NCBI GenBank assembly: GCA_965649765.1
Contig: OZ287754.1
Span: 11,966,001-12,030,000 of the forward strand
Reading direction: 5' to 3'
DNA length: 64,000 bases
DNA from: Bispira polyomma
Lineage: Eukaryota
Shown in pieces: positions 1 to 64,000 of the stretch (positions within the stretch are counted from its first letter, which is position 1; every line of letters begins with the position of its first letter). Below the pieces are notes generated by a model, which saw nothing but the letters and a program-made list of their open reading frames with translations, did no database searches and was not told the DNA's origin. Position numbers and translations under genes: made by a program.

Positions 1-419
1 CCGAAGCCTGAACATGCACAAAATACAAACTGCTGTATAAGCAAGCTATATGGTAAACTAGAAATAAAAGTTATAAGGGGTTAGGAAAATCACACAAACT
101 GAGCAGTACTTTGCACTTTAAATATCACATCAACTAGAACAAAGTGATGAATATAATACAACATTACACAATTACAATGAATATTTGCAAGCATGATATA
201 TTGCACACTTTCAGAAATAACGTTATATCAAGTTTTGAATGCATTGGGTCAAATCTGACAAATATTGTTACCACTACATATTGAAATTCAGTACCATAAT
301 TTACTTATACCAATTAAAACTGTTATTTGTATTTGGAGTATTACTCCAATTGCAATGAACTATTTTTGTCCAATCCAAACTTACTTATTAACTCAATAAT
401 GTTTGTTTAAGTTTTGCAG

Positions 420-3400
420 ATCCAGTACAGTTTAACTAATGCGTGGTGTTTTGAAAACTGGGGTCAACTAGCACACGATCCATATACATATGACCCATGT
501 TTGGATGGTAATTACCAGCTGATCACAGATCACACTAGAAGTGCTGATTACTACGACTCTGACTCACCACTAATAAATGATGACTATAATTATTTTAATA
601 ATGAGGGTACATGGGAGAAGAATGGCTGGTACAGATCTGTAATACCCGGGGCTGAGGATATTGCATTGGCTAGACCGGAATATGGACATTGTCAGGCAGA
701 AAGACATTTATATTTTGATGGTAAGCTCATTCACCAGAATGATATATGGCATTGTTTGAAATTTCTTTTTAAAATAAACACATACCATTTGGTTATGTTT
801 TAACACCATGACAACAGATTTAAGTAAAGTATTTTAATAATTAACTTTTATATATTACATTATAAATATATTATAATAACTATTATATTTCAATATTACA
901 CAAACAGCACACTTTTTAGTAAACTTTGCATTAATTTTTTTTATTTACTCCAGCTGAATACAATCTATATATTTACGATTTGAACGAGGTGGACGATTTC
1001 TATGAGATTGATTTGTCCCATAGTGACTATGGGTGTTGTCATGGATATTTTTGTATGAAGCAATGTGACAGTTTTAATGTGTATCAGTTAGGACACTATT
1101 ATGACTGGTGGGGGCCTGGTGAAGGAAGGCTCTGTTTTGGTAAGTGTATCACAACTTTCTCTTTCTAAATCAAATGTTCTGATTACAGAGTTTACATTTG
1201 TTTTGGGTTTACAATAACATTGAACATTGCAAAAGTATTTTATTTGTTTGGTCAATTATCATTCCGAGTAAAAGTAATTGTTAGTGATAATATCACATAA
1301 AATGTCATAAAATTATTCATGTTAATATGATATTTTGAACATTTTATTGTAGGAGGTGATGGCCAATGTCCTGAAGATCATGAACTCTGCAAACGTATGT
1401 TGTTCTGATAAAAAAAGTTAATTCTGTTTATAGCACACAGCCTACAGATCAGATAATATGCTACTTTGACTTCTTTTTACAAAACATACTGTTACAACAT
1501 GGTACAGATATTTGATTTTAGATTTCAATTTTTATCTCATGTCTCAATTAATTTCACAATTTACAAGTGTAACGGGTTCCTGAGAGTAACAGATAATAAT
1601 TTTGCACTGTGTATCATCTGGTCATGTATCAGTAAATGTGTCGCCCTTCCATCTTATGTACTAGCAATATAGCATGTGATAAACCAATATACAGAGAATA
1701 TACTACTGCGTATATTTTTTTTAAGACAATAAAATCACAGGTTATGCATTAATACATTAACAACTACCATATTATATATATAAGGTAGATGACACTTTGA
1801 CATCCTAAGTATTACTACACATGATACCATATCAATCACAAGCAAACCAACAGTCTTACGAGCAGAATTTGAGCAAAGCAAGTTGGACATTCCCTCTTGC
1901 TAGAGAAGGTTATGCTTGTGAATCAGTTACTGTTGAACTCATCTTTGTCATTGGTAAAGCACAATGTACTACTATGGTAATGATGTATATTTTGTATTAG
2001 ACAGTAGTGGAACATTGTTGGGCATGTAAACTTTTTTCAGAGCTCTTCAAATCCAGAAATAGGCCTACCATCTCATACAACTCACAACAGGAAAAAGTTG
2101 GAAATGGTATATGCAAAGAGGTGGTACAATTTGTCTGTCAGGTTACACAGTGGGCGAATGGAACCAATGTAAACAAACTGCAGTTCACCTGGTCTGCTGT
2201 TACTGATGTTGATGATATGGTCACTATAGTTCAGGAAGTGAAGCAGGGACTGGATCAATCATCTATACTGACTATGGAGCAGATTCAAAGCAAGGGAATC
2301 ACGAAAGGGAATTTTGAGGTACTTACATTTTGGCATTTCATCAAAACAAAACATCTCACGTCAATCCTACTTAAAATATAAATCATCAAGGTGGCATTAT
2401 TGAATATGACTAATACAGTCAACATAACAAGAAACAAATTGTATACATAATTTTGTGCATATTGTATGCTTCATTTGTGTTTGTCTAAATAAAATATATC
2501 ATACAAACATCATTAATAAGAGATGTGACAAAAGGTTATTGGGTACGTGTCAGGCTTTTAAACACCAGTAAAGGATCAAGGCAAATGGTGAAAATCTATA
2601 TCCCATCTAAATCATGCCAGTGATGTATCACATAACTTTGCATAATCCCTGAAACTAAACTTGAACAGAGTTGAATTTGAATTTGGATATTTAACGTCCA
2701 CTCTAGTACATTTTAGTAGGTTATATTGGGAGGGGAAGTTGGAAACGTTAGAGGAAACACTGCATACAGTTGGTCAAGGTTCTGCAGAGAAACCAGCAGC
2801 CCACAGTAAGGAACTACCACCTTTCCCACATAGGCATCGACGGGATTCGAACTCACGCCGCCCAGAGGTGAGAGACCAGTGATTGTGAAGCGCAATGCTT
2901 GTTAACCACTAGGCCTTGAACAGAGACTTTAAAAGATTGTCATTCTGCACTAAAATATGTTTGGTTCATTTTGAGCATAATATGAAGAAGTGCTTTTTAT
3001 TTTAGCTAGGGTGTGAGGTCCAATGGAGTACCAATAACAATGGGGACACATTTGGAGAACCTGTATCCACTACATTCCATGTTGGCTTGGAAATAAGCCA
3101 CACTGACATTCAACTGACTGAAGGTCAACATTCACAGGATATAGCACTGATGTCCACGGTTCCACTTGGCTGTGAATATCCATGTAGTGAGCGTGCAACC
3201 AATATCTGCACAGTAGAAGTCCCAATTGTATACCATGAGGCCAATCAGATTGTAATTAGTTCTGATGAAAACTATGAAGACACTGGAGATTGTGAGGAAA
3301 CCCTGGGTGTTACACTACGTATTACTGGAAAAGCCAGATTTGGTGAAACACTGAATGTACCAATGAGCATATATCCTAAGGATGATGGCAAGTATGACGG

Positions 3401-6400
3401 GACCCAACATGTGGATGTACAGCTAGGACTAGATAGCTCTGATAATATGTGGAATGGTCTCACATTTACCATAAGTGTAAGTGGGGTGTCTTCAGGTCAA
3501 TTTGTAACATGACTGTTTTTGCATAATTGTTAAATTTGCTTACTTTCAAACATTACTGGTTTCCTCTTACTATTGTATTTCTATATCAAATTTGAATTAC
3601 CAGTGATACATTGTTGCTCAATGAAATAACAATGGAGTTCCAGGTTTCTTGCTATAAAATCAACCTTGTTAACTGCTTAAGTAGTGGTATTTCTATTTTG
3701 GCCCCTTGATATTCGACTTAAAGGGGTTGATCTGTAATTGTAGTCCCTTGAGGTTCGAATTAAAGAGGTTCAACTGTTCAACATTGTTACTACATGGGTC
3801 AAACTTTGATTGGATTAAGCCCTAATTAGTTGCTTAACCACATGGGTCATACTTTGTTTGCATCAAGCCCTAATTAGTCATTCTCGACTGCACATATATA
3901 GCTCTTACAGCAATATATATGCCATTTCCATAAAACCAGATACTAACAAATTAAATCTGCTTAATGCTATAGCTTGACATTGGTCTAAAAGTCTCTCAAT
4001 ACAGGACTCCTAAAATACCTCAGCCCATAGTTCACCCCTTAATGCTAGCAATTCAATACCGTTGTGGTAATCCTAACAAATTATTTGTTAATATTCCCAC
4101 CTTTGATCGTAGACACAGATTAAAAGTCCATTACAGTCATTGCATCCAAGTTATGGAATAACCTACCACAAGATATTAGATGCTCACCTTCTCTTTCAAC
4201 TTTTAGAAGTAAGCTTAAGACCTATCTCTATTAAAAATGTAATCCCTCCTGACACGGTCTTAGCTCTTGGTCAAGAGTATCTGTCTGTACCTGGGAAACT
4301 CAGGACCTTTGTAAACCAAAAAGTATGTGTAATATCTCCACATTATCCCCTTGTATAGCGCTTTCAGTCGCATTGCAACTATTAATGCTTCTAGATGAAC
4401 TTTTAACAGTTTTTTTTTCTTAGTATATTTATTGATATCTAAAATAAACTGGGCTCAATTGTTTTTAAAAGATTTATAATACTGGTTATTAGACCATTTG
4501 ACTCTCATTTTTGAGTAAGTGAACAAGAAACATTGAACAAATACATGCTTAACTTAGATTTTTATCTCAAAGTATATGTTAATTCTATCTGTCAAATAAT
4601 AAGAAACCTTCAGTATACTTATGTTTAAAATTCAAACCATATTTAATATTTTATTAGGTTTTGGTTCATGATATAAACAGTGATTATGGTCGCACAAGCT
4701 GCTCATTTGTGAATGATCCACATGTCCAGAATTTTGATGAAAGGTATGCTTGACTTTTTCTTGAACATATCATATGAGATGAACAAACTAAAACACAAAA
4801 CACAAGCATGTTTATAGCTACCCAATTTGTTAAACTGACAGACATTAACCTGATATATATATACTTTAGCTGGGGGACAGCAACCCAAAGTAGAATTTGT
4901 TTGAAGGAACCAAAGTTGTAATAAAAACTTTGTAAAGACCTGTCTATATAAATGTATTTATTTTATAATGTCATCTCTACTGCCCCAAATATGTTTATGT
5001 TCTCCTCATATTGTCTTACAATTATTGCTGACTCTAAGCATGTTAAACACGAACGTATGTACCAAAGTACATAAATTGCTATTAGACACATACTTATGTT
5101 ACAGTTTTCCCTAAATATTTTTAATAATGTACATTCATGTTTCAGTCACTTTGAACTTCAACTAGAGGGAGTATTTAAATTGATGAGACACTTACACTAT
5201 CCAATTGATGTAAGTGAATAACCATCTTTTAAATGTTCAATTAAATAGCAAATGTTATGTTATTTAACAACTTTGTAAATAATGTTAAAGGTTAGAAGAT
5301 TATTAACATTATTTAATTCATAAAATATATATTTACGTTCTAACGCCATATTAAACTGTGTATCGATATACAGTTATAATGGCCCTAATACCTGCAACAA
5401 CTGTCAATTATTCTGTTGGCCTGCATACACATATTACTCTGTCTGACTATGAAAAGACTACACATTATTTGTTGTAAATAACTGCATTCTTGCTAAGAAG
5501 ATAAATTTAATGTATAGCATAAAATACATGTTTAGCTGTCTAGTGATTATATTATATAATCAAAAAACAGAACTGTGATGGATTAAAGTGGTCCGTTTAA
5601 AAAACTGACAAATATTAACACTAGCTCCTAAAACTATAAAATTATTAAATACACACAATATATATGTTGCTTTACACTAATGCGTATATATACATTCTTT
5701 AATATTTACATATATTTTTTGGGGACAGCAGCCCAAAATATTGAAGGTATACCTCCAATTTGCCTCCCAAAAATTGTGGCAGAAGGATGTAAAGGGATTT
5801 ATGTATTCTAAAAGCTACGATATTATGTATTACATTATGTATTATGATATACTCAGATTGAGGGGTACTTTAAATCTTACGGTGGCTACACTGGAGTATG
5901 TGGAGTGGCTGTGAGGTCTGGTGGCAGTCTGTATGTAGTTAGGTACTGCAGAACCCCAGTCATAGCCAAATTTTACGGTTGTGACAGTTCATCCCCACTC
6001 ATAGTTGACAGAAATGGTAGACAGTTTGATGTAAGCATTTTTTTGAACCTAGAAAGTTTTTTGTGACATTATATACTACATAGCTTTTATATTTTTGTGA
6101 CATCATATACTACATAGCTTTTATATTTTTGTGACATTATATACTACACAGCTTCTATATTGGTGGAAATGATGTAAGATAGTGTTTTATCAAATTACTG
6201 TACTTAATGATATTATATTTTTGACATTCAGAGAACATCTTAAATGAATGTTTAATCAGAAGGATATATGATATGTTTTGGGGTTATGGTCAATACTAAA
6301 TATTGGCAGTATATCCTGTTTTAATGTGCTATGCCTGATCATTAACCCTTTCAACCCACTGAAGAAATCATCACCTTGAACTGCAGGAAACTTTTCAGTA

Positions 6401-9400
6401 ATAGGTTACAGATAGCTGGAGTCACTAGAACACACAGCACAGACTACTTCCAGTATTCTATAATGGCCTCATGTATAATATCTGTAAACAAAGGCGTCTG
6501 CTGTATTATTGTGCAATTTCCTATTGTGATGAACTGAAGGAAAATAAAATAACATTTGAACATGTTGACTGCTTGCAGACATAGGTTCTGCCAGTAAGAA
6601 ATTCTGTTGACTACATGCCGATAACAGGGTTCGAAAGGGTTAAAAATGTTCCCAAGGAATCAAAATTACCAGGAATACATTGGTATATCTTGCTACATTT
6701 TGGTTAATGTACAACAAATAACAACAATTACACATCTGTTATAAATAAAAATTAATCAATGTTGTTTTTTGAGCTCAGCATAAGAAGACCAATATATTTT
6801 TAACAAAACAGCTAGTAACACTGTACAGAAGATAACCTTATAATACTTTTTACATCAACATAAAGATCTACCTACCAACCGGAACTAAAGTGGAGTTTAC
6901 AGAAGGACACATGAATATATACCCATCTGCTGCTGACAGAGACAACATAGAAGGAATCTGCGGAAATTACAATGGTGACAGGAGTGATGACTTCATAATC
7001 AAAAGCTCTGGAGAGCCGGACCTAAACACTTATGAACCTAATGAATTTTCTGATTCTTGGAGGTCTAGTATTAATAGTGTTGTTATTAAATGTTTCACTT
7101 CAAATAAATTGTGTACATTTAAGACTTTTATCATATGTTTGTACATTGATGTGGTAATATTATGCAACGGAAACTATTTAAAAAAGTTCTAGTGTCTTTG
7201 ATATGGATATTGCCATAATATTATTAAAAGTAGATCAGTTCCAATTACTCACCATAGCTACACAGGCACTAGCAGTTTATTGTAAAAATTTACAGGATTA
7301 AGGGGAAATCGCTTTTTCAAGGAGAGATTCATGATGATGACTCTCGATCTTTTGAAGACACAGAGTTTTGTGAATGTGACACAAATGGTATCAGGAGATG
7401 TGGCGCTCTGCCAAGAAGCAATATTGTAATCAAAGGTATGTAAGATATGCCACAGTGTACAGCAACCCAAGTAGTTTCACAAAATGTTTTAGGATTATCC
7501 CAGTCATAAGTATATGTTGTCTTAGTAAAGGTGATTTACTGACCTACCGTCCAGGCTATAAATTGTTTGATTGTGATATCAAAGTTAAGTTTGTAAACTA
7601 AATATCACACCACTAATATACCAGTTTACATTTGAAAAATACACAAACAAACCCTAAGACTTTTAATTATAAGTTACAACTCCAACCAGTTTTTTTTATC
7701 AAATCAAGCCTTTTGCTTAAGCCAAAGAATAGTTTTTAATTCCACAAAGTCTAAGGTATATGTCTGTACCAACTTTCTTCCAAACTTTAACAACACAGTC
7801 ATATTTTTAAACCTAAGATCATGAGTTCCATTAGTAATGACACTGTGAAAAAGGTGTGTCATTCAGATTACTTTCTACATCTTCATCTTTGATAGGTAAG
7901 CTAAACAATGTCTTAATGAATATGTGCTGTGCTCATTTACTACATTTATGCAAAATGAACAATTATCTGAAGTTTAGCCATACTTAATGTAATCATATGT
8001 TGTTGCACAAATGTTTTACAGGAACAGATGTGGAGCCAGGAGGAAACTGTAGAGAATACAAACGGTCCATTGTATACACTGACTATGTTGCAGATGAGGA
8101 TGAATTCGTGTTGGATTATGACCTGGATTTTGTAGCTTCTGTAAGTTACTTGCATTTTAGTTCAATGTTAAAGTTGAGGGTCAAATATATGAGTCAATCT
8201 ATCACCAATTACTGAAGCATATTTAACATTCATCTGTATGCCTATATTAAGGAACCAGAATGGAAAAATGGATGGTCGCAAGACACAGCTGAGGAATTCT
8301 GCAATGATTACTTCTCATCCAAAGATATTTTGCAATCTTGTGCTGAACTCATCGACATTGATAGTGGAATTTCAAACTGCTTTCTTGACATACACGTAAG
8401 TTTATCAAAAGTGGTATTACTTGGTCATTGAACAAGAGCTACTTTTAATGTAAACAGTCAATAAACTATTCTGCGTATTAACATTTTCAAAGCTTGATTT
8501 CAATGAATAGTCACAACATAAATAAAACATAATTACAGATTGTAACATTCATGAATGAGCAAGGAGAACTATATATATATATATATAATATGTGTTACAT
8601 TGACTGCTCATTCACTTTAACTCTGCATCTGGGTCACAATGACCAATTTTGGTAAAAATTTGGTAAAATATTGGTAATTTAACAGATATGCAGCAATGTA
8701 TGGTATATCACTGGTTTGTTTATATAACCCACTTTCTGTTTTGAGTCTTAACCAGTGGATAGAAATGCATAGCTTCAGCCTGGTTGACAATTGACAGTAC
8801 ACAATTGACTGTATTTTAGAACATAAACATATAGCATTACATATATATCAACTGATATATCATTTTTAAATAGTTTTACACGACCCTTTATTCATATTAC
8901 AGACTTAAATATTACGATAGTTCTATTACCTTTTCAGATTACAGGAACCACTGACTACACAAAAACTCAACTGGATATGTTATTGTCACAATGCATAAAT
9001 GAGGTAGAGAAATATGACATTGTCAATGCAGATGGTGACAGTAGTTATACAAACCCTTACCAAAACTTGCTAGAATCTGTCTGCTACTCTGATTGCAATG
9101 GAAATGGCTTCTGTGAAAATGGTATAAAGTTGTTCTATCAATATGGTTCTTGTTTTGCAACCCAAAATATTTGTTTGGACTTGTTTTCTATGTATAAATA
9201 TACTTTTTTATTTGCAAAACGTCTAGAGTTTTCAACTTGGTAGGAAGCTAGTGCATTTTACATTTACTTCAACAACTAAATGCTATATATGTATACAAGT
9301 TTCAAAGTGATACATGTTTGTCAGTGCACCTGTTTAGCAATGTGTAAAAATACACTCATATTAGTGGTGATCTACGGTGTGTTTTTTTGAAGCGCAACCC

Positions 9401-12400
9401 ATATGCTAGGATTTATTGTTAGAAGAAAGCTATGGCCAGTTAAACAACAGAAGGGTTTGTGAGGTAAATTTAGGACATCTTGTTTGTATATTTGTCAAGT
9501 GAGGTATTATTATGTTGAAAGTAATATACATTGCCATTGGTTCAGGTGTTTGCCAGTGCCAAGAGGACTATGCTGGTCATGACTGTTCAGTGGACAAAAA
9601 CCACATTCCTACACTTCAGCCTTTCTACTTCAGTGGTCTATGTGACAAAATGTCCCGCCCCTGTCAGGATACTGCTGTCTATGCTGATCTTTTACTGGAC
9701 TCTGACAACCTGAAGTGCAGAGTACAACCCACAGATGTAATAACACAGTTTCAATTAACTTCTGTTTAATATAAGATTACATATAATTGTGCTGTACAAG
9801 TGAAAATTTAAGATGAAAGAACATTTCTGTAATTGAGAAGTTCACTTTAATTAGTTTACATTGTTTAGTTCAAATTTCAACACAATTTTAAAATTGTCAT
9901 TGGGATATAATTTTGACTTTCTATATTACTAAAATTAATTCTAGTGAAATTTAGTATATGTCAACAGTACAGATGTCATACATTTGCAGTTTGATATATT
10001 TTGTTTCGTATAACATTTTAATACATTTAAGACATAAAAGGCTGTTTAAAGCAGTACAAATTTATAATCAATATAAAAATATTTTCTAAAGCCACTCTGC
10101 TTCTGTTATTTTAAGTGCAGTTCAGTACAACACATAATTGAAATGTGAACATACAATTTATATTTAGGTGCTTAAAGTATCACTAATTGAGCTACCAGTG
10201 AGTGCTACTGTGCGGATCTTAATTTTTTCAAAATTATCCTATTACATATTGCAGGTCAGCCATTCCCCTGTATCAGAAGCCATCATCTACGATGGTGTGA
10301 TGGAGCATTTCCAGAAAGTATTCTGTCATATCCCTGAGCACACCATGCCATACATAGTGAGCATTGCAGTGACCAACAACGACCGAAATTACTCAGAGCC
10401 CCAGCCCTTACTGGTCTACCATAGCACCTGCTGGCACTGTAGTTTAGAAAGTGGCTGTGACAAGAAGGTATGAAAATTGCTACAAATAAAAATGTACATT
10501 TTCCTATTGTTTTATACTAAAATACCTCTTCTACGCTATCAACATTATATTATCTGAACAAAATCTTGATCTCCCAAGTAGTTTAGATAATAAGGGTTCT
10601 GCTGCATAGGTTATATAACTAGTTGATAAATCTTCACCTATTTTGTTACTTATTTCTATGCTTTAAGTAAATTTGAGACTGAAACAGTAATTTTAATGAC
10701 CATTTTCTTTAGCTTCTACTAGAATATGTTTAAAGCATACAGTTATAGTTTTATTTTTAAATGTTCTTCAAAGATTTCTGTTATTATTAAATATGATGGA
10801 TCATTGTCAAACTAATACTACTTATATTGCTTATTACACTTAATACATTATTGTAGACTGTGACATTGAGTGAATGGGTTAAATGTAGTTAATCCGCTAA
10901 TGCTGTTTTTGTGCATCACTTATTGTACTGATGCGACACATAATGAACATAATGATGTTATGACAAAAAAAAATGTGATTGAACATTGTATTGTATTTGA
11001 TAGAAATCATCCTGTGTCATCAACACTGACTGTGTCACAGCAGGAGAAAGCAATCCAAGTAATGTTGAAGAACACTGTGATCCTGAACTGGATGAATATG
11101 GGTGGTCTGCAGGTACAACCCTTAAAAAAGTAGCACAGTTCTATTAACAAGTTTAATTGTGTTTGATTCTTGAGTGTTCAGTCACATTTAAGTTCCTGGC
11201 AGAGTATTATAAAGGAATCTGATTTGGTTAGTGTAAAACGTAGCTGTGCATATGGCTGTTCATTTGAAAAAATTGTTTTTCATTCTAACAGGTTTTCTTA
11301 CTATCTAAGGGTAATCACAAACAATACACCAGTACAGTCAACTTGATGATATGTTAAACTGTATTTTACTGTATTTTATTGATGCGCAGCATCTTCTAAA
11401 GCACTACATCAGAATCAGTTAACCAATAGGGAAGTCCAAAATCATAGTCATGTTTGGTTTTTAATCAAACAATTAGCCTAATCTTATTTATTTTTATTTT
11501 CCAAAGTTCCAACCGAAACAACAAGTTCAGGAAAACTCAACCAAGGAGCAATAATTGGTATAGCCGTTGCAGCTGCAATTGTCATCATATCAGTGATTGT
11601 GATAATTGCAGTTCTTTGTAAACATAACAGGTGAGCAATGACAATTAACAAAGTATGTAATTTACACATATGTCACAATATAATCTCAGATTCAGCACAA
11701 TCTAAAATTATCATGGTAGAAACTCCAATTTTAAAATGACACTATATTCCTTTAAACTAATTTATTGTTATGAAAGAAAATCTCGCTTGCAGTTTAATTT
11801 AGAAATAAATAATGTGCATCTTGTATTTACAGTATTTTAAATTATAGTGTTCTCTATTTACATCAGCAAGAAGTCTGAAAGAGTCAGCTCTGAATTAGAC
11901 CTTGGCAAAAGTCTTCCCATTGTACCAAAGGTAGAGTTGATTTAAATTAATATATTTTCATTTAAAGCTAAGTATAAAAACTATTTTAGTATTCTGTAGT
12001 AAAAATTAAAGAAATCAAGTTAACATTCAAAATAAATAAGACTAGTAGTTCACAATACCGAACTTATGAATAACTATAAAGTTGCTTTGTGTAAAAAGTC
12101 TGAAAAATGACTTGTAAAGGTGTTAAAATAATATTAAAATTGCTTTATTCTTCAAAAACCAGGAATTTTGTAAAATTGTAAAACTGGATTGGGTTATCCT
12201 TATTCATGAAATTAAAAACCAGGAATTTTGTAAAATTGTAAAACTGGATTGTGTTATCCTTATTCATGAAATTTGCTTAAGAAATCTATCTTCACATTTC
12301 CATCATTGCAACAAAGATGCTGAGAAACCCTTCTGATACACAAAGTGCTGAAATAGTTTGAATGGTAAATTTTATGTGTGATTTAAGTCTTATACTGAAC

Positions 12401-12800
12401 TGCCTACAATTTCTTAAGCTTTGCCTTTCTTTCTGCATTATACCTTATATCATTATTTGGCAAACGTATTGAATTTATAAAGTTCTTAGTAGGAGACAGT
12501 AGTAATATTTATAAAAAAATATACTGACGATATGAAGTTTTCAAGTATGTGTTCCAGCCATTAATAAATAGTAATTAATACAATATTTAGTCCCTTGAAG
12601 AAAATCAGAATGGGATGCCTCCAGCAATGGCCCAGGTTGACTTTAAAACGATGAACCTGTACCCAGATGTGACGCCAAATAACAGGCTAGCACCTCTCCC
12701 ACCCAAAGTCACAATGGTGAGGCCAGCTGAAAACACTTGGGATCACTACAGCCCTGCAGCCCTACAGGTGGATACTCTACCTAATAAAGCCAAAGTGTAG
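420..12800 (+). CDS. VWDE-like: VWDE-like single-pass membrane protein, copy 1 (5'-partial; 19 visible exons, 1098 aa): UMOD/GP2 D8C-like Cys domain, Ig-like/beta-sandwich region, VWD, C8-like region, EGF, Cys modules, TM, cytoplasmic tail
   Basis: GT-AG exons with consistent phase: 420-720, 954-1139, 1353-1394, 2041-2318, 3006-3476, 4658-4743, 5146-5209, 5857-6030, 6866-7062, 7296-7435, 8022-8140, 8252-8395, 8938-9121, 9546-9736, 10255-10467, 11004-11112, 11507-11630, 11867-11930, 12591-12800. Total 3297 nt with no internal stop. Motifs: DPC...RS...GWYR...CC...KQC..FNVYQL (D8C-like); CSFVNDPHVQNFD and EGICGNYNGDRSDD...FSDSWR (VWD); CYSDCNGNGFCENGVCQCQEDYAGHDC (EGF); AIIGIAVAAAIVIISVIVIIAVLC (TM). 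The exons are conserved in the paralog. Confidence 0.88.
2671..2914 (-). mobile_element. tRNA-derived SINE (family 1), slightly 5'-truncated
   Basis: A box GGCCTAGTGG, B box GTTCGAATC, (TTCAAA)n tail. TSD TTGAACAGAG at 2661-2670 and 2916-2925. Absent at the paralogous site ~30450. Confidence 0.92.
3890..4370 (+). mobile_element. L2/CR1-clade LINE 3' fragment (copy-1 specific)
   Basis: Translates to KLWNNLPQDIRCSPSLSTFRSKLKTYLY, followed by a TGTATAGCGCTTT tail motif. Confidence 0.7.
6059..6160 (+). repeat. Minisatellite, 3 x 34 bp
   Basis: TTTTGTGACATTATATACTACATAGCTTTTATAT units; GTGACA at 6063, 6097 and 6131. Confidence 0.9.
6346..6639. mobile_element. piggyBac-type MITE
   Basis: TTAA|CCCTTTC ... 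GAAAGGG|TTAA. Related degenerate copies at ~22005-22260 and ~25327-25612 share CACAGACTACTTCCA. Confidence 0.75.
12154..12273 (+). repeat. 60-bp tandem duplication
   Basis: Two units with one mismatch; copy 2 has a single unit. Confidence 0.9.
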
Positions 12801-15800
12801 GCACATGGATAAATGCTATGGGAATATGAACACCTTATTAACAGATTAAGCATAGATTTGGATGACTGAGCTATTAAAATAGATATTGCTGCAAATCTAT
12901 TTTAAGTGAAGAAAGTTATTTATCAAAGCAAATGGTATATAGAAGTAAATGATGATTCAAATAGTTTACTTATTAAGACATCTTAACTGAATAGTTACTT
13001 AAACCAAACAGGTGTATTTTTAACCAAATAATGGGGGCTGTGTCTGAGTGTCTGTCTTTAAAAATAATTTGTACCAATCTGATAACTTATAGAGCATGTG
13101 AATAGGCTAAAAATAATGCCAATATGACAAGGAAACTATGTAATGTTGAAAGCTGGTCTTTACATTACTACTCTGTTCCCCCTATTATTCTTGTATATGT
13201 GTTTATCATTAGTGTGTGGTGTATTATACTTCGAAATACTTGCTCTGTTCTCGCTTTGATTCTCTTTCCGGTTTTCTATGGTTGTTTAACTTTCTAAAAT
13301 CAAATAACCAGATACAAACAGTTAATTAAGAGGAAGTGCCATTAAGTTTAGTATTGTTTAGTCATCAACACAAATATGAAAAACTCTTGTGTGAGGTTAT
13401 TTTAGATGTACGTCAAGTGCTGTGAATTTATCGCAATTAAATCTCAATTGATTGTGCATATAAATATAAAGCAATGGTTGACAAATTTAGGGCAAGGTGC
13501 CCAAAAAACACATATTTTTAATCACTTTCTTTCATTATAATACTTTTTCTTGATCAGTGTATGTTTGCATAATAATGATATTTTATAGTATTGAATTTAA
13601 TAGGTTGTATTATATAGATGTTTGTTGTCTGACATTTGAGGCATGCTATTTTTACCCTAACTGGTAATGTTGTTGCTTGAGAACTTACTACTGAATGTGG
13701 AAAACAGATCTGTTTAAATGAAAGATTAAATATTAAAAGCTCAACCGTATACATAATATGTTTATACAAACTGACAGGTATCTAGGGTTTACTGTGGGTA
13801 CTATTATAATATTTTGCAGTATTAACTAGTCCATTAAAACACTTTACCATGGAGGAGCTGAATACATTCAAACCAAATTTTGATTTTGTGTTGTTGTGTC
13901 CGTGTATACACTGCTAAAATATGACATGGCAATATCAAAAAGTTTCTTTTTTGTTAATCATACAATCAGATGACTTAATTATTAAACTAGCCTACTGTAA
14001 ATATATTTTAATTTTCATAAAATATTTGTTGAGACCAATTCGATGATATGTTAAAGTAAATGACGATTTTATTTTAGCTAAAGATTTAATGTGGAGCAAC
14101 AATGCACCCATGTAAGCAATGTTTTTTGTAACGTTTCATAATTATGAATTTATAACGTCCTCATGTGCTGTTAGTTTTTAATATTAATGTAGAAGTAAAG
14201 TCCCAGGTCTAATTTTTACGTTATTAAATGTCATAAAGATTGGTGTAATTTCTATGGGTACTGAAATATATCATTTAAACAATGGTATTTTATTAAGTAA
14301 CAAATTTTTACTCTCTCTTAAAATGTTTTAGAAAATTACTCATACACTTATTTGTTATCTATGTATGATGTACTATTTTAACAATTATTTTAATATTTTT
14401 GTGATGTCATTGGTCACAATATGTATTGACATTGTTGTTGTAGTAACGTGTAAAAGGTATGGTATAGCATGTAAAGATAATATTAAATATCATTATTTGG
14501 CATTCTTGTGTTCCTTTTGGCTTAGGAAAGGGAGGACCTGATTTCAATATTTTGTGAAACTGTTAATATCTAAGCACTCCTTACGAGAAAACACTTATTG
14601 TATGCAGGGACAGTATTAAGTTACTAAAACACAATAGCAGCATATCTTAAAAACACTAGGCAAAATTAATGGAACAATGTGAAAAGTACAATATTTTACT
14701 AAAACATGCTAAATATCCTAAATGTGGAAATGGAATACATATTTTGCACATGTTATTTACCCATTTTACTATTTTGTATTTTGCATGTATATTTTAAAGA
14801 GTGTGCCTATTTAAATGTGGTTGCTGCTAAAATATAATATGTTGTACAGCCCTGTGTATCTCTAGACAACAATTATTATTTGGAGGATTAATTTGTTAAT
14901 TATACTTACGTTCTCGTATATATGTGCAAATAAGTCAAAAACAAAATCGAAGGTAGTAAGTCGATTCAAAATTATATACCAACATGTATACACTCATTAT
15001 TGTAAAAAGTACATTCCCATTATATTTGTATTAGATAAAACAGATTTCGTCTATTTGATAATTTAATTAAATGTCTCTACTGTATTGAGTATGATCTTAG
15101 TACAATGCACTTTTAGATCCATTACCATTATTATCCATATGTTAGTATATCCTAAATTATTAATTTATACTTATGACACAAAACACATACAAAATTTGCA
15201 AATGAACCCAATGTCGACAGAGGCAAGAAAAGATTGAGGAAGATAGTTTATTTACAAAATTGTCCAAACTACTGCTTATATACATATCTTGTTACTATCT
15301 AATTGTACTCGTAAGGTCATAGCTCTCTGTTTAAATTGTAAATTGTGTTTTTATTTTTTTTAAATTTCTGTATCAAGTTTTATGTATATGAGAATTAAAA
15401 TTATTATTATTAATAAAGTGATATAGGTCTCCATGTGATAATTAAACCTAATGACGTAATCCTCAGTAAATTTGTTTGTTTATCTAATCCATCACAGGTA
15501 TCTGTATGTATGATAACTTCACAATCATTGGTTGATCAAAAAATGCCAAATATCATAATGTCAGACATGGAAACAAATACATGAATATAATGTTTTATTC
15601 AGTTCACTAGTGAAGTATTAAGGTCAAGGCCAAAGTTAAGTTGTAGAGCTACATAGTTGAATGAAGTTTGCAAGTGTGAACAAGGGAATAAAACTAGGTT
15701 TGAGGTTTTATTACTGTACATATTAGTAAAATATATAATGTTATCAATAAATGTAGTATAATAGGATTTTAAAATATCCAGATTTTAAAAACACCCAAAC

Positions 15801-16559
15801 CCAAAGTGAAAACATGCAGGTGAGTAAATACCATATTGTTCATCAAGAGACCAAAGTCGCAGCAAATAATGAAATTTCAGATTCTTCTCTGATATAGAAC
15901 CTTGTCAAGCCTAAGTTGTGTTTGAATGCTTGTCTAAATTTCAAAGAGCCAGAAATATTCAAATTTTATATTTTTTCTTGATATTCAAACATGGTCTAGT
16001 TTATGGTGTGGTTTTATGTGTCATGAAGTTTCGAAAAGCTAGTATATTCCTAACTTTCAAAAAACAGTTGGGTTTGTCCTCCATCCAGTGTCCATCCAGA
16101 GACTAATTCCAAATTTATGATGTGGTTCAATGCTTTTTTGAAATTTCGGAAAGATAAAATATTTCTAATGTTTAGAAAATTAAGTGTGTTACGGATAGAT
16201 GAATGGATGAAGCAAAAGCATGATGTCACACAACCACCCACTACACCCCCAAATAAATTTGGGCTGGGGCTTAATTACCTGAATAAAGTCATTATGATTT
16301 TCTGTAGAATGTATAAATCACCCAAAGCCCAAGCAATGCAGGTTAACGTTTATGTAGGGAAAAGTGGAATGAAAGTGCCACTTCTTGACCAACTTGTTGG
16401 TGTGGAATCAAGTACGACCACACCATATTTTCAAATAATTTGGTTTTTGGTAAAACCAAACAAAAGAAACTGAGCCGATTGGCTGATGAATGATTAGCCA
16501 GACCAGTGATGGAGACTCCATTTTGTATCAGAAAGAAAACAAGATGGCAACTGTTTTAA

Positions 16560-17200
16560 TAATAATAATATTTCTATAGCGCCAGCATTCAGACAAATGT
16601 CTGTTCAAAAGTGCTTTGCAAACGGCAACAATTTACTTTAAGAAACATACTCTTACCACATATTTGTCAAGAAAGAAAATACTGGCGCTAGGTCTGGCTA
16701 CAGGCTTTTATAAATAAATAAGTCTTTAATTTTGATTGAAAACTATCAACAGAAAGTAAGGTCTTGATGGCTTTAGGAAGAGAGTTTCATAGTGTTGGGA
16801 CAGCTCCTGAAAATGCACAACCCCCAAATGTTTTGCATTTTAACTTTGGAATTATAAGTTGAAGCTTTATACTGGTGCAGGTTATCTGAGGGCTTTAAAA
16901 GTCAGCGGAAGTATTTTTTAAAATTTAATCCATTAGCATATTGATAACCAATGAAGCTCCTGAAGAATTGGAATCACATTATCTTGCGGTTTAATGTTAT
17001 GATCTTTACTCCACCATTCTGAACACATTTTAATCGACTGCTTTGGAAGTTGGGAAGACAATAAAGAAGTTCTGTTATGCAGATGATACTATGATATTTT
17101 ACAAATGTTATCCATATGTTATCAATATGCTTTACATATGACATGTTTGAATCCAAGAATACACCTATGTTGTTACCTGAGAGGTGGGATAACAATTTTG
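16560..17200 (-). mobile_element. L2/CR1-clade LINE 3' fragment, predating the duplication
   Basis: GGCGCTATAGAAAT(ATT)n tail and degraded ORF2 C-terminus. A paralogous copy lies at ~50260-50950. Confidence 0.65.
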
Positions 17201-18469
17201 GGCAAAATGCCCCTTGTAACAATTTCATTTAACATACTATCATTTGCTTTGGAATTGCTCCATCTGGACAACAAATCCGACACACCATAGTCAATCCATA
17301 TCACATGAATGGACTAATAGCAGTCTCTGTGTTGCTGTAGTAAAGTGGCAATTACTACTTACTGTAATTACTATGCATATTGACACCAGGTATGCTATTA
17401 ACATTCATAGAGTACTAACAAAATAGAAAGTACATGAGCATAAGAAAACATAATATGTATGGATAGATTATTGTTTCAAAGTACATACAAGAGTGCATAA
17501 TGCACTAAATGAGTGCCAAACATTTACAAGCAACAATGTCCTAATGCAACTATTAAACTTGTATACCTGTATATAGCAAATATATTGACTAATTTTTAAA
17601 ATAAACAACGCCCCCCTCCCTCCCTTGAAGGTAGATGTGTATAGTAGTGGCAGACCAGTTCACACCCGGGTGCCAATCGAGGTCCACAAAGATTGAAGAT
17701 TAGGAACCCTTAGCAATGATAGAAATGAATTTCTTCCAATCAACCTTATTATAATAGCAACTAAACATTATATTTTCTTATTTGCTATAAACAAAGAAAT
17801 GTTAAACTTTCATATCCTAAAAGGAAACTTGAACATATTTACTAAAATGAATATTATGTATATAAAGAAAAATGAAGGGAAGACACATTTAAAATTTGGA
17901 CTATTGCGGTATGTATTCATTTTTTTTTCTTTATTTTCTTTATGTACTCAAGCATGCATGTACAAACAATTATATATTTCAATCTCTGTACTTGTTATTA
18001 TGTTATACATTATATGCTGCGAAATTGGAGAATTAAAAAAAATGAAATAGTGAACATATATTTGGTGGAATATCTATTTCTGACGACCTTTGGTAAAGCA
18101 ATTATAATAATATCCTGATATCGCATGATAATTGTTTGTGCTTATATTATTATTAGTTATCTTAGTGTTACCCAGGTGTGAACTGGTCTGCTACCACAGG
18201 GCCTAACTACAATCTCTTGGCATACCCTATTTATATATACTTGGTCTTTTTATAAATAAAAACCACACTCAAATGACATGTAATATGTTTGGAACAAATA
18301 AGGGTGTTTAAAGTAGCATGTTTTCAATCAGTAAATTAGCCAAGTATTTATACAATAATACTTTGTTTTCTCTACTTTTCTCTCTTTCAACAATGGTTCA
18401 TAATTGTGTGTCTCACAAATTAAATTGTACAGTCTCTTTCCCATACATTTCCCACAAGTTTATAAAATT

Positions 18470-19511
18470 ACAATGTTTTTTGCGCACACTTTTGCATAAG
18501 AACTAACTTCACTAACTTGCACATGTCCAGTGACGATGGATTTGTGTACAGGTGGCTGGTGCTGGCTACGGCGCTCCCAGATGTTAATATTGATGTTGTG
18601 GTGTGTGACAACTGGACTGTTGAGGCACTCCCAGGGGATGCTACCAGCAAGGAAGACCCCATCCCTGTTTTAGTTAGTGATTCTCCTGGAGCCACTGACA
18701 AAAAGGCGGATGCGATGGGTCTAAAGCCAGCTGTTCTTGAGACATGTCGTATGATGTGAGGTTTCAAAAGTCAAAGGTGTTCTTGACACAGTGCTGCGTT
18801 TCTGTTAACTCAGGTGGTGCCCGGCCAGACTTTCTGATGCCCAGGTAGTCCTTTGTGATTTTTCCATGTCAAATCCCTTGCCTAAACAGAACTCAAGCCC
18901 CAACATGTCTTTAGCCTGGCTTTCTCTTGTTGTATAGCCATTCATAGTCCTGCAAAAAGTCCACCAGTGCCTCCTCCACTGTGTCACTGAACATGACCAT
19001 ACGCATCTTCCCCTTCTTCTGTGTCCTCAAAATGGAAGCCACCTCTCTATCCCCAGCTGTGTCAGTCTCATCCTCCACACAATGGTCCTGGGTTCCCCCT
19101 TCCTCAATCACTGGGGTTTGTGAACTCTGAGAAAGCTATGTTTCTGGGATGACAAGGGGCATTCCCACATCAAATTGTCGGTTCTTCTCATCCTGTGCCT
19201 CCACATGCTCCTCCATCTTCATCTTTGTGATGGAAAGATAAATCGGGATGAAATTTTAAACGATTTAGGGGAAGATTGAAAAGAAAGGTCGTTAGAAGGT
19301 AAAGATAAGTCGGAAGTAGGTTATGATAGACCCCAATTGGCCCAGATTGATTGGCTGTGCCACCCATATTCGCCCCTACCTGCACAGGTTTTCAAAAATG
19401 TTTGAAAACCTCTGTGACCTCCGGGATTAGAACCCCTGACTTCCCCATTAATTGCCCCGATCTTATAATCATAACGATTAGGGGATATGATCCACATAGT
19501 GGAAAAGAGGT
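18470..19511 (-). mobile_element. Degenerate PIF/Harbinger remnant carrying a Myb/SANT (MADF-like) accessory ORF
   Basis: Fragments EEALVDFLQDYEWLYNK, KSGRAPPELTE and F-LKPHIIRH. CG-rich subterminal region and a CCTCTTTTCCACTA-type end near 19511. Confidence 0.55.
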
Positions 19512-20449
19512 ATTACTTTCATAGCCCCTTAAAATCAAAGATCATCCTTGATTATTCTTAAAATTATCATACGTAAACCAATGCCCAATACTTCATTCAT
19601 CAGTATTTTGAACTGTTCAAAACTCCTGTGGAAATCCCATAGATAGGCTTCCATAAATATCTGTAACATCCTTCGAAGGTTATCAGTGGTAATTAGAAGT
19701 AAATCAATACATCCTGTAGACAAAACTTTGCCCTCCATGACACTATCCACGGTACTGTCTCGGTTCTCTCCAGGTTTTCTCAAGTTGTTACTTCAGGCAG
19801 CACAAGGTCTATCTATGTTTCTGTAAGCGATACCCCAGAGTAAGTTTATTGGTAGAGTACCACGTCTGACCTATGTGTATTGGCAGATGTCTCATAGGTG
19901 GCTTCGTTTGTCTTTGGATAGCCACAGGGACACGATAACTCGAAGGTGAAAAGATGTCGCATAGGTGACTTCGTTTGACTTTGGATAGCCACAGCGTCAA
20001 TTATTTATCAAGTTAGAATGCGGATGGTTTTACAGTATCTATGTTTTGTTTGTGTTTCAGTGTGGTTGTGGGTGGCTGCGGATAGATGCGGGGGGTGCCA
20101 CATTGCAATAACTTTTTTTTAACTTCAAATTTCAATTAAACAATAAATAAGACACAGAGAACTGCAGAGGGGTGCCATGGCACATTCTGAGTAAGATGCA
20201 CCTGTTACACAGCCTGAGAAGATAAACCTTTCACCTAGCCTAAAAATACAAATTTCAAGGTACAAAACCGTACCACTATTCTAGCAGCACTTATGAAAAC
20301 ACTGGATACCAGCCATGCCAACTATTTTAGCAGTGGAAGAAGAAGTAAAACAATCCTATACAGTGGACAAAGCTGAGCTTTTCATAGTACATTGTCACTC
20401 TATTGACTAAAGTCTAATCAAATGACATCTACAAAATAATGAATTTCAG

Positions 20450-23260
20450 AGATATTTTTTTTCAGATGATGGAATCGTTTTATACAATAAAGAATCATTG
20501 ATAAACAAATTGGAGATAATATTAAAATATGCACATGTAATTGCAAACACAAAGATTCGTGTAAAAATGATGTAAAACATGTTGTCTGTGTTGTTTATGA
20601 TTGTTAATGGAACATATATGAATCTGTTGAGAAGAGTGTCAATCGTGTCAAAAAACATGTGTAATTGTCTACAAGAAAACAAAGATAAGAAAATAATATG
20701 GCCCAGCAACCATGCAAATAAGACGTACATGACAGTTTGTACATAATCCATAGTTATAAGCGTAATCTTCACTATGTTAGATTTATAAAGATTAATGCCA
20801 ATATGTACCACATGAATCAATTATTAATTGATAGACTTTGAAAGACATACTCAATTATATCCATGCTTTTGTACTGGGAAACCTTATACAAGGAATAAAA
20901 CACAAAAATAGCTACAAAAAGTCATAATTTTGTTTAACTTTGGGGAAAGCCCCTTCCTTGTGTATATAATATTTGATTGGCTGAAGTAATTCCTAAAAAT
21001 ATCCTTTGATACAGCTATAAATACACTAGAGTCCCAAACAACCAACATAGCAACGTCTAAATGCAATCAGAGACAGGAGGATATAACACACTAACATATA
21101 CCATTGAGGAAATTAAGAGGAAAACAGGCGTAATTGCTTCAGTTAGTTATTATTTACTGAAAATCTGTGTTCGTCTAAATGGAATACTGAAACAATGTTT
21201 GAAACAACGCTTATAGCTCTAATATTAGGTAAGACTCACTTTCTAATTTATGAAATAGTTTTTCTGTTAGAACTTATTAATTTTTATAACAGAATCTGTT
21301 ATTACGACCAATGGATTACCGATACATGTAAAGGGAAAAAACACCACAGAGAAAGAATGTCTTTAGATAATATAGTGTGTGGTGTATATATTTATTATTG
21401 CTTGCCATATTTTATAAAATCATTAAGCCTCTATACTGTCTCAAAAATATGCTTATCTTTGGCAAAATATAAATTAATAAATCATTATTCATAGAAATTG
21501 AAATGCAATTTTACAGGACTTTTGACTTTGAAGATAGTCAGAAACACAATAGTAATAAAGTATCATTGTAGTATCCCCTTGATGTTTTTACTGCTGGTCA
21601 CATATAAAATCAGCTTTATTAGAGAAAGAAAAATTATTTTGTATAACTACTAGACAAAATCCCTGTTATTATATCAATTATGTTATAAACAAAAGTTCAT
21701 GAAGCATATTATTCTTTCCATAAATCTTGTTCTGATATAGCAATAGTATAACTATGTGGGTCTATGTATATTTTAATGTGTAAAAAGCACTTTTTGTTTC
21801 AAAAAACTATCTTTGATGCATTGACTATTTGGCGAAATCGCCAATTATTCGATTAATCTAGATATTACTGATACAAATATATTGTCTGAAAAGATATCCA
21901 CTTTATTGTTGGAGGAAATCAATGTAGTTGGTCAGGGTTTTATGTCCTGCAAACCAACAACATTCAGCAAGTCTGCTACCAGCTTTCTGAATTTCTAACT
22001 TATTTGAACTCTTTTGATCCCATGAGAAAACTAGGACTTGGAACTGAAAAACAATTTTCTCAAGTAATAGGTTACAGAGAGATAGGATCACTAAAACACA
22101 CACCACAGACTACTTCCAAGATTTAATAACAGCTTCATGGGAAGGTCTGCTCTACTAAAGAAAATTAACATAATGTACACTGATACAGATTCTGGGAGAT
22201 TCTGGGAGTAACAAATATTGTTGAGTGCTAGCCGACAAAACATTAGGTCAAAAAGGTTAAAAGTTGTAACCCTAAGTGTGACAGGATCAGCGACGGTAGG
22301 GAATATTTGAAAAAGCAAATTATCGATTTAATTTATTATATATATATATTTAAATTTTGTTAGATTTTGAAACTTCAATCAATAAACAAAAGCTCTAACT
22401 CAATGGAGCAAACATATCCTCAAACTGATTTTTGGGCCGTAATCTCAGAACAACTGGCTATTGCTATTGGAATCAGTCACAATCGACTGGTCCAAACTTT
22501 GAACTCTTCCAAAATCTTAGGGTACCCATCTTCACCATTCACAGCCCACTACCATGTAAAAAGTTAAATCATCACACTATCGACTTCATTAAGGTTAAAT
22601 ATTTGGAAAGCCCACTTCTACCCACTATTTTGTATGTGTTGTTTATCTCTAAGTAATCTTTATTTTTATGTGTTTTTATTGTCAAAGGGACCTTATCCCC
22701 CACTACAGTTTGGTACCGTCAGTATAAAATAACAAACTGTGGTACTAATAAAAATAAGGAATCCAACTCTCGTTTCCCCCTATAAATGGGATCAGATTTG
22801 ACTGTTTAATGTGTGACTTTCCCCCTTATCCGATGAATGAGATTTAAGTGACTTAAAAGTAGGTAGAAATAATCAATACATTATCGTTTAAAGGTCTTGA
22901 TGAACTTCAAACTTGAACTATGATTAATATTAACTATGGGCAGATTTTAATAGACCTGACTTCAGACCCATGAAAAAGAGATTTAAGTTTAGGTTTATTG
23001 AGTGAACATTCGCCCTGTATATATAGATATGAAAAGTTGTTTACAAACTTCTTAGTGGATCAGAGCCAATCAATAGTTTTATTCATTAATACGTTGAAGA
23101 AAACTACCACAAGGAAGATCAGATATTGTCCAATGTAAATAAGGTTTAAGTCATAAATTAACCCTCAGACAAGAGTATAGCTACGATTATGTTACTTTTT
23201 TACATATTCGGGATCTTTAAATGATGTCATGTTTTCTTTTTTTTAATGATTTTATGAGGT
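20450..23260 (+). pseudogene. Truncated third paralog remnant: promoter, exon 1 (21195-21228, MFETTLIALIL) and part of intron 1
   Basis: Colinear similarity to ~23520-27240, including the promoter motifs, ATG exon, GTAAGA donor and shared intronic repeats. No downstream exons of its own. Confidence 0.65.
20942..21023 (+). promoter_or_regulatory. Core promoter A: kB site, inverted CCAAT, TATA
   Basis: GGGGAAAGCCCC at 20942-20953 (reverse strand GGGGCTTTCC fits GGGRNNYYCC); ATTGG at 20976-20980; TATAAATA at 21016-21023; ATG exon at 21195. Confidence 0.55.
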
Positions 23261-23999
23261 ACTCGCAATACAAACAGGAGTTGTCTTTTTAAAAAGACAT
23301 CGGCACACAGTGCGACTGACATCTCTCAGTTTATCCGGGTTCTAACTAATCCATGAAGGCTTTACATATTATTTACAACATGTCCTCGCCCGTTTCAGGC
23401 AGAATTCAATATCAGCTGTGCCTGATAAAGATTGCTAAATATGATATAAACATTAATGCTTATATACATGTACCAACTATCCATATTGCGGAAAGAGGTT
23501 GCCTTTTTTTCTTGGCGACATTTTACCAAAATATATAATTACAACACAAAGATTCATATAAAAGTTCTGTTAAAAGGGTATGTAGTGTGTGTTGTTTCTG
23601 ATTGACAATGTAAACTGTATCCATTGTATTTATGTAAATATGTTGACGAGAGCACATTGTGTCAAAAAATGTATGCAATCGCCTATAACAAAGTAATTTA
23701 TGTATATCTCTTCTTAAGTTTAGATTAGTAAAAAGCATTTGAATTTTCAATGCTTCTTTGTAACTGGTACATTTAGTTAACAGTTTCTGGATAATCCAAA
23801 GTTATAAGCTCAATCTTCACTATGTTACATTGTAGATTTATGAAGAATATTGCCGATTTAGACTACATACTTTAATCATATACTTGATGAATGTTTAACA
23901 ACTCACAGAAATAAATCAATGGGATTATACCAGGCTTTTTGACATTAATACAGGAAGGATAAAAATAACTATAAAAACTCATAATTACCTTTAAATTTG

Positions 24000-24081
24000 G
24001 GGAAACTCCTTTCTTTGTGTATGTAGTGTTTGATTGGCCAAAGTAATTCCCCAAAATATACTTTTATTGTAGCTATAAATA
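24000..24081 (+). promoter_or_regulatory. Core promoter B: kB site, inverted CCAAT, second kB-like site, TATA
   Basis: GGGAAACTCC at 24000-24009; ATTGG at 24033-24037; GTAATTCCCC at 24043-24052; TATAAA at 24074-24079. Spacing is nearly the same as in promoter A. Confidence 0.55.
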
Positions 24082-24082
24082 G

Positions 24083-24429
24083 ACAAAATACATCCAAACT
24101 ACCAACATAACGACTTCTAAATTCAACGAGAGACAGCAAGATAAAACATAGTGACATATACAATTGAGGAAATTTAGAGAAAACTTGTGTAATTGCTCTA
24201 ATTAGTTATAATTAACTTAACATCTGTGTTTGTTTAAATGGAATATTAAAACATACATACAAAATACATCCAAACTACCAACATAACGACTTCTAAATTC
24301 AACGAGAGACAGCAAGATAAAACATATTGACATATACAATTGAGGAAATTTAGAGAAAACTTGTGTAATTGCTCTAATTAGTTATAATTAACTTAACATC
24401 TGTGTTTGTTTAAATGGAATATTGAAACA
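24083..24429 (+). repeat. Near-identical 176-bp tandem duplication in the putative 5'UTR
   Basis: ACAAAATACATCCAAACTACC... starts at both 24083 and 24259. Promoter A has a single unit. Confidence 0.9.
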
Positions 24430-24463
24430 ATGTTTCGAACAACACTTGCGGCTTTAATATTAG
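24430..24463 (+). CDS. Probable first coding exon (signal-peptide start MFRTTLAALIL) of VWDE-like copy 2
   Basis: ATG, hydrophobic codons, then G|GTAAGA donor, downstream of CCAAT and TATA motifs. The same exon and donor are conserved at 21195-21228. Confidence 0.6.
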
Positions 24464-27400
24464 GTAAGACTCACTTTGTAATTAATAAAATTGTTTTACT
24501 GTTAAATAATTGTTGGAACAGAATCTGTTATTAAGACCAATGGATCGCCGATATGTGTAAAGGGAAAACACTACAGATAAAGAATGTCTTTAGATAATAG
24601 ATTGCAAGTGATTCACATATTTATTATTGCTTGCCATATTCTATAAAATCATTAAGCATCTATTGTCTTTAAAAAAGGTTCATGTTTGTCAAAAACAAAA
24701 AAAAAATATCTTTATTTATAGAAATTAAAATGTAAGTTTAAGTACTAAGGACTTTCGAGTCAAAGATAGACACAAACAGAATAGTAATAAAGTATCATTG
24801 TATTACTCCGTTCTTGTTTAACCGTTGGTCACACATAAAACTAGCTTTTTCTAGAAAAAAACTTTAATATCTGATAGAGTATTCAAAATCCTTGTTATCA
24901 TATCTATTATGTTACATTCATTTTTTTTCATAAAGCATATTATTCTTTTCAGAAATCTTGATCAGATATAGCAATACAAAACTATGTGGGTCTATGTATA
25001 TTTTGAATGTCTAAAAAGTACTTTTTGTTTCAAAATCTATCTTTAATGCATTGATTATTTGGCAAAATCGCCATTTATTAGATTAATCTAGATTTTACTG
25101 ATACAAATATCTTGTCTGAAAAGATACCCACTTTATTGGTGGAGGAAATCAGTGTAATTGGTCAGTGTTTTTTGTACTACAAACAAACAACATTCAGTAA
25201 GTCTGCTGCCAACTTTCGCACATACACGCCATGCCAACCCATAATGGCAGAGGTAAAGGTTTTCCACTACACCACAACGGCACCCAGAAGTAACCTGGGA
25301 AACAACATTGAATTTCCAAGTGATTTGAACCCTTTCGACCACATGAGAAAACTATGGCCAGGAACTGAAGAACAAATATAAGAAATAGGTAACAGAGAGC
25401 TGGAATCACTGAAACACACCACAGACTACTTCCAGGGTTTAATAACAGCCTCACAGGGATGTCTGCTCTACAAACAATTTTCTAGTGGTTGGAACTAAAG
25501 GAAATTAACATAATATTTTTCGGATGTAGACTGCTTGCTGACAGACATAAATTTTGGGAGTAACTAATGCTGTCGACTGTGAGCTGACAACATAGGGGGT
25601 TAAAAGGGTTAAAAGTGGTAAACCTAATGCCGTGGGCACACTGGGCTTATCTTCGATTACGTACAAAAAAAGCTAACATAAGGTGAAACATAAGCATTTT
25701 CGTAATGAACATAGTGTACTTAAGCAAACGTATGCATGCGTCAGTTAGATGGTCCCTTAATAAGGAAAACGGCTATGAACGTCTTAAATTTCTTGCTGCT
25801 CAAAATATTTTATGTTTACGTTCATTTTCATAATGATTGAGGGTAATGGATTACACATATTCAATGCGTATATGACTTGAAGGAGGCAGTAAACTGTACT
25901 ATACATTCAAATAATATTCAAAATGAAGAAAACGAGATCGAAAGGTGTTTATAAACATGGTTAACGGCCTAAACATAATTGAAACAGCAATTAAAACTTG
26001 TTAAATGCATGTACAAACGTGTACAGATGTATACAGAACGTGTACAAAACATTGATTTTTTGCTGCGTTTCCCCGAATTTTCACTTCAAATTTTTTAAAC
26101 ATAACTGAAATGTGCTCAGTGTGACAGGCCTAGCTACTGTTGGGAATATTTAAAAAAGCAAACAATGGATTTTATTTATTTTTCATGTTATAGAATAATA
26201 TTATACTGATAAAAACCGATATTCAAAAACTTTGAAGGCCAAGACCTAGCAGTTGTATGTAAATATGAAATAAATATTGGGCACATTTTAAAGGGTCTTA
26301 CTACACTTAATGTGTTTCTTTAGATTTCAAACGTCAATGAACAAAAGCTCTTATTCTAATGAGTAAACATATCCTTAATGTGATTTTTGGGCAATAATCT
26401 CAAAAACCAGCTATCGCTATTGGAATCAGTCACAATCGACTAGTCCAAACCTTAAACTCTTCCAAAATTATGGGATACCCCTCTCCAACATTTACAGCCC
26501 ATTACCATGTATAGAGTTCAATCATCACACTATCTACTTTATTAGAGTTAAAAAATTGATAGCCCAGTTCTACCCACCCTTTTGTATGTGTAGTTTATCT
26601 CTTAATAATCTTTGTATTTGTGTGTTTTTATTGTATAAGGGGCCTTATCCCTACTACAGTTGTGTACATTCGGCATAAAATAACCTATAATACTAATAAA
26701 AATGAGCTATCCAACCCCTTGTTTCCCCTGATCAAAAGGATGAGATTTAATAGTTAAAAATCTCACTTTTCCCCTTATCCATTAAAAAAAATTTGAGTAA
26801 CTCAAATAACAACTCTCACTAACCATCACTCTGGCATATTTATAAAGTGCTGACATTAGAAACATTAACAAAAAAAAATATTTAAGGTTGAGGAAGTTTT
26901 TAGTGGATCAATCAGAGATCCAATCAATAGTTTTTTCTTAATACTTCGAAGAAAACTCTTGGTAGATTCACACCATGAGCATAGAAGAGAGATTTATGTA
27001 TGGGTTTATTTGGACTGGAATTATATGTGGACATAAACAGTTATTTACTAAGTGGATTACTTGGTGTATCAGAGCTAATCAGTAAAATTGAAAAGACACC
27101 CATCAGGAAGATAAGATATTGTCTATTATTATTATTAAGATTTTGAGGCATGAATTAAAGCCTCACACAGAAGTGTAGCTGGGATTATTTTACTTTTTTC
27201 TGTATTCCAGATCTTTAAACTATGTTAAGTTTCCTGTTACTCTTTAAAAATTTTGATGAGGCACATTATTGTATTGTTCGGAATTATATTGAGTTAATTT
27301 TTTTTTACATAAGAGATCATTTAATCACTTAATTAATGATATTTACATAACACAAAATATCCACCAAATTTAGTTTTATAAATTTTCTTATAGAAGAAAA

Positions 27401-27827
27401 ATACACACATATATTTAGAAAGAAGAATGAATGAAGTGATTTGCATTGATTGTGAGATTCCAAAACAATAATAAACTAAAAAAAAGCTATTTAAGAAATG
27501 AAAACATATCCTCTATAAATTTATTTTAGGTTCAAATATATCAAAGTGATCAAATATCTTACATACAACATGTGCTATTACATAAGATATACTGTATTAC
27601 TGGAAAAGGTTCCGATGTATTTTTTACGAATGATGAGTGATGAGAGTGCAGCTTCTAAATTCAAGCTATTAATTTGAACCACATTCTCATGCAGTGATAC
27701 TGAGCTATGGTTGCAGAAGTATTTAATATTTTAACATTGGGTATGATGATATTTTCCTTTATTTTAAATAAGGAAAAAGGGATATCAAATTATAGTTAGA
27801 ATTACTAGAGACAACATACATTATTAG

Positions 27828-27934
27828 TAATAATAAAATATTTTAATCTGTACCATATTGGCAAAATGTTATACAATTTGACCAGTGGTGAACAAAACTT
27901 GTATGGAAACATAGAGGAGCACAGATTCAACCAG
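27828..27934 (+). CDS. Candidate second exon of copy 2 (VIIKYFNLYHIGKMLYNLTSGEQNLYGNIEEHRFNQ)
   Basis: TTAG acceptor and CAG|GTAAAG donor, open frame. Phase 1 in and phase 0 out joins 24430-24463 to 28350 in frame. The acceptor is weak. Confidence 0.4.
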
Positions 27935-30900
27935 GTAAAGGTAGATACAATGTAGATGTTTGTAAATGGTCATTCTAAAGCCTCACTCTCAGGGGAATGA
28001 CAGTTACTGCTGGTTATTGGCTTGTACTTGAATAGTACTGTGCATTTTAAGTACCAGATCAAGTAGAACAATGTGATGTATAGAATACAACATTACACCA
28101 ATACAATGAATCATTGCAAGCATTATATATTGCACACCTTTGGAAATTACATTATCTCGAGTCTTTAATGCATTGGGTCAAATCTGACAAATATTGTTAC
28201 ACTACATATTGAAATTCAGTACTATAATTTACTTATATCAATTAACCATTAAGATTTATACAAAGGAGTATTTCTTTAAATTACAATGAACTATTTTTGT
28301 CCACTCCATACTTAGTCATAAAATTGATTACATTTGTTAAGTTTTGCAGATCCAGTACAGTTTAACTGGTGTAGGGTGTCTTGACAATGGGGGTCAACTA
28401 CCATATGATACACATACATATGACCCATGTTTGGATGGCAATCACCACTTGATCACAGATCACACCAGAAGTGCTGATTACTACGACCCTGACTCACCAC
28501 TAATAAATGACGACTATAATTACTTTTATAATGAGGGTACATTGGAGAAGAATGGCTGGTACAGATCTGTCATACCTGGGGCTGAGGATATTGCACTGGC
28601 TAGACCTGAATATGGACATTGTCAGGCAGAAAAGCATTTCTATTTTGATAATAAGCTTATTCATTAGAAAGATATATGGCATTGTTTGAAATATTTTTTT
28701 AAAAATAAACAAATACCATTCGGTAATGTTTCAACACAATGACAACGTATTTAACTAAAATACTTGAATAATTTAAACTATTATAGTATATATATAACAT
28801 AAAAAGCTCACTTTTTTGTAAACTGATTTTTGGTAATGTTTTAACACCATTACAACGTATTTAAGTAAAGTACTTGAATAATTCAAATTATTATATTTTA
28901 TATATTACATAATAACATTTTTTTTATATATCACATAATAACATTTTTTTATATATTACATAAAAACATTTTTTTACTCCAGCCGAATACAATTTACATA
29001 TTAACAATTTCAACGATGTGGACGATTTCTATGAGATTGATATATCTCATAGTGACTATGGATGTTGTCCTATGTCATATTTTTGTGTGAAGCAATGTGG
29101 CAGTTTTAATGTGTATCAGTTAGGACACTATCATGACTGGTGGGGGCCTGGTGAAGGAAGGTTCTGTTTTGGTAGGTGGATTACAACTTTGTGTTTAAAA
29201 ACAAAATGTTCCAATCAGAATTTCTACAGAGTTTACATTTGTGTCAGGTTTACATCAACATTGAACATTACATAAAATTTTCATTTGTTTTGTCAAATAA
29301 CATTCTGAGTAATAGTAATTGTTAGACATAATATCACATAAAATGTTTATTCATGCTAATACAATATTTTCTACATTTTATTTTAGGAGGTGCTGGGCAA
29401 TGTCCTGAAGATCATGAACTCTGCAAACGTATGTTGTACTGATATAAAAGTTAATTCTGTTCATGGCACACAGCCTACAGATCAGATATTTTGCTACTTT
29501 GATTTCTTTTTACATAACATACTATAACAACATGGTACAGATATTGGATATTATATTCTAATTTTTATCTCATGTCTCATTTAGTTTAACAATTTTCAAG
29601 TGTTACCGGTTCCTAAAAGTAATGTAGATGACATTTACGAGCAGAATTTAAGCAAAGCAAGTTAGGTATTCACTCTTGATAGAGAAGATTATGCTTCTGA
29701 ATCAATTACTGTTGATCTCATCTTTGTCATAGGTAAGACACAATGTACAAATATGGTAATGATGCAGTTTTGTATTAGACTGTAGTAGAACATTGTTCGG
29801 ATGTGGCCATCTGCATTATACTAATACTTTACTGACTTGCTGTAAACATTTTATTTTAGAGCTCTTCAAATCCAGAAATAGGCCCACCATCTCATACAAC
29901 TCACAACAGGTAAACGTTGGAAATGGTATATGCAATGAAGAGGTCGAATTTGTCTGTCAGGTTACACAGTGGGTAAATGGAACCGATGTAAACAAACTGC
30001 AATTCACCTGGTCTGCTGTTACTGATGTTGATGATATTGTCACTATATTTGAAGAAGTGAAGCAGGGACTGGATCAGTCATCTGTACTAACTATGGAGCA
30101 GATTCAAAGCAAGGGCATCACCAAAGGGAATTTTGAGGTACTTACATCTTACATTTTATCAAAATAAGACATCTTATGATAATCTTACTTAAAATCTAAC
30201 ACTCATAAATAATTTGTACTCCTTTTTTTACACACATATTTTGTACGTTTTGTATGCTTCATTTGTGTTTGTCTGAATCAAATATATAATACAAACATCA
30301 TTAAAAAGAGATGTGACAAAATGTTTTTTTGGTATGCATTAAGTTTTTAAACACCAGTAAATCATCAAAGTAAATAGTGTAAATATATCTCATCTAAATC
30401 ATGCCCATTGATGTATCGCATAATCTGGCATAATCCCTGAAACTAAACTAGAACAGGGTATTTTAAAGATTGTCATTCTACACTAAAAAATGTTTGGTCC
30501 ATTTTAAGAATGATTTAAAGAAGTTACTCTTATTTCAGCTAGAGTGTGAGGTCCAATGGAGCACCAATAACAATGGGAACATATTTGGAGAACCTGTATC
30601 CACTACTTTCTACGTTGGATTAAAAATAAGCCACACTGACATTAAACTGACCGAAGGTCAAAATCCACAGGATATAGCATTGATGTCCACGGTTCCACTT
30701 GGAGTGAATATCCATGTAGTGAGCGTACCACACATATCTGTACAGTAGAAGTCCCAATTATATACCATCAGGCCAATCAGATTGCAATTCATTCTGATGA
30801 CACCTATGAAGACACTGGAAATTGTGAGGAAACCCTGAGTGTTACACTACATATTACTGGAAAAGTCAAATTTGGTGAAACCCTTAATGTACCAATGAGC

Positions 30901-33900
30901 ATATACCCTAAGGATGATGGCAAGTATGACGGGACCCAACAGGTGGATGTACAGCTAGGACTAGATAGTTCTGATTATATGTGGAATGGTCTTACATTTA
31001 CCATAAGCGTAAGTGGGATTTCAAGTATTACTGGTGTCCTATTATTATATATTTCTATCTTAAATCTGAATTACATGTTATGCATTATGGTTAATGGAAT
31101 AACAAAATTAACGTTGTTATTACAAGTTTTTGTCTGTATCTAGGAATCTCAGACTCTCATTAAGGCCATGACCATTGTATTTCAAAATATGTGTGTGATA
31201 TCTCTTCTGAAGCACTTTTGGTTGCATTTATTGCAACTGTTAATGCATCTTGAATTTGCTTTAAATAGTGATTTTAAAAATTATCCATGATTTTCTTAGG
31301 TTTTAGTTGATGATATCAACAGAGGTTATGATCATGCAAGATGTTCATTTGTGAATGACCTACATGTCGGAAATTTTGATGGAAAGTAGGCCTGACTCTT
31401 TGTTTATCATATGTAATGAGATAAACAGAACCTAGAGCTATATAATATGCAATAATAATTATAGCTACCCCGTGCCTAGATTATATAACAACAGAACCAA
31501 CCAACAGTTGTCCTACAAAAAGAACAGAGGCACACAGTGTCCAATATACAAACATGGATATGGTCACTATATACTCTGGCAGGCTGCACCTGAAACCACT
31601 CTTTTTTACAGAGCTATTCTACATACATTTATTTATTTTATATTGTCGGCTCTACTTTTCCAAATGTTTTTGTTTACTTTGTCTAACAATTAATGCTATT
31701 TCTAACCAGCTAAGATACAGTAACAGTAACACATCTACCGTGGTATATATAAATTATTATTAGACACACACTTTTGTTGGAGTTTTCCTTAAATATTCTC
31801 TATTATAATGTACAGTTATGTTTTAGTCACTTTGAACTTCCACTGGAAGGAATATTTAAACTGATGAGACACTTAGAATATCCAATTGATGTAAGTCAAT
31901 AACCATCTTTTTTAATGCTCATATAAATAATATAATGTTATGATAGAAACAGGTATTTGTTGTTTTTTTGGTTGAATTGTTGCAATTTAAACAACATAAT
32001 AACTTGAAAGGGAACATTGTTGCACTGTTTAATCCATTGGTGCTTGTGATACTTAGTTTAAATATGGTCAGCTTAAAGACTTAACATTCAAATTACACAC
32101 TATTTAAAGCAACATTATTCATACATTTGCTGTCTTGCAACCCATCCATATTACATAGTAAGAAGGGATCAGTGCTACAATGTCTGTATGAGCTGTAGAA
32201 CTGAAGAAGCTCAGTAAAAGTATTGTTGTATTAACATTTATATGTAACACATTTATTTACCTTTATCTATTATTGAAACTACTGATTAATCATTTAATAA
32301 CTGCCCAAGTACAGCACCCGTGACTGTCACTCCCCTAAGCGAAGAGAGATACCTGGGCGACACATATATGTATGTTCTCACGCCAAGCTATGATTTTTAT
32401 TACATATATGTGCTATTTTAATACTAGTAATACCTGCAATAACGGTCAACTATTCTGGTTGCCTACATAAATGTATTTCTCTATTTGATTATACAGAGAA
32501 TACACATTATCCATTATAAATAACTGCATTATTGCTGAAAAGATAAAATTAAAGTAATTTGTATTAAATACATTTCTAGCTGTCCAGCGGCTAGATAAAT
32601 AAACGAAACTGCGATGGATTGAAGTGGCCAGATTATAAAACTGACAAATATTACCAATAGTTCTGAAAACTGTCCAATTATTGAACAAATATACACATAT
32701 ACATTGATTAACACTAATGAGTATAAATATGCATTCTTATATATTTATTTACATAATACAAAGTATGGCAAAAGGATATAAAGGAATTTATGTCTTCTAA
32801 AAGCTGTGATATTATGCATTACAATATGTATTATAATATTCTCAGATCGAGGGGTATTTCAAATCTTATGGTGGCTACACTGGAGTATGTGGAGTGGCTG
32901 TGAGGTGTAGTGGCAGTCTTTTTGTAGTGAGGTACTGCAGATAACCAGTCATAGCCAAATTTTACAGTTGTGACAGTTCATCCCCGCTCATAGTTGACAG
33001 AAATGATAGACAGTTTGATGTAAGCAGTATTTTTTTTTGGCATATTTGATGTACAAAACCTAGGTTTTTTTTATATTAACAAAAACTACATAACTATTTC
33101 ATTGGTCTAAAGGATATTTAATGATGTTTTATCAAAGTACATTTGTGAGTTTATATCAAATGTTTGATAATGCAGCTTAAAATTGATCCACTATATAAAT
33201 TATGCATTATATCGGCCAATTTGTTGGAAACAGTAGATATCCCTGATTGACATTTTTACTAAGGAATCAAAATTACCAGGAATACCAATTTTTTTTGTCA
33301 TATTTTAGTGAATTTACAACCAATACCAACCAGTATACATCTCTTAGAAATAGTAAGAAAATTAATAAATTTGAAATCAGCATAAGAACACCAATACTTT
33401 TTTACCAAAACAGCTAAAGACCCTGTCCAGAAGATTTCAATTACTATTCTTTTTACTTTTTATGTCCACATAAAGATATATCTTCCAACTGGAACTAAAG
33501 TAGAGTTTGCACAAGGTTACCTGAATATATACCCTTCTGCTGCTGACAGAAATAACATAGAAGGAATCTGCGGAAATTATAATGGTGACAGGAATGACGA
33601 CTTTGTTATCAAAAGCTCTGGACTGTTGGATTCAAACACCTATGAACCTAATGAATTCTCTGATTCTTGGAGGTCTTGTACAAATGTTTTTTTAAATGTT
33701 TCACTACAGATATGTTTGTGTACATCCAAATACTTTCAGTTATTCAAATAAATGATGTACTGACTCTGTTGTAGCTATGTTGTAGTCCCATTTTTGGTTA
33801 GAACTTTAGTGTCTTTGATATTGATATTGCTATCATATATTACTAAAACTAGGTCAGATCCAATCATTTGCTATATATACACATTCACTAGTGGGTTTAT

Positions 33901-36767
33901 ATTTGTAAATATTTACAGCATTAAGCAGAATTCACTTTTTCAAGGAACAATTCACAATGATAGCTCTCAATCTTTTGAAGACACAGAATTCTGTGATTGT
34001 GATGCAAACGGTGTCAGAAGATGCGGCCCTCTGCCAAGAAGAAATATTAAAATCAAAGGTGTGCAAGACATATCACAATTAGCTATAAATAAAACTTCCT
34101 GCCAGCTTGTTTCCAATTGAAACCCTTGCAAAAAGAATAAGCTCGGACTAACATTTAAACCAAATACCATGAGATCCATTAGCAATGACACTGTAAAAAA
34201 GATGCGTAATTCAGATTTCTTTTTACTCAGACCTTGTACTAAATGTATTCTATTTGACTATAAATTTTCTGATAATGATTTCACACTGTATACAATGAAA
34301 CTTTAACATAGTAAACTTTCTATCTGTTTATGTTAAGACTTACACCTTAGTTTGTTCAATACTGTATTATATATAGTATCTTGCTGTACCTACCAATACT
34401 ACACAGCGGTCATTCCTTGGATACAATTAACAGACTTATATAAGAAGTGTCAGTCAATTAAGTTAGGAAACATTTTAAGAATGACAGACACATTTATTGT
34501 AACAATATGATGCATTCATGTTTTACAGGAAAGAATGTAGTTCCAGGAGGAAACTGTAAAGAATACAAACGGTGTATTGTTTACACTGACTATGTCCTAG
34601 ATGAGGATGAATTAGTTTTGGATTACGACCCGAATTTTGTTGCTACTGTAAGTTTATTTCAATTAAGTTTAATGATGTAAACTAAATATGTACATTAATG
34701 ATCAATTGTATGAATCAATCTATCGACAGTGATGCATATGCAACATTCATGACATGCCTATGTTAAGGAGCTAGAATGGAAAAATGGATGGTTGCAAGAC
34801 ACAGCTGAGGAATTCTGCAATGATTACTTCTCATCCAAAGAAATTTTGCAATCTTGTGCAGAACTCATCAACATTGATAGTGGAATATCAAACTGTCTTC
34901 TTGACATACACGTGAGTTGATGAAGACTAATTTTATTTGGTCATTGAACAAGAGCTATTACTAATGTAAACAGTCAATTCACTATTATGCATATTAAAAT
35001 TTTCAAAGCTCGCTTTTAATAATTAGTCACACCATAAATAAATATAATTACAGACTATTACATGCATGAATGAGCAAGGAGAACATTTATACTGACATTT
35101 TTTATAAGTGGTAATTGATGGTTCCTTTAGTTTAACTCTGCATCTGGATCACAATGACCAATTGGTAAAATAGTGGTAAATTGGCAGTGATGTTTTCATC
35201 CACTGCAATGTGGCTCATATTCTTAACTTCCAAGATTGAAAACTTAATGTTATAATACAATGAAATGTAATTGAAACTATTTAACATATATGCAGCAATG
35301 TATGGTATGCCGCTCATTTGTAAATATAACCCACTTCCTCTTTGAGTCTTAACCAGTGGGGAGAAATGTGTAGCTTCAGCCTGCTTGATGATTGACGGTA
35401 AACAATTGGCTTTGCAGTGCACTGTGTATTTTAGAGCAGCCTTTTTATTTTATTAGAAAGTGTGATATAACATACCAAATGGACATGGGATGCATAAACT
35501 TGTTAATTGAATAATATGATATTACTTATATTAACTGGTAGAAGCCCCTGTTAGTCGTTACTATATAATAGAAAATATTTTCATATGTATAGAGTTTTAC
35601 ACAGCAATTTATTTATATTACAGACTTGAATAATATGATTTTTATTACATTTCAGATTACAGGAACTACTGACTACACAAAAACTCAACTGGATATGTTA
35701 TTGTCACAATGCATAAATAAGATAGAGAAATATGACATTGTCATTGCAGATGGTGACAAAAGTTATACCAACCCTTACAAGGACTTGCTAGAATCTGTCT
35801 GCTACTCTGATTGCAATGGAAATGGCCACTGTGAAAATGGTATAAGGTTAAAGTATCAATCTGGTTCTTGTTGTGCAACCTAAAGTTGTTTATACTTAAA
35901 AATATTGATTACATCTTTGTTGGAACTTGTTTTGGATATATCAAACTTATTTGCAATAACTTAATGTCCAGAGTTTTCAACCTGGTAGAAGCTTAAGCAC
36001 ATTTCACATTTACTTCAATTTCTGAATGCTAATTGTGTATTCAAATATCTAAGTGATACGTCTTTGTCAGTGCACCTGTTTGGCAATGTGTAAAAAGACA
36101 CTCATATTAGTCATGATTGATGGTTATTGTGTAAAGAAAACTATGGGCAGCTAAACAACTCAAGGGTTTGTAACGCAAATTTAGAAAGAAGAAGGGTAAA
36201 ATTTTCATTTGGCACCTGTATACTTGTCAAGAGAGGTACTATTAGGTTGATATTTATATACATTACCATTGGTTTAGGTGTTTGCCAGTGCCAGGATGAC
36301 TATGCTGGTCATGACTGCTCTGTGGACAAAAAACACATTCCTACACTACTGCCTTTCTACTCCAGTGGTTTGTGTGATAAAGGGTGCCGTCCCTGTCAAG
36401 ATACTGCTGTCTATGCAGACCTCTTACTGGACTCTGACAACCTTAAGTGCAGGGTGCAACCCTCAGATGTAATAACACAGTTTGTTTATGTTTAATATAA
36501 TATTGTATATATAATTTTACTGTACAAGTTGAAATTTAAGGTGAAAGAAAATGTCATAAATTTAGCCTTGTGAGAATTTCATTAGAATTAATTTTGACTG
36601 TTTAGTTCAAATATCAACACAAGTTTGAAATTGTCACTGGGATGTAATTTTTACTATCCCAACTCAATTTACTAAAATTAATTCCGAATGAAAATTATAT
36701 AGTATGTGGTAACATTACAATGTGTTTTTAGAGGTTCAGTAAAACATCAGGATTCATTTAACATCTG

Positions 36768-37850
36768 GGCTGGTACTCTCGAACCTATACTCAAATCTGA
36801 ATATATAGTCAACTCAAACCATGAATTTATACTCAAATTGGTATTCTGGAACGTAAACTCAACTCAGTATAAACTCAGGCATATTTGAAGTATATACTCA
36901 GTAGTATGATGTCACTGTGTGGCAGATTCTCAGTAAATTATGGTACTTTAGATCAGTTTATTCATTTCTTATCTGAAAATATTTATGAAATGGTGCAAGT
37001 CATTAACATTTTGTCTTCCCAATATTAGATATAACTTTATAGGTGCACAAAAAAGCCAAAAAGAAGTTTTCATAATTTTTACATGATATTTTATTCTTGT
37101 TTTTGTTTAATATTGTTTATTACTTCTAAATGTTGTGCTAACATGTAATAAGGAAATGCTTACTTAATTAAATTATTAGCTTACCTAATTAAATTATTAT
37201 CTGTATTAAAATTATTCATACCACAAATGCATTGCTAGTAAACATTATATATTTTTGTTTGTCAATTTTTTTTTGCACTCTGTAATAATTTCAATGAAAA
37301 TAAACATATATATACAAAAAAAAATTAAAAAAATTATTCATACCATGTCAACTTTTAGTTTATTACACTTATAGATCTGCAAGTGTTAAATGTTTGTGTT
37401 TCGATGACTGCAGTCTATTGAGATTTTACTTGAATTGTAAAGAAACAATATTGAAGTTCGTGTCAATATCATTAATATTATCACAAATTACAAAACAATT
37501 AACATAATTTACTGCTTTTGTGCATATTTAGTATTGCTGTAAAATGGTCACAAAGGGCAAACGATATGACTTTTTATATTAAAAGTATAAATAATTAACC
37601 TATCTTCAACAAAGTTTAGGAAAAAAATACTAAAAATTGAAATTCAAATGAAAAGTAAAGTTATAGTATGGTTATTATTAATATTTCATCTCATACTCAT
37701 TCGCTGAATATGCTATAGCCATACCCCAGGATTTAAGAACATACACAGTGGTATACTCATACTCAAACTGTCGAAAATACCAACTGCGTACATAAACCCA
37801 GAATGTTTTGAGTGAGTATATACACTGAGTATATCTCGAGAATACGGGCC
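36768..37850. mobile_element. Non-autonomous PIF/Harbinger-like element in a copy-2 intron
   Basis: Imperfect TIRs GGCTGGTACTCTCGA and TCGAGAATACGGGCC with subterminal ATACTCA repeats; 3-bp TSD CTG. Absent from copy 1. Confidence 0.7.
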
Positions 37851-40049
37851 CTGAAAGAGCTGCAAATATTTTGATCATACAATTTATATTGAGGTGCTTG
37901 AAGTATGACTAATTAAGCTTCCAGTGAGTGCTACTGCGTGGATCTCTTAATTCCCTAACAATTATCCTATCACATATTGCAGGTCAGCTATTCCTCTGTA
38001 TTAGAAGCTGTCATCTACAATGGTGTGATGGAGCATTTCCAGAAAGTATTCTGTCATATCCCTGAGCACACCATGCCATACATAGTGAGCATTGCATTGA
38101 CCAACAATGACCAAGATTACTCAGAGCCTCAGCCTTTACTGGTCTACCATAGCACCTGCTGGCACTGTAGTCTGGAAAGTGGCTGTGACAAGAAGGTAGG
38201 AAAAATGTTACAAAGAAAAAACGTACATTTTCCTACTCTTTTATGCTAAAATACATTTTCTACGCTATCAACATTTTATTTTCTGAACAAAATCTTGATA
38301 TCTCAACCAGTTTAGATAATAGAGGTACTACTGCATAGGTTATATAGCTAGTTGAAAGGTCTTCAGCTATTTTGCTACTTGTTTCTATGCTTTAAGTAAA
38401 TTTGAGTTTGAAATAGTAATTGTAACATCTTGTTTAGCTTCTAATGGAATGTGTTTGAAGCATACATTTTCAGTTTTATTTTGAATTTTCTTCAATAATT
38501 TGTGTATTTAATAAACATGATAGATCATTGCTAATTTAATACTACTTATATTGCTTATTACACTTGGTACATTATTGTAAACTGTGACATTGAGTAAATG
38601 GGTGAAATGTTGTTAATCAGCTAATGCTGTTTTTGTGCATCACTTATTTTACTAATACAACACCTTATCTTTAACATAATGATTTTACGACAGTTTAAGA
38701 CAATTGTGATTGAACATTGCATTGTATTTGATAGAAATCATCCTGTGTCATCAACACTGACTGTGTCGCAGCAGGAGAAAGCAATCCAAGTAATGTTGAA
38801 GAACACTGTGACCCTGAACTGGATGAATATGGGTGGTCTGCAGGTACAACCCTTGAAACTTTAGCACAGTTCTATTAACAAGTTATATTGTGTGTTTGAT
38901 TCTTGAGTGTTCAGTCACATTTAAGTTTCTAGTAGAGCATTATTAAGGAATCTGATTTGGTTAGTGTAAAACGTAAAACGCGGCTGTGCATATGGCTGTT
39001 CATTTAAAAAAAATCTTTTATTTTCATTCTACCAGGTTTTCTTACTATCTAAGGGTATTCACAAAAACTACCCTACTACAATCAACTTGATGGTAGGGTA
39101 AATTGTATTTTACTGTATTATACTGTTTTAACACACCCTATTGTTGTGCGGTGTCTTCTAAAGTGTAATATCAGAATCAGTTAATAGGGAAGTCCAAAAA
39201 CATAGTCATGTATGGTTTTTAATCGCACCATTAACCTAATCCTCTTTATTTTTATTTTCCAAAGTTCCAACTGAAACAACAAGTTCAGGAAAACTCAACC
39301 AAGAAGCAATAATTAGTATAGCCATTGCAGCTGCAATTGTCATTATCGCAGTGATTGTGATAATTGCAGTTGTTTGTAAACATAACAGGTGAGTAGTGAC
39401 AATTAACATAGTATGTAATTTATGTATATGTCACAATAGAATCTCAGGTACAAAATGTCTGAGCCTTATTTGAAATGACAGAATAATGAGTTGATCATTG
39501 CTGAAACTCTAATTTTGAAATGACACTATATTCCATTCAAGTAATGTATTGTTATGAAAGAAATATAAGATACACATCTAACATGAGTACCTTTAACATG
39601 TGGCTTGCAGTATAATTTATAAATAAATACTGTGCATCTCATATTTACAATACTTTAAATTATGGTATTCTATATTTACATCAGTAAGAAGGCTGAAAGA
39701 GTCACCTCTGAATTAGACCTTGGAAAAAGTCTGCACAACAGGACCCTTTAGGGGCCTGATACTTCAGTCCACTTACAAACCTTTTAACTTTCATCACAAC
39801 CTTAATTTCGGTTATACCAACAATATATGTAGCTATTTACTGGGCTACTAGCCAATCACAGCCCACACACTTGTTGTTTAGGCTTCACTTTCCAAATCAC
39901 CATTTTGAATCTACATTCAAGCTATAGAATTTAAAGCAACAACAAGTGAAAAATATTTTATGAAATAAATGAATTGTATTTATGTGATTTTATTATTTTA
40001 ACTTGGTTTTTATGACACATTGTGTGCTACATATTGTGAATCAATCGAC

Positions 40050-41435
40050 ATGGGTCGTACTAAGAAAACGCCCACACACAGCTCAGTTAAAAAATCGACC
40101 AAGAAACCACTTACAGCAAGAAAGACAAAGGAAAGGCAAGTAGTTGATTCTCTCGTCTTGGACCTCGACGGTCAATTATCACAGGTAGCGGGCCCCTCTA
40201 GTACTGACAATTCTTTTCAACAGATAAATAGCGATGCCTCGCCAATGATGGCGACTCGGGGGCCCCTACTTAGGCCGGGTTCCGACACAACCAGCAGCCA
40301 GAATTCTGACCAAATGCTTGCCATTCTCATGAGGCTTGAAGCTTCTAACGCCGACTTAGCTGGCCGTTTGCAGAAAGTAGAGCAACAGGCATCGACTAAC
40401 GCATCCATGTTACCTACCCCATCCCTCCTCAGGACGGGTCACACACCGGCCATCGGGCAGATGGGAACTACAGCTTCACTTAACGTGCAGGGTACATCTG
40501 CATACAACCAACCTGCTACAGGCCACCACGGTCAGATCGCTGCCGGCTCACTACCACAGACGGGTTATCCTCCTCAACAACCAGCACAGTGCAACGCTGC
40601 GTTCGCGCTTCCCACTCAGTCAGGTAATATTGCATCAGCTTATATGCAGAACGCTAGACCAGACATCCCCGTAGCAACACACACGGGCTATGCGGGTCAC
40701 GATTACCAACGAGACGGGATCGTACCGAATCTAGATGCTTTAAGAACCTTACCTCACGTCCAGGCGGAAGTTACCAGACAGCTTGCTCAGTATTCAGCAC
40801 TTGCACAGCGAGATATAACACAAGGTAAGGCATCTCTTAAGCATAAATCGGGACGGTTCAATAACACAGACGTCACTTCCATGGATCCCAGGCTAAGGTG
40901 GCCTAACGAAGGGTGGGTAGGGGGTTCTTCAAAGAAGAAGCCAACGTTCGATGAACTCACACTGCCGCAGTGGGCTGCAGGGCAGCTCGCTAACGCGCTA
41001 TTAGTACCTAACCCTGCTGAAATGAAGGACATGGTAAGACAAATAGTATCAGCACTCAGAGATGCTTCATCTCTTCCGTGGCACGTTGTCAGGACAGCCT
41101 GGGCTCTCAGTATGCACGAGGTTGAGGAGGGCCGGCTGTCCTGGCAGAACGACACCCAATAGTCACTGAATAGGCTCAATGCTTCACAGGTAGCCATGGT
41201 CAACAGTGCAAACGTAGGTATTAGCAACAGCAATTATAGCAACGATTCTAAACTTATTTGTAAGTTATATAACAATGGTAAATGTACCCACAAGTCAGAT
41301 CACGACAAATACAAACACATCTGTTGGCATTGTAGCCGAACCCTGGGGAAGGACTCCAACCACCCCGAGTTCAAGTGTTACAGATCCAACAGTAAACAGC
41401 TGGACACTCAGGTAAACCAAGGAAAGCAAAGCTAG
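40050..41435 (+). pseudogene. gag: Gag-like ORF1 of element 1 with C-terminal Cys/His zinc fingers; one internal TAG
   Basis: Starts MGRTKKTP. Contains WPNEGW..PTFDELTLPQWAAGQ and CKLYNNGKC...H...HICWHC...H...C. TAG at 41160-41162 sits where element 2 has Trp. Confidence 0.8.
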
Positions 41436-44169
41436 GTAATTCTTCAACAACCAGGAGAACGAACTATAGTTAAAGATAATTGCAAAGTAGAAATAAGAGA
41501 TGAGCATGATAGTAACATTAAAATTGTAAAAGGTGAGCTTAAATCTAATGGTGTTGATAATATACTGTGTTATGGTAATGAGAACAATGAACATATTAAT
41601 GGAAATGAGAACATAATGCAAAACAATGTGAACAAAATGTACTCTAGTAATTTCACAAATGTTTCAAATGAGAGCATGATGACGGAGTACAACTGTATAT
41701 CAGAGCATTATGACTTATTTTTGTATGACAGTGTGCAATCCAGATGCAGTGGAAGTAAAATGCAGTACTGCAACAGCGAGTTAGCTGGTTATGTTAATTC
41801 CCAATACTATGATGGTAATTCTAAAGAAAGAGAAAGTAAAAATCAGATAGAAGTAACAGTCACTGTCACCAATTGGCAACATTTTTGTAAAAAATGGTCC
41901 GTTTGGGCTCCAATAATATTCTTAAACTGTAGCTGCAATGAAATTGAAGGGTTTTACTACATATACCATCATAGTGGGGACAATGAAATGAAATACATGC
42001 CTGTGTTTAATATACCTCAAGGAGATCTGCAGGTCATACACAGATATGTCACAGCCATATATTATGATCTCACAGATAGATGCAAAAAATTACTAAGTAA
42101 GGTTAATCAGTGTAATGCTGAGGATATTGAACAGGCAGCCAATGTTTTCGACAATTTCAGTAAAGATGAAAAGTGTTACAAACAGTATGGCTGCGACTAT
42201 TCTGAATATATAATGAATATTATTGATATTATGTGTGATGATAACTGGAAAGTAGATGACAATGCAAGCAGTGCAGACAAATTCAATGTAAATACTGCAG
42301 CTGGACACGAGACTCCAAGGAGTGTGCCCTGCGATGAAATATACACATGTCCGATTCGCAATTTCTTCTTCAAAACTGATGGGGTCAATGCTGGCACCAG
42401 TAAGAACATTAAGAAAAATTGTCATATCGCCCAATCAGGAAAATCAGTGGGATTTATTCCATTATCTTCCACAAAATTTCAGTCTATTGGTCCTGATCAG
42501 GAGCCAGTAAAAGTTAATTCAGTCGGTAAAATGGAAAAAATTGCTGCTATAGTTAGAGGCACGAATCTCCCTAATTATAGGCAGGCTAGAATTCCTTTAA
42601 TTTCGGGATTACACCACACAGCGTGGGAGGAAATGCTTACTGACTATTCGGATCAGCTATTAATACAATATATAAAATTCGGGTTTCCTATATCTCTCAC
42701 AGAACCAGGGAAACTAAATAATTCAAAAACTGCCAACCATTACTCTGCTTTGCAATTTACGAAAGAAGTCGGGCAATATCTTGAGAAAGAAAAGTCAATG
42801 GGGGCGATGTTAGGCCCAGTTAAGCAAGTGAACTCACCACACTATCACTGCTCACCCCTTTTAACCAGACCCAAAGACACAGACAAACGTAGGGTCATTT
42901 TAAATCTTTCTTATCCACTGGGGCAGTCACTAAACGAGAATGTAGACAAAGCACTGTTCGATGGGGTCAAATTCATATTAAAATTTCCTACTATTGACGA
43001 CATCACAGAGGCGATTCGGAATACTCATGATCCAGTGCTGTTCAAGATCGACGTGGCCCGAGCGTTCCATAACTTGAGAGTTGATCCAGCTGACGCACTG
43101 AAACTAGGCATACAATTCGCTGAAGGGCAGTACATTGACTCTGCGGTCGCGTTCGGGTGGATACACGGAAGCGCGGCTTTTCAGCGTTGTTCCGATGCCA
43201 TAGCAGCCTATATGTCGGAACGCGGGTTTAGAGTATTTTGCTACATCAATGACTACATATGTGTATGTACTAGAATTAAGGCTGACAAGGGTTTCCGTAT
43301 TTTGAAAGATTTATTGCTTAGGCTAGGTTTCCCAATTAACGATGATAAGCTTACACCTCCCACAACTCGCCTTACATGCCCAGGCATAGACTTTGATATT
43401 ACTGCCGGCACTATTAGCATACAGGAAGAAAAACTTATAAGCATAATTAAAATGGTAAATGACACCTCTCAAAAATTGCACATTTCACGTACTCAGTTTC
43501 AATCTTTATTAGGAAAATTATTATATGTTCACAAGTGCGTGAAACCTGCCAGAACTTTCATAAATAGATTACTTCAAGGTTTCAGAAGTGATCACAATGC
43601 TAAAAAATTCAAAAATTTTTCTGAAATGCGCCATGACATCGACTGGTTTCAAAAATTCTTACCTCAATATAACGGGATATCATACATTAACCATAGGGAC
43701 ATTTCCCATATGGACGAGTTACATCTGGACGCCTGCCTATCAGGTTTAGGAGGTGTCTGGAACAAAGAAGTGTACACCATATTATAATGTTTATCAAAAA
43801 GAGCTTACCATAGTGCATATAGAGATGCTGAACATTGTCCTGGCTTTAAAAATTTGGGGTGAAAAATGGGCTCACAGTAGACTAATAATTCACTGTGACA
43901 ACATGGCCGTCGTACTGGTTGTTGAAAGTCAGAAGACGAAAGACGAATTTCTAGCATTATGCTTAAGGAACATTTGGCTACTTATAGCCACATATGACAT
44001 TAATATTAGCATTAAGTACATTCCAGGCAAGGAAAACATAATAGCAGATGCCCTTTCTAGAATTTATTGCAAAACTCCTCCCAGCAGGGACATGTTATAT
44101 AATTTATACAACAATTATGTTTGGAATCCAGTACTCATACAACATTTTGACCTAGATTTTTTAATATAA
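41436..44169 (+). pseudogene. pol: Pol of element 1: long N-terminal extension, reverse transcriptase, RNase H
   Basis: RT motifs SPLLTRPK..RRVILNLS, KIDVARAF, AFGW..GSAAFQR, YINDY (YIDD degenerate). RNase H motifs LDAC, EMLN, HCDN, NIIADALSR. Frameshift near 43780. Confidence 0.9.
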
Positions 44170-44175
44170 TTACAG

Positions 44176-45152
44176 GTGCTACTGCCATTACTCAGAAACT
44201 CATCACTTCAGCATGTGGAAGGATTGACACAGCACTTAGACCAAAGACTTCTTCTGCTTACGAAAATCAATTTAAAACTTTCCTGGCTTTTAATGAATTT
44301 GCAGGCATTTCAAATACTTCGGTTCATTCAGTACTGGCTTTTTTGGAATATTTGACACAAAATAACATTTCCCCTGCTGCGGTGTCAAACTACCTTTCTG
44401 CTCTAAAATTCATGGCTAGAAAGTTCAATTGGGATTTAGCTCCATTCAATCACAATTCTGTTGCATTATTCGTCAGAAGTATTACAATTAATTCACTATT
44501 CCGTCCCAGACACAAGGGATTGTTTGATATCGCACAGCTAGCACAGATTTCCATAGCATGTTCTATTCTAGATGACCCAATATTATACAGATCAATATTT
44601 ATGGTGGCCTATTTTGCTTTTTTGAGATTATCCAATATTGCCCCTCACTCAAGGGCCACATTTGATAGATCTAGGCATTTTCTCAGACAGGACTTAATTT
44701 TTGGACATCCTGGGGCTCACATCATCCTAAAATGGGCAAAAAATTTGCAAAATAGGACAGATACACATATAATACAAATTCCAAAACTACAAAATAAGAC
44801 TATTTGTCCAGTATTGGCATTGCAAACCTTACTAGCTTCCAGGCCCCTTCCTCCTGCTGCACCACTTTTTGCAGTAGCTGGTACACCACATCACACCATA
44901 GTACAAACACATGTAAGGACAGCTCTGGAAAAAGTCTTGACACACATTGGAATACAATATTCTTCACATGGATTCCATACTTTCAGACGTTCTGGAGCTT
45001 CATTTGCATTTAATCATAATGTATCCCTACAGAATATAATGGCCCACGGGCTTTGGAGATCATCTTCAGTTTGGGCTTACCTCCCAAAAACCTCCCAGGC
45101 AGCATCAGTCGTGCCTCATACCTTTGCCTCTTCCATTCCTTCTTCTCTCTAG
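44176..45152 (+). CDS. Tyrosine recombinase of element 1 (no ATG before the conserved N-terminal region; probably a spliced exon)
   Basis: Catalytic set intact: FLRLSN (R), KWAKN (K), HTFRR (HxxR), HGLW, VWAY (Y). Frame open from 44151. TTACAG acceptor ends at 44175. Confidence 0.88.
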
Positions 45153-47022
45153 TTGGGCTTGGGGCTTAAAATTTTCTGAATTTTAACCATTTTTACACTT
45201 GTTTCTCTGTACATATACCATTAACATGTATATATAAAATAAAGCTCAAACTGAACCGTTTTATTTACTTACACAAAACATCACACTTGACTTAAAATCC
45301 ATTACTTAACATCTTGAACCCAACTTACACCTTATAACTTAAGTGGACTGATCCCATTGGACCAAAGGTGGGGTTTATTTAAATTAATATATTTTCATTT
45401 GAAGCAAAGTTTAACACAATTTTAGTATTCTGTAGTCAAATAGAAAAATTAAATTAACATTTACAATAAATACCATCACTGGTTCACAATAACTAACTTA
45501 ATGATAACCATCAATTTAAGTTGGTTTGTGTGGAAAGTCTAAAAAATTACTTGTAAAGGCATTAAAAATAATATCAAAATTGCTTCATTTGGTAAATACC
45601 AAGAATTTTGTAACATTGTAAAACGGCATTGTGTTATCTTTATTCTTGAAATTTGTTTGAGAAACTATCTTCACATTTCTATCATTGCAACAAAGATGCT
45701 GAGGAAAACTTCTGCTACACAAAGTACTTAAGTAACTGGCCACAACTTCCTATGCTTTGCCTTTGTTTCTGCATTATACCTTATATTATTGTTTGGCAAA
45801 CATATTGTATATATAAAGTTCTCAGTAGGAGACAGTAGTAATTTATAAAAAAAATACTAAATATACTGATGATATGAAGTTTTCAAGTATGTATTCCGAC
45901 TATTAATAAATAGTAATTTATACAATATTTAGTCCCTGGAAGATAATCAGAATGGGATTCCTCCAGCAATGGCCCAGGTTGACTTCAAAACGATGAACCT
46001 GTACCCAGATGTGACGCCAAATAACAGACTAGCACCTCTCATACCCAAAGTCACAATGGTGAGGCCAGCAGATGACACTTGGGATCACTACAGCCCTGCA
46101 GCACTCCAGGTGGATACTCTACCCGATGATGCCAAAGTGTAGGCACATGAAGGAATGCTATGGGAATATGAACACCTTATTAACATTTTAAGCATAGATT
46201 TGGATAACTGAGCTATTCAAATATTTATTGCTGTGAATGTATTTAAGTGAAGAGAATTAATTATCAAAACAATTTCCATGGTATATAGAACTAAATGATG
46301 ATTCCAATAGTTTATCCTTTAATGGCTCTTAACTGAATAGCTATTTAAACCAAACAGCTGTAATTTTAAAGCAAATAATGGGGGCTGTATCTAAATATCT
46401 TTTGTTAAAAATAATTTGTTCCAATCTGATAATTTATAGAACATGTGAAGAGGCTAAAAATTATGCCGATTTGACGAGGAAACTGTGTAATTTTGAAAGC
46501 TAGTCTTTTCATTACTACTCTGTTCTCCCCTTTTCTTCACTTTGTTTTTTATAATACTTTTTCTTGGTGTTAAGGTTTGTGTATGTTTGCATAATAATGT
46601 TATTTTATAGTAATGAATTTAATATGTTGTATTATATGGATGTTTGTTGTCTGACATATTTGAGGCATGTGAGAAATTTCTACTTTTACCCTAACTGGTA
46701 ATATGGTTGCTTGAGAACTAACCACTGAATGTAGAAAAACAGTTAATGAAAGAGTAAATATTCAATGCTCAATCATATACATAATATGTTTATACAAACT
46801 GACTGGTATCTAGGGTTTACTGAGGGTACTATTATAATATTTTGCAGTATTAACTACTCAATTAAAACACATTAATAACCAAAGTCAGAGGCTTGACGAA
46901 GAGCATTTATAAATAGTCCCCAAAGTCTTTTTGGGCAGATAACGTCCATATCAATAATTACTTTAATAGGTTAAAACTGTCTGACATTTAACTTATTACA
47001 AGAGCTTGCTGATCCACAAAGA

Positions 47023-47278
47023 AGGGGTCGTGGTGGTCTAGTGGTTAGAAAGCATTGCGCTTCACAATCACTGGTCTCTCACCTCTGGGTGGCGTGAGTT
47101 CGAATCCCGTCGATGCCTATGTGGGAAAGGTGGTAGTTCCTTACTGTGGGTCGCTGGTTTCTCTGCAGAACCTTGACTGTATGCAGTGTTTCCTCCAGCG
47201 TTTTCAACTACCCATACCAATATAACCTACTAAAAAAGGTACTACAGTGGACGTTAAATATCCAAATTAAAAAAATCC
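47023..47278 (+). mobile_element. tRNA-derived SINE (family 1)
   Basis: A box TGGTCTAGTGG, B box GTTCGAATC. 12-bp TSD GATCCACAAAGA at 47011-47022 and 47279-47290. Confidence 0.92.
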
Positions 47279-50259
47279 GATCCACAAAGAGCAGCTTTTC
47301 AGATGCTTCACCATAGACTTCCTTTATTTTGAAGCTCCATGGAGGAACTGAATACATGCAAAATAAATTTGATTTCGTGTTGTTGTGTCCCTGTATACAT
47401 TGTTAAAATATGTTAAAATATAATATGGGAATATCAATAAATTTTCTTTTTTTGTTAATCATAAAATCAGATGAATCAATTATTAAAATAGCCTACTGTA
47501 AATATATTTTAATTTTCATTAGATGTTTATTAAGACCAATTCCATGGTATCTTAAAGTAAATGACGATTTTATTTTAGTTAAAGATTTAATATAGAGCAA
47601 CAATGCCTTCCTCATGTGTGATTGGTTTTTAACATTATTGTAGAAGTTAAGTCCCAGGTCTAACATATACATTATTAAATGTCATAAAGATTGGTGTAAT
47701 ATCTATGGGTACCTAAATATATTATTTAAAGAATGAGGTAGCACATTTTTACTCTCTCTTACAATGTTTCATTAAATTCCTCATACACTTATCAGTGTTT
47801 TTATCTATGTGTGACATACTATTTTAACAATTATTTTAATATTTTTGTGACATCATTGGTCACAAGATGTGTTGCCATTGTTGTTGAACTAACGTGTAAA
47901 GTGTATTGTATAGCATGTAAAGATGTTTATAAATTATTATTTGACATTCTTGTGGTCCCTTTAGCTTGGGGGAGGGAGTATTGATTTCAATATTCTGTTT
48001 ACATTTCTGTTTATATCTAAGCACTCCTTACGAGAAAACACTTATTGTATGCTGTGACAGTATCAATTTTCTAAAACACAATAGCAGCCTTTCTGAAAAA
48101 CACTACGCAAAATTGGTGGAACAATGTGAAAAGTACATTTTCCTGAAGCATGCTAAATACCCCAAATGTGGATATGGAATACATAATTTTTACATGTTAT
48201 TTACCCATTTTACTATTTCGTATATGGCATGTATATTTTGAAGAGTGTGCCTATTTAAATGTGGTTGCTGTTTAAATGGTTTGTTTTACAGTGTGTAAAA
48301 TAACCTTGATATTACGATGCAGTTCCTTACCAAAAATAATGAAAATAATATGATGTGCATACATTATGCCCTTAATGTTTTGATCATTCTTAACATACGT
48401 TACCATTCATTGAACTTCATATATACTAAAATATATTGATTATTTTGTTATGCACTTAAATATGTATGATATATAATTCTTTACCAAATATAACTGTCTT
48501 GACTGTGGTAAATGGTAAGCCAAATAATAATGTTAAAAAACAACAACATTTATTTGCCATCATGCTGCAAATATATCTACAAAAATATATCAAATAATAC
48601 TTGGCTAGCATAACAGTTAAAATGTGAAGAGTTTATTCAAGTAATTTTGTTTTACGTAAAATTTTGTTCAAAACTGCTAATGGTTATAATAAGAGCACTG
48701 CAAGCTGTGTACTATTTATTTTCTTTTTTTTTGCCAATTATTATTACGATATGTACCTCTTCACATACAATGTATCCATGTAACACATGAAAAATGTTGG
48801 ATATGTATCACAAATTTCACATTCCACTAAAATAGCATTAAGTATTTGGCTTATCTTAACTAATTTGAACACTTATTATTCTGAAAAATACATTCCCATT
48901 ATATTCATATTTGATGAAACAGATTCCCTCCATTTGATAATTTAATTACATATCGCTGCTCCTCTTAGTAAAATGAAGTTTTAAATCCTTTACCATCCAT
49001 ATCCATATTTAACTATATCATCATTTATTGATACTTATTGCACAAAACGCATATAAAACTTGCAAATGAACCCAGTGACAACCGAGGTAAGAAAAAGATT
49101 GCGGTATATTGTTTATTTATAACATTCAGATTTTCTAAACTACTGCTTATGTACATACCTTGTTACTATCTAATTGTAGTCGAAAGGTCATTGAAGCGCT
49201 ATACGTCTCCCTGTGATAATTAACCCAAAGGACGCATTCCTCAGTAAATTTGTTTTCTATAGCCATCACTGTTACCTGTATTTATGACAACAGTCATTGA
49301 TTAATTAAAACATTCTATATAGAATAAAGTCAGACATTGAAACAAATATATAATATATTGTATAATGTAATATACCATTAATATCAGTATGGATCAGATA
49401 TAATCCTATTGAATCATACATAAAAGTAATTTTCTGGGTACTGATGATTAAATACTACATTCCTTCATTCTGTCACCATCTGGAGTTCAATTTTTTCCCC
49501 AGTATTCAAACATTTTTAGTCTAAGGAAGAAGTTTTAGTTGGAAAACATGCAGATTAGTAAAGGCCATATTGTCGCAGCAAATGATGAAATTTCAGATTC
49601 TTCTCTGATATATGAATTAATTCAAGTCTAAGGTGTGCTTGGATGCTTGTTCAAATATCAAAGAGCCAGCAAATATTCAAATTACTCATTTTTTCTTGAT
49701 ATTCAAACATGGTCTAGTCTATGTTGTGGTTTAATGTGTCATAAAGTTTCGAAAAGCTGGCATATTCCTAACTTGTTTGTCCTCCATCCAGAGTCTATCC
49801 AGAGACTAGGTCCAAATCTATGGTGTGGTGTAACACTTTGTAAAGTTTTAGAACACTAGAATATTTCAAACGTTTAGAAAACCAAGTGTGTTACAGATGG
49901 GTGGACGGACAAAGCAAAAGCATGAGTCACAATACCACCCACTACACCTCCAAATAAATTTGGGCAGGGGCATAATTACCTGAAAAAAATCATTATTTTC
50001 TGTAGTATGTATAAATCACCCAAAGTCCAAGCAGTTTAGGTTAATGTTTATATAGGGAAAAGTCGAATGAAAATGCCACTTCTTGTTAGTGTGGGATCAA
50101 GTACAACCACACCATACTTTCTAATATTGTTTTTTGGGGAAAACCACCAAACAAAAGAAACTGAGCCTTAATGGCTAATACATGAATAGCCAGACTAGTG
50201 ACGGAGACTCCATTTTGTACCAAAAAGAAAACAAGATGGCAACTGTCATTGTAATAATA

Positions 50260-50950
50260 CTAGTTATTTTTCTATAGTGCCAAGATTCAGACAAATGTCT
50301 TTTCTAAGGCACTTTACAAATGGCAACCATTTACTTTAAGACACATACTCTCACAACATATTTGTCAAGAAAGACCATAGTGACACATGGTTTGGCTATA
50401 AGCTTTTCTAAATAAATAAGTCTTCAATTTTGATTTAAAAGTGTCAACAGAAACTAATGTACTGATGTCGTCAGGTAGAGAGTTCCATAGTGTTGGTACA
50501 GAGACTAAAAATGCATGACCACCAAATGGTTTGCATTTTTGACTTTTGTTATTGTTGGAGCTTCTTACTGGAGCAGGTAATCTGACAAGATTCCCTTTTA
50601 GGTCAGTAGTTTTGAAATATATTGTCGAGAAAGTCGTCTGAGGGCATTGCAAATCAGCAGAAAATTTTTGAATTCAATCCTTTGATCTATAGGTAACCAA
50701 TGAAGCTTCTGAAGAATGGAAGTCACATGATCATACTTGTGGTTCAATGTTATTATCTTTGTCGTACTGTTCTAAACACATTGTAATCGACTGATTTGGG
50801 ACCATTGTTGAGGCTGTCAGTTTTGATGTAATAAATGAACAAGGACCTCTGTAGCCTCTGTTGTAACAGAAGAAAACGAAATAGGCCAGGAATAACCTGA
50901 ACGTAGACTGATAGTTCCTCTGTGCTTTGGGGCAAAATGCTCCCTGTAAC
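50260..50950 (-). mobile_element. L2/CR1-clade LINE 3' fragment (paralog of 16560-17200)
   Basis: ORF fragment FGGHAFLVSVPTLWNSLPDDISTLVSVDTFKSKLKTYLFRKAY. Confidence 0.7.
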
Positions 50951-52730
50951 AATTTTATTCTTTAACATGCTGTGATTTGCTTTGGAATTGGTCTATCTGG
51001 ACAACACATCTACCACACAATTGCCAGTTCCCATTACATTAATAGGCTTGACATCTAGATTGTATTTAATACTGCAGATACATACATCAACTTTAAAAAT
51101 GACAGTTACTAATAGCAGTGCGTGTGCTACTAATTACTTCAATTACTATGCATATAGACTCCAGGTATGCTATCAATGTTTATGGAATACTAACACAATA
51201 CAAAGTACATGAGCACTTAAGAATATTCATGGATATATTATTATTTCAACATACCTACAAGAATGCATAATGCACATAGTGAGTGCCAAACATTTACAAG
51301 CAACAATGTCCTAATACGATTAATAAACTTGTACACTCATACATAGCAAGTAATTTTCTTTTAACAAACAACCCCTCGACCCCCCACCTCCTGCCACATG
51401 GTAAGGGTAATTGTTTGATTTCACAACTATCACACCCAAAATAAACTTAACTTTCTCTGTCAACTATTACCTGAGATTACTCTTGTTCATGAAAGACAAC
51501 AAATCAGTTCAGGGGAATGCCATACCCCGACAGCCATTAAATGTAGAGATCAATAGTAGTGGAAGACCAGTTCATGCCCAGGTTCCCACCAAGATTGAAG
51601 ATTAGGTACCCTTAACAATGATAGAAATACATTCCTAATAATCAACCTTATTATAATAGCAACTAAACATTATCTTTTCTCATGTGCTATAAACGCAGAA
51701 ACGTAAACTTCCATACCCTAAAACAAAAAAACTTTAACGTATGTACCAAAATTAATATTGTGTATATAAAAGAAAACGGAAGGAACGAAATTGGTCAAAT
51801 ATGAAGATGCTCTTTATGTAAATATATAGACAAGATGATAATAGCGACCTATATATATAATAGTCGCAAATTAAGTGCAGCTCTGACTTGGGACAGACTA
51901 AGATGGATTTTTTGTACAGTGACCTAAGTGTATGTATTAGTCTTCAGTGGGCAAAAAATGCGATAAAAAGTATCAGAGTTCGCCATCTGAAGACACGGGT
52001 GAAATGTCTCATAAAAAAACGGGCCGATAGTGAACCACCAGTAAAATCAAAGGGGTACCGAAATCAAAGCATTGTGGGGGACAGAAAAATCGGTCTACAA
52101 CAACTCAGGGCTCTCGTTTTTCATTAAAATTAAATATTAAACAAATAAAGGGTACTTGCTTCTATTTGCTTGCTTCTATTACAATGATGCAGTAACCTGC
52201 ATCAGAACAATAATTATGACATTGCAGTATTGTTATGCCATGATGGTGCTTTCTATAATAATTTTGAAGTGACCATAATGGGAAGCCGATGAGAAGACAA
52301 CCTTACATGTGGCTGAGCCACAGGCAAGTATAAAGCAGTGTCCGCGTTCGCGTCACTGAATTGCTATTAGTGTGTCATATATAATCCACTGTTCATAGCA
52401 GTGGTGAGGGTGAACCAGACTAGCAAAAATTCAATTCTCAATCTTATAGGCGAGTTTAACAACATAATATATTTGAACTAGTTTTGCTCCGGGCTCATTT
52501 CGTTGTAGTCGGCCCCATGCGCCTTGGACACCTACCGCCTGGCAGGGGGAGATCCAGCCTCTCAGAGGCCATATTCCACCCTAGCTCCCTAAACATGATG
52601 CTCAGGGGTGGGTTAAAGCAGACTGTATCAACCCCCCACTCGGCCCAGTGGGCGGACTACAAATAGTTTGAACCATGAGTAAGTTGAAAAGTCCCTTAAT
52701 TGGGTGTGGTAAGGGGAGGTGGTGGGCAAG

Positions 52731-52905
52731 TTTTCCTGTGTGTGTGCTTCAATGTCGAAAAGCTTAATGGCGAATTTAAGGGGGGAAAATGCATTGTCGA
52801 GTTAAACAAAGAACTGGCTGAATGTATGGCTGGATAGACAGTGAAATAAGTCAGCTCAGTCGCCAGGGGTTAAGGTGGTTTATAAGATTTAAAGCACTGG
52901 GGCAA
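52731..52905 (-). repeat. Repeat A2 of element 2 (copy of 57898-58074)
   Basis: ~175-bp direct repeat with about a dozen differences. The layout A1-ORFs-(B1 lost)-A2-B resembles PAT/Ngaro split direct repeats. Confidence 0.85.
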
Positions 52906-55900
52906 TTGGTTCATATGGAGGTGTGGAGCCAACAAATAATGGGTAAGTATCTGAGAGTGGCCTGGAGGTCAAAAGCTGCTGTAAAGCCTTAACTGGGCAG
53001 AGGTTTTTGTTTACTAATAAAGGGATTTGTATTATGTGTACTTCCACCCTGCTTTATAAGTTCTTTGCCCATTTAAGTATCACATTGGCGCCTGGTGGGC
53101 CAAAGATGACGGCTTTTCTTAACAAGTGACGTGTGTTATCAAATTGGGCTCTAGAGTTGGGAGCTATGTTTGAAATTCTAAGAAAGCCAAAGAATGAAAG
53201 GAGAAAGATTGCTCTATATAGTATGGGATCAGTTAATGTGTTGCAAGCTCTGGAGATAAATGCTAGGTGGTGTATTTCAAATGTTCCTTTTGGTCGAGGT
53301 TTGAAGAGTGAATTGTGGGTCAAGCTTCTTAAAAACATGGCCACAGTGTAATTCTCAAAAATATGTATATTCCAGGAATATTTCCTTGCCATAAACTTAA
53401 TGGCTGCTAAGTAGTTGTTAATGGCCCCTGTGGAGGTGCCATACTGTGCTGAGTATTCTAGGAAAGCTATGACCACGTGTGTGGTTACAATCTAAATGCC
53501 AGCAAACACATTGAAGGCAAGAAAAGTCTTAAACTGATTATTGCAAGCTGCAAGTGGTTTTGGTCTTAAAGCAGTGTTCAGTCTACTCCAGGCTGACTCC
53601 ATTAATGCTTGTGTGGCCTGTATTGACCCTGAAATTACATGATAATGTTAAAGTTAAAAAAGTGAAGTGGGATATGGTGCCACACAAACTCTTGTTTTAA
53701 CAGTATATTTCTTTCATTATCCGAATAATGGTCAGAGTATATTCTGGACAGTGCATCCGCTATACAATTTTTTTCACCCTTAATGTGGTCAATCTGTAAG
53801 TTAATGTCATATTGTGCTGAAATCAGCCATATATTTCTAAGACACAGGGCTAGGAATTCATCCTTAGTTCTGTTGGAGCCAATGACTAGTACCACAGCCA
53901 TGTTGTCACAGTATATCCTAATTGTACTATGCGACCACTGTTTGCCCCAGAGTTTAAGTGCTATTAAAATATTGAGCATCTCGATGTGTATAATGGAAAT
54001 TTGGCGATCATATACATTGTAGAGGGGGGAGGCGTAAACCTGGCTGTTGAAGATACCCCTACACCTGTTAAGCATGCGTCAATGTAAACAATGTTAGTTT
54101 CAAGGTCAAACTTCTCAATGTATGTAAATCCATTGTACTGCTTAAGAAATATGACAAACCATGCAATCTCATCCTTCATGGCATCTGTGATTTTGAATCC
54201 TGTCCCCTGTGAGTTACCTTCGAAAGGCCATGAGAAGTCTGTTTATGAAAGCCCTAGCAGGTTTAACGCAATTGTGGATGTTCAAAAGTTTGTCTAATAA
54301 AGACTGGAATTTGGCACGACATATCCATTGCTTGTTAACAATTTCCACACACAACTTGTGAGTATCCTCAATCTTGTCTTGAGTTATACTGATTGTGCCC
54401 TCAGCAATGTCTGTGTCTATGCCCAAGCAAGTTACTCTGGTATCCGGAGTTGAGAGTTTGTCTCCATTGATAGGGAGACCTAAAAAATCAACTAATTGAT
54501 ATAAATCTTGAAATGCTTTCTCAGCTGTATCACTACGTGATATACCGACATAATTGTCAATATAACAGAATACCTTTTGGTTTAATTTTCCCATGGCATA
54601 AGCTATCATGTCGGAGCATCTCTGGAAAGTTGCCGAGCCGTGGACCCAGCGACCGCTGGATCCACGTACTTTTCACCTTCAAAACATATGCCTAGTTTAA
54701 GTGCATCAACGGGGTCAACCCGCAAATTTCGAAACGCCCGGGAGACGTCCAACCTAAATATTCTGGCGTCCTTGGTTTATTTTTTTGACTATGTCATCAA
54801 TGGTAGGAAACTTAAGTACAAACTGGATGTTGTCAAATAATTGCTTGTTGACATTATCGTTAACCGATTTTCCCTGTGGGTATGACAAGTTGAGTATAAC
54901 CCGGCATTTGTTTAGGTCCTTTGAGTGAGGAGGGGCGAACGGTGATATAAATTGCTATGTACCTCCTTAACTGGGCCCAACATGGCACCATTGGCTTTTT
55001 TTTCTCAGGGTATTGACTAATTGCGCCTTTGAATTGTAAGGCTGAATGATGATTGGTGGCCTCCCCTGTATTTAGTGAAGTAGGGTCATCCAAAGACAGG
55101 GGGAAACCAAATTTCAAGTACTGGAGTAATTTGTCTGGGTGATCCATTAAAATTTTTTCCCATTGATCAATGTTCAAACTAGATTTAAGTGGAATGCTTG
55201 CCCCGCTATAATTTGGGCACCCCGAGTCCCTAATAATGTTTGCTATACTGACTATTTGATCAATAGATGAACTTAAAACAGGAGCCCTGTCTTGGCCTGC
55301 GAAAGTGAAATTGGTGTCAGATAACACCATGAATCCCTTATTTTTGTCAGGTAAGTTAATATCAGTGACATTCTTGTTTCTGAAATGGTAAGCCGTGTTA
55401 GTTTCTGAGCAGTCGGTAGGCGGCGTCAAGACATTATTCTGTGTGCTATCCACACTTGATACATTTGTGTTAATTACTGACTGATCAATCATTTCTAAAT
55501 GACTGTCATCATTGCCACCCAACATTTGGTCAATTAAATCTGTCATATAATCAGTATAACTACACTCATATTTGTTAAGTGACAGAATGTTTTTTTGCTG
55601 ATCTGTCAATACTTCCTTTGGTGACATGTCACCTACAGTAACTGTCTCAACAATAGAGCTAACAGATTCCAGGTCACCATAAATGTGTGCAATATACACA
55701 TAAGTTTGGATAGTTTGTATTATCGAAATGGGGCCCTCAGGTAAAAAGTCACATTTTAAATAGTCATATCTCTGACTAGTGGCATTTGATTTTGGAATGA
55801 AGAAACCTGTTATTTCCCCATTAATAGATCTGATGTAAATCAAAGGCAACATTTCTTGAGAATCTGGAAAACAATATGACCAATTTGTCACCTGAATTGT

Positions 55901-57064
55901 CACATCACACATGTTAGTGATATAACCCAAATCTCAGCTAACATGTGTTCTTGCCTTACTTGGTAGGGCATTCATGATTACATTATTATTATACAATTTA
56001 AATTTTCTATTTTCACACTTGGTGCTGGATTTTTTGTCCAGCTGGTTATTGGCAGACTTATGGTCCACCCACAACTTATAAACACAATTAGTTTATGATT
56101 TCTCTGTCACATTTAAGTCATTTATAGTGGCTGTACTGCCATTAAGTTTTGTTCTCTTTATATTACTGTCCTTTCCATTACTAGCAAGATCTAAAGCTAA
56201 TACATTATTAATGTCATTATTACTCTCATCACTTGAAACATTCAAAACATTACAATGCCTTTCCAATGTTCATTCAACTAGTTGTGGGTTACTGGCCTAG
56301 TTGCTGGTTGTTTTACTTTCCTGTTGTTTGGAAGAGTTAGCCCTATAGCACTTGAATTTTGGGTGGAGTGATTCCTTGTGCAGAACAGTGGAATAGTGCC
56401 AACATATGTGTTGGTATTGGCCGTGATCCAACTTGTTGGTGCATTTGCCAGCGTTGAACAGTTTGCAGATATTTCTGGCCAATTGTGGTTTGTATGAGCC
56501 GTGGGAGTTGTGCGCGGGTTGGCCATAGCCATCTGTGCAGCGTTCATCTGGCTGAGAGCCCACTGTGTTATGTTGCCCCATTGTAGCCTGCCTTCTTCGA
56601 CTTCATGCATGTTATGCGACCATGATGTTCTTACTACGTTCCACGAGAAAGAAGCGGCGTCCCTTAATGACAAAATAACCTGTTGGACAATTTTCCGTGA
56701 TGTTTCCGAATCAGTAACCTGCATGGCACTGGACAGCTGGCCGGCTGCCCATTGCAGAAGTGATAATTCATCAAATGTGGGACGCTTTCGAGCTGTTCCA
56801 CCCACCCAGCCTTCGTTGGGCCATCTGATTTTCGGATCAGCAGTTGATATGTCGGTAGTATTGAAACACGCTGATTTTTGTCTGATTGGCTTACCTTGTG
56901 AAAGGGTATGTTGCGCCTGGGTCTCGTACTCAGCCAGCCTTTAGTTGATGAGCACCTGGACTTCAGGGATGGATTTTAAAATGTCTATCTTGGGGACAAT
57001 GGCATCCTTGGAGTAGTCCACATGTTGGAACAAACGCGCCTGTGACTGTAGTATGAGTGTTGGA

Positions 57065-57321
57065 TTTGAATTTGAATTTGGGTATTTAACATCCACTCTA
57101 GTACCTTTTAGTAGGTTATATTGGGACGGGTAGTTGGAAACGCTGGAGGAAACACTGCATACAGTCGGTCAAGGTTCTGCAGAGAAACCAGCGGCCCACA
57201 GTAAGGAACTACCACCTTTCCCACATAGGCATCGACGGGATTCGAACTCACGCCGCCCAGAGGTGAGAGACCAGTGATTGTGAAGCGCAGTGCTTGCTAA
57301 CCACTAGGCCACCGCGGCCCC
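57065..57321 (-). mobile_element. tRNA-derived SINE (family 1), full length, nested in gag of element 2
   Basis: Starts GGGGCCGCGGTGGCCTAGTGG. 14-bp TSD GTATGAGTG(T/C)TGGA at 57051-57064 and 57322-57335. Highly similar to the 2671-2914 copy. Confidence 0.93.
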
Positions 57322-57897
57322 GTATGAGTGCTGGAGCAGCAGCTAGAGGTATGTATGGGGCCGTTGTAGCTGGCCTGTTTTTTGTAGAGATCTTGGCTGG
57401 GTGACACAACGGGAGTCGACTGGGACATTTCGCGTGCTTCCATCCTGTCCAGCCTTCGGTTAATCACCTCGTTGGACTCTAATTTCTCAAACATTTCCAT
57501 GATGGCTGGCATTACATTGGTTTCGGTTTGTATCGAGGACGAAGCTGCTCCGTGAGCCATAAGAGGGTGTGTGTGACTAGCCGTAGCCGTAGAGAAACTC
57601 AATGAGTAGCATTCTCTGGGTATAATGGCAAATGAAAATTATTTAGTACACTGTCGTTTACCTGTCCTTGAGTGATTTTCTTCTTTGACGATTTTACACA
57701 AACACTGCTTTTCTTGGATGTCCTTGTTTTAACACAGGCCTCATCAGAAGGCGTCTTCTTAGGTTTCCCCATTCTCTAAATAATAGTCTAGATAAAATAC
57801 TAAAACGTTGCTCCACTAAAAGCCAATATTAAAATCACTAACAAGAGTAAATAGTCCATAAAATAACAGGAAACAACTTGGATTTCCTATTTCCATG

Positions 57898-58074
57898 TTT
57901 TCCTGTGTGTGTGCTTCAATGTCGAAAAGCTTAATGACAAATTTGAGGGAGGAAAATGCATTGTAGAGTTAAACAAAGAACTGACTGAATGTATGGCTGG
58001 ATAGACAGAGCGAAATAAGTCAGCTCAGTCGCCAGGAGTTAACGTGGTTGATAAGATTTGAAGCACTGGGGCAA
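57898..58074 (-). repeat. Repeat A1 of element 2
   Basis: Matches 52731-52905 and lies upstream of the gag ATG. Confidence 0.85.
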
Positions 58075-59959
58075 GTGAAGCACCAGACCCCTCTGTGGTC
58101 GTGACATCTAAACTTCATAGATATAAGTTTGAAGTCTATCTTTTAGAGTCGTGGTTATATGGATTTTTGTTACCAGATGCAAATATAAACATACAATCCA
58201 TCTATTAGGAGGCAGACTTTATATTAAACTGCTAGTGTCCCATTTTTCCAGTCTAATCACAAGTTTAATCACAGATCTTGGCTCATTTTCATTGACTTAA
58301 AAAAAGTTTAGCAGATCCACGTGGAAAAATAAAATGGATTTCGAGAACCATCAACTGTGGGTACCTAGTAAGGTAAACCAAAAGCAAAATTAAAATTTGA
58401 AATATCTATGCATAAACAACAGAATCACCTTCAAAAAAATTCTACAATGTATTTTTCACATAATTTTGCTTTAAAACTTGATAAAAACAATTTTTTACAG
58501 CTCTCGAAATGACCTAATAATTTATTTTCTAATTTAAAAATTTTCAGCTGTTATAGCTTGCACAACATCCGAAATTAGTGAACCACTAGTTAGCGGTCAA
58601 ATCGATTACATTTTTGACTTTTGACTTGGGATAACCGCCAAAAAACAAATATAGGCTAATATATAGTATGTACGCCAAGCATTATAATGTACACATATAT
58701 GTTTAATTGCTATTTTCGGGGAGTTCTGTGAAGTTCTGTTAATTGCTTCCTCAACTTACAGAGACAAGTTCAATTTCTATTTTCGAGATGTTCTGTTATT
58801 TGCTTCATTCCAGGTTATATATTGGTAGACATAAGATAATATTTTACTAAAAGAACCATATACATAAAATTTTAAGGGGACCCGATCTATAAGATTGGTA
58901 CTTAATGATCGGGAACCCGATACATTACACTTTTTCTTTTCCCTTTTCTTTTTATATACAGATTTAAAGAATTTGTTTTTATCTCCCACTGATGATGGAC
59001 CCTTGCAACATAAAACAACTTTTGTCAGTTTTGTGATTAGATATATTATGTTAATGAGAACGGTAACCTGAATAGCATTCTCTGCTCTTCGGTGTTAATA
59101 ATGATGTCATTTGTCTGGTCATATGCTATAAAATTGCTATCTCGTAAATTTTGCGTCTTCGTGAAAATAAATTAGCAAGAGGGTATCAATCATGTCACTG
59201 CGCATCCTCAGAAGATCACGTGTCGACACTCTGTACTCTACTTTCATTCACAAAAATATCCACCAATGAAACAGCTGATAAGATTAATCAATTTATTCTC
59301 ATTAAGACGGAACATTGACTAAAAGCCCTGAACAAGTGAATGATGTTACAGTCTAAAACTGGCCCAGAGACTTATCTGTTTGTGTGTTAAATGGCTGAAA
59401 ATGGCTGGTGCTCCGTTAATTGTAACACAAATTTACAAACAGTGCCACTTTGAAACAGACCCAACATGTATGCCAAATATGAAAGCTGAGGTCCTTGTAA
59501 GTTCTGAGATTACTTTGTCCCAATTGTGTAATCATCTGCAACCACCTCATTCCACACCCTATAATCCCCCCTTACATAATAACATATTTGGTGGGGATTC
59601 CCTACTTAATTTTAAAATGTATAATTGTGGTAGTATTGTTATATATTTGAGGGTATTTCTTTAGTTATTCTTGTTTTTCTACATTAGAAACTCTAGTACT
59701 GTTATTTGACTGATACGGTACATATTCATTGTTTTCTTTATGTACTAAAGCATGCATGTGCAAACATTTATATACTTCTATCTCTGTACTTGTTATTTTG
59801 TAGTACATTATATGCTGTGAAACTGGAGAATTAAAAACTAAAGATTGAAACAGTGAATATCTTTTTCTGACAACGTTTTGGTAAAGCAATTATAATGATA
59901 TCCTAACTGATATCAAATGATAATTGTTTGTGCTTACATTATTGTTAAAGTTATATTTG

Positions 59960-60570
59960 TTGTTAGTGGTTAGAGTGTCGAGCTTTGAATCTCAGAGATC
60001 ATAAGAGCCCCAGTTCGATCCTCGCTGCAGGCCTGGAGATTGTACCCTTGGACAAGGTGCTTTTACCTGACCAATGGGTGTTAGTCTTTGTGCACCACAA
60101 GTGGCAGCACGGCAATCATGCTCCATGATGAAGCTGAAACAGAACAATAGGTGACAAGTAGTAAACCCAGACTGGAGGTGTAAACTGTAAAGTCGGCTGA
60201 GACCTCAAAAGACAGGGGAGTAGCCAAGATTTTTCATATGGTACTCCCAAAATAAACCAATATATTAGGTTCTCTTTTGTCCTACCAAAACTTCAATTCG
60301 TGGGGGGGGTCATTAACATAATATTGTGGTTTAATTGGGGAGTACCAAATAAAAAATTTTTAATTAACAACAAGAAACTGTGTTACTAATAAAACAAACA
60401 GAATCAACAGAAATTTAAATTTATTTATTTTTTTTTTTTTTTTTCAAAATATTTTTTTTAATTTATTTATTTTTTGTTCTTTCTTGTCATTAAATTGGTA
60501 TGCCTGGGCGTACTGGCGTTAATGGTAGCCACGCCCCTGAAAGAGGTGATATCAGACCATAAATCTACAC
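59960..60570 (+). mobile_element. Older tRNA-derived SINE (family 2) interrupted by a MITE
   Basis: TAGTGGTTAGAGTG A-box, GTTCGATCC B-box, TGTACCCTTGGACAAGGTGCTT core-like motif. Absent at the paralogous position ~18165. Confidence 0.6.
60213..60539. mobile_element. Non-autonomous DNA transposon (MITE)
   Basis: Imperfect TIRs CAGGGGAGTAGC and GCCACGCCCCTG, flanked by a 5-bp duplication AAAGA. Confidence 0.65.
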
Positions 60571-63500
60571 ACATATATATTTCCAATCCTTTACAAGGTG
60601 GGCGTTCATTGTTACTCGGATGTGAACTGGTCTGCTACCACTAGGCCAGGGTACAATCTCTAGTCAAACCCTACTTGTAAAAAATTATTATTTAATTAAA
60701 ATTCTTTTATACTGGTAATGGAAAATGAACCATTTTTTTAAATGCTATGTTCATAACAAGAAAGAAGAACATTTATACGCAGAAGAAAAGAAAAAATTAA
60801 AAAAAAAAATTACACAACAGCTTTTCTATAGTTTAGTCTAGCAAAATTTTTGATAAATGCAAATTTCTATTCAATAATTCCTCCTTAAAATCTAGTTCAG
60901 CTACTAACTTTTGTTTGTCATATGTATAAATGTTAGCACTTATCACCCAATACTCGGATCAGTAATCACTGGCAAAAGTAATAGTGTACCAAATAGAAAA
61001 AATTTGGTGGAGTCCAAACAGACCCCTGCATAATCTATATGTATGTAAAATTTAGTTATAACCTATCATCTACTTCCATGTCTACCTGACGGGGGGACAT
61101 TGTAAATATGTTTACTAAGATTCTTTTCCAATAATAGATAAAAAATATTTAATAAACTTTGCACACGATTTTATAGACTGCACTCATGATTAAATCAACT
61201 ATGTGCATGATTTAATAAACTGCACTCACAAATTATAAACTGTGGGCATGAAATAAACTGGGTAAATATTAATACACTATTTGCAATATATCTTCCAGGG
61301 GTCTTTAACGATGGTAATATAGGGTAATACTAATAACATTTATAAATGTCTATACAGGGCAACTCTCTGCTTGATAAAACATCTACAATTCATAATTTAA
61401 AACAAGAATTGTCTTTTTACAAAAGACACAGGCGCACAGTGTGAAATACACTAATGTTTTGATATGGCCACTACATACTTAGGCCCGAGCCTGCGCCTGA
61501 CAAGACTTTTCTCAGTTTGGCAGGGTCGATTTCTTCCAGCCAATTCATGTAGGTCTTTCATAGTTTCTAAGATGGTGGGGCCTTTTCCACGTGAAAACAA
61601 TATGAGGCTCTGCCTGATAGAAATGACCTGTTTATGTATCATACTTAGCAATGGTTCTCAAAATCTACATGTGTACAGGTATAATATTTCTCCAAGTGTA
61701 CTTATGATAAAAGACTGAAGGCCTGTTTCCATTAGCACAGCAAAGTCATTTGTAAATGCCATACATATTGTTTGCATACATATCTCTCAAGACGTAAGCG
61801 GCTACATAAGAAGAATGTCACAAGGTTTGAGTAGATCAAAGGTTATGTCTTAATTGCAAAGGAAATGAAATAAGGATTAAAAATTGAAGACCGACTGCCT
61901 CGTCCTCAACCAAACCACAAGCATTCCTTGGTAGAAAGTGATGTCTGTATGAATTTGACAACAAACACAAGAGAGGATAATTAACTTCATTTAGTGCTGG
62001 ATAGGTTTGACGTGTACGAATCCCATGTATTTAAGTATGGAAACACTACTTACTGGTAACATCAATACCCGCACTTTTTTTGTTCATGTAACCAAAACTC
62101 TGCCTCAAGTAACCCTCACTATAAGCGAGGTGAGGGTGTAGTGCACCTCACCAAATGGGACTCTTAATGACAACTACCCACCCCCCACCCCCCCCCCCCC
62201 CCACCCCCCACCCCCGACCCCATTCCACCAACACTGAATATAGCCACCTTTTCAAAGTTGCTAGAGGGTTACAATATATACAAAAAACCAATACCAGGTA
62301 GATTCTATTGCATATATGAACAGGGTTCTACACGAGTACAAACTGTCATGTGCACTTTGCACTATTAAAATTCAAAAAGTTACTGACACAGAGGTTAATA
62401 ATTCCGTGGCTATATACCCGTTGGTCTTATTTGGGTGTGCATCATTTGTAGGTGTAGACGTGTAAATATACTTCACTCCTTTATTTCTGGATATTGTAAC
62501 ATATCCCATTTTATTATTACACGATTGATCAGTCTCTCTATCTCTCTCTGGAACCATAGTAACCATGTACAGGAGGAACAGCAGTCACTACAGGTGAGTC
62601 AAAGGCACTAATTAATTCTATATATCTGGGTTTACATCTTATTCCTTAAAATGGATGTATACTTGTTTGTGTTGTTTATCTCACAGATGACCAGATTTTA
62701 TACACTAAAATATATTTGGATATCATTAAATTTTGCATAGATTTTTACATAGATATACCTTTTCAACAATATTTTTAACACCTCTCAAATATCAACAAAG
62801 TTTATGGTAGATATATAAACACTGCTGTAATAGACAGGACATGTTTTGTGTAAAGATAGTTTGTGAATGTGACTTATACTCCATATTACAGTTGTATCAA
62901 TTATTGCAAAGAAATAAATGATTTTAAATAAGTTTCTGGAGAAGAAAAATTTATAAAAATTATGCAAAATTATTCTAGACCTCTACATATTTATATTGAA
63001 AAGGTGTCGAATATAACAAAAAGTAAAATGTATATTTAAATGTAAATAATGACTATATCTTATATATTTGTTCTGTAAAATATTATTGATTGAATCAGTT
63101 TAAAGTGACTTGTAAGCTCTCTTGTGGGCTAGGTGTATTGTATCTGTTTTTCATTTGTTGTATAGTGTTTATGTTTATATACATGTCCCTATAATTAATA
63201 AATTGAATTAAAAATTCTTTAATAATAACCTCCCTTTAAAAAAATGCACAGGTCAAAGGCATTTATACAAAAATTACAGTAGCTGCACACGCAAAATTTG
63301 GATTTTCCCTATCCGCTAAATAATGTTCCTGTTCAAATAAGTTTTCCACAGCTGAAGTCCGAGCCATAAAAATCTGTCTCTGACATCAGAAGTTGCTAAA
63401 TATATGAGAACATTATCGATTGTTTATGTCTTTGAGTCAGATAGAGGTGCATGATGAAAACATTTTATACCTAAATACATAAGTTTTAAGGCTTATACAT

Positions 63501-64000
63501 TTTATTACATAATCCATGGCCATATAATGCCAATGTTCATATGTGTTTATATGTTAAATAATTAATAAATGGCGTGTCTAATATTTCAAAATATGTATGG
63601 CTGCTATTCCAATATCATTTTTGTAACTACGTTCGATTTCTTCCTTACAAATTCATTCATTCAAATCGCATTTCGACATTGTTAAACCATTGTAGCACTC
63701 TGTCGTTGTTATTACCGGCTAAGATATAATTTCAAAAAGTCAGCGTTTCCCAACCAACACTGATTTTTGCCCCCCCCCCCCCCCCCCCCCTCTTTAACCT
63801 ACTACCTTAACCGATCAGATTAATTTAGTTCCTCTGAGTTTCTGCGTTTATTGTTCACCTGTTTCTGGATAGTCAAAGAACTAGTGTGGCTAGCGATGAT
63901 ACCAGTGTGCAATAGCTGCTGAACTTGAGGCAACGAAAGCCATCTGGGTGCTTGAGGCAGCCTTCAGGTCTCATTGGTCTACAGTTCCCTTAGGCCAGTT

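Follow-up and report, generated by a model that had tools for sequence, protein, structure and literature searches.

The joined ends of a Ngaro-type tyrosine recombinase (YR) retrotransposon, element 1, are predicted to form an imperfect hairpin whose outer stem stops at the insertion boundary, and the same architecture is predicted at the junctions of 30 families in its 1.04-Gb, AT-rich host genome. We regard it as close to certain that selection maintains this hairpin at the crossover. As to its function, we give a probability of roughly 55% to the best-supported model, in which it is a folded plus-strand attachment site for the element's own YR, used in a single strand exchange that would be resolved by replication.

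Element 1 and its ends

The features of element 1 and its empty target are given below in positions of the window, by which we mean the whole 64-kb stretch of DNA analysed.

39732..45350, + strand: element 1, Ngaro-type YR retrotransposon, short form A1-ORFs-B
39732..39963, + strand: repeat A1, 232 nt, present again as a direct repeat after B1 in full copies
39732..39738, + strand: 7-nt top strand of the predicted folded site (the heptamer), TGCACAA here and TGCACAG in the other 29 of 30 loci
39739..39746, + strand: arm 2, 5' side of the inner stem
39751..39758, + strand: arm 3, 3' side of the inner stem
39759..39764, + strand: 6-nt bottom strand facing the heptamer
39765..39775, + strand: arm 4 of the outer stem, complementary to the last 11 nt of element 1
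40020..41162, + strand: ORF1, gag-like by position only, without a Pfam match
41616..43787, + strand: reverse transcriptase (RT) ORF (RVT_1, E 1.4e-8)
43753..44169, + strand: RNase H-like part (RVT_3), in a frame that differs from RT in the window copy
44343..45152, + strand: tyrosine recombinase, with R95, K133, H212, R215, H235 and Y246 all retained
45159..45350, + strand: repeat B, 192 nt
45340..45350, + strand: arm 1, whose last G is the element end and the putative YR cut site
11870..11960, + strand: empty target of element 1, break at 11913^11914, in the paralogous copy of a segmental duplication

By layout and domain content, as read from the sequence, the element 1 family is Ngaro-type. 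RT/RNase H and YR share one strand with YR downstream, RNase H leads straight into the YR frame without a methyltransferase between them, and no Pfam match to a methyltransferase domain was found in the window ORFs or in four ORFs of the sister family L205. Split direct repeats in the order A1-ORFs-B1A2-B2 occur in the element 1 family and in 28 further clusters. The published descriptions of Ngaro elements that we examined agree in that a single strand encodes ORF1, RT/RNase H and YR, in the split direct repeats with this order, in the absence of a methyltransferase and in the occurrence of solo AB remnants (PMC8547959, PMC9210276, PMC4157794). The predicted fold of the element 1 YR (pLDDT 84) was nearest to Cre, followed by XerH/XerA, with IntI absent among the listed fold matches, and a PDB sequence search returned XerH alone (E 0.015). 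Viral contigs yielded no relatives, Rfam gave zero matches in 39600-45500, and our trees (a quick tree and FastTree) cover the families of this genome only.

In full copies of the family, A1 (232 nt) and the ORFs are followed by B1 (192 nt) and A2, then by a ~760-nt spacer and B2; the window copy lacks the A2-spacer-B2 tail. Both the split direct repeats and the short form of the window copy had been missed in the first-pass annotation, which was made from the window alone. Full copies carry the end-to-end junction naturally at B1/A2, where GGACTG is followed directly by TGCACAG, so that no reconstruction of it is needed. The ends themselves were placed with a genome search for the left end, in which the best 40 of 206 candidates, nearly all 99% identical, were scored and 30 loci fetched. 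T precedes GCAC at the left end in 30 of 30 of these loci, while the base 3' of GGACTG varies among host-flanked right ends of the family, and the element therefore spans 39732-45350, each end one base away from its earlier placement. As first reported, the 12 nt at 45340-45351 are perfectly reverse-complementary to those at 39764-39775. We found no second copy of either string in the 64-kb window; of this 12-bp complementarity, which is present in the window copy, only 11 bp is conserved, since with each end shifted by one base the twelfth pair involves a host base. An AAC core of the integron attC type had also been read into the heptamer, but GCACAAC occurs in the window copy alone (1 of 30 loci, against GCACAGC in 29), making it a private mutation, and heptamers vary across families.

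The empty site of element 1 comes from a tandem segmental duplication (window ~400-17900 versus 28300-51800, ~80-92% identity), within which lie cysteine-rich, exon-like ORFs at 33794-34120 and 36127-36495. Compared with the paralogous break, the filled site shows zero net gain or loss, the first base after the break being T in the empty and A in the filled site, and the original observation that the target was neither duplicated nor shortened is thus upheld.

Short copies are as common here as full ones, a difference from Ngaro elements as described: among 140 YR loci (L091-L150 and L177-L256), 34 are A-ORFs-B copies and 42 carry the internal junction. Short copies may have originated by B1xB2 recombination or by direct integration. 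Extra tandem A-spacer-B units lie behind or before elements at L007/L008, L092 and L113, and solo A-spacer-B insertions were seen at L006, L023 and L025.

A predicted hairpin at the junctions of thirty families

The 140 YR loci comprise 60 of 102 PF00589 matches and 80 of 286 matches from two further searches, the latter chosen for open frames and diversity. They formed 60 clusters at 85% DNA identity, in 28 of which the repeats define the junction; with elements 1 and 2 these make up the 30 families, whose YRs are 25-88% identical (median 38%). The other 32 clusters have no testable junction, one having lost A2 and the rest being short, truncated or with unrelated repeats. Chance overlaps of A and B (0-10 nt) were settled by setting the junction behind CTG or ATG; no such rule was needed in 10 clusters, whose repeats abut exactly. 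A first look at this genome gave ~12,000 YR candidates, which are not copy numbers but point to a very large and diverse expansion of the clade.

In all 30 families the outer stem stops at the insertion boundary, directly after …CTG, and is followed by a mostly unpaired centre and then the inner stem. The best register of the centre is 5 versus 4 nt, extending to 7 versus 6, and the inner stem varies in length among families. The last base of the bottom strand is T in 28 of 30 families and faces the first base after the cut, forming T.T in 26. The first-pass annotation had proposed that the joined ends make a hairpin and that related junctions be searched for covariation, and both ideas proved sound: the natural internal junction of the full copy L003 is predicted to fold at -15.8 kcal/mol (z -5.3, 0 of 200 shuffles), and the outer stem is present and covarying in the 30 families.

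In the alignment of the 30 families (alignment A2), pairing reaches 88% in the outer helix, where 6 of 8 pairs have changed on both sides, and 63% in the inner helix. For the 16-pair structure as a whole, two-sided changes fill 91 cells versus 35 in shuffles and 76% of cells are paired versus 60% (0 of 500 shuffles in both cases), with two pair-type measures weaker (29 and 41 of 500 shuffles); these covariation figures lean toward the structure because it was derived from the same sequences. Slid controls pair at 27-45% versus 76% for the true register. RNAalifold finds the outer helix in this alignment unaided but not the inner helix. L213, which is misaligned, was kept for covariation and RNAalifold and omitted from the G.T count.

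Comparisons between families bear on whether the complementarity of the arms is due to chance or is mere inherited sequence, as might be argued from the relatedness of the families and from the invariant central CTG/CAG, which is uninformative on pairing. Across 15 disjoint sister-family pairs, which are independent, 9 of 19 arm-1 changes are compensated versus 1-2 of 19 in slid controls. Arm 1 also pairs better with the arm 4 found in the same family than with arm 4 sequences from elsewhere among the families (3.7 versus 2.3 of 5 at positions 4-8; 0 of 20000 permutations). With the far lower pairing of the slid controls in addition, such an origin is scarcely credible. The proposal that arm 3 repeats an ACTG motif in all families found no support, the best mean match being 1.6 of 4 and the motif visible by eye in the E1-like clade only.

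The fold favors the plus strand. G.T outnumbers A.C on this strand by 23:10 (p 0.018, the families not being independent of one another), and 24 of 30 families fold better as the plus than as the minus strand. Fold z is below -2 in 20 of 30 families and no better than -2 in the other 10; for the element 1 junction it is -5.3 on the plus and -4.5 on the minus strand.

This G.T bias and the pairing suit an RNA hairpin equally, a point against the folded-DNA model. The hairpin could instead work in the mRNA or nascent cDNA, where pausing, priming or a template jump would define the ends and YR would join these to A-x-T targets with no need for the fold. Judging from its position, the junction should be transcribed in full copies, and a hairpin has been put forward as the primer of DIRS-1 reverse transcription (PMC7192593). 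However, the boundary lies at the inner edge of the stem and not at the base where a polymerase would be expected to stall; the targets, in the bases they prefer (see below), mimic the end of arm 1 in exact register, which ties arm 1 to YR binding; and the invariant CTG/CAG with a 7-nt strand resembles recombinase geometry. We consider an RNA-level role quite unlikely as the explanation of the fold.

Insertion ends and targets

Element ends were detected without using the heptamer, which was nevertheless present at 118 of 122 detected A starts; of the four starts without it, one has a local change and one a deletion, one is an internal junction at an offset, and one rests on a hit that was not reproduced. 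Seven of the 118 were dropped as sibling-family junctions or another element's end, leaving 111 host-flanked starts, and 103 right ends were found, one of them an internal junction, leaving 102. The heptamer was on 0 of these 102 host-flanked right ends. Scored in this way over many insertions, the earlier claim that the heptamer can go to either end did not survive. That claim had been built on element 2, thought to carry the heptamer on the right, and the relevant features there are as follows.

52187..58110, - strand: element 2, older decayed related family, left end at 58110
58104..58110, - strand: element 2 heptamer TAGATGT, at the left end
52727..52908, - strand: internal A2 remnant of element 2, 92% identical to 57894-58077

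The left end of element 2 at 58110, heptamer included, is set by empty copies of a host repeat. Its family, for which 30 of 40 matches were fetched, has the junction …GGGCAAACTG followed directly by TAGATAT…, with the same spacing to the complementary arm as in element 1, so that TAGATGT differs from the family heptamer TAGATAT. The GCAAAAC near 52481, previously taken as the right end, is part of the spacer between the internal repeats, where copy L038 reads GCTAAAC. Element 2 has lost B1 and the internal junction by deletion and stops at ~52187, the last ~330 nt, including the true right end, being deleted together with ~63 nt of the host repeat. With the heptamer on the left and the supposed right end in a spacer, the two insertions do not carry it on opposite ends. 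Two other features concern this region: a 250-nt repeat has three copies in the window (2668-2915, 47015-47278 and 57063-57330; 91-96% identical), one of them within element 2, and a small element with 28-nt inverted arms (17644-18197) has a paralog in 51783-59725 that is split by ~8 kb, made up of a dispersed host repeat that in turn contains element 2.

Tn916 and Tn1549 provide a precedent for YR integration without core homology or duplication, and their variable coupling sequence goes to either end. The elements described here share the former property, whereas their heptamer is fixed and always on the left. A double exchange of the Tn916 kind, with a heteroduplex 7-nt core segregating to either end, would account for a target neither duplicated nor lost, and one distant metagenome locus with both repeats, L167, has 5 of 7 heptamer bases after the right repeat; the 102 right ends and the left-hand heptamer of element 2 nevertheless make it highly improbable in this genome.

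The proposal that integration proceeds without core homology or target duplication was borne out. Over 102 right ends, target positions +1 to +7 agree with the heptamer no more often than chance would have it, and the 53 two-ended loci show no excess of target-site duplications over chance. A candidate empty allele was found for 13 of 64 flank pairs, and in 11 of these 13 the insertion produced zero net change in the best-matching empty allele; of the remaining two, one is a single base off close to a run of T and the other is uninformative. Where the target was a tandem repeat, further offsets were seen, arising from unit-length variation.

Targets show base preferences. Of 111 targets, 71 have A at -4 (p 7e-10) and 81 have T at -2 (p 5e-19); in arm 1 these same bases are almost invariant. 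A weaker preference for A at +1 and at +9 was seen in 52 of 102 targets each (p 8e-4 uncorrected), and a mirror A at +9 is compatible with a 7-bp spacer. Two further target rules were rejected: a perfect mirrored dyad appears only weakly (A at +9), T at +11 not being enriched, and a 1-nt T core shared with the target is contradicted by the varying base after right ends. In three comparisons (window 45351, L200 and L195) this base is A in the filled site but not in the closest empty allele, though at L195 a second paralog does have A at that position. The A at +1 of filled sites may reflect templating by the conserved hairpin T or plain divergence. At L232, near position ~3270 in element orientation, an element is inserted directly after a match to an E1-like right end, which suggests that element ends are good targets.

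The use of junctions is one-sided. The 140 loci include 80 with a host-flanked A upstream, 42 with a downstream junction and one with an upstream junction (L113, RT-less). A simple full ring with two equal junctions predicts permuted insertions and is contradicted by this count of 1 in 140. The same count weighs against a reading in which YR acts on the circle junction as a duplex (arm 1, then 7 bp, then arm 2), one exchange is followed by replication or by biased repair, and selection on the hairpin comes from a different step, for instance closing of the cDNA; the internal junction and both circle junctions should then be equally active. A duplex site has points in its favor. Complementarity of arm 1 and arm 2 is maximal at a 7-bp spacer (2.7 of 8 versus 1.5-2.1 at 5, 6, 8 and 9), VGJphi uses a duplex site, one exchange and replication for its integration according to PMC3442271, and the textbook DIRS model, as outlined in PMC7192593, uses a duplex circle. 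Yet as a duplex palindrome arm1:arm2 is weak at this same 2.7 of 8, and the strong, family-specific pairing is that of arm1:arm4. We judge a duplex substrate unlikely.

A proposed folded attachment site and its counterparts

In the folded-site model, a plus-sense single strand would arise from gapped or displaced cDNA, or be extruded from a supercoiled circle, and would fold through arm1:arm4 and arm2:arm3. YR monomers would sit on the two stems, to either side of the mismatched 7/6-nt centre, cut the folded site after arm 1 and cut the target at a look-alike half-site. One strand exchange would then join host to heptamer and arm 1 to host, and replication would resolve the resulting junction, as happens with integron attC and the attP(+) of CTXphi. 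The internal junction, as a duplex, would be inert.

YRs hold their binding arm 5' of the scissile phosphate, and with this usual polarity the cut strand would be the plus strand. The in-register likeness of the target to arm 1 makes it likely that YR cuts behind this half-site in both partners. An inert duplex junction would explain the persistence of full copies and tandem units and the use of one junction, and if only the single-stranded junction is active, the asymmetry of left and right junctions would follow. A heptamer that is always on the left, and not on either end as under double exchange, fits one exchange followed by replication, although biased repair could also produce it.

Several observations sit less easily with a folded DNA site. 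Micro-homology beside the cut is described as a requirement of attC and CTXphi (PMC3442271, PMC5027507), whereas here a mismatch lies opposite the first base after the cut and homology is absent from the target. The inner helix, at 63% paired, is variable in length. DIRS-1 cDNA is reported as single-stranded, with a circle junction that could not be amplified (PMC7192593), which speaks for a single-stranded substrate; the cDNA observed is antisense (PMC7192593), whereas the folded-site model needs the plus strand.

The closest counterpart is attP(+) of CTXphi, used by XerC/XerD of Vibrio cholerae, in which, as described in PMC3442271, a single strand likewise folds back on itself through two arm pairs, overlap bases stay unpaired and one exchange is followed by replication, a step that is our proposal for the elements studied here. 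Arms pair crosswise in both, strongly for arm1:arm4 and moderately for arm2:arm3 (63%) in the present families. The differences are that this is a eukaryotic retroelement with its own Cre-like YR, and that its targets are degenerate rather than dif and without homology beside the cut. With integron attC, in the features outlined in PMC5027507, the junction shares an imperfect hairpin conserved more in structure than in sequence, an unpaired central spacer of 5-6 nt, strand asymmetry and, in some families here, a bulged base in the inner arm. It differs in having no conserved AAC/GTT core, in a boundary at the stem edge and not inside a box, and in a recombinase whose predicted fold is nearest to Cre, not IntI. 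DIRS1-like elements have the same order, an internal template for the end junction and a target that is not duplicated, but they are described with inverted repeats, an ICR and a 3-bp core identical to the target (PMC3266345), in contrast to the direct repeats only and the lack of target core identity found here.

The element class is already known; the folded junction, the target rule and the end asymmetry, as deduced from sequence comparison, appear to be new. They are absent from the published Ngaro descriptions we examined and, more widely, from the portions consulted of a literature that includes PMC7192593, PMC8547959, PMC9210276, PMC6681497, PMC13465315, PMC3783388, PMC4157794, PMC12440569 and PMC3266345; Goodwin and Poulter 2004 and Poulter and Butler 2015 could contain an earlier mention. 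We give slightly less than even odds to the reading that split-direct-repeat YR retrotransposons are the first eukaryotic elements integrating via a folded single-stranded DNA site, in which a Cre-like YR would join a mismatched hairpin to a near-random duplex by one exchange and without homology, the fold perhaps being general to Ngaro elements in eukaryotes at large. According to PMC5027507, IntI and XerCD are the only known cases of single-strand YR recombination, which would then extend beyond them, and the system would point to a scarless, homology-free integrase.

Integration of YR retrotransposons has for decades been a model without substrates, and the duplex circle was not recovered for DIRS-1 in the experiments described in PMC7192593. 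There are now a defined candidate substrate of ~60 nt, a predicted cut site and strand, a target rule and compensatory variants from 30 families, with which the question can be settled using oligonucleotides and one protein. The boundary rule, by which an element starts directly after …CTG without a target-site duplication, improves the annotation of such elements at once.

Similar strong hairpins, without an independent boundary, were found in 3 of 26 metagenome loci. Two-stem hairpins lie 3' of YR in four metagenome relatives with 29-43% YR identity (L153, L159, L160 and L167); L167 alone among the four has repeats bearing on the boundary, which is ambiguous there by 6 nt, and an 11-bp stem is found at its B end.

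Follow-up and report, generated by a model that had tools for sequence, protein, structure and literature searches.

Ngaro retrotransposons, of the order DIRS, carry gag, a reverse transcriptase/RNase H (RT/RH) and a tyrosine recombinase (YR) on one strand, encode no methyltransferase and bear split direct repeats A1...B1 A2 B2; the parts of the sources covered here describe three separate or overlapping open reading frames (ORFs) and give no expression mechanism (PMC8547959, PMC9210276, PMC3783388, PMC4157794). Indeed, no explanation of how the second and third genes of YR retrotransposons are expressed was found in the literature covered. In gammaretroviruses, a third gene, env, is reached by splicing out pol. 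In the gammaretrovirus MoMLV, gag and pol form one frame across a UAG-G stop, and the readthrough stimulator, a local pseudoknot, starts at nt +12 (PMC13517186, PMC4178896, in the portions covered). The tombusvirus CIRV, an RNA virus, reads through UAG-G via multi-kilobase RNA-RNA pairing with a partner in its 3' replication element (PMC3234231, in the portion covered).

Here, we analysed a window of 64,000 nucleotides of the Bispira polyomma genome (contig OZ287754.1), which holds one YR retrotransposon copy on the plus strand (element 1) and another on the minus strand (element 2), together with a survey sample of 162 copies in 49 families from the same genome (YR identity 36-100%); these families are related by descent, so that family counts are not independent. 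Element 1 showed the following features.

39732..39963, plus strand: split direct repeat A1 (5' end, starts TG), matching both A copies of a full-length relative
40050..40824, plus strand: predicted coding exon 1, the N-terminal 258 aa of Gag (basic N-terminus, helix 82-118, conserved helix 228-257)
40822..40830, plus strand: predicted splice donor AAG/GTAAGG, phase 1, at invariant Gly259 (family codon conservation)
40825..44175, plus strand: predicted intron of 3351 nt, containing the Gag core, the zinc finger and the whole of pol
41160..41162, plus strand: premature TAG in gag, a lesion within the predicted intron
41433..41436, plus strand: gag stop TAG-G, frame shared with pol; predicted readthrough site
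41436..44169, plus strand: pol, broken, with an N-terminal region of no known type, RT and RNase H, without methyltransferase
41443..41454, plus strand: proximal arm of a predicted long-range RNA helix (12/12 Watson-Crick pairs with 43915-43926; covariation)
43915..43926, plus strand: distal arm of the predicted helix, over RNase H codons L-V-V-E
44147..44151, plus strand: branch-point-like TTGAC, A at -26 (RNase H codons F-D/N are an alternative cause)
44170..44176, plus strand: predicted splice acceptor TTACAG/G directly 3' of the pol stop (family conservation)
44176..45152, plus strand: predicted exon 2, a complete Cre-like tyrosine recombinase lacking an ATG of its own
45161..45350, plus strand: split direct repeat B, which ends in TG and has AATAAA at 45238

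The element is a Ngaro-like YR retrotransposon, which refines the earlier placement in the DIRS order; this class rests on structure and domain order, not on an RT/RH tree, and structure alone can mislead the classification of YR elements, as MT-less PAT derivatives exist (PMC4157794, in the portion covered). Gag is followed by RT/RNase H and then by YR, all on the same strand, and the relatives carry split direct repeats A1...B1 A2 B2 with the internal repeats 3' of YR. A non-coding spacer of 0.5-1.1 kb separates A2 from B2, and the one spacer translated held no SGNH hydrolase ORF; the element 1 copy has lost A2, spacer and second B, keeping only A1 and one B. Its pol matched the Pfam families RVT_1 (E 1.5e-8) and RVT_3 (E 1.5e-5) and ends about 40 residues past the RNase H ADALSR motif. 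DIRS1-like and PAT-like elements were rejected, since a methyltransferase is expected in their pol and a profile search found no such family at E 0.1; for DIRS1-like elements, inverted terminal repeats plus an internal complementary region are also expected, and 4/4 copies showed 0 inverted pairs. VIPER-like elements, with the order gag, YR, RT/RH (PMC6681497, in the portion covered), do not fit the order found here. The name Gag rests on position and a C-terminal Cys/His finger, because the fold prediction was weak (pTM 0.40) and no PDB match was found at E 0.001; an Atlas search returned a single 0.76 lead. A tRNA search with ARAGORN found none.

The sequence-only reading had reported a paired donor and acceptor in both elements, and this observation was confirmed. 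The donor CAAG/GTAAG lies at 40824/40825 in element 1 and at 56895/56894 in element 2, and the acceptors are TAA-TTACAG/GT ending at 44175 and TAA-TTTCAG/GG with AG at 53630-53629, respectively. Element 2 was laid out as follows.

57894..58110, minus strand: repeat A1
56890..56897, minus strand: donor AAG/GTAAG
56296..56299, minus strand: gag stop TAG-G, pol in the same frame
53628..53634, minus strand: acceptor TTTCAG/G
52909..53628, minus strand: YR remnant with stops, C-terminal catalytic part deleted, Met at exon codon 9

With 775 nt of coding sequence 5' of it, the element 1 donor is in phase 1, and the acceptor is phase-matched. As had been proposed, joining 40050-40824 to 44176-45152 yields 1752 nt encoding 583 aa and a single terminal stop, and the predicted splice would bypass every lesion of element 1, namely the gag TAG at 41160-41162, an RT YIND replacing YIDD and a pol frameshift near 43750-43787, as all three sit within the predicted intron. 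Exon 2 carries the YR catalytic set (motifs LRLSN, LKW, HTFR, AHG and WAY), and its fold matches that of Cre over the full length (Foldseek E 1.3e-7; 323 columns on 322 residues).

Both sites recurred across the survey sample. A phase-matched acceptor 5' of YR was present in 47/49 families (153/162 copies) and a phase-1 donor in gag in 42/46 families (131/147 copies with a gag anchor), against shares of families of at most 0.45 and 0.37, respectively, in control windows. Matches were distributed by phase as 153:10:1 for the acceptor and 132:18:4 for the donor, and 40 later-fetched copies gave 38/40 and 31/37. In a conservation check set beforehand, the GGT-AAG codons and the post-stop YAG were invariant while other conserved Gly and Lys codons varied: the donor Gly codon was GGT in 29/29 families, compared with at most 66% for a single codon in 30 other conserved Gly columns, and the donor Lys codon was AAG in 28/28 families, where no value above 0.89 was reached by 24 other Lys columns. 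Furthermore, the donor was the only conserved GTRAG among 3156 aligned positions (next best, 8/30). At the acceptor, TTNYAG/G was the majority sequence in 31/31 families (T-6, T-5, A-2, G-1), and the preceding codon was NYA in 48/48 families yet encodes 7 different residues, the reverse of what protein constraint would produce. YTRAY with A at -26 occurred in 26/48 families, which the RNase H codons F-D/N also explain.

Three foreign contigs (L151, L154 and L156; 32-39% identity) kept both splice sites, with G/GTAA at the same invariant Gly and weaker donors (GTAAT, GTAAA), and a phase-matched YAG was found in 6/6 foreign contigs whose DNA upstream of YR was examined; in L154, about 250 nt separate this YAG from the pol stop, and the frames do not overlap. 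In the element-1 family, no spliced DNA copy was found among the best 40 of 89 and the best 40 of 223 candidates, and a search for spliced-copy matches gave 0 matches. The protein collection held no annotated Gag-YR fusion, its matches being unnamed gene calls from assemblies and the single longer one an RT-RH-YR deletion fusion. The gag stop was rejected as an acceptor (TAG/G), its upstream sequence being A-rich and its phase mismatched with the donor. Conservation supports the sequence-only reading of a Gag-YR splice, and the GagN-YR splice very probably takes place.

The gag stop was TAGG (UAG-G) in a frame shared with pol in 75/86 copies, and it was followed by an open run of 100+ codons in frame 0 in 53/86 (other frames, 0 and 5); the first pol Met was scattered from codon 1 to 270. 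A UAG followed by G is found in the type III readthrough motif (UAGGGV, UAGGUA, UAGGAU), with UAGGUA in element 1 and differences at +5/+6 in other families. Pol stops were TAA in 39/48 families; YR stops, as a point against readthrough, were also mostly TAG (31/39 families). In 3/3 foreign contigs, a single in-frame TGA divides gag from pol. It is highly likely that the gag stop is read through to pol.

No conserved local hairpin was found 3' of the gag stop. A predicted helix of 10-13 bp that starts about nt +12 (+11/+12) from the stop pairs with RNase H codons 2.3-2.8 kb downstream, and the best duplex of a whole-element scan fell at this one homologous site in 21/28 families. Own-family pairing scored -20.9 versus -12.1 kcal/mol for other-family pairing (0/100,000 permutations); against the nearest neighbour, it was better in 18/28 families, equal in 2 and worse in 8. 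The register was taken from one family, and 8/28 families were left out ahead of the cell counts (4 of them pair at this site, though with a bulge in the register). In the remaining 20 families, 92.9% of cells were paired, against 17-54% in slid controls; double changes occurred in 7 columns, and the tree showed 24 shared changes versus 0-9 in the controls. Element 2 had a weak helix (-8.6), two UGA-C families and L181 had none, and the foreign contigs gave no clear signal. A distal arm at the WGxxW codons was rejected, its covariation being null (p 0.33).

We favour, with moderate confidence, a role for this helix in stimulating readthrough. It is possible, though rather unlikely, that the helix is real and instead serves packaging, reverse transcription or the control of splicing (by folding most of the intron into a loop). 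In favour of this, the predicted intron contains both arms, at distances of 600 nt from the donor and 250 nt from the acceptor, and an in-frame stop is still kept by families lacking the helix. However, the helix has a fixed start at +11/+12 from the stop, which matches that of the MoMLV stimulator (PMC13517186, in the portion covered), and helix-bearing families have UAG-G, a context said to need downstream structure, whereas the two UGA-C families have no helix.

How YR translation begins bears on the predicted splice. In element 1, the YR frame closes 8 codons 5' of the acceptor, and the exon has no Met until 78 codons in, in agreement with the claim that no ATG precedes the N-terminal region. 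Moreover, a check set beforehand found neither a conserved ATG (18/48 families) nor a conserved slippery site (8/48). Relative to pol, YR occupies the -1 frame and overlaps it by a short stretch in 40/48 families; it has been described as frameshifted and overlapping (PMC3783388, in the portion covered), and an in-phase -1 slippery heptamer occurs in element 1 and 7 other families; that of element 1, T TTT TTA just before the pol stop, was a caveat missing from the sequence-only reading. A Pol-YR fusion by -1 ribosomal frameshifting at this point, with incidental AG/GT conservation, is nevertheless very unlikely: 40/48 families have no heptamer, the overlap is at most 6 nt in 8, other frames are used in 8 and L154 has no overlap, and frameshifting leaves unexplained both the invariant GGT-AAG 3.3 kb upstream and the acceptor's invariant third-position A.

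Equally improbable is translation of YR alone from an internal AUG, whether by leaky scanning, by reinitiation after pol or from an internal promoter; the acceptor might then serve a non-coding leader. An in-frame Met does lie between the acceptor and RPxT in those 18 families, mostly at exon codon 9 and including element 2 (a second caveat not raised earlier), and several foreign gene calls start M-I-S-G, which may be alternative start codons. However, the YR core is preceded by no Met in 30/48 families and in 11/14 fully open copies, the candidate position is mid-helix (H3-18) and takes I, V, L, T and S, and the one donor that is conserved lies 3' of the gag ATG and is in phase. A Met upstream of the acceptor, which would fit an independent start, was found in 8/48 families, and stop-start AUGA coupling was rejected on this count. 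Least credible is a Pol that, like YR, arises by splicing, with the same donor joined to a weak in-frame YAG at +19..+21 after the gag stop: this YAG has G at +21 in 25/29 families, in phase 1, but it has no pyrimidine tract, 4 families lack the G, the fixed UAG-G would go unexplained, and these positions read as helix arm because the A-for-G change has a compensatory partner in the distal arm.

Taken together, a single start codon of the Ngaro-like element likely gives rise to three proteins: Gag through normal termination, Gag-Pol by a predicted occasional readthrough of the conserved UAG-G stop, and a GagN-recombinase fusion by predicted splicing out of the 3.35-kb intron. Speculatively, the GagN part could deliver the recombinase to the particle, the nucleus or target sites; by deleting both helix arms, the splice could restrict Pol synthesis to full-length RNA. 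As a more tentative proposal, a broad Ngaro clade might share this scheme, with a single AUG, termination giving Gag, a kilobase-range helix permitting, as in a retrovirus-like programme, UAG readthrough to Gag-Pol solely on unspliced full-length RNA, and a helix-deleting splice giving a GagN-recombinase that sets packaging or target choice.

If true, annotations would miss about 260 residues of the recombinase, itself a Gag fusion, a point of importance for assays of eukaryotic Cre-like enzymes. The fusion would also offer a direct reason why, in Cafeteria Ngaros, loss of ORF1 goes with altered target preference (PMC8547959, in the portion covered). Likewise, the retrotransposon would possess, in the covarying helix, a readthrough stimulator of multi-kilobase range, a device for which the literature searched gave descriptions only from plant RNA viruses. 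That literature, which did not extend to key older reviews, held no description of the splice, the readthrough or the long-range helix in such elements, and each of the three gives exact, cheap predictions.

Compared with the described Ngaros, the element shares gene order, strand, repeat structure and the lack of a methyltransferase, and differs by its in-frame gag stop, the predicted GagN-YR splice and the 0.5-1.1 kb A2-B2 spacer. With gammaretroviruses, it shares the gag-UAG-G-pol frame and a predicted stimulator with the same starting position as in MoMLV, a local pseudoknot there and a helix of 2.5-kb range here. The earlier analogy with retroviral env splicing stands in that pol would be spliced out to reach the third gene, and is partial because the downstream exon is in frame with 258 Gag residues: unlike env, the spliced gene would encode an integration enzyme fused to half of Gag, not a separate protein. 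The predicted long-range pairing resembles that of CIRV, with its partner within RNase H codons of a retrotransposon and not in a viral replication element. Finally, the exon 2 product shares the whole two-domain fold of Cre (PDB 1crx, 4crx; TM 0.66-0.68) at 15-16% identity, and differs from it by the predicted 258-aa Gag extension.

The sequence-only reading proposed that the tyrosine recombinase (YR) of two retrotransposons in the window, element 1 (+) and element 2 (-), is made by splicing the start of gag to the YR frame (40050-40824 to 44176-45152 in element 1). Re-read from the sequence, the donor and acceptor of each element, their phase and the 583-aa frame produced by joining agree with that account, and we consider it highly probable that the spliced recombinase is a real feature. 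The YR frame of element 1 is open, and its second exon by itself is predicted, from structure modelling and comparison, to adopt a Cre-like fold over its full length. Decay is greater in element 2, where codon 9 of the YR exon is a Met. The other element 1 frames are listed below.

40050-41435, + strand: element 1 gag, with a premature TAG at 41160
41436-44169, + strand: element 1 pol, with YIND in its RT and a frameshift

The approximately 330 pol residues before the RT (41436-42400) have no Pfam match and vary in length among families. A host gene for a single-pass membrane protein carries element 1 inside one of its coding exons (39265-39389, 39685-39731, 45351-45367, 45933-46142, +); with the element removed, the exon's phases fit both neighboring exons, and no target-site duplication was found at this insertion. 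The gag of element 2 is broken by a SINE-like 260-nt insertion with a tRNA-like head (57071-57330, -), in which ARAGORN called no tRNA, and a second copy, 90-95% identical, lies 10 kb away (47015-47272, +).

Element copies are numerous in the 1.035-Gb genome. We hand-picked copies from the best-scoring match lists (80 of 123, 40 of 150, and 40 of 122), favoring a wide identity range, and added the two window elements, giving 162 copies in 49 families (88% single linkage, YR DNA); the first 122 alone cluster into 31 families of 53-85% mutual identity. Acceptor positions -6, -5, -2, and -1 are T, T, A, and G in 31/31 families. The codon across the acceptor is NYA in 48/48 families, yet encodes S, T, V, L, I, A, or P, and the codon after it specifies Gly in 46 families and Asp in the other two. 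At the donor, the Gly codon is GGT in 29/29 families and the Lys codon AAG in 28/28, while no other conserved column is fixed for one codon (30 Gly and 24 Lys columns compared). Across the 3156 positions aligned and scanned, which do not include the variable N-terminal part of gag, no GTRAG other than the donor is conserved. Across all copies, the acceptor is present in 153/162 and the donor in 131/147 having a gag anchor, with matches strongly phase-biased (control windows, ≤0.45 for the acceptor and ≤0.37 for the donor). Distant families keep the donor while the preceding residue varies (Q, S, H, K). Three of seven metagenome loci extend to gag, all with G|GTAA at the invariant Gly259 of the donor, and a phase-matched YAG precedes YR in 6/6 loci examined there. 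In the predicted structure, the donor would fall between a conserved helix, on its N-terminal side, and a linker modelled at low confidence. A branch-point-like motif at -26 (26/48 families) is confounded by coding.

Set against the splice reading, a Met lies between the acceptor and the YR core in 18/48 families; 11 of the 14 fully open copies have none there. The YR frame is -1 relative to pol, with a short overlap, in 40/48 families, and an in-phase slippery heptamer occurs in 8/48, element 1 among them. No spliced DNA copy of the element-1 family was found among the best 40 of 89 and the best 40 of 223 candidates.

Full copies follow the order A1-gag-pol-YR-B1-A2-spacer-B2, without inverted repeats in the four copies checked and without a methyltransferase. 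On sequence grounds, this architecture fits Ngaro as published in the excerpts of PMC8547959, PMC9210276, PMC4157794, PMC3266345, PMC13465315, and PMC3783388. The A2-B2 spacer is non-coding and roughly 0.5-1.1 kb (L031:7007-7765 and homologous spacers); the one spacer translated had no long ORF. Several copies (window 45161-45350; L036, L038, L044) retain a single terminal B repeat, with A2, spacer, and one B gone, as expected of B1-B2 recombination, and a further A repeat follows L033 and L037, as in tandem or circle-junction insertions. The YR stop, TAG in 31/39 families, falls where repeat B begins. The Gag N-terminus of distant families (L161, L163, L168, L186, L193, L194, and the foreign contigs L151, L154, and L156) carries a CxxC...H.RPVG..C motif that would be carried into the predicted fusion with YR; in the element-1 group, a stretch rich in Lys and Arg takes its place.

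The gag stop was analyzed in 86 copies (32 families) with the gag core open to its end. It is TAGG in 75, TGAC in 3, and other in 8, and pol continues in the gag frame without a conserved Met. One family has a 3-nt insertion directly after the stop, and three foreign contigs have a single in-frame TGA. Known leaky contexts include UAG-G and UGA-C (PMC13517186, in part).

Downstream of the stop, a motif has conserved third codon positions and variable residues. Scanned against each whole element, it pairs best with a single homologous position in RNase H in 21/28 families; pairing with another distal anchor, off that site, was null. At the RNase H site, own pairings averaged -20.9 kcal/mol versus -12.1 for cross pairings (0/100,000 permutations), and were better than with the nearest neighbor family in 18 cases, equal in 2, and worse in 8. 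In the 20 families with a common register, 92.9% of cells are paired versus 17-54% when slid, 7/12 helix columns show double changes, and 24 shared changes map on the tree versus 0-9 in controls. Eight families were left out of cell counts (4 bulged, 3 without duplex, 1 mis-mapped); the bulged four pair the same site (-20 to -32).

These signals and their conservation are observed directly. Gag would be made by termination, Gag-Pol by stop readthrough helped by the helix, and GagN-YR by splicing, which would remove the gag stop and both helix arms. GagN, the Gag part upstream of the donor, comprises a basic N-terminus or Cys/His motif, a long helix, and a conserved helix (predicted structure and alignment); speculatively, it might carry YR into particles or to targets. 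The abstract of Goodwin & Poulter 2004 reportedly refers to spliceosomal introns in certain YR elements, so splicing may have been noted before. In Cafeteria Ngaros, ORF1 loss accompanies altered target preference (PMC8547959, in part). Neither a Gag-YR splice nor gag-pol readthrough or such a long-range helix is described for YR retrotransposons in the literature searched or in the excerpts of PMC7192593, PMC6681497, PMC8547959 and its preprint, PMC3266345, PMC4157794, PMC9210276, PMC13465315, PMC5009743, PMC12440569, and PMC5890265. The element's helix starts at nt +11/+12, matching the start of the MoMLV pseudoknot (excerpt of PMC13517186), and a 3.5-kb analogue drives tombusvirus readthrough (excerpt of PMC3234231).
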